The notes under the pieces are model-generated. The model was not told the origin of the DNA and did no database searches. It saw only the letters and a program-made list of their open reading frames with translations. Shown in pieces: positions 1 through 64,000 of a DNA stretch of 64,000 bases (position 1 is its first letter; the number at the start of each line of letters is the position of its first letter). The position numbers and the translations under genes were made by a program. Source of the stretch: Pecten maximus. Its lineage: Eukaryota. The DNA lies in the NCBI RefSeq assembly GCF_902652985.1, contig NC_047031.1:15128001-15192000 (forward strand), written 5' to 3'.

Positions 1-807
1 AACTAAAACACGGATTAAGTTTGAATACTAATCTAGAGTAAAGATTAGAAGAAAAAAAGTTTAAATGTAAACTAGAAAAAAATAAAGTTGAAAAACAAAA
101 AAACAAGGATTATATTTTAATACAAGTTCAGAGGAAACGTTCATTGGTAAGACGAAAAAAAAAAGGAATGAAGTTGAAGAAAACAAATTAATACAAACAG
201 AAAAATTTAATTGTAGAACAAAATTGGGAGAACAAAAAATAAAAACTGAAAAGAAAATATTAATAGTTTAGATGCAAATATATATATTAAAGGTTATCTC
301 GTAGAAAAAAAAAATCAGAAAAAAACTTAATAAAGTTAAAAAAAAAATAAAAACTGAAAAAAGTTTAAGTCTTAAGGTTAAAAAATTGTTGTAATACTAA
401 AGAAGTTCCAAAAGAAAAGTTAAAGGATGAGAGACATCATTTAAAGGTTACATTATATATAACACATTACATGTCTGAAGTATGAGAGACATCATTTAAA
501 GGTCACAAAGTTTATATATACATAACACATTAGATGTCTAAAGTATGAGAGATCATTATAAGATTCTATAACATTGTAATTCTGAAAGTATGAGAGAGAT
601 CATTATAAGATTCCATATAATTCTGAAGTATGGGAGATGTATACTACAGTGTATCATTAACATAGTTTCAGATTATTCTTAAATAAGATCCTATACCCAT
701 TACAAATGCGATATTATATCATTATGTTTTATAAGTTGTACTTTGTATTCATTTGTCAATAGAAATGTTATAATTAAAAATGTAGCAAACAAATTATTTG
801 TTCTTAT

Positions 808-1167
808 TCAATCTACTCTACATTCTGATATAGAATCTAATGTCGTCTCTTCATAAGTTGAAAAGCTGAGTTCTACTTTACAATAATATCGGTGTTTCTT
901 CAGCTTTTTCATATGGGAACGAACTCTCCCATACTTTACCTCTACTATGCTATCTATGAAAAATTGAGTTTCGTCTCTAAATTCTGGATACCGTAGCTGT
1001 ATTGCTGTAATTACTTTACGGTAGATGACTGATCGACATATGTCTACTTCGTGACATCCGAATAAGATACTAAGGAAACAGAGACTATTTGAATAGTGTG
1101 ATTTATCTCTCAACAATACATCACCGTTCAAATCAATGATAGATTTAACGACACGTTTTTGATACAT
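808..1167 (-). CDS. Orphan ORF with IY-x10-YPEF motif
   Basis: 119-aa ORF (frame open from 1257). IYRKVITAIQLRYPEF has the same spacing as IYPQAVAMFRQFYPEF in the 4409-4917 exon. Confidence 0.5.
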   Translation of the reverse strand: MYQKRVVKSIIDLNGDVLLRDKSHYSNSLCFLSILFGCHEVDICRSVIYRKVITAIQLRYPEFRDETQFFIDSIVEVKYGRVRSHMKKLKKHRYYCKVELSFSTYEETTLDSISECRVD

Positions 1168-1290
1168 AACTGAAGAGACGTCGATAGTATTGTAAAATAA
1201 AAATGCACCTAAAGAGCGATAACTCGTATAGCTATAGCTTGAAGATACTGCTTGAATTTATATATACTGTAGTGAGCGAAGGGAGATAAC

Positions 1291-1894
1291 TCATTGAAAT
1301 GACGATAGATACTGCTCAAATTCTTCGGCGTAATTATGAGCCGCTCCAGACGGGTTCTTACGATATGGATGCATTCTTCGATCAACCACCTGTGGTAAGA
1401 AATAAATGTAAATAAGAACACGAACACTAATAAATAATATATTTACGCGTGTTCATAATTTGGCAGCCAACTTACGTGTCTCACATCGTCCTGTTGCTCA
1501 TCCTTTTGTTTGCCAAGTTCCTTTTGTTTTGTCTCTTCTTGTTTCTGACCCTGTGGGGAAATTGAATGGTGTTGTGCAATACACTGTTTAAAACTAGCTA
1601 TAAATTGATGATAAACATTATACTGCTTATAGAAATGACACTTACCTGATTAATTAAATGTAAGTTATCCTCCAGGCTACTTCGGAGGTCTGTCATATCC
1701 TGAAATTCATCCAATGTTAACGGGAGATAGTATTTTTTCTCCCTCTTGTTGATATGTATGTAGACAACTCCGTTAAAAACATTAACAGAGAGACTTGTCT
1801 TACTATTTAACCTAGTCGACAAAGATGGTTCTGTCGAGCCATCTTTTTTTGTATGGTTGATAACTTCAAATTTGCCGTAGATAATAGGCTCCAT
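1291..1894 (-). CDS. Three-exon, 140-aa PC4/Sub1-like ssDNA-binding protein (exons 1894-1646, 1550-1476, 1389-1291)
   Basis: ATG at 1894. Donors CAG|GTAAGT and CAC|GTAAGT; acceptors ccccacag| and ttaccacag|; all phase 0 (249+75+99 nt) ending at TGA. LSVNVFNGVVYIHINK...LPLTLDEF resembles the PC4 beta-sheet plus helix. Confidence 0.7.
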
Positions 1895-1926
1895 TTTTTT
1901 TTTTTTTTTTTTTTGCGCTAAAATCC

Positions 1927-2004
1927 AAGTGACGGTTAACAAAGTTGGCGCGCTTTTTATATAGCCGGTTTAGGTGTGATAGGGTAAAATAGGCAACAAC
2001 CAAT
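1927..2004 (-). promoter_or_regulatory. Pol II core promoter of the PC4-like gene
   Basis: TATATAAAAA at 1963-1954, Inr-like TCACTT at 1932-1927 about 30 bp downstream, CCAAT box at 2000-2004. Confidence 0.6.
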
Positions 2005-2913
2005 GAAAATCTACGTTTCTGGAATGGTGAACATGTCAAAATTCTTCTGAAGGTATAATCCCTCCCATTATATACTCTTGTATTATTACAATTGTAAGAA
2101 TAAAAAACTTTAAGAATATGTTTCCAAACTAAATTAAGATTAAGCTGTAGAACAAAAGACAAAGATTAAGTTGTGAAACAAAACAAAATAAAGATAAAAA
2201 CATTAAGTTGAATAACAAAACTAAAACACGGATTAAGTTTGAATACTAATCTAGAGTAAAGATTAGAAGAAAAAAAGTTTAAATGTAAACTAGAAAAAAA
2301 TAAAGTTGAAAAACAAAAAAACAAGGATTATATTTTAATACAAGTTCAGAGGAAACGTTCATTGGTAAGACGAAAAAAAAAAGGAATGAAGTTGAAGAAA
2401 ACAAATTAATACAAACAGAAAAAATTAATTGTAGAACAAAATTGGGAGAACAAAAAATAAAAACTGAAAAGAAAATATTAATAGTTTAGATGCAAATATA
2501 TATATTAAAGGTTATCTCGTAGAAAAAAAAAATTAAAAAAAAACTTACTAAAGTTTAAAAAAAAATAAAAACTGAAAAAAGTTTAAGTCTTAAGGTTAAA
2601 AAATTGTTGTAATACTAAAGAAGTTCCAAAAGAAAAGTTAAAGGATGAGAGACATCATTTAAAGGTTACATTATATATAACACATTACATGTCTGAAGTA
2701 TGAGAGACATCATTTAAAGGTCACAAAGTTTATATATACATAACACATTAGATGTCTAAAGTATGAGAGAGATCATTATAAGATTCTATAACATTGTAAT
2801 TCTGAAAGTATGAGAGAGATCATTATAAGATTCCATATAATTCTGAAGTATGGGAGATGTATACTACAGTGTATCATTAACATAGTTTCAGATTATTCTT
2901 AAATAAGATCCTA

Positions 2914-3540
2914 CCCAGATAGCAGACATACGTTGGCCTAACGTTGGCCCAATGCCTCACGCTTGGTTGGGCCATCGTAGGAAAATGACGTTGGGCCAAC
3001 ATAATTTTGCAAATCGGCCCAACGTTGGGCCGGCATGTTGGGCCAACGGTAAATTTGTGTTGGGCTTACGTTGGGCCAATGCTGAAATGTGCATATTTGA
3101 CGTTGGGCCAACGTTACACCCACCAACAATGTATGCTGCGCCAACGTTGGTACAATGATGTATATTGAGTGTTTTGTTTCTGGTGGGCTTTTCACACTAT
3201 TCACATGGGATAGTGAATAAAAGGTCAATGTCTAATGATAAAAAACGAACTGATATATATTAGATTCATCAATTTTATTTTTTAGTCTTAGTTGGCATGT
3301 GCTACTTCAGCTGCTGCTGCCTCTTTCTGTCTTTTCATTTCCTCCCTTTTCTTTCTCCCCCCTTCGCGGTCCCCAGCATATCTCGGCCAGTCTTTCGTTA
3401 CATTGCTGACTTCGTTGTCAGTGGCCTTTGATGTCAGGTGATTTTTCCGTACAGCCCCTTAAATAGATATGGTAACATTAATACCACTAGTGGTTTCCAC
3501 AGTGGACGAGTTGAACTGTAATTGAATGTGTTATTTTTCA
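2914..3540 (-). mobile_element. Terminus of a CACTA/EnSpm (CMC)-like DNA transposon, truncated
   Basis: Begins CCCAGATAGCA after TA. About 10 subterminal palindromes of type cgttgg(g)cc(c)aacg at 2930-3150. Followed by a DUF4806-like last exon. Confidence 0.65.
3288..3457 (-). pseudogene. Terminal exon of a DUF4806/BEN-like transposon accessory protein
   Basis: Acceptor tttaag| then AVRKNHLTSKATDNEVSNVTKDWPRYAGDREGGRKKREE...*; the W-x-R-x-A-x-DR-x-GGR pattern is recognised by eye. Confidence 0.6.
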
Positions 3541-3751
3541 TTTATTTATATAATTTAACTTGTTTTTTTTTCGTTTTTTTACATAGATATAAAAAAAAAC
3601 TCACTGAAACCATCCTCATTGACATACAAGTTATACAGCGTAAAAAAACAAAAAAAAACCAAAAAAAAACCAGGTAAGCTGATAACTCTTGACACCAATA
3701 ATCACGTGTATGAAAGTAATCTATAGCACAATAAAATATATATATACTTAC

Positions 3752-4045
3752 ATCACAGTCAACATTATTTAGGGTCACCATAGGGAAACCTTCAAAGTCG
3801 CTGCAGTTCAGCTCTGTCCTTCTCACGCCGATATATGTCACATTCGGGGCCTGGTCCCTCGTCAAGTTAAAGAAACTCAATCTCTCGAAAATGAGCCTCG
3901 TCACCTCTAAACTCGATTCACTGGAAGCGATGAATACTGTCGCTGGGCATGTCAGCATGTCCCCCTTCTTTTTGCATCGCATTGGGAACAGCTGATCTCC
4001 CATCGTCACACCAACAAGGACGAGTACAACCTTTATCGCCTCCAT
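3752..4045 (-). CDS. Exon of a putative secreted/surface glycoprotein
   Basis: MEAIKVVLVLVGVTMG signal-peptide-like start, 4 Cys, sequons NLT/NVT/NCS, ends at a phase-0 GAT|GTAAGT donor. Confidence 0.5.
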
Positions 4046-4408
4046 CTTTGACCACCGTGACCAGAAGTACCTCATTACGCATGCCCACCCACTGTCCCCT
4101 CCTCCCCCCTCCCCCTCCCTACTGTAGTTGGGTTCACATCAGCTTGTGTCCACTATCGGGTCATGTGACGGATACGAATACACTACTCAAGTCCCCTACA
4201 CCCTCATATTGTGTTCATTGTTTATTCATTATACATTAATTTTTTTTACAAAACTAATTTAATATAACTTTATCAATCTAAAAAAAAAAAAAAAACAAAA
4301 AAAAAAACATTAACTTTTAAAAAAAACTCACTATTAAAAACTAAAAATAAATCAAAAAAAAAATCATATATATATATACTGTACATGCATTCATGACTCC
4401 CGAGTTCT

Positions 4409-4917
4409 TCACTGACTATCTATCAGATACTCAACGAATTCCACTTCAGACTGCGGAGGTGAACATGTTTCAAAAACATAATTATGATACGCGTGATTTA
4501 CAAGTAAATCGTCCTCATCAATATCGATATTGTCACTGCATAGAATATCTCTGGCTAGAACCTTCAATATTTGTCTAATTCCGTAGTCGGTGAAATGTTC
4601 ACTTGGATTTAAATATTCCAAAAGATATAAAAGTTTAATGTTGGAGATTTCGAAGGGTGAACTATTAAATATATTTTTCGAAACATGGTAGTTTTCGTAA
4701 AATTCAGGATAAAATTGCCTAAACATAGCTACAGCTTGCGGGTAGATGTCACCTTCCAAACATTGGATTAGACTTTTCTGATCCTCGTTACATATGTAGT
4801 ATCCCATGTAGTTGTATCGGAACACATCTATCGAGATCATGATCTGTTTGGTGAGGTATTTCATGCGAAGATCTAAGTCTTCATATGCCAGCTTTAGAAG
4901 CGAGGTCGGTGTCAGTT
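4409..4917 (-). CDS. Orphan terminal exon immediately downstream of the pPolB stop
   Basis: Pyrimidine tract plus ttctag| acceptor (phase 1) at 4919-4918; ELTPTSLLKLAYEDLDLRMKY... open to the stop at 4409. Confidence 0.6.
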
Positions 4918-4947
4918 CTAGAATGAATAAATGAAATAAATAATAAA

Positions 4948-5187
4948 TCAGAGAGTCACGTCGAGAGGCTCTGTGCGAATACCACAGGCGAGTACTTTTC
5001 TTTTCGGATAAAAGTTGCTGAATCCGTTTCTTTCCTGTGAGTATGTTACGATGCGATTATTAATCACCCGAAACCCTCTGTTTGTAGCCGAACGGAGCCT
5101 CGAATTGAAAAGTACGTCTTTATACATGGCGATTGGATGCCTTAAATGACGCTTGTTTATACCTTTACAGCTGAACTTGCTTTGCTT
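4948..5187 (-). CDS. Detached C-terminal 79 aa of the pPolB (absent from the ORF track)
   Basis: KQSKFSCKGINKR...YKDVL...NRGFR...TYSQERNGFSNFYPKRKVLACGIRTEPL*; joins in frame to ...SKTYCVEHVSETK at 9708. Confidence 0.9.
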   Translation of the reverse strand, partial: KQSKFSCKGINKRHLRHPIAMYKDVLFNSRLRSATNRGFRVINNRIVTYSQERNGFSNFYPKRKVLACGIRTEPLDVTL

Positions 5188-8100
5188 TTTGACACAAACG
5201 TAAGTTTGAGTCTATGTCAGCGCTTTTGAGGTGTAGCTGACAAAATCTACGATGCCCTCTGGCGGATACTGCCTTGGCCAATCTAACCGTTGCTTTACAG
5301 TAACTCCGTAATGCTATGCAGTAAATATTTGTAAATATCTTAAATATTCACGATAAAAAATGACATATAGTAAAGTTCAGCTATAAAAAAATTACCTTTT
5401 GTTTTGTTGACACAAACGTAGACACAAACGTAAGTTTGAGTCTATGTCAGCGCTTTTGAGGGCTCTGGCGGATACTGCTGTTGGCCAATCTAAACGTTGC
5501 TTTACAGTAACTCCGTAATGTTATGCAGTAAATATTTGTTTAACTTCACGATAAAAAATGACATACAGTGAAGTTCAGCTATTAAAAAAAATCACCTTTT
5601 GTTTTGTTGTATTTTAAAAGCTGACAGGACAATGTTTTTTTTTTGGCATTTTCGTTCGCTCTGACACAACTTCCACTGCCACTTCACAATCATATTCTAT
5701 CGCAAAAAAAAAATAGTCCCGTGACTTACGGAGTCAAATGCAACACTGCAGTTTCGTTAGATATATGACAAAACAACAGAACCTCACAAATAGATAGTTT
5801 TCAAAGTATTTAATTTAAGTATGTTCTGTCGATGATACGTAAGAATATTTTTCCGCGTTGAACGCATTAGATTTCACGCGGAATGATACAATCGACTTTT
5901 CGCTGGCGCCATATTGCTGCTTACCTGTGACCCGGAAGAAAAATCTACTAACATCACGCTGAATTTTCATCATCGACATCTATGTGTTTTTTTTCTTTGG
6001 TGGCATGTTACTGAATGGGTTATAATATTGATAAAGTTTCGTCGGAATATCGTTGTTATTTTGTACATTGAAAAATCACTCATCCAGCATCCGATTTTGT
6101 CCGCCATCTTTCAGTAATGTAAACAATAATAAAAGAAAGAGTAGGTGATCAAACCCAACTTTGAATGTCATTTTCTCACTGAAATATTAACTTGCATGTG
6201 ATTGATGTAGTCTGCAGATGGTTAGATTATATAGATGTTTTTTTACGAAAGAAAAAAAGTTGTCTATTCATCATGACAATATCACAACAACGGCAGTCGA
6301 GTACCATACGCATGTTTGCAAATAAAAAGTTAAATAAATTCTCACTGAATAGGGTTTCGAAATGTCAAATGGACTTGTGAATATTAATATTGACTTCGGA
6401 TCTATTGATTATATCCTACGTAATGCACATGAAGTTTTTCGTTTACAGAACGCGTACCGCATTAACGTGGCTGTCTGCATGCAGATGTAGACGTCACTGA
6501 AAATTTCATCTCTAATTATAGCGACTGATTCTTTTTTTCTAATATTCGTGATGGTTTAAAAAAAAATAGAAAATGATCTATCATTATCATTTGAAATATT
6601 ACATAACAGTCGAAGCATATTATAAAAAAGAAAGGGGTCTACGATGTACATCTACATAGACCTTTATTATGTTTGGTGGAGTTTTGAACGCTTCAGGGAC
6701 GGTTAAAGGGCAGTAACTCTTTAGAAAACACCATTTTTCATGGAAATGTACTGATTGCTAAATTTAACCAGAGATATTTAAAGGCAGTGGAAATGTTATA
6801 TTCCTACATCTGCGGTTTTTTCTGTCTTAAATCATTTCAGCTTCTGAATTAAATTAACCTTTAAACTAATGCACAGTAAAGTATTGATAAATCAATGCAA
6901 ATAATTTATTATCACTTAGATTTATTATTATTATTTAATCTTTTTTTCTTTACAACACTAGTACATATTATTTGAGAAGAACAGCAAAAATTACTAAGTT
7001 CATTATTCTTCTAAACAACAAAAATTTGTAAAACTTTTTTGTGTTGTGCATATATCCTATTGTGAAATAACTTGGCATGACTAAAGATAATAGTATTGTC
7101 TTGATGACTGTTACATACTATATCATAGGTTGAGTTAAATAATTATTTTCTTCTTGTCAATTATGGTAAATGGTGAAAACACATTTTTTTCATTTAAATT
7201 GTTAAGTCGGTTTAATGTTCAAATTCAGATTAATTTAATTAAAGCAACTATTAATAATGTATATATGTGTTAACTTTTCTGACAAAGTCTTCAAGTAACC
7301 TGATTATATTTGACAGAGAATCAAAATAAGTAATTTTGTTGTTAAGAATAGTGGGCTTAGCCATTTACAACTGTTTAGATTCTACTTAATAAGGTTTGAT
7401 TTTTAACATTTTGGCAAATTTATCTTATCAATATCCAATTTAGTTTTAAAGATAAGCAGTACTTCCATTTTTATGAAAATAAAAATTACTTCAGTGTTCT
7501 AATAATTTAAACACATGAACAATTGAAAGAAATACATTTGTATGAAAAGCATTCATAATGGACTTTGAAGAATGCTACTACATGTACAGTTCATCCAGTT
7601 TGGGCATTCGAACTACATTTTCATCTGACAGATGCTGCAGATTAAAAAAAAACCTCTGATTTTGAAATCGATGATATCAATACATATAGCTACATTCACA
7701 TCTCACTAACATTAATTAACATGATATATATACCATACATATATATATGTATCATGCAGTTACAGTTATGTATATGGTACATATACTATTGCGGAGAATA
7801 TTTGATGCAATGTACATAAGTGAAAAACAAAATTCCACTTCAAATTGATTTGAACAGTACATGTGAATGAATGTGTTTTTGTTGTATAGATGATTTGTAG
7901 CTACACAGTATGGAGTGTAAACATATAACGTAGAGTGCTATATGAAAATCATGTTCACTCTTAAGAAACTGTCTCAAGTCTGAGCTGATATGAGCATGTA
8001 ATTCTAAGTTTTGAATATAGTGCTTAGTTTAATGTGCCCGTCGTGATGGTATACCCTGCCCTGTCTACATCCGCATTCTACGCTTCCAGAGTCTGTTTAT

Positions 8101-9707
8101 CAGACCCAGGTGTTTTTAACCCACCATCATCAGATGGTGGGCTATTCAAATCGCCCTGCGTCAGTGGTCCGTCCGTCCCTCCATCCGTAAACAATTCTTG
8201 TTATCGCTATTTCTCAAAGTACTGAAGGGATCTTCTAAAATTTCATAGGTTTCTCTTGGTTTCCAGTTATGCATATTGCATTTTGAGACCAATCGGAAAA
8301 CAATATGGCCGACAGGCAGCCATCTTAGGTTTTGACAATTGAAGTTTGTTATTGCTATTTCTCAGAAAGCACTGAATTGATCTTTCTCAAATTTCATATG
8401 TAGGTTCCTCTTGGTGCTAACATTAGTTATGCATATTGCATTTTGAGACCAATCGGAAAACAATAAGGCCGATAGGCAGCCATCTTTGATTTTGTCAATT
8501 GAAGTTTGTTATCACTATTTCTCAGAAAGTGTTGACGGGATCTTTTTCAAATTTCATAAGTAGGTTCCCCTCGGTGCCTAGTTATGCATATTGCGTTTTG
8601 AGACTAATCGGAAAACAACACGGCCGACAGGCAGCCATCTTGGATTTGGACAATTGAAGTTTGTTATCGCAATTTCTCAAAAAGTGCTGAAGGGATCTTT
8701 CTAAAATTTGATATGTAGGTTTCCCTTGGTGGGTGGTTATGCATAATGCATTTTGAGACCAATCGGAAAACAATATGGCCGACAGGCAGCCATCTTAGGT
8801 TTTGACAATTGAAGTTTGTTATTGCTATTTCTCAGAAAGCACTGAATTGATCTTTCTCAAATTTCATATGTAGGTTCCTCTTGGTGCTTACATTAATTAT
8901 GCATATTGCATTTTGAGACCAATCGGAAAACAATATGGCCGACAGGCAGCCATCTTGGATTTGGACAATTGAAGTTTGTTATCACTATTTCTCAGAAAGT
9001 GCTGAAGGGATCTTTCTCAAATTTTATATGTAGGTTCCCCTCGGTGCCTAGTTATGGATATTGCATTTTGAGACTAATCGGAAAACAACATGGCCGACAG
9101 GCAGCCATATTGTATTTTGACAATTGAAGTTTGTTATCGCTATTTTACAGAAGGCACTGAAGGGATAGAACAATCTGCCACAAAATATCATTCAAAACCT
9201 TGACATAACATCATTCAAACCAGGGCTCGCACACACGATAAAATCCTAAAACAATCACACAAATGTTTTTAACCTGAGCTCTCTCTTATCTAAAAGCTGG
9301 TAGCTAGATGGGGCGCTACATCAAATGTATAAATATTTTTTCAAATGCTAATGATAATGATAATTTGTGAAGCGCTTATAGGCATGGGATCCTCAAAAGT
9401 TTGAAAAGAAAGGCCTCATTAATTTTACAGGTAATCTAGGACCTTCATATTACATCTACAACTACGTATACATTAACCCATTGAAGATGTCAAATAAGAT
9501 TACCCGAGTACCTATTCTGAAAATTAGCTGCCAAGACGCACTTGCAATCAAAAGTAGATATGAATTTCTTTTCTTGCCAATATTTTGTCCTAGTCCTAAT
9601 CAGGTATTGGTGATGTTCCATACAAAGTTGACCATGTCCCCACTAAACAAAAGCAGTTAAAATAATTTGTTTTCGTTTGTGTCTTCAGTACTTTCAGTAC
9701 TTTGATT
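5188..9707 (+). mobile_element. 4.5-kb non-autonomous Helentron/Helitron2-type element, copy 1 (inserted in pPolB)
   Basis: Asymmetric inverted repeat GACACAAACG (5191-5200) / CGTTTGTGTC (9674-9683), 3' hairpin agtact-ttc-agtact, TT at both junctions, second copy at 48118-52624. Confidence 0.8.
8113..9165 (+). repeat. Nested HINE/MITE with about 6 tandem 154-160-bp units
   Basis: T-run, palindrome cccaccatc-atca-gatggtggg, (gtcc)n, then repeats marked by ttttgagac at 8281, 8441, 8597, 8751, 8911, 9067; 3' truncated. Confidence 0.8.
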
Positions 9708-12700
9708 CTTGGTTTCTGACACATGCTCCACACAGTATGTCTTAGAACAAAGCGCTACCATCGCATCGCCCCTCATTTCCTCTTTAAAGAGACCGGGGGT
9801 CCTCCGCGTGTATGCTTTGTTCTCTGGTGAGCTTTGATCAGGAAACCAATGATTTTTTTCCTCTGCAAAGTCGTTCGCCATATCCGGTCTAACTAGTTCC
9901 TCTAAGTTTCCACTAGAAATCGCCATGTAATATGAATCAGTATCCATTTCGATTAACTCGAAATCTTCCCGAAGCAGGTACTTATCGAGACAATCGTAAT
10001 AGAAACTGAGCATGCGCAGTTTGGCGTATTGGAGAATGAAATATCCAATTTGTATGGGTATATCCATTCTGATTCTAGGTTTGGCACTTTGAATTTCATA
10101 CTGACCGTATCCGAGTTCCTGTAGAGTTCGAAAAAGTTTGGAGTTAACAACATCGTAAACTTTAGACTCCGAATCCAGATATCTAGTGTTGGTGTGCCTA
10201 TCCTTACGCATCAGCATGGATCCGTACGAAGCGTTCCCCGTTAACTTACTCGTCTCGCTGATGACGCTGAGACTCTGGTCTCTATCACCGGCGTGTCTCG
10301 CGTCGCTAATTTTTTCTGTAAAGTCTTTAAAACAGCTGTCGGGGGAGAACTCCAATACGGTGTACACGCGCGTGACCAACAGACCGTGTTCGAGATACCA
10401 CTTCAACAGCGGCGTGGCTATTAATATTTTCCTCGCGGCCATCGCACCTATGAGAAGTCGTCGCGGTTTTTTGGGTACATCCAGTTGCGTAGCGACATCT
10501 TGCATGTACTCGCCTATGTCATCGAGAGATACATCAGTGTTCCCAAAGATCGGTGACATTTCGGAGAACTTTTCGCTTAAGTGATCAGGAACGGAAATGT
10601 CGACTTCCACCGCGCCAAACAACTCATCGCGCAGGATATATTGGAGAATCTGATTCGGAGTCATGTTTTTCATTTTCTCGCTCATTCTGTGATAACTATC
10701 GCAGTGCGATTTTAGTACCGGGTTTTCGCGTAACATTTTGTCGAATTTGCACTCCCAGATATGTCGCATGGTATAACCCCGTGATGTGATGTAACGACGT
10801 CGCTTTTCGCTGTGTTTTTTACGCTTTCTCAGTAATACCAAGTTTGGATTTCGAATGCAACTATGAGAGTGATAAAAACACCCGTCAAACTCAAAAACCG
10901 TCTGAGAGCGACTGTCGAATCCATCCACCCGATACGGGCCGATGCGAAATTCTCTGTTGGAGTTTAACGCGTGTTTGATATTGATGTTTTCTTGTTTTGA
11001 GATCCAATCGAGCCATTTGAAGGCCTTGAGATACCTATCCCTTCTTTCTAGCGCGAAGTCGTTCTCCGCTCGTCTGACGGAACAGTATCCCGTAGGCATA
11101 TGTTCCGCCAGACATCCTAGATATAGCGCATTAGCATCCAGTCCTAATACACATTGACAAAGCTTTTCTCCGCCGCGAATGCGTGTTTTACAATTTTCGT
11201 GGTATCGGGTGAAAACTATGGACGGTCCGACGACGATATTCTTCTGAATCATTTGATGGATATCTTTGTCTTTTTCGTGAAACAGAGAAAAATGTGCTCT
11301 ACCTTTGAGCGATCGGAAAAGCAGCTGTCGAGCAACGCCGGGAACTGACATGGTGGATTTAAAAACGTCCACTTGTTCTGTCGAGTAGTAGTCGAGTAAT
11401 TTCTGTACGGCATCACGAAACGGCTCCACGTCGAGATTATTATAGAATATAAGATAGTCCTTAAACGTTTTCATATCTTCCCTCACCCACAGACTTTCCA
11501 GTTTTGAGTATTTCTCCTTACCGGACATAGGTTTCTGCGATAAATTCATTTCTTTAATTGCTTCGCGATGAGAATAACCGTCCTGTAACATGGCGTCGTA
11601 TATGGCGAGTTCTTCTTCAAGAACATTTAACTGTTTAAGGTTGCTATAGAAACTCTCGTACGGTGGTAAACGCGGGTAATCGAGTTTCTCTGGCGAATCC
11701 AAAAACTCGTAACAGAAATACCCCTTTCGGGTGCCTTCCGGGTGATACGCCCTGATAAACGAATCGTATGATGACCCGGCGGCTATAAAGTTACTGATAT
11801 CCAGAAACCTAAACTGCTCTGTTGCAATACACATGTATTGATTGACCTTTTTGACTACAAAATTCTCTTTAGAGCAAACTAATTGCAATGCTCTTGCAAG
11901 TCTCGTTTTTATCAGATTTACGTCATATTTCTGTGAGTTGAAACCAATTACTGGTATTTGTGAAATGTACAATTCCAGTTTCTCACCCACTCGACGTAAC
12001 TCTTTAAGTCTGTGTTTATCTTTTATATCATCATTATCACCATCATCATTATCACCACCATCATCGTGGTCATTCATCAGTTCCATTTCGACGGAATCAA
12101 TGATGTATCTATACCGGTCATACAGGTTTTCTCTTGCCACCGATTGTATTTCGCCTATGTATTCCACGAATTTGTCAACTAAAGAATCAGCATTGTTAGC
12201 TTCAACAATACAAACAGGATTCTCGTATCCCGGAACATTAGAAGAAATGCTACATGACACTGGAACGTGCTCTTGTAGATACTGGTCTGATTCGACGAGC
12301 ATTGCTTCGAAATCATAGGTTACAAAGTATGGATAAAAGCGATGCTCGTTATCGACGTCGTATCCGTAATTCTCTAACTCTTCGAACACTGTCGGCATAA
12401 CGCAATGATATCCCCCTGGGTAAATCAATTTCGTAACATTTTCGCATGAACGCTCGTGTCTGCGGAGATTATTCGCTGTATTGAATAGTTTCTCGCATGT
12501 ATTGCATTTGTATTTTCTGCTGTAACTATCCATTTTTGATATAAAACTTAAGAGTTCCTCAAAAATGTTCAGGTTCATGCTATGATCGTAGCGACTAGGA
12601 GTTCTCCAAACATACGAAACCTCTCCTTCTTCGCTTAACCTCAACACATTAATGTTCACTGCGAAATGTTTTTCTACTTTACCGAGTTCGGATAGCGGGG

Positions 12701-13669
12701 TGCCGACGTATTGTGTAGGAGGTATGGTCCCGCCCGTATAATCTGCGAATAACTGACGCGCAGTCTTTTCTATTTTTTTCACATCTCGCACTCTGTCGTA
12801 CGCCAGACAACGAAACAGACATAAGTTGTCGTTGAACTGCCGTCCCGAGTTCTGGTCATTTGTGAGTGAGATAATGGATCTGGATTTTTTTATATACCCG
12901 GGGAGATCTACTCGACTTCCCAACGGATAATTCATTCTAGTAACCACCCACCGGATATTCGTTACGCAGTAAACACGCCACTTAGTAGATGGTCTCTGTT
13001 TAAACATGGTCTCAATTATATCCATAGCCCGGAGTTTGTCTATGACTCGCTTCAAATCTGACATATTGCTAATAACAACGGGAGTTTCGAATACGGTCTC
13101 GTTATTATGAGCATAGAAATACCGCATGTCACCTTCAATATTGACCAAGGCAAATCCTAAAGATAGGTTTAATTTAAAGATGTTACCTTGTTCTCTAAAA
13201 ATATGTAGGAGTTGATCCTCAAGTATCTGCATTGAAAATGTTGTATTGGTTAATGAAAAATTATATTCATCTTGAATCTTACCTCGGCGATGAGGCATGT
13301 TTATTATAGGACTGAATTTGTTGATGAGTTCTTTAAAAGTTTCATCATCATGATCATCAGCATCATCATGATCGTCATCATCACCGTATTCGCTGTCTGA
13401 TCGTTTCTTTTTGTTTTGTGATCCCTCTTTTAGCTCTAAATTCCTCTCTTGGTGTCTCTCGTATATATGACTTGCCAATTCCGAGTCTGGTTCAAACTGA
13501 CTACCACAGTTTTTACAATGATGTTCAGCTCCTGTTGAGTCTGAAGAGGAACCCGCGCGAACATCTAATCTATAGTTATTATGAGTGGTACTTGTATGGG
13601 AGTCACTCGAGCTGTTTGTTTTTTTCGGGGGATTATGTATTTCCCGCCCTTGGATCTTACGCCCCCTTT
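9708..13669 (-). CDS. Protein-primed family B DNA polymerase (Polinton/adintovirus type), main exon, disrupted near the C-terminus
   Basis: ExoI YDFE, ExoII GFNSQKYD, ExoIII YNNLDV, motif A DANALY, motif B KLTGNASYG, motif C DTDS, GLFKEE, SKTY. Two zinc-finger-like motifs; VSR-like insert VDG...FEFDGCFYH...IWEC. Acceptor catgtag| at 13671-13670. Confidence 0.93.
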
Positions 13670-13849
13670 CTACATGCGTAACGCGATCAGAAAAAAAAAC
13701 AAAAACATGAATAATTTTACATAAAAACATACACCGAAAGTCCTTAATTAAAGCATCAGAGAGGTGACACATGATTATACATTCACCAAAATAAACTTAT
13801 TAAGTGATCTCTATTAATGAATGAATGGACTATCGAACAATTCGTCTAC

Positions 13850-14328
13850 CTTTGTGTGAGGATACTCTACTTCCTCTTCGTCTCCCTTCTTTTCCTGAGA
13901 CAGAGAAACGACATTTCGTTATTAAGAGCCAATTAAAACATGTATCCTGTTTATGTTTTACTATCAAATCAGATTACATTACAACGGAATAATTGCTTAC
14001 ATTTAACTTACCGGCAGCTGCTCTGACTTCATCTATTTCATCAATCATCTTCCGATAGTCTTCCATATCCTGTGAAACAAACACGATACGTTTAGTTTTC
14101 AGTAATGTATGAAAATATTATGAATGTTATAATCAATATACACGCATAGTTATCATATTATATAAGTACCTGTTTCATTTTCTCTCTCAAATCACGGCTT
14201 TTTCCCTCTAACTCGCTCCTCTTCTTTTCAAGACTATTCACTCTTCGCTTCTTCGCTTCTAAACGTCTTTCGTTGATTTCCTCCTTCTTTTCCAGTAGAA
14301 TTCTTTTGACTCTCTGTTCTTGTGCCAT
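13850..14328 (-). CDS. Three small coding leader exons (14328-14170, 14069-14012, 13894-13850), charged/coiled-coil
   Basis: ATG at 14328; GT-AG junctions; 159 nt (phase 0), 58 nt (phase 1), 45 nt (phase 1) with no stop; in frame with the pPolB exon. Confidence 0.65.
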
Positions 14329-14405
14329 TATTGTTTCAACGTTTCTTAGTTCAACGGAATTGTATATCACCTATACGCTGTGATGTCAACTTTCTACTTG
14401 TCTGT

Positions 14406-15160
14406 TCACTACTTCACCTTGTCTCAATCACGCGACTTAGTTAGTAATTCGTGTATTATAAGACAGTTACGATCACATGTCTTCACTGTTTTATAGTCAT
14501 GAAAACAATTTTTCTACTTCTATCTACAGTCACGACGGAATCTGTCTTCAAATCAATCTAGCAACACATTACAATCATAACAATAACAATTTTCTACTCT
14601 CGGGGCAGTTTTAAAATATCTATCCACTACTTCTCGCTATGTCTCAATCAAATTAATTCCGTATGCAATTCATGTATTGTAGGACAGTTCCGCTCACACG
14701 ACTTTCCTTAGCGACCAGGTTGTCTTTATTATCTACGACAGTGATCCTGTCTTTAATGTAACAACAACGATCGACATAGGAAAGCTCCATTACACGAAAT
14801 TAATGAAGCATAAAACCTGCCATGGACTATGTACAGAGTCGTGCTCTAATAAATAAAAGGTCGTTTAATAACCAAGGTATTACACAAGCTTGACCGACAC
14901 TTAATTAACTCTCGTCTTGTCTGTTTCACAGTAATCAAAACAAATCTTCTCCTTCTATCTACAGTCACGACGGAATCTGTATTCAAATCAATCTAGCATC
15001 ACATTACAATCATAACAATAACAACTTTCTACTCTCGAGGCATTTTAATGTCACGCTCTATCCATTCACTACTTCACCTTGTCTTAATCACATGACTTCC
15101 GGTAGTCATTAATGCATTAAAGGATAGTTCCGGTCACGTGACTTTCCTTAGCAACCAGTT
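14406..15160. repeat. Subterminal duplicated modules (A x3, B x2)
   Basis: cactacttc...gtct(c/t)aatca...cagttcc near 14406, 14620 and 15060; tctatctacagtcacgacggaatctg...ctactctcg at about 14497-14615 and 14931-15048. Confidence 0.7.
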
Positions 15161-15203
15161 TTAGAAATAGCGTCCGGGGCAACGGCCTCCTGTATATACT
15201 ACT
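15161..15203 (-). repeat. Polinton-type terminus (5'-AGTAGTA...)
   Basis: tgtatatactact ends at 15203; next 6 bp GACATT would be the TSD half. Polinton TIRs typically start with AGT repeats. Confidence 0.7.
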
Positions 15204-16132
15204 GACATTTTCGCACAGCATTCATGTGCAAAAGGTAAAATATTATAATATATATATACAATGTATTATGCTTATACAGTAAAATTTACAGTGGAAAAAA
15301 TGAATCATTAAATGGGAATTTGCAAAGACTGAAGTGGTGACTTTATTGAAGCACCATGAAGCATATTGAAGCATATTGCCGCAGTCATAAGTATTTGATG
15401 ATTTTATTTGTATAGGGCATTTTATTTGTTGTTATTGATGTTTATGTGTGTACATCCATTTAAAATTTAACCTCTACAGCAGAGCTGTACATGTATACAA
15501 TTGACAAACATGCAATGAGAAAGAGAATTCTGACGTTTTGTTGTGACTTCGACATTTACTCCGTTATTTTTCATCAAATTCATACGATGTGGCATCATGT
15601 CATATTTTGACATTATTTGGCGGAATTATGCCCCTTTTATTGTCCAATATCAGCAAATGGTCATTATTAAAAAACCTGCTGAAACTTGTGTGGAGTGTAC
15701 ACAGAATAATACTTCAATACACTTAATTTTAAATGATGTGTTTCTGAGCAATAATCCCCCCCCCCCCTCACCCCCCATCATTTGACATGTAACATGTACA
15801 ATTGCAAGAAAAACGTTCTTATATGTGGTCGCTGTTAATATTGTAGGTTAGTCCCTTAGTTATTGTATTTCTGTCAATTCCTTTAACATTTGGTATATGT
15901 ATCACATTAGATGTTTGCCCCTTTTCAACAGAAATTGCATTTGTGTAGACAAGAAAAGTCCTGTGCTCTGAGGCATTACTTGTTTATAAAGTAATGTCCA
16001 GTCTGTAATGTTGTTGAGTTGTAGAGTTACTGATGTACTAGAATCATTTAGTTGTTTGAATTACTATGAAATGTGGTAATTAAATACATTTATTTTTACA
16101 ATAAAAATAAATTGTTATATCCTTTTCTCTGC

Positions 16133-16800
16133 AGCAGAAGAACAAACAGCTTCCACCAGTACCAGCAGTGCCAGTGTCGGTACTGAAGAAGGTATGTTTT
16201 GGACACGTCCTGCCATATTGCTTTTGATAGAAGAGTACAAGCAACGTATGGATTTAATGAACACTAGGCGGTTAAGAAAGAAAGCTGTTTGGATGCAAAT
16301 AAGCAAACTATTACAGGAAAAGGGGTATAACATTACAAGTAGTCAGTGTGAGTGAGGATGGAAGACCCTGTTGAGGGGATTGAAAAGTGTACATGATCAT
16401 AACCAAAAGTCCGGGAATAATCCAAAACAACAACCTTATGAGTCAGAATTAGTTTTCATGTCTGAAAAGCCTAATGTTTCACAATTATATGTTGTATCAT
16501 CTGAAAGCATTCCCCGGAAAGCCAACACAGCAGTTGAACATACGCATACGGCCAGTTTAATCGAAAATGATTCGGATTCTGACTCGGCCAAAAGTGAAAA
16601 TGTAGCTGTAACTCCTAAAAGTAGCAAAACAGAAAATGAGCCAAAACCAAAACGAAAAAGGCCAAATGAAGTTGTTGAAGTGTTGAAACATTTTATAGTA
16701 ACACAACAAAAGAGACATTTAGATGAGTGTGAGAGAAGAGAACAAATGCATAGAGAGAGAATGGAAATTTTGGTGGCTTTTTAGGATTACTTAAGAATGC
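16133..16800 (+). pseudogene. Myb/SANT-like (trihelix) protein of PIF/Harbinger accessory type, premature stop
   Basis: MFWTRPAILLLIEEYK...VWMQISKLLQEKGYNITSSQCE*GWKTL...HNQKSGN, then an acidic linker and coiled-coil tail. Confidence 0.7.
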
Positions 16801-17277
16801 TAATAATGCTGACAAGAAATAAATGACAGGATATGCATTTATCTTATGACCTACATATGATAAATAAGGCATGTGTTGTTGCCAGAAAACTTATTGTCTT
16901 ACCACCATCTTAATTTGGCCTGTTAAATTTACTTTACTGTATAAGGAATCAAACATATTTGGTCAAATTGTGAAGCAAAAAATAACCTAAATCTGGTTGT
17001 CATTTTTTCTTGATTAAAGTTTTCCGTATGTGTGTGCAATTTGGCCAAACTGCATTTGACCTTTTCTTGCTTTACACCTGCAGATCAATGCCATCGCTAT
17101 CTTGTCAGGTTTTATTCAATTGATTCATTCTAGAAAATTTTAGAAAATTTAAGCCATTTTGAAAAATGTTTTAGGTATCTGTACAACAGGTTTCATTGTA
17201 ATTCATATATACCTTAATGTACATGTAGTTCTTACAAGAAGTATGTATGTTACTCACTACATATCTTATTTTACAGA

Positions 17278-17440
17278 TAATGATTGCTGCAAGATATGTA
17301 TGGAAGATGAAAAGAAAGTAGAATGTGCTTTTGTAAACTGTGGCCACATGCTGGCTTGTTTATCCTGTGCTAATGTACTAACATCATGTCCTGTGTGCAG
17401 ATGTCCAATCAAGCAAATATTAAAACTCTACAACCCTTGA
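17278..17440 (+). CDS. Isolated terminal exon encoding an IAP/MDM2-type RING finger
   Basis: tttacag| acceptor; CKICMED...AFVNCGHMLACLSCANVLTSCPVCRCPI...LYNP*. Confidence 0.65.
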
Positions 17441-19835
17441 AGTTTTAATTTGACAAAAAGGCACTGGTGAAGCTTTTGACCAGTTGTACAAATGTGATCA
17501 TCATTAACAGGCAATGGTCAATAACCTCCATGCATCTTCACTTGTCAAAACTGGCTGCTTAACCTGTGTCTTAAATATACTTTACACGAAAACGAAAACA
17601 CTTGTGATTCCTTGGATTTTGTTAAGATTTTGATTAGACACAGGCTAAGGAGCCATTTTTGACATGGAATTTAAAAGATGACAATATTTGATATATGTGC
17701 TTGTAGCTCAAAGGCACTAGTCTGGCACAAATTTATATCCAGATCAGATTTTTTCATAGAGTCAGTGTCCTTGTTCTAACTTTTAAATTGTTTGGGTCAA
17801 AATTAAAACAAAAACACACCGGAGTAGGCTAATACATAATACCTTTATTAGAATTTATCAACAGTGAACTAGGCATGTGAGACATTGTTTTCTCATTCAA
17901 CAAAACTATCCTTTTGTATAGAATAGCACCCCGTAATAATGATATTATACACAATAGCCTGATGCTAACAAACCGTTTGAGATCTACGTTTTTCAAAGCT
18001 AGCCAGCCTAGTTTTCATTCAATTTCGTTATGATAAATCTCCCATGAAATAATCCTATTTTGGCTATTACATGTGAAATATCCATGAAATCATGGGGGAT
18101 TTCACATGCAATATCCAAAAAAGGATGATTTCATGAGGGATTTCACATGAAATAGCTAAAATATGATTATTTCATAGGATATTTCACATGTAATAGCCAA
18201 AATTGGTTGATTTCAAATGTAATGTCTATAATAGGATGATTTCTTGAGAGATTTCATTTGTGATATAACAAGAGGCCCAATGGGCCTGTATCGCTCACCT
18301 GGCACTACAGCAACTTTGAAGTTGATTTAGGTTATTTCTGCAGATACTATGCTGATAACCACTTGATTCAAATATTGATAACCACTTTATTCAAATATTA
18401 GTGAGGCTAAGTTTCTTCCTGTCAATAAATTTTCTAGTTCTTCATTCCAGTACACAACTGGCCTAATATCGGGTCTCAAAATCGGCCGGTACCCGGTACT
18501 TTTTACCGGCTGAAATTGGGCTTGGTACCGGCTAAAATCGGAAGTTCAACAATACATATAATTTAATAATATCAACAAAACAAAGATAATCAGTTTACCA
18601 ATCGACAAGAGCAGATCGGAACAGCGATCGGAACACACACAGTCCTGCTTTCGTTTCTACTTTCATTTCGTATGCTCAAGATCAATACCGCGCTTGAAAT
18701 TAAGGCACATGTAAACGCGATCGAAACAAACACCAAATTGACACGGATCGATCGAGAAAAATGGAGCCAAGCACAAAGAAAAAAAAAGAGTTTTGACTTC
18801 TTTAGGCCTACTGCGTCCTCGGCCAGAGATGCAGGTGATTAGAGCAAAACATTCGGTTCTTTTAGAATAACTGACGCTTCTGTTTTGCTGGTACAGTTTA
18901 TAGTTTTACTTCGTAGCAACATTCGTCAGAAAACGTGTCTTTATTGAAACAAGACACATCGGACACGCATGCTTTCTAGATTAAACTGATGTGTTTAATC
19001 GACAAATAGTTCAATAACCCAATGTCTAATTTGTCTATATACATATATATTTATGTATAAGTCAGAGCGGCAGTTACAGCGAGCCATATACGAACATCTG
19101 TATCCTGAATGCTCTATACTATATAAAGTATATACGAAAGATCACTCGTGATTAGGCCTAGTACCGGTGGATTTAAGTCGTCATTGTAAATCAAGATCAA
19201 GTGCAAGGCTTTCATTTATTATGATTTTGTATCATTTCACAAATATCATAAGAATTAATTTCTCACAACAAAAAAATATGTGAATTCCCATGCAGTAGTA
19301 TTGACAAATAAGAATCTAATAAATGGTGTTGAAAATTGATCTACCTTTTAACTTGTTGTTTTAAAAATGTCATACATATCTGTCAACATATTTTAATTTT
19401 GTAGAGTCTCGCTTAATTTCAGAATTACTTCAATTGATCATTTTTTGTTTTTTAATTAGGATATTCAAATTTTACATTCACCAGTCAACCAAAACTGTGA
19501 TTGAAATGTCTTTAAGAAGACAAATTACCTTACTTTATAATTTGAGTCTTTACTAAATCATTCCAGTGCAAAAAGATATAAGTTGACAGGTATGCATTAT
19601 TTTCAATTTTTAACACTTGTTGGTTAGTTACAGCGTTGGTTGATGATCTTATTCACATGTTGTACAGACAGGCAGGCTACCTTCAACCCTGCTTAGTCTA
19701 TTAAGTTTTGGATGATCCACCAAGGTAATTTGAAATACAGTATTGTACTCATGTAAACTCTTCAAATATTTTTCTATCAAATTAATATCATTACATATTG
19801 AAAAGGAAAGGTAATTTTAAAATACTGTGAAAACG

Positions 19836-20372
19836 AACAAGAGGCCCATGGGCCTTAACGGTCACCTGAGATTTGAATTATTTCAGTTTATTTAATTGAC
19901 CCTTTTTGCCCCCCCCCCCCCCCTCCCCTCAGCCCCTAGGGTCAGTCAGGGCCAACATATGCATATTAAAAAATGTGATTTACCTATATAAACTATAGTA
20001 ACATGTCAATGGTGACAATGTTTACAAAATTAGAATGAATTCCAATAGAAATAAAAGTCAAAAATGTTATTTCCCTATATAAACTTTAGTAAAGTTTAGC
20101 CCCACCCCAGGGGCAAACTTGAGACCCCAGGGTCCTGAAATTCACAATTTTGGTAAAGAACCTTCAAACCAAGCCATCTATGAAGTGTATTTGATTCCAG
20201 CATATCTGAGAGTAGAGAAGATTTTTGAAGTTTTAGTCAATTTGGCCCTTTTTAGCCCCGCCCATCAGCCCCTGGGGGTCAGTCAGGGCCAACATGTGCA
20301 TGCCATCAAACTGTCATCCCATGCTGACAATGTTTACAAAATTAGAATGAATCCCAATAGAAATAAAATAAC
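19836..20372 (-). repeat. HINE/MITE fragment with degenerate tandem units (similar end at about 18267)
   Basis: aacaagaggcccatgggcct hairpin end plus subTIR ggtcacctgag; repeated cagcccctgggggtcagtcagggccaacat. Confidence 0.6.
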
Positions 20373-21006
20373 ATGATGGGACACTGTTCCGTGTATACAA
20401 TATTCTCGGCTCTTGTATTAAAAAAACGGAGTCACGTTTTGACAATTTTGTGTGTATCTGCGTTCTGTTCAGGTGGAGTTTTAAAAAGTTTCAAAAGGAT
20501 ATGTATGCTGTGTTCTGTTCGTGTGTATTTTAAAAAAAATTCAAAGGATGTACATATTCGGTGTTCTGAGCAAGGAGGATTTAAAAAACCAATTCTAAGG
20601 ATATATATCTTTCAACTAAGTAAGTTTTTTAATCTGTAATTATTGTATATGTAAAGTATCATCAATTTTTTTATGTTTTTTTTTTGTAATTGTATCATAT
20701 TTTGTAAAAAAAAAAAAAAAAAAAGGTGGAAAAAAGAATGCATTTAATAATAACACCACCATTTCTTGATGTTTACTAGACGGTGCACGTACGATTGACT
20801 GTCACTTTGTCTGCATTCATTGAAGTGGTGTCTGTTGATTACGTCCTACCACCGACAACGAAACAAATAACATATGATCAATGACGTAAGAAAAACACAG
20901 TAAAGACAAAGTCAAATGAAAGAGGGTAACTTCAATGAGGTGTTACAATGATTGAAAAAACAAGTATATATACATTGATGATAACAATATCAGAAAATAT
21001 TGAATT

Positions 21007-21936
21007 TCAGTCACATACGTCTATCCTATTTGGATTGCATTCAAAGCATTGAAGTGCGCCCTCTTGATTTTGGTGGTCACTGCCCATTTCACAGAACTCA
21101 ACGTTGTCTAGAATGTCTCCGATATATTCATTCATAATGGTCATACAATCTTTCAGTTTCTCCCACTGCTCAAAGGACAGAGCAACACCTGCACGTGTAG
21201 GTTTCAACTCCCTTGTTTTGGCGTCCGGCATGAACCAACGCCGGATATGCACTTGAGCAAACCCAGTCGATAGTGATACATAATTGTTCCCACCTAGATG
21301 AATCTTGAGATCCACCCCGTTGCCTTCACGGTATTTCACAAGGGCCTGATCTACATCTTCAGCGTACCAAATTTGTAATTTTTTCCACTGTTGAGGGCTG
21401 AGTGCAACGCCTTTTTTAGTAGGATACAAGGTACCCTTTTCACTTGTATCGTATAGTCTGATATGAATCAGCGTTCTGCCTCGAAACTCATTGGCAACAA
21501 CGAAACAGTCATTGCCTATGTCCAGTTTGCAATAATCCCCATTAGGACGCCTTGTGTCAATCAGAGTTTCGTCAAGATCAAAGGCGGCAACAGGGTCTTG
21601 TTTTTTCCCCTCCTCATCAATCATCAACCGATTACATTCGTCTCTATCATATCTTGTTTCCATGCTTTCTGAGCGTACCACTCTAGTTGACATTGCTGTG
21701 TTGTGATCCTTCTCTTCTGAGAAAATATGGCGATATGATGGAAGGTTCCAACTTTTATACACATCAGAACAATACAAGGGGTTATACATTCTGGGGGCTA
21801 AACATCCCTGGGGGCTAAACATCCCTGGGGGGGCTATACATACCTACATGCTGCTTTCGTCATCCATATCTTCTTCTTCCTCCTCTTCAATAATTTCAGT
21901 GAGGACCGTCAGTAGTTGTACTGCCTTGGTCGCCAT
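21007..21936 (-). CDS. Double-PC4-domain protein with Cys/His tail; 5' part disrupted
   Basis: FVVANEFRGRTLIHIRLY...PTKKGVALSPQQW and YVSLSTGFAQVHIRRWF...PTRAGVALSFEQW; C-terminal C..HQNQ.G...CFECNP. An upstream ATG at 21936 is separated by a stop and 17-bp tandem repeats. Confidence 0.8.
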
Positions 21937-22146
21937 ATTGAAATTCTTATTTCAGAAGGACTGTGATCGATTTGGAATTCTACCATGTTTGCTATGCAAT
22001 GCCAGTTTTGATTGGTTTAAAACCATGTATTATTTTCCAATAACCCACGCTCGTGCCTATAATACACGGTCGTGAGTCACGGCCGTTACAATTTTATATA
22101 TCTAATATTCACCCCTTTTACAAAAGGTTACTATACAAAAGGTTAC

Positions 22147-22230
22147 TATAGCCGAGTGGGCTAATGGGTTAGTCTTTCAATTTATTTTTATCACGACGCG
22201 AGTTCGAATCCTACGGAGGCCCCTCTTTTT
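22147..22230 (+). ncRNA. tRNA-like Pol III unit (not a canonical tRNA)
   Basis: A box TAGCCGAGTGG 22149-22159, B box GAGTTCGAATCC 22200-22211, T-run after 22225; acceptor stem not convincing. Confidence 0.4.
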
Positions 22231-22335
22231 CTTTTCTCCTTTTTTTTTAAATTTCAAAATCAATGCCATATAATTGATGCTTTTGATCGTAGTACTGTAT
22301 TGCCTGTATATTTCATCAACAAATAATGCAATACT

Positions 22336-22480
22336 TTTGTTTGTTTGTTTATGTTTTACAGCCCATCGACAACTAGGGTCATTTAGGGCCAAACAATATT
22401 CTAACATGTTTTATTTTTAAAGTTAAAATCAGATAAAATTTGTCCTTTTTAAAAGCATCCGTATTGTATATTTAGATCAT
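22336..22480 (-). mobile_element. 3' UTR fragment of the I-group LINE
   Basis: Reverse complement of 56030-56170 (gccctaaatgaccctagttgtcgatggg...aaacaaacaaa). Confidence 0.75.
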
Positions 22481-23217
22481 TGATCAGAGAGAAGAGAAAA
22501 GAAAGATCATGCAATGGGGGCAGCAGGTACAATTCTTACGCCCTACCTGCAGGGCAGATTAGAAAGAGGTCGATCTCAGAACTAAACAGTACATGGTAGA
22601 ATAGAAATAATCAACTTTGACTCGTGTATTGTTGTAGGATATCTTCGTCCTCGTTGTATATCCTGCAACAATACACGAATCATCGTTAATTATTTCTTAA
22701 GTAACATCCGGAGTGAAATGTGAGATTTACTTAATTGACTGTATAAACATTTCAAGGGTGGTAACTACATTTCGTCAAACTTATCGCTACAGTCGACGTA
22801 TTCGTATGGATAAACACCCTTTCTGAGCAATATTTCAGCTTCCGGTCTGTCATATTCATTTGCAAAATATTTGAATTTAGTCAACCCTTCTTTTGCAAGG
22901 TTTTCGGTAAGACATTCCAAGCTTTGAGACATGAATTGAAAGGAGTCGATGAAGCGTAGTGTTGTGTATTTGAATAGCCAGTTAGCCACGCTAATTATAT
23001 AAATAGTCCATTCCGGATCTACGGTTATTATGTTATACACGCCTCGCGTATGAATACGCACTGTTTGATTAATAAAAGTAGTTCGACAATATGGACTCCA
23101 CGTGTTGTGTTGATTATGAGAGCCAGACAGTTTCCTTCTTGGATTCCTCTTATTAATAATCCCCCTGGGAACATAACACAAATTGGCGACGAGGAACAAA
23201 CGAACCTGCAAAACACA

Positions 23218-23784
23218 ATGGCTAAAGGAGGCGTTGGAAAGGTCGGTATTTTTGATGAATCGATCGAAAGTTGGGAGTCATACACCGAACGGGTCGAGGT
23301 GTGTTTTATTGCAAATGGCGTCAAACCAGAAATCAAAGTGGCCTCGCTGCTTAGTTTGATTGGTCCTAAAACGTATGGGTTGCTGAAGAATCTACTGGCC
23401 CCAGCTAAACCATTAGATACGGGATACGATGATATTATAGCCCTGCTAGATAAACATTTAAATCCCAAACCATCCGAGATAGCGGAGAGGTTTCGCTTTC
23501 ATAAGAGAGAACAGCGCCCTGGTGAAGATGTTATGACTTATGTAGCAGAATTACGCAAGTTATCAATTCATTGTAATTTTGGAGATACCCTCCAGATCAC
23601 AATAAGGGATCGCCTAGTTTGTGGTTTACGCCAGGAAGCTATTCAACGTAAACTTCTAGCTGAAACGACACTAACATTAGACACTGCTATTCAGACTTCG
23701 GTTGCCATGGAAACGGCAGGGAAGGACGCAGTTGAACTCCAACGATCACATAATGACAAAGCATTTTTGCCATACCAGCCATGA
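23218..23784 (+). pseudogene. gag: Gag N-terminal/capsid part, truncated
   Basis: WESYTERV, AERFRFHKREQRPGE..YVAELRKL..HCNFG...IRDRLVCGL; no zinc knuckle follows. Confidence 0.85.
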
Positions 23785-25311
23785 CAGCTGCCAGGCTTCA
23801 ACGATATGCTGTGTTTTTGTCGGAACATTCCTATGATATCGAGTACAAAAACACTACAAAGCATTGTAACGCGGACGCGCTTTCGCGGCTTCCATTGAAA
23901 GGTAGTTCAGACGGAGCTACGGACCCTGTGGACCTTTTCTACACTGCACAGATCGAAACACTACCTGTAACTAGTGCACAAATTCGTCATGAGACATCTC
24001 GAGATTCCACGTTATCTCGAGTGTACGACATGTTAATGTTGGGAACATTGAAGAAAACAGATGACCCTGATATCATACCTTACATAAATCGACAGGATGA
24101 ACTTTCCGTACATCAAGGTTGTATAGTATGGGGTAACCGTGTAATAATACCAAGTGGCCTACAGGAAAGAGTTCTTACAGAACTACACGATGGACATCCA
24201 GGAGTGGTCCGGATGAAATCTGTTGCGAGATCCTATGTTTGGTGGCCAAACATTGATAAACAAATTGAACAGTTGTGTAGTTCATGTCTAGGATGTCAAC
24301 GATCGGGACACATGCCGAAATCTGCACCAGTACACCCTTGGGAGTGGCCTTCCAACCCATGGCAACGGATACATGTTGATTTCGCAGGGCCTTTCATGAA
24401 CTTCATGTTTTTAATAGTTATTGATGCGCATTCCAAATGGCCTGAGGTATTCACCATGAGATCCACTACAACCACGCTCACCATCGAGTTACTACGCAAT
24501 TTATTTGCTCGTCATGGTATTCCTGAGCAATTAGTCTCAGATAACGGACCTCAGTTAATTTATGAAGCAGAATGGTATTCGACATAGTACATCATCACCA
24601 TATCATCCGCGTACGAACGGACAAGCGGAACGTTTCGTCCAAACCTTCAAACAAGCCATGAAAAACGCAAAGGATGAAAAACGTACATTACAGCAAAAAA
24701 TGAGTGTATTTCTATGCAAGTACAGATCAACACCACATGCTATGACGAATGAGACACCCGCTAAGTTGCTCTTAGGCCGAAATATAAGGACACGGCTCGA
24801 CATTATGAAACTCGATTTGTCAGCTAGGGTATCATACGGACAAGACCGCATGAAATTGTCGCGTCACACAGGAGAAACTGTCCGACAGTTTTCTAAAGGC
24901 CAAAGTGTGATGGTACGCGATTATCGTTCGTCAGACAGGAAGTGGATTCCTGCATCTATCCACACCAAAACAGGACCTCTGTCCTACACTATTGACACTG
25001 GAACAGGAACTCTATGGAGACGTCATACAGACCAGCTTCGTGCTTGTACTGTAAAACCATCAGAGACGGATGTCACTACAATAAACTTACCGGAACCGGA
25101 AGTCGGTCCTATTACACCGGAAGTATCATCGACTCATCAGTCATCTGATAAAGCAACTATTTCTGACGGGAAGGAGGAAGTGGTACCTGTGATGCCTACA
25201 CATAAGCAAAAACAGACAATCATTTCCAAATCATCCCCATGTGTAAGTGTTGCTCCACGACGCTATCCAAAGAGAGAACATTCACGAGCTCCAGTGAAAT
25301 TGAACCTTTAA
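23781..25311 (+). pseudogene. pol: RNase H tail plus integrase, frameshifted near 24560
   Basis: ARLQRYA...NADALSRLP; HHCC (LHDGHPG...CSSCLGC); HVDFAGPF, SDNGPQ, then next frame SPYHPRTNGQAERFVQTFK. Confidence 0.9.
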
Positions 25312-26394
25312 TTAATTTTAGTGATATGTTATTGACAACACTGTGCAAGGGCATAATAATCCCTGTGTGTCAATAAGGGCCAAATAGGTTCTACTAAATC
25401 ATAAGTTTTTGTTTTAGTTTGTTTAGATGTTAAAGTTAAAGTTAATACTCTTATCAAAGTAATTAATATTCGTATGTTATGAACAGTAAAAGAAAAATCC
25501 ATAGTTGTAATCTAGTCAAGATTCTCCAAGTAATATCTCAGAGACATTTATATTCCAAGTTATATCTCAGAGACATTTATATTCCAAGTTATATCTCAGA
25601 GACATTTATATCACAAAAGTAATTGTTAAATCGAAAAGGGGGAGGAGTGTTGTGTATTTGAATAGCCAGTTAGCCACGCTAATTATATAAATAGTCCATT
25701 CCGGATATACGGTTATTATGTTATACACGCCTCGCGTATGAATACGCACTGTTTGATTAATAAAAGTAGTTCGACAATATGGACTCCACGTGTTGTGTTG
25801 ATTATGAGAGCCAGACAGTTTCCTTCTTGGATTCCTCTTATTAATAATCCCCCTGGGAACATAACACGTAGATCATCCATACTAAACGAAATGTATTTTT
25901 CCATGTTGTTGGGTATACATGTAATGTTGTGATCTTTAAATAAACCTACAGCTTCACATAAAATGTGATCGTCAAACCCTTTTAAGTAATGAAATATGAC
26001 GGGAACAAAAGAAGGGTCTTTAAAGCGGGGCAAAAAGGACGGCCTCCCGTGCGTGCGACATGTATGCGTGTGGTGAGTGCGCATGTGTGTTTTGGGAAGC
26101 TGCGGTATGTTCGTGTTAAGTCTCCTTGTGAAAAGGGGCCCATTTTGCAAAATTGATATTAACTTCTTCTCTGGACCTAAGCAATGCATGACATTGATAT
26201 TTCAGTGGCAGTATCCGTAGGTGGCTGGGATTCAAATGTATACAAATGATGGGGCCGAACCCCACCCCCTAGCCTTATGTTGGAAGTTTCAGACAGATCA
26301 TTGTTAGTTGTTCTGATTGTATTTTTGTCTGTATTATTATGATCTATATTCATCCATTTTTTTCTATGACCTTCCATAATGTTTGTTTCCCCAG

Positions 26395-27030
26395 GTCACA
26401 ATCAGATGTAAAGTTATCACCCTTGACAGTTCAGCAGACACGAAAAACAACCAAGTCTGGTCGGCAAATCTTGCTGCGAAATGCAGTAATTGCTGATTCA
26501 ACAAAATCCAGCAGACTGTCCCTATGGGACAATCATACTATGCAACTTACAACCGGTTCATCTTACCTCATGACGATTTAGCGGTGAAGGATTTCGACAC
26601 CGAAAAATCCTGTCTACATCACCCAGAAGCACAATAAATGTAGAAGAACTCCTGGACATTGTCGAGGTTGATGACAATTCAGTTCAAGTAGAAGGCATCC
26701 CAGAGTGTCTCTCCGTCTATATTGCGTATGTTTGTAAGAACTGCTACAAAAAATTGACAAGCCTTCAACGCCCTCCTACAAATGCATCAACTGCAACACG
26801 CGTCAACTTGTCAACGCAGCTTCAAAATCGACTTCGTTAAAAGTCAAACTGCAGAATCACCAGACAACATTTTCAATCACTGGCATAGTTCCTGACCAGT
26901 TCCTGGATATTCCAGATTCAGTCAATGTCACTGATCCAGATGAATTTGAAGAACCTATCTTCTCCATAACGCTATCCATACCAACAGCCACTACTACAGC
27001 ACCAACTTCAGTAAAATTAGCCGATTAAAC
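26395..27030 (+). pseudogene. Degenerate OB-fold (RPA-like) protein with Cys pairs
   Basis: LRNAVIADSTKSSRLSLWD, later CKNC and CINC; several frameshifts. Confidence 0.5.
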
Positions 27031-28959
27031 AATGCAGGACTCGTGCATATATGTATTCTAGCCGAACTTTAAAATCAATGCCAATATTAAACATTCTGGT
27101 ACCTATCACTGATAATTGATATTTTATTTTTACTATGATAGCTCTGAAAATTGGGTGCATGTTATCTGTACCAAGATACTAATAATTAGTTATCCCCATT
27201 ACTTGACATTTGGTTCATTTAATGTCATATATTTAAAGTGACCTATTTCCCATGTAATTATTTTCCACTGTTTTTGCAGCCTGCTTAATTTTAAAACAAA
27301 ATGCTCATCTATAGTTTCTTTGCTTGATACTAATGAGAGAAAACAAACTTTAATAGGATAAAGATAGATCTGCTTGCAGAACGTGCATTCTTGTCCACAT
27401 CTTGTACAAATATACAACAGTTACTGCAAATTTTTTTAACATATGATACAGGTTTTGTTGTAAAGTTTTAACTTTTTCTGTAATGGTATTGCATGCATTT
27501 CCCCCCAAATAAGTGCATTAAGTATACAACCTTCACTTTCCACAGCATAACTTCTTAACATATCATTTGATAATTGTTAATTTCGATATTGTGTTTGATT
27601 AGTTACTGTTTACTTGAATATGAACATTTGTGCGCTCTTTTTCGCTAAAAATGGAAAGATTTAATTTGTTTTTGCCAAAAAAAAACCCGTTGAAATTTAG
27701 CATAATAACTACCAAATGCAATTACGTTCAACATGTAATACAGTTTTTATTATCTTGGATCACCTTAACAATACTATTTGATATTTGCCAAATATAGGCA
27801 TTATGTATACACTTTTGTTTCCGCAGCATAACTTAAACATTATCCAAGTGTGCATAAACGGTAAGTGTTGAAAATCATGCTTAGGCAAAGGGAGATAAAT
27901 CACATTCAAACAACTGTTTTAATGTACAAAGTAGTGAACTAAAATACTATTCCAAACTTATAATTTATCATAGTATTAAACAATAATGATATGACATATA
28001 GACAAGGAAGCATTTATATAACGGGTATTAATACTTTTGCATATGCAGACATAAATTGTTCTGCCCATGCATTACTCTAGTTACATTTGAAGTTTGTTCT
28101 CACCAATTCCTCAAAAGTCTTCATATCTTCAACAAATTCCACATGCAGGTTCCTCATTATTTGCAGTTGACCATATATATATTACTATTTTTTAAGTGAT
28201 CCGAAGACACCCCCGTTAAAATTTGACATTTTCCATTTGTCATCACTAGTTCTTAAAATACTGAAGGGATCTTTGTCTTTGCTTTAACAAATTATATTTC
28301 ACCACCGATTACAAGACAAACCATTGGATAAATTGCCATTCTAGATTAGGCTTCATTATTTAACATTATTCCCAACCGTTACAGGGCCTTCATTCAGACA
28401 TCCAAACATGTCATATCTTTTGAAGATATCCAGTCTATATGGAAGTTTGTGCCTACTATTAATGAAATACACACCAAAATCTACAGTTAAACTGCCATCA
28501 TAATATACCCCGGTAGAGATTATTTTAACCTTTACTGTGTAAGGATAATCCATGTCTTCCATTTCATTTCAGCTTTGATACCTTACTGTTTATTGAAAAG
28601 AAGAACTGCCCTTTACAACATAGAACAGAAGAACCTTTCATTTCACCAATATAGATTATCCAATGCTGATCCTCAGCGTCCTCGTTATTTTTCATGTTTG
28701 CTCTAAATCTAAGATAACTGCTACAACTGCCATCTCAAAAAAACAATTTAATATTCTTAACTGCTACCACTGGGATTGGGCTAAAAATTTGCTGAAGTTT
28801 TAAAAACAAGGAAGTCCATGAATTATTGTTATTTCATTCGGTTCAAAGCACCTTCAACATACCAACCTATGCAGCCATATTTTAAGATAATTGCAAATTA
28901 CACAGGTTTTTACGGTAACTGTTTTCCATAGTGGTATGATGTACTTTCAATTGATAGTC

Positions 28960-29552
28960 AGATGACCATTAAGGCCCCTGGGCCTCTTGTATCAATATAG
29001 CCCAATTGACCTCATTTGGCCCCGCCCCTCAGGCCCCTGGGGGGTCAGCACACTTATTTGTACAATTCTGAATTCCCAGCCCATAGTTTGGTTTGGTTTA
29101 TTTTGTTTAACGTCCTATTAACAGCTAAGGTCATTTAAGGACGGCCTCCCGTGTGCGTGCGACATGCATGCATGCGTGTGGTGAGTGCGTATGTGTGTTT
29201 TGGGAGGCTGCGGTATGTTCGTGTACCATAGTGATGCTACCAGGCAAATAAGAGCGATATCCATTGCTCGGATTCAGAGAAGTCGTTTATATCAATATAG
29301 CCAAATTCACCCCTTTTGGCCCCGTCCAAGAGGCCCCCAGGGGGTCAGCCCAAACATTTGTACAATTATGAGTCCCCTACCCATAGGGATGCTACCAGGC
29401 AAATATGAGTGATATCCATTGCTCGGTTTCAGAGAAGTCGTTGATATCAATATAGCCCAATTGACCACATTTGGCCCCGCCCCCTCAGGCCCCTGGGTGG
29501 TCAGCCCAATCATTTGTACAATTTCGAATCCCCACCCCATAGTGATGATACC
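28960..29552. repeat. HINE end, degenerate satellite units and a SINE tail (29088-29224)
   Basis: aggcccctgggcctcttgt end; repeated ttggccccgccc...ggggtcagccc...ttgtacaatt units. Confidence 0.65.
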
Positions 29553-29904
29553 AGGATCTGCTCTCGACAGGAATTTATTTTCACGATATCGGAAAATAGT
29601 AAGTACTAATTATTTTTAAACAATTACCTTGACGTGAAGCAAAAACTCTTCCTATCTTTTACGTTCAATGTGAATTATTTTCACAATATTTTTTTTCTTT
29701 TAATTTACAGCCTGGAAGGTTTTGATGAGTCCCTATTTGACTAAGTATAATTAAACAATCATTCTCTCATTATCTATTGTCTATAATCGCGGAACGCGGT
29801 AAAAGTACAAGTATAACATATTGAATACAGGGATATACAAATATAAATCAATATGTCTTTTTCATTTGTAAGTGAGTGGACATCAGAGACAATATCAACA
29901 ACAT

Positions 29905-30226
29905 CACATGTGACGACAGCCGTAGCCCTGTCCAGACCATCAACAACGTATGCGACACCAACAGTAGTCGTGTCCAGACCATCAACACCACGTGACAACA
30001 GTAGTCGTGTCCAGACCATCAACACCACATGTGACACCAACAGTAGTCATGTCCAGACCATCAACACCACATGTGACAACAGTAGTCCTGTCCAGACGAT
30101 CAACAACACCACATGTGACACCAACAGTAGATCTGTCCAGACCATCAACACAACATGTGACACCAACAGTAGTCCTGTCCAGACCATCAACAACACATGT
30201 GATACCAACAGTAGTCCTGTCAAGAC
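29905..30226. repeat. 39-45-bp minisatellite, about 7 copies
   Basis: Repeated gacaccaacagtagtcctgtccagaccatcaacaccacatgt. Confidence 0.85.
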
Positions 30227-32969
30227 CAACTCAAAGAGGATTGACACCGTTCTCTTTGTAAGTATTATGTTTACATTCAACTATTCTCAGTTAATTGACA
30301 TACATTTATTAAATATATATTAATAAGTTATTCAGCCAAGAAAAACCATTATGTTTACTTTTTTGTTTTAACAGAAACATACCGGAGAAGAAGATACTCT
30401 TTTGAAATGGAGGATGACGGTGAAGGAGTAAGTGTTAATAAACAACCATGAAATTGTCGATCATTCAAAGACATGATTTCTTAAGTTTTTGTTGTTCTTA
30501 TCTTTTTCAGTAACAACAAGAGTCGCGCCAGCTATCCTGCAGCTGACCGAAGTCAGGAAAATGCTCATTGGAAAGAGGTGGAAATTGATTTTATGATTTT
30601 TATATTTATTAAAGAGGCTTGCCCGCAGAGAGATCAGAAAAATTGGCTAATAGAAAAAGATTTTTTACACATGACAGATTGTTGGAATTGTTGAGTTTTT
30701 CATTTTATTTTCCTTATAAAACGCTGAAAAGTGATATTAAAACCTCATTTTTAAATATTATTTATTTAATCGCAACCCGCAATAAGTCTAATTTGATTGA
30801 CACATCAAAGAAACAAGCACGTGCACAGTGCCGCACAGTGATAACTTCAAAGGCAGCGGCGATTTACAAAGAAGATTTGCCGTTATATTCCATACATTTC
30901 CCTCTCAGGTTGAGTTTTAAAACGTCTTTTAAATACATATTCTATTTCTATTTTATATTTCAAGAAATAAAGTCGGAAAGCCTCTAATTTTGTCACATAG
31001 AAACGTGTACTGAAGTTTATTTAGTGATCGGAGATGTGCAGTTTACCGGTCCGTCTGCGGGTAAGCCTCTTTAAAATATGGCAGAAAAAAGCCAATTTTT
31101 ACTTCTAGACGTCAGTAATGGAGGAAATCAAACATATCCATTCTTTAGTTTAGTTGTCGAATTTCAACTTGACTCGCCTCTTCCAACTTAGATGTACACC
31201 TCAACTTATGCCGATGGATGTGTATCTGGATCTTTCAGACGGTAAGTATAGCGTTTGTAGCTCTGCTGCCAAGAAGACTGATGCCGTAAAACTAAAACTA
31301 AGTTTTGAATGAAATAATCTCTTCGATAGGTAGGTTTGGTTTATTTTGTTTAACGTCCAAGTATGCGTGTGGTGAGTGCGCATGTGTGTTTTGGGAGGCT
31401 GGTGTCCTGCTGGGTGTCTTCGGCAGTATGCTTCAGTGAGGTAGCACTATAAATCGGCAAAAGTTCCGGCCTATCACAATGATACTTAACACGATAGGTA
31501 GGTCAAGTTGGGGTTTAATGTTTCACAAGATCACATAGGTGTTCATGTGAGAGGTGTCAATGCCGCGGTCAAATGTAGTTGGGGTTTAAAGTTTCACAAG
31601 GTTAAGTAGGTCAGGCAGGTGTCACGTGAGGGGTCAATGACACGTTCAAATGTAGGTTTGTTGGAGTTTTACGGCCCGTCGACAACTAGTGTCATTTAGG
31701 GCCAAACAATAATATCGTTTTGATTGTTTATGTTAAAGTTAGATAAAATTGGCAATTTTTTAAAAGCATTCTATTTGTATATTTATATCATTATGATAAA
31801 AAGGTTGGTTAAAAATGGTGAAAATATATAGATACGAATAGATTATGTGAACGTCAAAGGGAGTAAGGTAAATGACATTAAAGTCTATAGAATAGACCGA
31901 TTTGAGAATATCTTCTCATATAAAGATTTATTGATATCAAATGATTCCTGAACAAAAGGACTCAAGTTTTTATTTTGAAGTACCATACATGCTGGAGTAC
32001 AGTTTCAATACAATACATTCCTAATTCATGTCTTGATTAGCAGCTCTTGTTTTGGTTCTCAGTAATTCTTCATGTCTTTCATCATATTAAGTTGAAATAT
32101 GCCTAACTAACGATGGAACTAGCCTAAATTGAGTGCATATTAGAAGTTGGCATCAATAAGGTCACAGAGTCCTCCCGCCTGTATTATAACTGATGTTACC
32201 TTCCCGAAAGACATATTTTATTTTTATCCATCCAAGATAGATCAATATACTTCCAATTTCAATTAGAACATTATAGAAACATGTGTACAATCATTTCAGA
32301 CCAGCTCCAAACATTTCAAATTATTAGCAATTAATTCCTAAATCAATATCAGTCAATTTATCATCTTTAAACATAGAAGATTATTGATTTTGCATTAACA
32401 ATAATGTTCGTTTACAGTACTTTCAGTACTTTGTTTAAAGACTGGTATGTCCCGAATAGGGGACAGAACCCAAAGCCTCACTTTTAGAGTTTAGTTGAGC
32501 GTTCACCACCTAGTTTACTGAAGAGTGGTCTCCCTTGTCTTCAGAGAGCAAGGTGCATGAAAACATCAGCAATGGAGGGTCGGACTGTAATGGTGTTTTT
32601 GTTTGTGTAGCATCAGCTGTAGTGCATTGCCCATGGTTATCGTTGGATGTGAGGTAGAAAATACATTTAAACTGACAAATCTATCACTCCATGACAGACT
32701 ACGAGAAATCAAGATAATTGGACCAGTCCGATGTGAAAACATTGATGTGGGCAGCATTGTTGTGCGGGACTGTTACGGGAAGTACCTTAAATATGAATAT
32801 CTAACATATATATCGCGTATGTGCGTTTTGGGAGCTACAACTCGTATACAATAGCATATATGATTGTACTACAGGAAAACATGATCATCAACCATACTCC
32901 ATACATTATTTCATTTTATAGTAATGGTTGTTAATAATTGTTACAATTCTGAAATGTACTCTCGAAGTA

Positions 32970-33840
32970 CAAGGGCCAAATGGGCCCGAATCGCTCACAT
33001 GCAATGCAGTGATCTTTTCATATATGGATCCTACAGTTATTTGAAAGCATGCTACAGAGCCATTATAATGTATCGGCACATTGGCTATTCAGAAGTCATT
33101 TAAAGATTAAGCATACTTGACCGACGTGACCTTGAGTGTGAGTCAGGGTCATTCATTTGAACAAACTTGGTAACCCTTCACCCCAGCATGCTACAGACCC
33201 AATATCAACTTCCTGGAACTCTTGGATATTGAGAAGTGGTTTAAAGATTTTGGCCTTTTTGACTCCTGTGACCTTGAATGAAGGTCAAGGTCATTTATTT
33301 GAACAAACTTGGTACCCCTTCAAACCAGCATGCTTCCGACCTAATATCAACTCCCTTGGACTCTCGGTTATTAAGTCGTTTTAAAGATTTTAGCCTTTTT
33401 GACCCGTGACCTTGAATGAAGGTCAAAGTAATTCATTTGAACAAACATGGTAGTCCTTCACCCCAGCATGCTACAGACCCAATATCAATTCCCTGTCTGT
33501 TGGTTATTGAGAAGTAGTTTAACATGTTTTAGCATATTTGTTCCCTGTGACCTTGAGTGAAGGTCAAGGTCATTCATTTGAACAAACTTGGTAGCCCTTT
33601 ACCCCAGCATGCTACATACCCAATATCAAGTCCCTGGGGCTTTTTGTTATTGGGAAGTTGTTTTAAGATTTTACCTTTTGATCCCTGTGACCTTGAATGA
33701 AGGTCAACTTTATTCATTTGAACAATCTTGGTAGCCCTTCACCCCAGCATGCTACAGGCCCAATATTAGGTCTCTGGGCCATTTGGTTATTGAGAAGTTG
33801 TTTAAATGGAAAAGTTGACGCCAGACGGACGCCGCACCAC
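32970..33840 (-). repeat. HINE/MITE with about 5 tandem ~140-bp units
   Basis: acaagggccaaatgggccc end; gtgaccttgaatgaaggtcaagg repeats; gacggacg microsatellite. Confidence 0.75.
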
Positions 33841-34692
33841 CTTTACCATTATTTGCATATAAAATATTTCTTCTTATATATATATTCTTGATTTTTTACA
33901 TTTCTCTCGGTACATGAGCGATATCCATTGCTTACTTTCAGAGAAAAAGTTGTTTATATTAATTTAGCCAAATTGACCCCTTTTGGCTCCACCACTCAGC
34001 CCCTCGGGGGATTAGCCCCACCATTTGCACAATTTTGAAATTTGACCCTAAAGGGATGCTCACAGTCAAATATGAGCAATATCCATTACTTGGTTTCAGA
34101 GAAGTTGTTTATATCATTTAGACAAATTGGCCCAATTGGCCACTTTCCAATTCAGCGCCACCTGGCGGATCATAATCCAAGATGGCGGCGTATGGTGTGT
34201 CCGTGTCACAGCACATGTTTTTAGTGTTTTATCAGCGCTACGCGTCAAATTAGACTTTTTCCAGAAAATCTTCGTGCTTAAATGCGTATATAGGTAAGTC
34301 TTTATTTTGGAATGATTTTATAAGGAAATAAGGCGATATAAGACCGATATACACTTGTTCAAATACCCCAGGTGAGAAACCCTGCAGAATGCTATGTAAC
34401 TCATTTACACAGGTGTAGCATTAAAAATCGGTCATTGTATGATTCACGATTCATTTATTAGTTCTTGATTTGTATAGATCGAATAGAATCAGTCACTGCT
34501 TATGAAATGACGGCATCATAACGATGATAGCGAAATAAATAACGATATATCCATCAATACTATTTGCACCAGGTAACATTACAGGTAATTTTGAATGCCG
34601 CCATTTTATATTTCGAGCAGGTAGAGTCACGTGACATCAAGAGGTTGATAATGACAAAACATGATGATGAAAATATTTTTTTAACCAAAAAT

Positions 34693-34951
34693 AAACAAGA
34701 GGTCCATGGGGCCTGTATCGCTCACCTGGTTGGATTTGACCAAATGTCAAAATAATGTTCATGTTCAATTCCTTTTGTTTGTTAACCTCAAACAATGCTA
34801 TTGGTTATAGCGTGGGTATCCCAACTGCTTTAAAGAAATAATGAAGTCCAGACTCTCTGAGTTTACAACATGCATTTATAACTTTATGACTAGTAGTGAT
34901 TTAAAGGAATTACCTCTATTTCCCATATGGGGCCCCACCCCTTTTGCCCCT

Positions 34952-34991
<40 letters not shown>

Positions 34992-37676
34992 CCATTTATG
35001 CAAAATCTGTTCCCCTTCCCCCAAGAATGTTTCTGACCAAATTGGGTTCAAATCCATTCATAACTTTATGACTAGTAGCGATTTAAAGGAATTACTTCTA
35101 TTTCCCCTATTGGGACCCGCCCATTTGGCTCCTCGGGGGTCAGTCACCATTTATGCAAAATCTTTCCCCTTCCCCCAAGAATGTTTCTGACCAAATTGGG
35201 TTGAAATCCATTCATAACTTTATGACTAGTAGCGATTTGAAGGAATTTCCTCTATTTCCCAATTAGGCCCCGCCCCTTTGGCCCCTTGGGGGTCAGAGTA
35301 ACCATTTATGCAAAATCTGTTCCCATTCCCTGAAGGATGTTTCTGACCAAATTTGGTTCAAATCCATTCATAACTTTATGACAAGTAGCGATTTTAAGGA
35401 ATTGCCTCAATTTCCCCTATTGGGCCCCGCCCCTCAGGCCACTTGGGGGTCAGAGTCACCATTTATGCAAAATCTGTTCCCCTTCCCCCAAGAATGTTTC
35501 TGACCAAATTGGATTAAAATCCATTCATAACTTTAAGACTAGTAGCGATTTAAAAGAATTACCTCTATTTCCCCATTAGGCCCCGCCCCTTTGGCCCCTT
35601 GGGGGTCAGAGTCACCATTTATGCAAAATCTGTTGCCCTTCCCCCAAGAATGTTTCTTACTAAATTGGGTTCAAATCCATTTATAAATGTATGACTAGTA
35701 GCGATTCAAAGGAATTACCTCTATTTCCCATATGGGGCGCCGCCCCTTTGGCCCCTTGGGGGTCAGAGTAACCATTTATCCAAAATCTGTTCCCTTTCCC
35801 TGGAGGATGTTTCTGACTAAATTGGGTTCAAATCCATTCATAACTTTATGACAAGTAGCGATTTTAAGGAATTGCCCCAATTTCCCCTATTGGGCCCCGC
35901 CCCTCAGGCCCCTTGGGGGTCAGAGTCAGCATTTATGCAAAATCTGTTCCCCTTCCCCCAAGAATGTTTCGATTAAATTGGGTTCAAATCCATTCATAAC
36001 TTTATGACTAGTAGCGATTTAAAGGAATTACTTCTATTTCCCCTATTGGGACCCGTCCCTTTGGCTCCTCGGGGGTCAGAGTCACCATTTATGCAAAATC
36101 TGTTCCCCTTCCCCAAAGAATGTTTCTGACCAAATTGGGTTGAAATCCATTCATATCTTTATGACTAGTAGCGATTTGAAGGAATTACCTCTATTTCCCC
36201 ATTAGGCCCCGCCCCTTTGGCCCCTTGGGGGTCAGAGTAACCATTTATGCAAAATCTGTTCCCCTTCCCCAAAGGATGTTTCTGACCAAATTGGATTAAA
36301 ATCCATTCATAACTTCATGACTAGTAGCGATTTAAAGGAATTACCTCTATTTCCCCATTAGGCCGCGCCCCTTTGGCCCCTTGGGGGTCAGAGTCACCAT
36401 TTATGCAAAATCTGTTCCCCTTCCCTGAAGGATGTTTCTGACCAAATTGGGTTCAAATCCATTCATAACTTTATGACAAGTAGCGATTTTAAGGAATTGC
36501 CTCAATTTCCCCTATTGGGCCCCGCCCCTCAGGCCCCTTGGGGGTCAGAGTCACCATTTATGCAAAATCTGTTCCCCTTCCCCCAAGAATGTTTCTGACC
36601 AAATTGGGTTGAAATCCATTCATAACTTGATGACTAGTAGCGATTTGAAGGAATTACCTCTATTTCCCCATTAGGCCCCGCCCCTTTGGCCCCTTGGGGG
36701 TCAGAGTAACCATTTATGCAAAATCTGTTCCCCTTCCCTGAAGGATGTTTCTGACCAAATTGGGTTCAAATCCATTCATAACTTCATGACAAGTAGCGAT
36801 TTTAAGGAATTGCCTCAATTTCCCCTATTGGGCCCCGCCCCTCAGGCCCCTTTGGGGTCAGAGTCACCATTTATGCAAAATCTGTTCCCCTTCCCCCAAG
36901 AATGTTTCTGATTAAATTGGGTTGAAATCCATTCATAACTTTATGACTAGTAGCGATTTGAAGGAATTACCTCTATTTCCCCATTAGGCCCCGCCCCTTT
37001 GGCCCCTTGGGGGTCAGAGTAACCATTTATGCAAAATCTGTTCCCCTTCCCCAAAGGATGTTTCTGACCAAATTGGATTAAAATCCATTCATAACTTCAT
37101 GACTAGTAGCGATTTAAAGGAATTACCTCTATTTCCCCATTAGGCCCCGCCCCTTTGGCCCCTTGGGGGTCAGAGTCACCATTTATGCAAAATCTGTTCC
37201 CCTTCCCCAAAGGATGTTTCTGACCAAATTGGATTCAAATCCATTCATAACTTTAGGACAAGTAGCGATTTAAAAGAATTACCTCTATTTCCCCATTAGG
37301 CCCCGCCCCTTTGGCCCCTTGGGGGTCAGAGTCACCATTTATGCAAAATCTGTTCCCCTTCCCCATAGAATGTTTCTGACCAAATTGGGTTCAAATCCAT
37401 TCATAACTTTATGACTAGTAGCGATTTAAAGGAATTGCCTCAATTTCCCCTATTGGGCCCCGCCCCTCAGGCCCCTTGGGGGTCAGAGTCACCATTTATG
37501 CAAAATCTGATCCCCTTCTGCCAAGGATGTTTCTGACTAAATTTGGTCAAAATCCAATAAGAACTTTTTGACTAGTAGCGATTTGAAGCAAATGTTGACG
37601 GACGACGGACGACAGACGACGGACGCCGCGCCATGACATAAGCTCACCGGACCTTCGGTCCAGGTGAGCTAAAAAA
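34693..37676 (-). mobile_element. Full HINE with about 17 tandem 156-157-bp units, nested in the ISL2EU
   Basis: subTIR gctcacctgg (34720) / ccaggtgagc (37660), palindrome agctcacc-ggaccttcggtcc-aggtgagct, (gacg)n, hairpin end aacaagaggtccatggggcct. Confidence 0.88.
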
Positions 37677-38392
37677 GATTTTTAGCAGTCATGTTGATGT
37701 TTTGTTTTTGGCCATGTTTTATGTTATAATGACAAATATATATATCTTCAGTTATGTTGTTTATTAGGCCTATTTAAGAACAGGGTAAAATCTGCTTTTG
37801 AATATTTTGATATATATATGGCTCATAGGAATCAATGAGGATATTCAGAGTTACCTATTTAATATAACATATATTTCATGAGTATGACAGATTTATTTAT
37901 AAATTATATTTTCACGAGTGTGTACCACAAGTGTTATCTAATTATAAAATCTGAAATACAAGTGATATATATTTTATATCAAACGAGAAATTATTAAATT
38001 TTCTGTTTATTGCATTTGCAGTTAAACTTAAAATGCATTTGCAGACATCTGAAAGCACATTGAATGTATCTTTTATGTTAAGGCATTGAATTCAAGAAAT
38101 CTTACATTTGATTATGACTAGTGATTTTATCAGATTTCTTCCATGCAGTACAGTCAAAATCTTATATCATCACTAGTGATAATATAGGATTTCTGTCAGT
38201 AAAATGCAATAAATACATGCATATAGTCTTAATGGTTTATTATAATATAAACAGCTAATATTACCATGGAAAAGCTTAATATGTTATGATATCATAAGCT
38301 GTACTATTATTTATTGATAAGCTTTAACCTTATTAATCTTCATGTGTCTATTTATTTTTGTTTACTTATATAGGTACCAACAACAAGTAACC

Positions 38393-40102
38393 ATGTCTCG
38401 AAAAAGAAATCATGAGGAGATGAACCAGTCTGCATCTACTGACCGTACACTGCACTACATTTGCAAGACCCCAGAAGATCCAGAAAAAATAATGGTTAGA
38501 TGTGATCTCTGTGATGATTGGTTCCATCCATCTTGTGTTAATCTTGATGAAGAAGAAGCTAAGAACATTGCAAAATGGTTTTGCCCTGGCTGCTGTGAAC
38601 TAATGAAAATAAACCCTTTAATTTCAAAAAAAGGACTCCTTAGTTTTCAAGGACGCGTGGCACCAACGACAGGATGGGGTGAAGATTTCCCTATTGAGGA
38701 CATCGATGAAAGTGTTCTTGACTTTGTGAAAACAAAACGCCACAGGGTTGAAGGCTGGACACTATTCCGAGAGGGAAAAATAACAGGTTTGAGCAGTACC
38801 ACAACTGGAAACTTGATATATTTCAGAGGTCAATGCCAAGCTGCAATGAAGCAGAAAACTTATAACATATACATGTGCCTGAAACATGGAGGAACAAAAT
38901 TAAAGTGGGGGACATGCTCATGTCCAGCAGGAATAGATGGGCAATGTAAGCACCTTGTAGCCACATTGTTCTGTCTTATTGACTTTCACCGCCAGGATGT
39001 AAAAACAATGCCCGATGTGAAAACATGCACAGACAAGTTGCAATTGTGGCATGTTAGAAAACCAATGTCTGATGAGCCTCTTCTGTTCAGAGACATCAAC
39101 TTTGTCAAACATGATTCGTTTAAGACCGTGAAGGATTTGTGTGCAGCTGCAGCTACTCATAACCCTGTGCCCGAGTTTGCCAGATCTGTTACAGGTAATG
39201 ATCTAACCAAACTTGTTAACCTGTTTGATGCATCAGGTTTAAACCTTCCAGTGTTGGACACCATTCGAGAAAACAATTTCAAACCTGTGGCATGTAGGCA
39301 ACGCTGTGATGTAAACCTAGACGCAGATTTGTTTGAGATGGTTGACAATACTAGCTTCAGTGAAATAGAATTGCCACAGGCACTCAAATCAGACATCCAG
39401 CAACATTACCTAGTTAATGTGAGTGTAGACACCCAAAGAGCCAAGTTCATAGAGAAAAATACAAGGCTACAGAGCAAGACTTCATTCTGGTTTAATGAGA
39501 GACAATACCGTATTACTGCATCTAACTTTGGTGTTTTTTGTCGCCTGAAAAATACAACAGACCCTTTGAATACGTTTCAACAAAAGAAGTTTTTCACGTC
39601 AAAAAGTGTCCGTCACGGTATCAATTATGAAGCTCAAGCCTTGGCTTTGTATCAAAAGGAAAAACCATGTGCTAGTTCACCAGTTGGTCTTGTTGTAAAC
39701 CCCAAACTACCCCATCTTGGAGTGACACCTGATAGACTAGTAAAAGTCAACAATGAGATTAGACTGGTGGAAATCAAATGTCCATACTCTGTATTCAAGA
39801 AGAAAAGTATATTATCACAAATGAAGGAGAAAAACTTTTATTTGGAAAAAAACCCGACAACTGGTGAAATCCAACTCAAAAAATCCCACGCCTACTTTTA
39901 CCAAGTGCAAGGACAACTGAATTTGTGTGGAATAGAAAAGTGTGACTTTGTAGTATTCGTTCCTCCGGAAGACATTGCCATAGTAGAGATACATCGTGAT
40001 TCAGAGTTTTTCTGTTCTAACATGTTGCCTAAACTCAACAGTATCTATTTCAGCCATTTGCTCCCACATTTTGTTGATTGTCTCCGCACAAAAGATCAGT
40101 GA
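38393..40102 (+). CDS. PHD finger - SWIM - YqaJ (lambda exonuclease-like) protein
   Basis: MVRCDLCDDWFHPSCV...WFCPGC; CSCPAGIDGQCKH; WFNERQYRITASNFG, HGINYE, TPD, EIKCPY, YYQ-like YFYQVQGQL. Uninterrupted ORF. Confidence 0.92.
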   Translation: MSRKRNHEEMNQSASTDRTLHYICKTPEDPEKIMVRCDLCDDWFHPSCVNLDEEEAKNIAKWFCPGCCELMKINPLISKKGLLSFQGRVAPTTGWGEDFPIEDIDESVLDFVKTKRHRVEGWTLFREGKITGLSSTTTGNLIYFRGQCQAAMKQKTYNIYMCLKHGGTKLKWGTCSCPAGIDGQCKHLVATLFCLIDFHRQDVKTMPDVKTCTDKLQLWHVRKPMSDEPLLFRDINFVKHDSFKTVKDLCAAAATHNPVPEFARSVTGNDLTKLVNLFDASGLNLPVLDTIRENNFKPVACRQRCDVNLDADLFEMVDNTSFSEIELPQALKSDIQQHYLVNVSVDTQRAKFIEKNTRLQSKTSFWFNERQYRITASNFGVFCRLKNTTDPLNTFQQKKFFTSKSVRHGINYEAQALALYQKEKPCASSPVGLVVNPKLPHLGVTPDRLVKVNNEIRLVEIKCPYSVFKKKSILSQMKEKNFYLEKNPTTGEIQLKKSHAYFYQVQGQLNLCGIEKCDFVVFVPPEDIAIVEIHRDSEFFCSNMLPKLNSIYFSHLLPHFVDCLRTKDQ

Positions 40103-41348
40103 AGGTCTCGACTTGTATTGTTTAGTACAAGAGGCACATGCAATACCCATCCAGACAGACATTTTAAATACAAACTTTACTTTATGTATATTGAAAAATG
40201 GTGTGTAGCCATATATTTTCGCATGTTGACTAGATTCTTTCAATGTGTTATCATAATTATCACATGTCTGTGTAGATTTACATACAACATGTACAAAAAC
40301 AGTTTGTATTGTAAGTGAAAACATGATTCTAAAGTGACTTGGGGAAAACAAAATTTGTTCTAATTTTTACATAGGATATTTCATACATTATATTCCTTTT
40401 TTGCACTCGTGACTGACGCATATACATGTAATGTTCAATATGATAGTTAGTGTAGGACATATGCATGTCTCGTGTTAAAAGCACAATGTACATATATATT
40501 GATGGTATCAGTGTACACTAGTACAATCTTAAATCATGTATGGTAGCATAAAATTGAATACAAGCACAAGTCATACAAATTATGTCCATTGTCACAATTG
40601 TACTGTACAGAATTTTTGTTGAAATACTGTTATTAGTTTCATAGTCATTAAGACATTGAATTGTGATATTTTTTAATTATGACTTGTAACATGTAAAAAT
40701 TAAAATGAAAGTTGTTACTATTGAATTTTGTATTTTTAGTCCACATTCAATTTCACAGTTTCTTAGTTAAATTATTTATTTATAGTCATTACTTGTAAAG
40801 AGTAAGTTTAAAAATATGTGAACAATATTCATTTCCTGCGCTATGCTGACATTTCATATACATGGTTCAATATAGTTTATAATTTAGACAGATTATTTTT
40901 ATATTTTCAACAGTGAAAAAAGATTAACTTAAGAAAGGATGCAGTGAAATCCAAGTTGTCCTATATCATCACTTGTGATAATATAAAATTTCTTCAATAC
41001 ATTTTTATAGATCTAGACAACAACTGGAATATTACAATGTATGACTAGTGATAAATGTTTGATGCATATCTATGATGATATGAATATCGGTTGGACAATT
41101 TCTGATATTTCATTTGTAGAAATGTATTATTTACAAACTTTTTTGCTTGGAATTTTTTCATGGTATTACTACTATGACAGTATTTGAAAATGCATTTTAT
41201 TGTCACAAAAATTGTACAAAATTCAACATGATATTTTTGAAACTTTGATCACCATGGAAACATGTTTTATATGTATCATATTATAAAGTGTTCATATATG
41301 AAAAGAATCTGACATTTCATTAAACATGAGAGCACTATCAATGTGTCT

Positions 41349-42839
41349 TTATTCTTTACAAGTGGAGACATCTTTGGGTTGTCTAAACAATGTTCCACTC
41401 CCTGAGAAATTAGCCAAATGTCCACAAATATTCCATATCTTTTCAAGCATAGGACACAATGTGATGGGAACTGTGTGTCTCAGAATTTCAAATTCTTTGA
41501 TCTTCCTCACAGCCCTCTCAACATGGACGCGCACTGTTGCTATTTCTCTGGATTGAGATAACTGATCAGGAGTGAATTGGTCTTTTCCACTTAAAAAGGC
41601 AGGCATTATAAGAAGAGCACCCCTGTTTTCAAGATCTGTTGTAATGTCAAAGCCGCGATCAACCATGACACCATCTCCTTCCTCTATCAGGTCCAACAAT
41701 CCACAATGGCGAATTATTTTCTTGTCTGAACATCGCCCAGAGTAGAGCGGAGAAATAAATGTGATTTGGCCACTTGGTGCGATGGCAATGAGACCCTTTG
41801 CAGTGTTGTGATGTTTGTACGAGGAAAATGTCTCCCGCTGACACTCCGAGGCAGATGGGTGTTCTATGAATATTTCTGTGCAGTCAATTATGGTTCGAGT
41901 AGAGGAAAAATATGTCCTGAAAATTGCTGGCATGGTGTTATTCACATGATCTCTTTGTGGCCAAATTGGTAGCGAAGACAGTCTGTTGTCAAGAAAAGCA
42001 ATCCAAGTGTTGAGTATTTTTGACACATGTCCCTCAGAAAGGTTATACAGATCACCTAAATGTTTTTCTGGTAAACCTTTCCGAAGACGAACAAGAGTTA
42101 CAAATAACTCTTCCATAGGCGACAAGGATCTGGACTTTCCACGTTTGTTGAGAAATATGTAAGGTGTCCCTTCAGATGTGTTGTCTGTCCCTACATAGTA
42201 CAAAAAGCTACAAGCCGGTTGTAAGAATGTGAAGAAACAGTGTAAGGCTAGGTATGATGAAAATCCTGTGTAATATCTGATATCAGAATCGGAATTACAA
42301 AACCGTAGAATTGAAAACTTCTTTGTTCCTAATGTGAAGTAGAACACTGTTGGTTTCTTTTAATTTACTCTTGTCTGGAGATTCAGCCCAATCCACATTT
42401 GTTAAACTATCCTCACTACTAAAAGGCTGGTCTACAAGCAAAGGTTCATCACAATCATTATTACAGCTTTCCAAAACATGTTTTTTCTGGGAAACTTGTA
42501 TTGTTGGATTCTACATTTCCACAATTTGGACTTTTCATGAGAAGGCAGTTTCCTTCTGACGGGTTTCTGTACAGTCCATTGAAATACTGATGGTACAGCA
42601 CTCCCTCGCAAACGTTTTCGAACATGAATAGCAGTGGTAGGATGGTAAGAGTCTGCGTTAAAGTGAACGGAGCATACTCTTGTCTCTTTGTTGATATTAA
42701 AATCTGCACCTTGATCTCTGCGTATAGCAATCACCCACTTTTTTGCCACTGAAGGGTCTTTAGGGAATGTATGAAAAGAGTAACCATCTTTTGTCTTGGA
42801 ATTATTTGTACAATGTGGCACACAGCAGTGATGAGGCAT
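41349..42839 (-). pseudogene. THAP + HTH + DDE_Tnp_4 transposase; linker between THAP and the core is out of frame
   Basis: MPHHCCVPHC..FP...W...VCSVHF...AVPS (THAP); YYTG, IIDCTE, VDRGF, RVHVERA catalytic triad in 41349-42347. Confidence 0.88.
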
Positions 42840-44641
42840 TTTGTATCTGAAAAATATAAATCAAAGTTTGTTTTCATAATATGTTTTTAAACCACTAGGC
42901 CTATACCAGTACTTTTTATAATATTTATTTAAATACGAATGTCAGGTGACATGAAATAGAAAATACAATGAATCAATGGAAGATCACTATCCTAGATAGT
43001 GACTTTTCACCTGCTCTAAAAATAGTATAGGCTAAATGGCGGCATTCAAAACACCTTTCAAACTTACCTGTAATGTTACCTGGTGCAAATAGCATTTATG
43101 GATATATCGTTATTTATTTCGCTATCATCGTTATGATGCCGTCATTTCATAAGCAGTGACTGATTCTATTCGATCTATACAAATCAATAACTAATAAATG
43201 AATCGTCAATCATACAATGACCGATTTTTAATGCTACACCTGTGTAAATGAGTTACATAGCATTCTGCAGGGTTTCTCACCTGGGGTATTTGAACAAGTG
43301 TATATCGGTCTTATATCGCCTTATTTCCTTATAAAATCATTCCAAAATAAAGACTTACTTACCTATATACGCATTTAAGCACGAAGATTTTCTGGAAAAA
43401 GTCTAATTTGCGCTGATAAAACACTAAAAACATGTGCTGTGACACGGACACACCATACGCCGCCATCTTGGATTATGATCCGCCAGGTGGCGCTGAATTG
43501 GAAAGTGGCCAATTTGACCCCGCCCCTAAGCCCCCAGGGGGTCAGCCCCATCATTTGTACAATTTTGAATCCCTACCCCAAGGGGATGCTACCAGGCGAA
43601 TATGAGCGATATACATTGCTTAGTTTCAGAGAAGTCGTTTATATTAATTTAGCCAAATTTACCCCTTTTTGTCCCGCCCCTAAGACCCCCGGGGGGTCAG
43701 CCCCACCATTTGTACAATTTTGAGTCCCCACACAATAGGGCTGATTGTGGTTATGAAGAAGTCAATTATTGACGGACGGACGGAGGACGGAATGGTATAA
43801 GCTAACCCCAGGTGAGCTTAATAACAGCAACAAATTACAAATTTGATATCTAAACATTTAATTCATGTTTTATTTGTACCTGCGATGTAAAAAGGTCGTA
43901 AGTTTATGGAATATATTTTAAGTTTTTTTTAAATGTACATATAATACTCAAAAATTATTCAGTGGCTCAGTATAAGGGGAGGTTATTCGGTACCCAGCAT
44001 TTCAGGCTCTTGTTGTGCTTCATGTCACCCATCGAGATCGACATTGAAGGGGCAATATTCGTTCCAAGAGGAATGATTTACTTTTCCGGCTCTACTCGAT
44101 AATCATATTGGCGTTGAACGTCCGAAATTCGGGATATGACTGTTTGGGCCGATTTAGCTGGGATGATATAAAGTGTACGAAATGGTATCGGTCATTACTA
44201 TTTTCGGACGAGTCGTCTGAAATAGTTGTGAAATCTCTATAGAAGTATCCCTTGGACCTGTATGTTTATATTAACAAATCGAGCTACAAAAATTACCTTA
44301 TTTAAAATAACACATATTTGTCTTGGCAGTTTTTGGTGAGAATCTTGCCAAAACAGTTTTAAAATCACTGACTGGAAACATATTCCTACGCGTTAGACAT
44401 TGTTTAATTTGTGAATTTGGGAAGGCGAGTCGTCGTGGCGCTTTAACAAATTGTGACGAAATGTCCGGACACGACAATGAAGAGGACAAAGACGGAACGG
44501 CGCTCTAGTTCCGCGCTCCCTGGCGGATTATCGCCACGAGATAAACTTTCATGTCATACAGAGCAAATAAGAAAACAAGTTGCTCTCCTTACAAAAAAGG
44601 ACTGCGATACCTGCACGGGCTATACTGGAGTGCTAAAAGAA

Positions 44642-46476
44642 GAATTAGAGACACCTCGGCCCCGTACCGTCCTCGGCCTAAGACACCTCGGCCCCAATAC
44701 TTTCTCGGCCTCTATTTATAATATATAATAGTGTGACTGGCTACACTGTAACATGTAATGAATGTTATTAATAATGGAGGTAATATTTTATAATGTTATT
44801 GTTTTGAAATCATTTCCTGCTTTATTAATAGGGGAGGTCACTAGCAAGAACTAAAATGTATATTGTATTGCGGTTACTTCCCCTGCCATAACAATTTATT
44901 GCATATAAGTTATAAGAGGATGTCAGCCGGTATATATCATTTCGTCGCATGTATATGCATGCATTTAAACGATGTATACCGTTACCAGTTCTTGCCACGT
45001 GGAGGCCTCCTCTTTCAAGAACCAAAATGTTTTTTGTGTGTGTGTGTGTGTGTGTGACCTGCCTCCTGGGTGTGGCATGGCCTTGTTCGACTGTGAACTG
45101 GTCGGCGCGGAGATGTTGGTATACTCCTGAAATGGAAACGAATTAAATTAAAATAACAGTCAAATGATAATGGTATATTTCCAATTTAATGTCATTATAC
45201 GAGGAAACATTCGCATGGCGGTATTTTGACCGATATGTATAACTTTAGTATTGTTTTATGTATATCGTTGATATCTATCCTTACCTCATTCGTCGTCTGG
45301 TGTTGGCCGGACCGTCGCTGGGCAGTAGATCTTGCCGACGGTCTTCAGGAAGGTCGAGCTCGAGATCTCCTGCTCAGCATACTAGAAATAAAGACACAGA
45401 AGTGATTACATTTAAAAAAAAATACATTTAAAAAAAACATTGATAGGCCTAATAAATGTACAATGTACGCATTTCCTTTTATATATTCTTTTATATATTA
45501 TGAAAGTATATGCTTATCTTAAGTGAATAACAATGATTCTGATTTCAATTCAATAAGTTTTACATACCTGGTCCCACAACGTCTGGATCTTCCCCCTGGA
45601 TGCGGCGGTACACGGTAGTCTGCTGGCGACGCAGGACCTGCTCGGCTACCAGCCTCATCTGGAGGGTGACGAGGCGGCCTTCCTGGTGAAGCAATGGGAC
45701 GAGCATGTAGAACGGGAGGTTCGCCCGGCGAGCATTGGTGTTGATTCTGCGATGCCAACCTATAAACAAAATGAATGATTAATCATGTGATCATAAAACA
45801 ATTTAACAAATATATAATCAGATATGACTTATTTTAATGAATAAGAACTTTTATTATGACAATATATCAGGCATCGCTTTGCTTTCAATCTGTATTGTGA
45901 CACCCATTAATATGTACAACTTATACCCTCTACGTCGTTGTTGGTGCGGACGGACTGTCGATGGACGCACCAGTTCGCAGTCGACCAGACACCGCTCCTG
46001 AACCAGTATCTAAAAAGTACAAAGGAACAATGCATAAGAGTTTCAATGTATGAACACTGCTTATAAAATAAGAGTATAAATGGAATGACACGTGTAATGT
46101 CAGGAAATCGTATGCTTCAGGACATTTTTATCGGTAAATTCTTTCAACGATTAGAAAAACTGTTGATAAATAAGATTGATTCACAACAAACACATATTTA
46201 GAAGTTTTACCTGTCGAGGTAATCGACCAGCTGAGTCAGCTCTGGGGTGTTGGCCAGACGCTTCAGCTTCACAAAGGCGTCGTGAATCTGAGGCGACGGG
46301 AGGAACGGCAACGCCTGAAAAATTGAAATAAAGTTCAATATTTACAATGCTTATTGTAATAAGATATTACTAGTATATATTTTAAGCATGGTTTTAAATA
46401 ACTGTTATACACTATGTAATTTGTCTAGTCACCTCGGCCCCGACCGACATGCGCAAGGGCCGAGGTGTCCAAGTAC
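44642..46476 (-). mobile_element. Internally deleted MULE (Mutator-like) element
   Basis: Inverted ends gacacctcggccc / gggccgaggtgtc with subterminal repeats; 9-bp TSD ctaaaagaa / ctaaaataa (8/9). Confidence 0.65.
45285..46315 (-). pseudogene. 3' four exons of an intron-containing MULE transposase
   Basis: ALPFLP...LVDYLDR|YW...W..WCV...RTNNDVEG|WHRRIN...PFYMLVPLLHQE; GT-AG introns; one frameshift near 45595. Confidence 0.85.
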
Positions 46477-47409
46477 CTAAAATAATACCAAAGCGAAGTG
46501 GTGTAATTGTAATGATGATTTATTATAATGCTGGTGCTATTTCAATCATATAGACTACAAAAAATGAATTTACGTTGATAAATATAAGAAAGTTATATCA
46601 TTGTTGTTGCAATATTGGTTATACATGAACAACAAAAGCTGAATATCTATTTGTAACGCACAGCACGTTTACCGCAGGGGCGCCACGTGTGTGGGACTGC
46701 TGCTGTATTGAGTGATATACCCAAGCTGACACTAATTGACTATAATGAGGTGACAATATACAGGATCACCTGAACACCTATCCAGCTGACTAGTGTTTAT
46801 AGAACCAATCACAACACTGGGCACAGGTATTTGTTGTTTCAAGGATATATATACCTTTACCTGTGCAGTGTGTGTCTTAATATTATTCAAATAATTAAAG
46901 GTAATGACTTAACACTGTTCACCTATACACTCAGTCCTATCATGTTGAACAATTTGTGAACATTGTTTTTCATTATGAATGAGAGTGGTCAAATAATGTG
47001 TTAATTTTTTAATTTATATTTTCCTAACCAGTGTTCACAGTTACATCTCATTTATAGTTGATGAACATACTATGTACTCATTATAGGGGAAGATATATAT
47101 TTAGGATGTTAATTAAAGATTATTTTTCTAACATTAATCCTTTGCAAGGATCTTACTTCACTTATTTGTATCTGCATACAAATATATAGAAATATAAGTT
47201 AGGTAAAATCCTTGCAAAGGATAAATGTAAGAAGAAATATATATGGTTTCCAAGAATAGATGCTTTTTAAATAACATACTAAAATCCATAATATATTTGT
47301 AAATAAGCATTTGCATTATATCTTCAGACGCTTTACATATTTTTCCATTTAATTGTGCGTTTAAAATATATATTTATACATAAACATGTATATATCCGTT
47401 TTCTGGTGT

Positions 47410-48020
47410 GGTTCAGGTCCACCCGAGCCAATTCAGGTCCTACGACGTATTTGTCAGTTCGATTAAAATACATCATTATGATTTTTTTGGTACATAAATA
47501 GTATTTTACTATGAAGTAACATCTCTTCCTGCATTATGCACAAAAAATATTATACAAACTTAGCTATAATACAGCTAAAATCCCGTTCAGGTCCACTGAT
47601 CCCATTCAGGTCCGCCGTGTTTGTCTGTTCGATTAGCGACCCATTTATCGAGCTGTAAAATACATCATTATGATTTTTTTTTGTACAGAAATAGTATTTT
47701 ACTATGAAGTAACATCTCTTCCTGCATTATGCACAAAAAATATTATACAAACTTAGCTATAATACAGCTAAAATCCCGTTCAGGTCCACTCGATCCCATT
47801 CAGGTCCGCCGTGTTTGTCGGTTCGATTAGCGACTCATTTATCGAGCTTTAAAAAACATCATTCTAATTTGTTTTTTCAAATGAAAATGGTGTTTCGACA
47901 TGTAATAACACCCATTCTTGCATAAAACACTGAGAAATAACACATTAATACTCAATAAACACCTTTAAAACCCATTCAGGTCCAGATTCAGGTCCATTCA
48001 TGGGTCTTTAGGAGGACCCA
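47410..48020. repeat. ~190-bp tandem duplication with repeated ttcaggtcc motifs; probable transposon subterminus
   Basis: aaaatacatcattatgatttttt block at about 47466 and 47657; ends in imperfect palindrome gggtctttaggaggaccc. Confidence 0.5.
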
Positions 48021-48117
48021 GTCTACCTGGAGTCATATATAATCAGACTATATCATATATACAATAATATGTATATTAATACGTTGGTGCTTTTAATGTA
48101 ATGTATATAAATAGATT

Positions 48118-51100
48118 TTTGACACAAACGTAAGTTTGAGTCTATGTCAGCGCTTTTGAGGTGTAGCTGACAAAATCTACGATGCCCTCTGGCGGATACT
48201 GCCTTGGCCAATCTAACCGTTGCTTTACAGTAACTCCGTAATGCTATGCAGTAAATATTTGTAAATATCGTAAATATTCACGATAAAAAATTACATACAG
48301 TAAAGTTCAGCTATAAAAAAATTACCTTTTGTTTTGTTGACACAAACGTAGACACAAACGTAAGTTTGAGTCTATGTCAGCGCTTTTGAGGCCTCTGGCG
48401 GATACTGCTGTTGGCCAATCTAAACGTTGCTTTACAGTAACTCCGTAATGTTATGCAGTAAATATTTGTTTAACTTCACGATAAAAAATGACATACAGTG
48501 AAGTTCAGCTATTAAAAAAAATCACCTTTTGTTTTGTTGTATTTTAAAAGCTGACAGGACAATGTGTTTTTTTTTGGCATTTTCGTTCGCTCTGACACAA
48601 CTTCCACTGCCACTTCACAATCATATTCTATCGCAAAAAAAAAATAGTCCCGTGACTTACGGAGTCAAATGCAACACTGCAGTTTCGTTAGATATATGAC
48701 AAAACAACAGAACCTCACAAATAGATAGTTTTCAAAGTATTTAATTTAAGTATGTTCTGTCGATGATACTTAAGAATATTTTTCCGCGTTGAACGCATTA
48801 GATTTCACGCGGAATGATGCAATCGACTTTTCGCTGGCGCCATATTGCTGCTTACCTGTGACCCGGAAGAAAAATCTACTAACATCACGCTGAATTTTCA
48901 TCATCGACATCTATTTGTTTTTTTTCTTTGGTGGCATGTTACTGAATGGGTTATAATATTGATAAAGTTTCGTCGGAATATCGTTGTTATTTTGTACATT
49001 GAAAAATCACTCATCCAGCATCCGATTTTGTCCGCCATCTTTCAGTAATGTAAACAATAATAAAAGAAAGAGTAGGTGATCAAACCCAACTTTGAATGTC
49101 ATTTTCTCACTGAAATATTAACTTGCATGTGATTGATGTAGTCTGCAGATGGTTAGATTATATAGATGTTTTTTTTACGAAAGAAAAAAAGTTGTCTATT
49201 CATCATGACAATATCACAACAACGGCAGTCGAGTACCATACGCATGTTTGCAAATAAAAAGTTAAATAAATTCTCACTGAATAGGGTTTCGAAATGTCAA
49301 ATGGACTTGTGAATATTAATATTGACTTCGGATCTATTGATTATATCCTACGTAATGCACATGAAGTTTTTCGTTTACAGAACGCGTACCGCATTAACGT
49401 GGCTGTCTGCATGCAGATGTAGACGTCACTGAAAATTTCATCTCTAATTATAGCGACTGATTCTTTTTTTCTAATATTCGTGATGGTTTAAAAAAAAATA
49501 GAAAATGATCTATCATTATCATTTGAAATATTACATAACAGTCGAAGCATATTATAAAAAAGAAAGGGGTCTACGATGTACATCTATATATGTTTGGTGG
49601 AGTTTTGAACGCTTCAGGGACGGTTAAAGGGCAGTAACTCTTTAGAAAACACCATTTTTCATGGAAATGTACTGATTGCTAAATTTAACCAGAGATATTT
49701 AAAGGCAGTGGAAATGTTATATTCCTACATCTGCGGTTTTTTCTGTCTTAAATCATTTCAGCTTCTGAATTAAATTAACCTTTAAACTAATGCACAGTAA
49801 AGTATTGATAAATCAATGCAAATAATTTATTATCACTTAGATTTATTATTATTATTTAATCTTTTTTTCTTTACAACACTAGTACATATTATTTGAGAAG
49901 AACAGCAAAAATTACTAAGTTCATTATTCTTCTAAACAACAAAAATTTGTAAAACTTTTTTGTGTTGTGCATATATCCTATTGTGAAATAACTTGGCATG
50001 ACTAAAGATAATAGTATTGTCTTGATGACTGTTACATACTATATCATAGGTTGAGTTAAATAATTATTTTCTTCTTGTCAATTATGGTAAATGGTGAAAA
50101 CACATTTTTTTCATTTAAATTGTTAAGTCGGTTTAATGTTCAAATTCAGATTAATTTAATTAAAGCAACTATTAATAATGTATATATGTGTTAACTTTTC
50201 TGACAAAGTCTTCAAGTAACCTGATTATATTTGACAGAGAATCAAAATAAGTAATTTTGTTGTTAAGAATAGTGGGCTTAGCTATTTACAACTGTTTAGA
50301 TTCTACTTAATAAGGTTTGATTTTTAACATTTTGGCAAATTTATCTTATCAATATCCAATTTAGTTTTAAAGATAAGCAGTACTTCCATTTTTATGAAAA
50401 TAAAAATTACTTCAGTGTTCTAATAATTTAAACACATGAACAATTGAAAGAAATACATTTGTATGAAAAGCATTCATAATGGACTTTGAAGAATGCTACT
50501 ACATGTACAGTTCATCCAGTTTGGGCATTCGAACTACATTTTCATCTGACAGATGCTGCAGATTAAAAAAAAACCTCTGATTTTGAAATCGATGATATCA
50601 ATACATATAGCTACATTCACATCTCACTAACATTAATTAACATGATATATATACCATACATACATATGTATATGTATCATGCAGTTACAGTTATGTATAT
50701 GGTACATATACTATTGCGGAGAATATTTGATGCAATGTACATAAGTGAAAAACAAATATCCACTTCAAATTGATTTGAACTGTACATGTGAATGAATGTG
50801 TTTTTGTTGTATAGATGATTTGTAGCTACACAGTATGGAGTGTAAACATATAACGTAGAGTGCTATATGAAAATCATGTTCACTCTTAAGAAACTGTCTC
50901 AAGTCTGAGCTGATATGAGCATGTAATTCTAAGTTTTGAATATAGTGCTTAGTTTAATGTGCCCGTCGTGATGGTATACCCTGCCCTGTCTACATCCGCA
51001 TTCTACGCTTCCAGAGTCTGTTTATCAGACCCAGGTGTTTTTAACCCACCATCATCAGATGGTGGGCTATTCAAATCGCCCTGCGTCAGTGGTCCGTCCG

Positions 51101-52624
51101 TTCCTCCATCCGTAAACAATTCTTGTTATCGCCATTTCTCAAAGTACTGAAGGGATCTTCTAAAATTTCATAGGTTTCTCTTGGTTTCTAGTTGCATTTT
51201 GAGACCAATCGGAAAACAATATGGCCGACAGGCAGCCATCTTAGGTTTTGACAATTGAAGTTTGTTATTGCTATTTCTCAGAAAGCACTGAATTGATCTT
51301 TCTCAAATTTCATATGTAGGTTCCTCTTGGTGCTAACATTAGTTATGCATATTGCATTTTGAGACCAATCGGAAAACAATAAGGCCGATAGGCAGCCATC
51401 TTTGATTTTGTCAATTGAAGTTTGTTATCACTATTTCTCAGAATGTGTTGACGGGATCGTTTTCAAATTTCATAAGTAGGTTCCCCTCGGTGCCTAGTTA
51501 TGCATATTGCGTTTTGAGACTAATCGGAAAACAACATGGCCGACAGGCAGCCATCTTGGATTTGGACAATTGAAGTTTGTTATCGCAATTTCTCAAAAAG
51601 TGCTGAAGGGATCTTTCTAAAATTTGATATGTAGGTTTCCCTTGGTGGGTGGTTATGCATAATGCATTTTGAGACCAATCGGAAAACAATATGGCCGACA
51701 GGCAGCCATCTTAGGTTTTGACAATTGAAGTTTGTTATTGCTATTTCTCAGAAAGCACTGAATTGATCTTTCTCAAATTTCATATGTAGGTTCCTCTTGG
51801 TGCTTACATTAGTTATGCATATTGCATTTTGAGACCAATCGGAAAACAATATGGCCGACAGGCAGCCATCTTGGATTTGGACAATTGAAGTTTGTTATCA
51901 CTATTTCTCAGAAATTGCTGAAGGGATCTTTCTCAAATTTTATATGTAGGTTCCCCTCGGTGCCTAGTTATGGATATTGCATTTTGAGACTAATCGGAAA
52001 ACAACATGGCCGACAGGCAGCCATATTGTATTTTGACAATTGAAGTTTGTTATCGCTATTTTACAGAAGGCACTGAAGGGATAGAACAATCTGCCACAAA
52101 ATATCATTCAAAACCTTGACATAACATCATTCAAACCAGGGCTCGCACACACGATAAAATCCTAAAACAATCACACAAATGTTTTTAACCTGAGCTCTTC
52201 TCTTATCTAAAAGCTGGTAGCTAGATGGGGCGCTACATCAAATGTATAAATATTTTTTCAAATGCTAATGATAATGATAATTTGTGAAGCGCTTATAGGC
52301 ATGGGATCCTCAAAAGTTTGAAAAGAAAGGCCTCATTAATTTTACAGGTAATCTAGGACCTTCATATTACATCTACAACTACGTATACATTAACCCATTG
52401 AAGATGTCAAATAAGATTACCCGAGTACCTATTCTGAAAATTAGCTGCCAAGACGCACTTGCAATCAAAAGTAGATATGAATTTCTTTTCTTGCCAATAT
52501 TTTGTCCTAGTCCTAATCAGGTATTGGTGATGTTCCATACAAAGTTGACCATGTCCCCACTAAACAAAAGCAGTTAAAATAATTTGTTTTCGTTTGTGTC
52601 TTCAGTACTTTCAGTACTTTGATT
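48118..52624 (+). mobile_element. 4.5-kb Helentron-type element, copy 2
   Basis: Colinear and near-identical to 5188-9707, including the nested satellite; unrelated flanks; TT junctions. Confidence 0.88.
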
Positions 52625-53479
52625 ACAAATTACTTTTGATCTGTTAATATTACTATTGACATTTGTTTAGTCTACTAGGAATATTTGTTTTATTGTTAAT
52701 ACATGGTAATAATGTCTACATGTTAAATTTACATCTATTAAGATCCATTAAAGGACAGTTATAAAATGTATGCTATAATCAGGTTTCTATGAAAGTTTAT
52801 TGCTTATTATTTCATATTCTATTGAAATGTAATTAAGTTGTATTTCATTTTATTAAGGAATTGAAAATTATTTCAATATTTATTTCTGTACATATATCAT
52901 GACTTTAAAGGAAGTTCAGATATGTATCTATATCATGTTATTGATTATTAATATATATACCCATAATGAATGACAGTATTTGTTATAATTGCTACTATTA
53001 TTGGCCATGCATGACTGACTCTGGCCTGACATACCTGATAACTGTGCCAGGTGAGATTAGTTTTTGGTAATCTTGACCCACAGCTTAAATAACATACTAA
53101 TTTGTGTCTTCCTCGTCACGTGAAAGTGTCCGATTTCTGATAAAAAATAAAATATTTTCTAAACGTCTGAATTGAAATTAAAAACAACAATGTTTATATC
53201 AAAGAAAATATAGCATTCAACACATTAAATTTCACTTCACCAGAAAAAAGGAATATCATGGACGCTTTGGGTAATTTTCACCCACAGCTTCAATAACATG
53301 CTAATTTGTGTCTTCTCATCACTTGAAATTGTCCATTTTCTGAAATGAAATAAAATATTTTCTAAACGTCTGACCGATTTGAAATTAAGAACAACAATGT
53401 ATAAAATGTCAGAAAATATAATATTTAACAAATTAATTTTTTCTTCACTAGAAAAAAAGGAAGGGGAATATAATTTGCA

Positions 53480-54246
53480 TTAATGAAGATTCTGACCCCC
53501 ATGGGGCCAGAGAGGCGGGGTCAAATAGGGGGGGGGGGGGGTCAAATAGGGGAAATAGAGGTAATTTCTTTTGTATCGCTACCGTCCTTAAATGACCTTA
53601 GCTGTTAACAGGACGTTAAACCAAACCAAACCCCCAAGGGGCCAGAGGGGCGGGCCCAATCGAAGAAATTGAGGCAATTCTTTTAAATCACTACTAATCA
53701 TTTATTGATTTGAACCCAATTTGCCCAGAAACATCCTTGGGGGAAGGGGATAAGATTTTGCATTAATCTTGATTAGGATTCCCAAGGGGCTCAATGAGCG
53801 TGGCCCAACAGGGGAAATAGAGGTAATTTCTTTTAAATTCGCTACTTGTCATAACGTTGAGAATGGATTTGAACCAAATTTAGTCAGAAGCATCATTGGG
53901 AAAAGGGAACAGATTTTGCATTAATCGTTGCTGTTACCCTCCATCTCATAACCATGTATAGCATCGCTGGATGTTAAGTACAATGTAATAAACGAAATTC
54001 TGATGTATAAATAGGGCCAAGGGTCTATCTCCACCCTAAGGGACTTAGTTTATTTAAACACAATCATGTTGTAAAAACAATCCCTGAGGTCTTTTCTCAT
54101 ACATAAAAGAGTCTTGACTTTATTTCTTTAAAGGAGTTGGGATTCGAGATTGACAAATAAAGCTACGCATTAACGGATTGAAAATTATTTTGACAGTTGG
54201 TCAAATCCAACCATGTGAACAATACAGGTCCCATGGGCCTCTTGTT
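53480..54246 (+). repeat. Degenerate HINE related to 34693-37676
   Basis: Reverse-complement satellite units; end atacaggtcccatgggcctcttgtt. Confidence 0.65.
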
Positions 54247-54394
54247 TTCAACATCTCGTCTCTATCAAGACTTGTTTCTGTAGACATGTTCTTTGCATTG
54301 AACAGTTTTTGAATTTCGAGCTTAAAGATACTCAGTTTCTTGTTGTTGCCATTGACTTCTACCATAACCACCCCTCGCATATACCAATTTGAGC

Positions 54395-54894
54395 NNNNNN
54401 NNNNNNNNNNNNNNNNNNNNNNNNNNNNNNNNNNNNNNNNNNNNNNNNNNNNNNNNNNNNNNNNNNNNNNNNNNNNNNNNNNNNNNNNNNNNNNNNNNNN
54501 NNNNNNNNNNNNNNNNNNNNNNNNNNNNNNNNNNNNNNNNNNNNNNNNNNNNNNNNNNNNNNNNNNNNNNNNNNNNNNNNNNNNNNNNNNNNNNNNNNNN
54601 NNNNNNNNNNNNNNNNNNNNNNNNNNNNNNNNNNNNNNNNNNNNNNNNNNNNNNNNNNNNNNNNNNNNNNNNNNNNNNNNNNNNNNNNNNNNNNNNNNNN
54701 NNNNNNNNNNNNNNNNNNNNNNNNNNNNNNNNNNNNNNNNNNNNNNNNNNNNNNNNNNNNNNNNNNNNNNNNNNNNNNNNNNNNNNNNNNNNNNNNNNNN
54801 NNNNNNNNNNNNNNNNNNNNNNNNNNNNNNNNNNNNNNNNNNNNNNNNNNNNNNNNNNNNNNNNNNNNNNNNNNNNNNNNNNNNNNNNNNNNNN
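54395..54894. other. Assembly gap (500 N)
   Basis: Run of n. Confidence 1.
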
Positions 54895-55404
54895 GGCAAA
54901 TCCTACAAGGAGACTTGAATACGCCACAGTAACCATACGCGCAGGGCCGTCCTAGCTACTTAATAGGACGTTAAACAAAATAAACCAAACCAAACCTATT
55001 AAAGGGTTGAGTATGGAAGACGTTTGTCCTCGTGGTGAGTAGTATGAACGGAATGTCTTGTTCACTGCAGCACTAGCACTCACCACACGCATGCATGTCG
55101 CACGCACGGGAGGCCGTCCTTAAATGACCTTAGCTGTTAATAGGACGTTAAACAAAATAAACCAAACCAAACCTATTAAAGGGTTGAGTATGGAAGACGT
55201 TTGTCCTCGTGGTGAGTAGTATGAACGGAATGTCTTGTTCACTGCAGCACTAGCAGCATACATGTGTGCAAGCTCCGAGTAAGCTCAAACTGTACAAGCG
55301 TCTTTAACTAGTTATGGGTAACAAGTCTAACGTCGTTCATCGGCTCGGTGGTATGACAACTATTGCACTATCATCGTGTTTATTCAGTATGAGCTCTACG
55401 GCGG

Positions 55405-56173
55405 AAAAAATGCAAAATAACACTACTTTGGATTCCGATCCATGTCCGAATTAAAGGCAACGAACTTGTTGACCGCCAAGCAAAACCTGCTCTAAATCTG
55501 CAACAAACAAATATTAAAATACCATATACAGATTTCAAACCTGTAGTTAGTTCTGCCATTCACAGTAAATGGCAGCAACGCTGGTCTCTTGAGACGAGCA
55601 ACAAACTTTTTAAAGTACAACCAAAACTTAAAACATCAAAACCAAGTCGGAAGGATCGTAGAGAGGAAATAGTCCTCTCTCGGCTCCGTACAGGGCACAC
55701 ATATCCTACTCATTCGTTCCTTTTGAAACGAGAGGATCCACCGGTGTGTTATTCATGTGATGCTCAATTCATAGTGCAGCATTTTTTAATAGAATGTTCC
55801 GATTTCAAGCACATTCGTGATAAATACTTTCGAGTCCCGGATATGAAAACCCTTTTCAGTTCCGTGGATTCGAAAACAATATTTAGCTACTTGAAAGAAA
55901 TCGATCTATTTTATAGACTTTGATGTCTTTTACGTTACTGTCTTTGACGTTCTATTTATATAACAAAGTTCACATAATCTATTCGTACATATACATATTT
56001 TACCATTTTTAACCAACTTTTTTTATCATAATGATCTAAATATGCAATACGGATGGTTTTAAAAATGACAAATTTTATCTGATTTTAACTTACAAAATAA
56101 AAAATGTTCGTATATTGTTTTGCCCTAAATGACCCTAGTTGTCGATGGGCCGTAAAACATAAACAAACAAAAA
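55405..56173 (+). mobile_element. 5'-truncated I-group (Nimb-like) LINE
   Basis: RNase H tail WIPIHVRIKGNELVD, RLRTGHT, C-x2-C...H..IEC knuckle, (aaac)n tail, 13-bp TSD agctctacggcgg. Confidence 0.88.
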
Positions 56174-56310
56174 AGCTCTACGGCGGTTTTCAGTCTGATT
56201 ATCAAATACTCGTCGTTTGTCCTAGTAAATCCTATATATATAGCGCGATAGAAACAGTTTCCATCGGCACCGATTTTGGCTGGAACGTGTTCCTCTACTG
56301 TTAATGATGG
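56174..56310 (-). pseudogene. OTU/vertnin-like domain fragment interrupted by the LINE
   Basis: PAKIGADGNCFYRAI...IRLKTAVEL. Confidence 0.6.
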
Positions 56311-56387
56311 ACTATCTGTCTCGCAGGCTACATTGTCTGATCTGATGGGAATCTTGATGTGAGTGCAGATAAGGAGAGATGCGTTGT

Positions 56388-59300
56388 CTGCCCTGCAGGT
56401 AAGGTGTATGAATTGTACCAACTGCCCCCATTGCATGATCGAAAGAGGCCCTGACAATTTAGCCTTTAATGGAGAGGTCGCCCCTGTGAGGAAGACGTTG
56501 GATTATGTGTCCAGGCCGCGACATACCAGAGTCTTAAAAACTTATAGTTGCTACTGAGTGTCTTCGACAGTTGCCTCAGTGAGGTAGCACTATAAATCGG
56601 CAACAGTTCCAGCCTATTACAAAAAGCCTGAGACAAAACACACATACGGACTCACCACACGCATGCATATCGCACGCATGGGAGGCCGTCCCTAAATGAC
56701 CTTAGCTGTTAATAGGACGTTAAACAATGAAAGACTTATCTTTTTGCTGCGTTTCTCTTATTTAATCTACTTTAATATTGCCAAATTATGTCAAATTATT
56801 AAATGTAAGTCTAATTACATCAATAATAAACATATATTGTCAAAATTCAAGATGACTGCCTGTCGCCATCTTGTTTTTTGACCAGCTAAAGTACAATATG
56901 CACAACTAGGGACAGACCGTCTTACCGCGACGTTGATACCTTCTCTATCGTCAAAATAACCTACAGACCGCCTAACCCCGATGTTGATGCCTTATCTATC
57001 CAAAAGTACCATTGGACCAAGGGGAAACTTCGTGTGAAACTTCCCTTCAGTACTTTCTGAGAACGACGAAAGGCGATTTGAATAGCCAACCATCAAAAAG
57101 GAACAGATATTATGAGATGCAGACATGTTGGAAATAAATTTGCCCAATAGAAAAGTGCTTAAAATGGAAACAAAACATTTATGTAATGTAGTGAAATTTG
57201 TAGGAAAATGATATTGCCAGACTGGACAATTTTTTTATAACCCGGCCTAGGAATCTTTGAATTCTGTTCACAGCATGCAGTTAACATATATACATGTATC
57301 TATCCATCTGTAGGCTGTAGTTCTTGCAATTGGCAGACTGCATTTGTTAAATTCTGAACAGAACTTGATTGTCCCGGTTTCATGTCTTCAAATCCGGCAT
57401 TGATGTTGCCCGAAATATATGGCTGTGTTTCCTTGATGAAAGATGATCATTTTTCGTATTTGATTTGGAACTCTTGAATATTTATGAAGATGTCTCCCAA
57501 AACACACACACATACGCACGAACGCATACATGTCGCACGCACGGGAGGCCGTCCTTAAATGACCTTAGCTGTTAATAGGACGTTAAACAAAATAAACCGA
57601 ACCGAATCAAACCGGTCTGGGTTGGTCATCATATTTTCCAATTTGTTTGAATCTGTGAATTGTTTCACGGCATTATGGAAAATTGTTTTTAAGTCGTTTG
57701 TAGAGCGGGTTTCTTTGTAGTTGAACGACATGGTTCCCTTCATTGTCGATTGAAGACTACCAATTCTCATTTTTTGTTGCATTTCGCACATTCCGCTGTT
57801 ATATCTTTACGATGACGGAGAGGCAGGTTAGCGATATGCAGTGAAGTTCTGTTTTTAATTCAATAGCAAGTAGTTCTACTGTTTCTGTTGTAATTAGATG
57901 ATTTTGTACTTCGTTAGCTGGTTTAACTTCTGTACGAGAGGATGATTTTAACACTAGTTTAGTGTTTGCATGATCGTAAGAGGCGACTAAATTTGGGATC
58001 TGATCTTTTCTCTTTCTTTACTTTCTTCTTCCTAATGTCTCCCTTGACAATGCCTCACTTTTGGCCTTTAGTTTAGCGTTCGTCCCTGTGAGGAAGGCTT
58101 TGGGTTATTTCCCCTGGCCGAAACATACCAGAGTCTTTAAAAATGGTAGTTGCTACTCCTGCTTAAAGCTCAGCATATTTGGAGTGGGACGACTGGTTCG
58201 CCCGTTGTCAGTATAATGTGACCGGGAGGGGTGTGCTGCTGAGTGTCTTCGGCAGTATGCTTCAGTGAGGTAGCACTATAAATCGGCAAAAGTTCCGGCC
58301 TATCACATGGAGACTTAACACCAACTTGTCGCATAGACGTTTCACTTTTTCTTTGATCTAGCCATGGTATAACCACCATGGTATAACTCACACTCGAGGG
58401 GCGGGGCTCAACTCTCGAACGCTTCGCGTACTCGGATCGAACCCGCCCCTCTCGTGTGACAACTGACTTATCCGCTCGAGCCTATGATATAACCATTTCA
58501 TACCACAGCCTCCAAAACACACATACGCACTCACCACACGCACGGGAGGCCGTCCTTAAATGATCTTAGCTGTTAATAGGACGTTAAACAAATAAAACCA
58601 AACCAAGTGCTGTAGTTATTGCAAACACTTATACACAATTTCTTGAGAAATGGTGTAGAAAAAATCAGTTTGCAGGAAGTATATATACATTCCAAAAAAA
58701 CTTCGTATATATATTTCCGGTCATATACATGTGACAAGCATAATATTGCTTCTTTACACTATGCAGCTTATCACAGACCAAAACTATTGCCAATTAACAC
58801 TGACACAGTGGTAAAATCACATAAAACTATTGCCATAAACACTATTATACAGTGTTAAAATCATAAAACTGTTGCCATAATTACTGTTAAACAGTCGCAA
58901 TCATATTTAACAAACACTAGCTTAAAAATGAATCTTAGACTCCAGAAATTTTTGGACCAACATTTCAATGAAACATCTTGAGAAAAGTTTATATGTTTAG
59001 ACACGTACACCAACTAAATGTGTTTAATATATAGTCACTGAGGGTGATGAGAGGTCTCTTAAGGAAAGTTCCTGGTTGTATGAATCACAAGCTGACTTTG
59101 CAGATTTAAGCACTACAGGGGATGGCTTGTATGTGTAACAAGTAACATCACAGTTCAGACGACAATTAAGGAGGGCACAGTGTTGACTGGTCCAATAGTG
59201 AGTGATGATCTGTTTGGTTTTTCCTCAACAATGAAAAAAAATGTCACTATGGGTAACAGCTGTTTTCAGGTTTCCTACACCTCCCCAGATTCTGTCGAGG

Positions 59301-60640
59301 CGTGTCTTCCCAACTTCCCATTTTCCTTCATCACTGCAGAGTTTGAATTCCCTGAATTCCTCATCAGGGGTATCCAACTGGTCAGGGGAGATAAAGCTTT
59401 GTCATCGCTGACTCATCTCGGAAACAACTGATGGGTTGAAGTTGTCACTCTTTGTAGGAATCAGGAATTCACAACGGGGTCATGGAAGGGAAACTTCCTC
59501 ACCATCTTGTCAACAGCAACCATGTAAAATCTTCTAACAGTGTGGTGAAATCTTGATGCTGCTGATGGTTCACCATCATCCTCGTGCTGCTGATGGTTCA
59601 CCATCATCCTCGTGCTAAGGTATGCTCTTGTGGCGATGCCTATGGTTAGGAAAGAATCATCTAGATGTACATCAGGGTCCTTGAAAGGAGTCTGTGTGAT
59701 ATCCTTCGTCTCTTTAATTATTTTGGCCTGGACAAAGTTTCCTCAGAAGGAGTCGGATTTTTTTGTCCTATGTAAGGCAAGCAAGTCTCGTCAGCCTGAA
59801 ACATTGTGTTGAACTCCATCAGGAAGAGAAGGATGAAGCGTGGAAAGTGAAAGTACATGAGTATCTCAAGGTTGGCGAAGAGGTCTGCACATCTTTTTGC
59901 TCGTCCAGGCTTATCAAGATCTTTTTGGGCGACAAAGTAAGATTACCTGCTGCCCCCATTGCATGATCGTAAGAGGCGACTTAATTTGTGATCTTATCTT
60001 TTCTCGTCTTTCTGAACAACTTTCTTCTTGGTAATGTCTCCCTTGACAATGCCTCACTTTTGGCCTTTAGTTGAGCGTTCGCCCCTGTGAGGAAGGCTTT
60101 GGGTTCTGTCCCCTAGGCGAGACATACCAGAGTCCCTAAAAATGGTAGTTGCTACTCCTGCTAAGCGCTCAGCATATTTCGAGTGGGACGACTGGTTCGC
60201 CCGTTGTCAGTATAATGTGACCGGATGGGATGTGCTGCTGGGTGTCCTCGGCAGTATGCTTCAGTGAGGTAGCACTATAAATCGGCAAAAGTTCCGGCCT
60301 ATCATAAGGAGACTTAACACGAACATACCGCAGCCTCCCAAAACACACATACGCACTCACCGCACGCACGGGAGGCCGTCCTTAAATGACCTTAGCTGTT
60401 AATAGGACGTTAAACAAAATAAACCAAACCAAATCTTCGGCATTATGCTTCAGTGGGGTAGCACTTTAAATCGGCAAAAAGTTCCGGCCTATCACAAGGA
60501 TACTTAACACCAACATACCACAGCCTCCTAAAACACACATACGCACTCCCCACACGCATACATGTCGCACGTACGGGAGGCCGTCCTTAAATGACATTAG
60601 CTGTTAATAGGACGTTAAATAAATTAAAACAAACCAAACC
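56388..60640 (+). repeat. Cluster of partial/complete SINE copies (about 56388, 57495, 57967, 58500, 59944, 60434)
   Basis: Same family as 62656-63179. Confidence 0.8.
59066..59940 (-). pseudogene. Degenerate hAT-like transposase C-terminal half
   Basis: EFNTMFQADE, DQLDTPDEEFREF...RLDRIWG, LLNCRLNCDVTCYTYKPSPVVLKSAKSA; many frameshifts. Confidence 0.55.
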
Positions 60641-60964
60641 ACAAGCATGCCAAATTTATGGGAGTCCATCCTTAACTAATCTGAGCTGTTGATAGGACAT
60701 TAAACAATAAACAAAAATTAGTTAGTTAAAATGCTTAACGGCCCATCAACACTTAACCAAATAGGGCCAAAACCAAGTGATTAAAAATACGGGCAGAAAG
60801 AGCAAGAGACAAAATGACATCAATCAATGAGACATGTAAAAATGTAGATATATATTGGTACACTCACGATAAGTATAAAATCAAAAAGTGGCTATGGTTA
60901 GTCAAATCTTGTGATAAAGACCAATAACTTTCAGATAGTTCAAAATGTTGTATATACTAACAGA

Positions 60965-61230
60965 GTCTTTAGACTTGCCGTGCTGTTGTAAAAACTCTCT
61001 CTGTCAATGGTAATATGTAGTGCTAGAGCAGCAACCCACCTTGTGCCACCCAACATACTTTACTTAGCACGTGAGTAAGATGATAGTTATCTGTGACCAC
61101 TTAAAATGTGTTACCATACAGGTAGTCGTAGAATTTATCAGTCCCGCCCATTTCAGTGCAAAGAATTCAAGCTTATGAGCTTGATAGTTGTGCTCACTTG
61201 GTCTTGGTCTCGCGTAAGGTAACAGTAACA
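60965..61230 (-). pseudogene. Gypsy RNase H remnant
   Basis: SEHNYQAHKLEFFALKWA then, in a shifted frame, DKFYDYLYGNTF. Confidence 0.7.
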
Positions 61231-61413
61231 TACCGAATCCAGTACCGCAATTATCGATATGTATAACAAGAATTCCACGGAAGTGAATGCGTCGCCTGTG
61301 CAGCAAGCTAGGAGATGAATTTAAAAAAATGTATGTTCATTGTATCTATTCAAAGTGTAATTTGTATGATTTGCCGGACGGATTTCCATGCAGTAAATGA
61401 ACTCACGAATGAT

Positions 61414-61609
61414 TTGGTTTGTTTGTGTTTGTTTAACGTCCTATTAACAGCCAGGGTCATTTAAGGACGTGCCAGGTTTTGGTGGTGGAGGAAAGCCGGA
61501 GTACCCGGAGAAAAAACACCGGTCTACGGTCAGTACCTGGCAACTGCCACACGTAGGTTTCGAACTCGCAACCCAGAGGTGGAGGGCTAGTGATAAAGTG
61601 TCGGGACAC
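61414..61609 (-). mobile_element. tRNA-derived SINE with V-domain-like body
   Basis: B box gagttcgaaacc (minus strand), ggaggaaagccggagtacccggag, shared tail, 12-bp TSD ctcacgaatgat. Confidence 0.75.
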
Positions 61610-61701
61610 CTCACGAATGATACAATGCATTCCTCTTTATATCATGTTGCATTTCCTACACAGAAACATGATATTAACAGGTATGTGACATTAGGATAAA
61701 C

Positions 61702-62331
61702 TGCCAAGGAAAACATGCTTTAAAACTGCAACAAACAAATATCAAAATACCCTATACAGATTTCAAATCTATAATTAGTTCTGCCATCCACAGTAAATGA
61801 CAGCAACGCTGGTCTCTCGAGACGAGCAACAAACTTTTTAAAGTACAACCGAAACTTAAAACATCAACACCAAGTCGGAAGGATCGTAGAGAGGAAATCG
61901 GATCCACCGGTGTGTTACGCATGCGATGCTCAATTCACAGTGGAGCATTTTTTTTAATAGAATGTTCCGATTTCAAGCACATTCGCGATAAATACTTTCG
62001 AGTCCCGGATATGAGAACCCTTTTCAGTTCCGTGGATTCGAAAACAATATTTAGCTACTTGAAAGAAATCGATCTATTTTATAGACTTTGATGTCTTTTA
62101 CGTTACTCTCCTTGACGTTCTATCTATATCACAAAGTTGACATAATCTATTCGTACATATATATATTTTACCATTTTTAACCAACTTTTTTATCAGAATG
62201 ATCTAAATATACAGTTTAATGCTTTTAAATTTTATCTGATTTTAACGTTAAAAATAGGAAAAACGATAGTATATTGTTTGGCCCTAAATGACCCTAGTTG
62301 TCGATGGGCCGTAAAACATAAACAAACAAAA
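61702..62331 (+). mobile_element. Second 5'-truncated copy of the I-group LINE
   Basis: Colinear with 55475-56173 with an internal deletion; 14-bp TSD acattaggataaac. Confidence 0.88.
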
Positions 62332-62655
62332 ACATTAGGATAAACACGTTTTCTTCTTCTAAATCTAGTGCATCCCCATCTCTATAACTAAATGCAATCT
62401 ATTCAATCTACATATATGAAGATTTTTCATTCTCCGCAAATCAAAACAAACAAGTTTTATGTAAATTTAAGTGGTTTTCGTAAATAAACCAGCTAGCGCT
62501 TTATGATGTTTTAGGTTGAAACTCAAATTAGCGCACAGAAACAATTGTGCGGACGACGCCGACATATAGTAATACCTATATGTCGCCTTTTTCAGGCGAC
62601 GTAAAAACGGGTTTGGTATAGTCAGTATAAGCATGCACCGGGAGTCTTATTAACT

Positions 62656-63179
62656 CTGCCCTGCAGGTAGGGCGTAAGAATTGTACCTGTTGCCCCCATT
62701 GCATGATCGTAAGAGGCGACTAAATTTGGGATCTTATCTTTTCTCTTTCTTAACTTTCTTCTTCCTAACGTCTCCCTTGACAATGCCTCACTTTTGGCCT
62801 TTAGTTGAGCGTTCGCCCCCGTGAGGAAGGCTTTGGGTTCTGTCCCCTGGCCGAGACATACCAAAGTCTTTAAAAATGGTAGTTGCTGCTCCTGCTTAGC
62901 GCTCAGCATACACGGAGTGGGACGACTGGTTCACCCGTTGTCAGTATAATGTGACCGGGTGGGGTGTGCTGCTGGATGTCTTCGGCAGTATGCTTCAGTG
63001 AGGTAGCACTATAAATCGGCAAAAGTTCCGGCCTATCACAAGGAGACTTAACACGAACATACCGCCTCCAACACACATACGCACTCACCACAAACATGCA
63101 TATCGCACGCACGGGAGGCCGTCCTTAAATGACCTTAGCTGTTAATAGGACGTTAAACAAAATAAACCAAACCAAACCA
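62656..63179 (+). mobile_element. Full-length SINE with Meta-domain-like core
   Basis: 13-bp TSD agtcttattaact; core gcgctcagcat...tgtcagtataatgtgaccggg; (aaacc)n tail. Confidence 0.8.
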
Positions 63180-63514
63180 AGTCTTATTAACTTATCTCGC
63201 CCTACAAGTAGGGCATAAGAAGTGTACCTGCTGCCCCTAGTGCGGAAGCACTATAAATCGGCAAAAGTTCTGGACTATCAAAAGGAGGTTTATCAAGAAC
63301 ATACCGCCTCCAACACACAAATATCGCACGCACGGAAGGCCGTCATTAAATGACCTCAGCTGATGAAAGGATGTTAACAACTAAAACCAAACCAAACATC
63401 CGCTTAACTCTTGCAAGCAATTGATGCAGCTCCAGTTCTAGGTTCGTTGTTTCATTTGATTCGGTGTCTGAAGCTGGAGTATTTGGTGGTACTCTTTGGA
63501 TATTGGTATGTGTT

Positions 63515-63841
63515 TCATCCTCTGTGCTGCTGGTATCTACAGTACAAATCGGTTAAAGTACTGTGCTTATTACCATATGGCATGTTAAGGTAATGATAAA
63601 ACTTTTTTGGGGTTTTCCATTTCCACCCCCTAGAAAAGTGGTCCACAACATTTTTGTAGTCACGTTTTATGCTTTTCCACTTATTGCCACATTGTTGCCC
63701 TGTCACCGTGTATCCTTTTTTTTCCATTTCACCTGCAATATCTTTCCAGACAGCTTGATGTGTCTTACAGATCTGAAATTTAATGTCCTTTTCAATTCTG
63801 AGGGACACCATCATCTCCGCCTCTTTTCCATCCCAATGCAA
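63515..63841 (-). pseudogene. Myb/SANT-like (trihelix) fragment
   Basis: HWDGKE..MMVSLR...VWKDIAGEMEKKGYTVTGQQCGNKWKSIKRDY. Confidence 0.7.
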
Positions 63842-64000
63842 TGTGTTTCCTGTTGGTAAAATATAGTCATTTTTGTTAAAATCAACGAGGAAGTTATTTG
63901 GAGCATGTACATACAGATGCCTACCAATAAGAAGACTGATGGACTAGTCACCTGATATTCAACTTGCACCAGTAACTTTCTAGAAATTGACAAATATTCA

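Follow-up and report, generated by a model that had tools for sequence, protein, structure and literature searches.

A very likely spliced leader for the polymerase of a scallop Maverick/Polinton that probably also serves a second, downstream exon

The 64,000-nucleotide stretch of Pecten maximus DNA analysed here (the window) contains at 4409..14328 a unit that comparison with other copies places in a decayed Maverick/Polinton, as its left arm. Small leader exons very likely start its pPolB and probably also start a second, orphan exon, which would be reached through another splice acceptor past the pPolB stop and likely encodes an accessory protein. We put the probability of this reading at about 0.6.

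Results

The features described below lie on the reverse (-) strand, apart from the subterminal duplication and the insertion, which carry no strand. The initial annotation had called the unit Polinton-like, and comparative evidence upholds this. The pPolB has Exo and Pol motifs (69 homologues were found), its N-terminal model matches the pPolBs of adintoviruses, MELD, bidnavirus-like elements and mavirus, and its closest database proteins are from scallop, with an Elysia protein among them. The same genome holds further copies (B, D, E, H, I, J and K; W is the window copy, and J and K form one subfamily), and four diverged subfamilies with 62-80% DNA identity all have GT-AG leader exons, the pPolB zinc finger and the orphan exon. 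An RVE integrase (PF00665) is found in B (E 5e-12) and, together with a chromo domain, in K (E 6e-13), and is absent from the remaining stretch of the window copy. For the packaging ATPase and double-jelly-roll capsid of the sister copies, Pfam matches were below the cut-off (PF21738 E 0.0013; AAA/IVa2 weak), and tblastn of these copies against the equivalent ORFs in related elements gave E 1e-53 and 1e-103. An 8-sequence profile of adenain/Ulp1-like proteases, run on 7190 frames of 8 element stretches, had a best E of 1.7, and introns or divergence could mask such a gene. Copies B and K have (AGT)2 termini at both ends and perfect 6-bp target duplications. The window copy has the left end only, where the same AGTAGT motif lies at 15198..15203; a right end was found neither in the window nor in the 20 kb beside it. 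Between this end and the leader ATG is a subterminal tandem duplication of ~435 bp (14479..15161), the putative promoter region.

The window copy is dead: its pPolB is split by a young 4.5-kb repeat at 5186..9707, which by its ends, flanks, tandem array and copy number is a Helentron/HINE-like non-autonomous insertion. The insertion has subterminal inverted repeats, a 3' palindrome (the hairpin was judged by eye), a T-rich target without target-site duplication and an internal ~156-bp array, traits that the available part of PMC7492417 lists for Helentron HINEs. A second copy in the window (48116-52624) is 99% identical, all 40 scored candidates genome-wide matched at 97-100%, and one contig from run X1 lacks the 5186-9707 insertion. 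Because the insertion splits the gene, the last 78 codons of pPolB are found at 5184-4951, within a 3' segment (4948..5185) that closes with the stop TGA (4950-4948). The earlier sequence-only reading had not mentioned the insertion. Position 9657 was rejected as the pPolB stop, as it falls within the insertion.

The 5' part of the pPolB exon, up to the insertion (9708..13669), encodes a zinc finger, a TP region, a vOTU and the Exo and Pol motifs. Its acceptor at 13669 opens a frame of 1336 aa in phase 1, the two remaining phases yielding 34 and 3 aa, so that the initial claim of a phase-1 acceptor here is borne out for the window copy. Of four copies compared, W and K have a polymerase acceptor that leads cleanly into the long frame; in B acceptor and long ORF are not in register, and the H frame ends after 29 aa. 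The C2H2 zinc finger (13452..13523) is kept in W, B, K and D and, in broken form, in H and I, with pS exceeding pN in all four tested pairs (p 1e-5 to 0.03). In W, B, K and D it lies ahead of the first Met of the exon; it has no conserved ATG upstream and needs a start codon from further upstream. Next follow a predicted terminal-protein (D1) domain with a little-finger/PAD-like fold (12930..13280; AF2 pLDDT 86), whose model matches the LF/PAD of Y-family polymerases, including 4IR1 (Z 4.8-5.9, rmsd 3.0-3.8, 92-99 aligned), and a predicted vOTU protease domain (12516..12911) with OTU matches of Z up to 8.7 (rmsd 3.6, 113 aligned). The vOTU catalytic Cys is present in 66/66 and the His in 65/66 aligned proteins, the window copy missing one of the two. 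A FEFDGCFYH motif at 10895 is one that we take to be VSR-like.

Three small exons precede the polymerase, with the coordinates and phase-1 end that had been proposed. E1 (14170..14328) carries the ATG, has 159 nt coding for 53 aa (57% charged, with a KKRR motif) and ends in phase 0 at the donor CAG/GTACTT. E2 (14012..14069, 58 nt, donor CCG/GTAAGT) sets phase 1, and E3 (13850..13894, 45 nt) is symmetric (phase 1-1), so can be skipped, and has the weakest donor (AAG/GTAGAC); together the three make 262 nt and end in phase 1. In W, B, H and K, each of the 14 leader donors is GT and agrees with the consensus at 6-8 of 9 positions, and each of the 14 leader and polymerase acceptors is AG. E2 measures 58, 58, 64 and 64 nt in W, B, H and K, and the E3-type exons of these copies (45, 69, 60, 27 and 33 nt) are all multiples of 3. 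E1 shows purifying selection between W and B (pS 1.06 against pN 0.26, p=2e-15); on E2 it is not significant (p 0.05-0.06). K[KR]x[KR] motifs occur in W, B and H1a and are missing from K1. A database search with the E1 of K found no protein among 359 candidates, which is weak evidence, and the leader exons had no match in 80 metagenome loci with related pPolBs. We conclude that these conserved GT-AG exons very likely supply the start codon of pPolB; the splicing of the leader onto pPolB put forward in the initial annotation is thus well supported by comparative evidence, with GT-AG exons and an ATG-less zinc finger kept across subfamilies. Splicing of E1-E2(-E3) to 13669, giving the polymerase product, has on these grounds a very high probability. 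RefSeq model P0003 is identical to the ORF of K from the internal Met129 on, so begins 128 codons in and without the leader, and P0004 and P0005 are likewise leaderless. Relatives of P0003 were not found in IMG/VR.

The orphan terminal exon (4409..4917) begins in phase 1 and has 168 codons, the first Met being codon 18. Its acceptor was correctly described as lying 30 nt past the pPolB stop and as opening about 169 codons: phase 1 gives 168 aa, the other phases 1 and 11 aa, and the 30-nt T-rich spacer (4918..4947), free of AATAAA, would provide the polypyrimidine tract and AG. The orphan exon starts 30-45 nt past the pPolB stop in four subfamilies, and the end of pPolB adjoins it in 11 of 13 orphan-bearing loci. 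A pyrimidine/AG-free filter, its threshold fixed after the sites had been seen, passed three of 62 AGs in the stretch of tail and orphan, 4917 among them, and one of 248 in the polymerase exon, with D, E and K just below the threshold. The acceptor AG coincides with the onset of protein similarity, and the site is kept in diverged copies. That both acceptors are in phase 1 across copies was confirmed for the orphan in 8/11 copies, representing three of four subfamilies and both deep clades, but not for the J/K subfamily, where its phase is 0 and an ATG in the same frame lies 9 nt before it. Two readings of this region were rejected: a short intron whose GT falls within the final codons of pPolB, as B, D, E and H do not keep it, and a branch point that overlaps the stop of pPolB, as YTRAY occurs only in W, D and E and is partly forced by the stop.

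By codon comparison, purifying selection on the orphan exon reaches back to the acceptor, ahead of any Met that all copies share. Codons 1-25, which precede the only such Met, have pS above pN in three of three pairs (p 0.013-0.019, the pairs not being independent); taken by themselves, codons 1-18 fall short of significance (p 0.055-0.22), as does the H-K pair (p 0.13). P3, L6, L14, L21 and Met26 are invariant in six of six unbroken frames at 23-62% identity. One explanation for the invariant Met26 is that the orphan is a separate gene that starts at this codon or, in J and K, at the new ATG in frame at their acceptor; an internal promoter, or re-initiation once the pPolB stop is passed, would then allow its expression, and the leader would serve pPolB only. 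The composition of the AT-rich spacer, which resembles acceptors, would fit this, as would the contigs, which cross the site unspliced only: 4917 is bridged in X1, X2 and X5, and the orphan acceptor of K in X3. However, codons 1-25 are selected like the remainder of the exon, H and I have the J/K-type ATG in another frame, and 10 of 11 copies keep an AG at the boundary, and we consider a separate gene unlikely.

These contigs were also checked for the junctions 13850>13669 and 13850>4917. No spliced joint at the window copy was among the 15 of 91 joints listed, all 15 being satellite, and none of five joints in contigs of copy K had GT..AG ends. W introns 1 and 3 are unspliced in X3 and X1; the runs may contain DNA or pre-mRNA, and parts without contig cover were not counted as evidence.

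Another possibility is that the orphan is spliced, with a donor within pPolB, which would fuse TP or pPolB to it, or with one in a small exon that has escaped notice. Strong donors do exist in single copies (K codon 1331 in phase 0, and one each in D and H in phase 1), and the phase change of the J/K acceptor implies that the partner donor of the orphan can differ. Such donors are, however, not common to the subfamilies: among the 48 GT sites of pPolB kept in at least four lineages none exceeds 6 of 9, a score reached in phase 2, and those in phase 1 reach 4 of 9 at most. This alternative is improbable, more so than a separate gene. As the orphan is selected up to its acceptor and pPolB has no conserved strong donor, the leader is the likeliest 5' partner, and splicing of E1-E2(-E3) to 4917 to give the orphan product is probable. 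The initial proposal of one leader common to pPolB and the orphan, for which no junction was seen, thus remains the best available reading of the conservation and of the selection on the orphan.

It had also been suggested that the orphan could be the terminal (priming) protein of the element, in the manner of the adenovirus E2B pTP. The layout offers an analogy, the folds of phi29-type terminal proteins differ, and PMC11161782, in the part available, describes a single polinton, from a coral, in which the TP has its own gene. Against this, the pPolB exon already has its own predicted TP-like domain followed by a vOTU with the conserved catalytic residues given above, which makes a second terminal protein unlikely; a comparison of the orphan profile with that of the pPolB N-terminus gave no match (probability 0.2%); and the orphan model, of low confidence (pLDDT 52), is all-helical. 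Comparison with pTP folds thus gave, from a confident model, predicted TP-like and vOTU domains for the N-terminus of pPolB, but no informative match for the orphan, whose low-confidence model returned generic helical matches only and provides no evidence of a new fold. We regard a terminal protein as very improbable and propose that the orphan is likely a lineage-specific helical accessory protein. A word search found no relatives outside this genome (23 candidates), and a HMMER search of 1.84 billion representatives gave no match, as did 581 stretches from JGI metagenomes and 65 from IMG/VR. The best E in the 80 related-pPolB loci was 0.048, Pfam, PDB sequences and the ESM Atlas (scores under 0.9) returned nothing useful, and exact look-up of 10 ATG-started forms found none.

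Discussion

We propose that a single promoter near the left TIR would drive the unit and that the host spliceosome would join E1-E2(-E3) to 13669 or, skipping ahead, to 4917. By read-through, the orphan region would form the 3' UTR of the polymerase mRNA; the first AATAAA past the pPolB stop (4221..4226), which has no matching position in B, D, E and H, is a candidate shared poly(A) signal. The charged leader may place a nuclear-import signal or a dimerisation helix on both products, the ratio of which could be set by acceptor choice. The coiled coil and the role in replication that the initial annotation gave to the two products are likewise inferences. In J and K the orphan may be joined to E1, whose donor is in phase 0, or start at the new ATG. 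More tentatively, the scallop Maverick lineage might have an E2B-like unit in which a charged helical leader is placed on the polymerase or on a new helical partner, with co-import or dimerisation and titration by acceptor, and in which one subfamily was rewired to a different donor through the phase of its acceptor; we see this fuller scheme as possible rather than probable.

If the second junction is real, a polinton replication unit would give two proteins by alternative splicing, a parallel to E2B despite the fused TP, and would show the depth of Maverick reliance on nuclear host splicing. The orphan, selected across four subfamilies, is a testable candidate for an accessory protein. Because Mavericks are described and annotated as intron-free, small spliced exons and exons without an ATG go unnoticed: a RefSeq model of one copy begins 128 codons in, and no database protein matched the orphan. 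The available text of Barreat & Katzourakis (PMC8097293) reports no introns in intact vertebrate elements. In titles and abstract openings of the Polinton, Maverick and adintovirus literature (Repbase reports, subscription journals and supplements being outside this scope) we found no description of a leader spliced to pPolB or of an alternative terminal exon, and term look-ups found none in the available portions of PMC11161782, PMC8502044, PMC8097293, 10.1101/2023.08.22.554363 and 10.64898/2026.10.13.758929. The element maps of Jeong et al. may show the orphan ORF.

With the mollusc pPolB2 class of Maverick/Polinton that has a VSR insert (Jeong et al., 10.1101/2023.08.22.554363, as far as its accessible text goes), the unit shares the pPolB Exo and Pol motifs, and its sister copies have the RVE-chromo integrase, ATPase, double-jelly-roll capsid gene, AGTAGT ends and 6-bp target duplications of Mavericks. 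It differs in its spliced coding leader and downstream ATG-less exon, and these copies yielded no maturation protease. The TP-vOTU-Exo-Palm polyprotein of Polintons (Krupovic et al. 2024, PMC11161782, seen in part) has the identical domain order and the same structural matches (Y-family LF/PAD, OTU), whereas here the TP is preceded by a zinc finger and by a charged leader, very likely added by splicing; 'splic' and 'intron' have no occurrences in that paper. In adenovirus E2B, according to the accessible part of PMC11304566, the pTP and Ad-pol mRNAs have their first three exons and 3' end in common but are joined differently to the terminal coding exon. By analogy, the scallop unit would have common 5' exons, alternative distant acceptors and a common downstream 3' end. 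In contrast to E2B, where the TP is separate and the vOTU inactive, the TP is here fused to the polymerase and the vOTU Cys and His are kept across the family; the order is also reversed, with the polymerase first, and the second product is unrelated to pTP. The shared part encoded by the leader would be ~87 aa, against a few residues only in E2B. Taken on sequence grounds, the unit is likely an E2B-like alternative-acceptor unit that encodes an accessory protein.

Exon structure and element family

All exon and acceptor coordinates of the initial annotation were confirmed on the window sequence. In the window copy (W, minus strand), the leader consists of E1 (14328-14170, 159 nt), whose end is in phase 0, E2 (14069-14012, 58 nt), whose end is in phase 1, and E3 (13894-13850, 45 nt), which both starts and finishes in phase 1. 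A long frame follows the acceptor at 13669 in phase 1 only (1336 aa), and the same is true of the acceptor at 4917 (168 aa), which opens the orphan exon (4409..4917). Position 9657 was considered as the stop of pPolB, a family B DNA polymerase that is primed by protein, and rejected: a 4.5-kb insertion (5186-9707) splits the gene and the real stop lies downstream, the last 78 codons and TGA occupying 5184-4948, 30 nt ahead of the second acceptor.

Orphan searches of the genome gave 13 loci (W, A, B, C, D, E, G, H, I, J, K, M and N); locus F holds the leader alone. They form four subfamilies (W/A/C, B/D/E/G, H/I/M and J/K/N) with 62-80% DNA identity between them at the pPolB 3' end, as measured on 10 copies, G, M and N being placed by other comparisons. 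The proposed Polinton-like identity is borne out by the integrase, ATPase and capsid genes of sister copies and by the AGTAGT ends with 6-bp target duplications of B and K; the element is a Maverick/Polinton. The integrase of B and the ATPase of K are each split between frames, and a profile search detected no maturation protease in the element copies covered, including the two-ended B (G000:C3976:126710-143650) and K (G000:C46:26139-45439). A PC4-like gene lies close to the right end of each; in B it is broken into two pieces. The closest database polymerases bear scallop protein names, and one RefSeq model, P0003, is identical to the K ORF from Met129 onward.

Proposed splicing of the leader

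Judged from sequence conservation, the leader is very probably spliced to the polymerase exon at 13669. Leader exons with canonical sites number three in W, three in B, four in H and four in K; all 14 of their donors are GT and all 14 acceptors AG. The boundaries in B, H and K were chosen by eye from consensus and the phases computed afterwards. In these copies every E1-type exon leaves the frame in phase 0, E2 has a length of 58 or 64 nt, and the length of each E3-type exon is divisible by three (5/5), so that the leader finishes in phase 1 in all four. Purifying selection on E1 is strong (W-B pS 1.06, pN 0.26, p=2e-15), and on E2 it is borderline (p 0.05-0.06). The polymerase exon opens with a zinc finger that is under selection in 4/4 pairs. 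In W, B, K and D this finger precedes any Met of the exon, and it therefore needs an upstream start codon. Three observations count against this junction: RefSeq models begin at an internal Met; the polymerase acceptor gives a clean long frame in W and K only, B being out of register and H meeting a stop after 29 aa; and A, C and F each have damage to some of their leader acceptors.

Splicing of the same leader to the orphan exon at 4917 is the main reading, to which the sequence evidence leads us to give a probability of about 0.6. The orphan directly follows the pPolB stop in 11 of the 13 loci, the exceptions being M, where the spacer is lost, and N, which retains the 3' part only. Orphan protein similarity sets in at an AG preceded by a T-rich tract, and codons 1-25 lie ahead of the only Met common to all unbroken frames. 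For these codons pS exceeds pN in three pairs that are not independent of one another (p 0.013-0.019); selection is not significant for codons 1-18 alone or in the H-K pair. No strong conserved donor was found inside pPolB: the 48 shared GT sites reach at most 6/9 (in phase 2), and at most 4/9 in phase 1, by a simple match count in which leader donors score 6-8. Upstream of the orphan, then, strong donors are conserved in the leader alone. The orphan acceptor has phase 1 in eight copies (W, A, B, D, E, G, H and I) and is deleted in C; in J and K it has phase 0, so that the claim that both acceptors are in phase 1 fails there. Phase 1 is probably ancestral, since it is found in both deep clades. 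In J and K the orphan would depend on the phase-0 donor of E1, on a phase-1 AG of lower strength (codon 15) or on an in-frame ATG; such an ATG lies just upstream of the orphan AG in both, whereas H and I have it in another frame.

The RNA evidence does not decide for or against the shared-leader model. None of the compared runs (X1, X2, X3 and X5 among them) is recorded as RNA; contigs drop rare variants, and these may be DNA or pre-mRNA. Among the contigs listed, position 4917 is crossed unspliced in X1, X2 and X5, intron 1 of the window in X3 and intron 3 in X1; the window joints, 15 of 91 being listed, are satellite-dominated. In copy K, GT..AG ends occur in 0/5 joints, and a contig from X3 reads across the orphan acceptor without splicing. 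Unspliced read-through of the orphan is expected anyway from a polymerase mRNA.

We propose that a single transcript most likely starts near the left TIR. Use of the first acceptor would yield a leader-zinc finger-TP-vOTU-polymerase protein (TP, terminal protein; vOTU, OTU-type protease domain), and the orphan would then serve as 3' UTR; the pPolB-orphan spacer contains no AATAAA. Skipping it for the second would yield a leader-orphan protein. Charged residues make up 46-64% of the leader, which has almost no Pro or Gly and so is probably helical; it could confer nuclear import or dimerisation.

The pPolB N-terminus and the orphan product

The suggestion that the orphan is a terminal protein was not upheld, as the predicted TP and vOTU sit within the pPolB N-terminus. 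A model of its first 376 aa (pLDDT 86, 66-sequence alignment) matches the Y-family polymerase little-finger/PAD domain at residues 89-205 (Z 4.8-5.9, including 4IR1) and OTU proteases at 212-343 (Z up to 8.7); viral structure matches are adintovirus, MELD, bidnavirus-like and mavirus polymerases. Although the Z scores are middling, domain order and match classes equal those used for a fused TP and vOTU by Krupovic et al. in the portion of PMC11161782 available, so the element already has a predicted TP. The vOTU catalytic Cys is kept in 66/66 aligned proteins and the His in 65/66.

For the orphan, the predicted structure is all-helical but of low confidence (pLDDT 52), and fold searches with it gave no informative match; nor did the orphan profile match that of the pPolB N-terminus. 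No relatives outside this genome were found in protein-database, metagenome and IMG/VR searches or at related-pPolB metagenome loci. Among the loci listed from other hosts, pPolB is usually followed by an ATPase, a convergent capsid/protease gene or an integrase. By these comparisons the orphan appears to be a lineage-specific accessory exon.

The gene after it (4045-3752, minus) begins with sequence resembling a signal peptide and a Cys-rich exon that closes at a GT donor, and A, B, C, D, E, G, H, I, J, K and N have counterparts; further on, K and E have pieces rich in Thr/Ser, and a putative membrane helix followed by a basic tail. The gene resembles one for a surface protein with many introns, common to all four subfamilies.

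Decay of the window copy and neighbouring elements

The window copy is a decayed element: besides the insertion in pPolB, one vOTU catalytic residue is lost, and beyond position 3486 it no longer matches its closest sisters. The insertion has a 99% second copy at 48116-52624 and was matched genome-wide by 40/40 scored candidates. Its inverted repeats in subterminal position, its unduplicated T-rich target and its internal tandem array are shared with Helentron-related non-autonomous elements (HINEs), as described in the accessible part of PMC7492417. The family is very young (at least 40 copies at 97-100%), and this insertion is probably polymorphic because it is missing from an otherwise near-identical X1 contig; an X2 contig runs from the insertion end through the pPolB tail into the orphan.

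Elsewhere in the window lie a PC4-domain ORF (PF02229) and fragments similar to a different pPolB family (21007-21843, minus; 22765-23277; 25716-26201), interrupted by a Gypsy-like element (22958-25867) with 222-bp direct repeats. A Harbinger-like transposon with inverted repeats (34129-43519) carries a DDE_Tnp_4 transposase (41349-42359), a PHD and YqaJ exonuclease ORF (38321-40102) and a satellite array with a ~156-bp unit; past the window start, at a distance of ~47 kb, there is a second copy of the transposon. Also running past that start, an 847-bp direct repeat (1-2913) flanks a short intron-containing ORF, PC4-like by eye. Beside the window, a kinase-like ORF adjoins a fragment of another pPolB family (L056:8056-9684).

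Comparison with known systems

Intact vertebrate Mavericks are reported as intronless in the section of PMC8097293 available. In related Mavericks of other hosts we noted, by eye, multi-exon spliced zinc-finger leaders (L105:1800-3600 and L123:1-950) and an apparent intron inside pPolB (L116, near 8870). No published account of the present layout was found in the literature searched. The proposed layout would work like adenovirus E2B, as far as the excerpt of PMC11304566 describes it; the part of PMC7851563 available confirms the adenovirus E2 products only. The unit is not an E2B, because here the predicted TP is fused to the polymerase. A spliced leader alone is probably common among such elements, and the second acceptor is the distinctive part of this layout.
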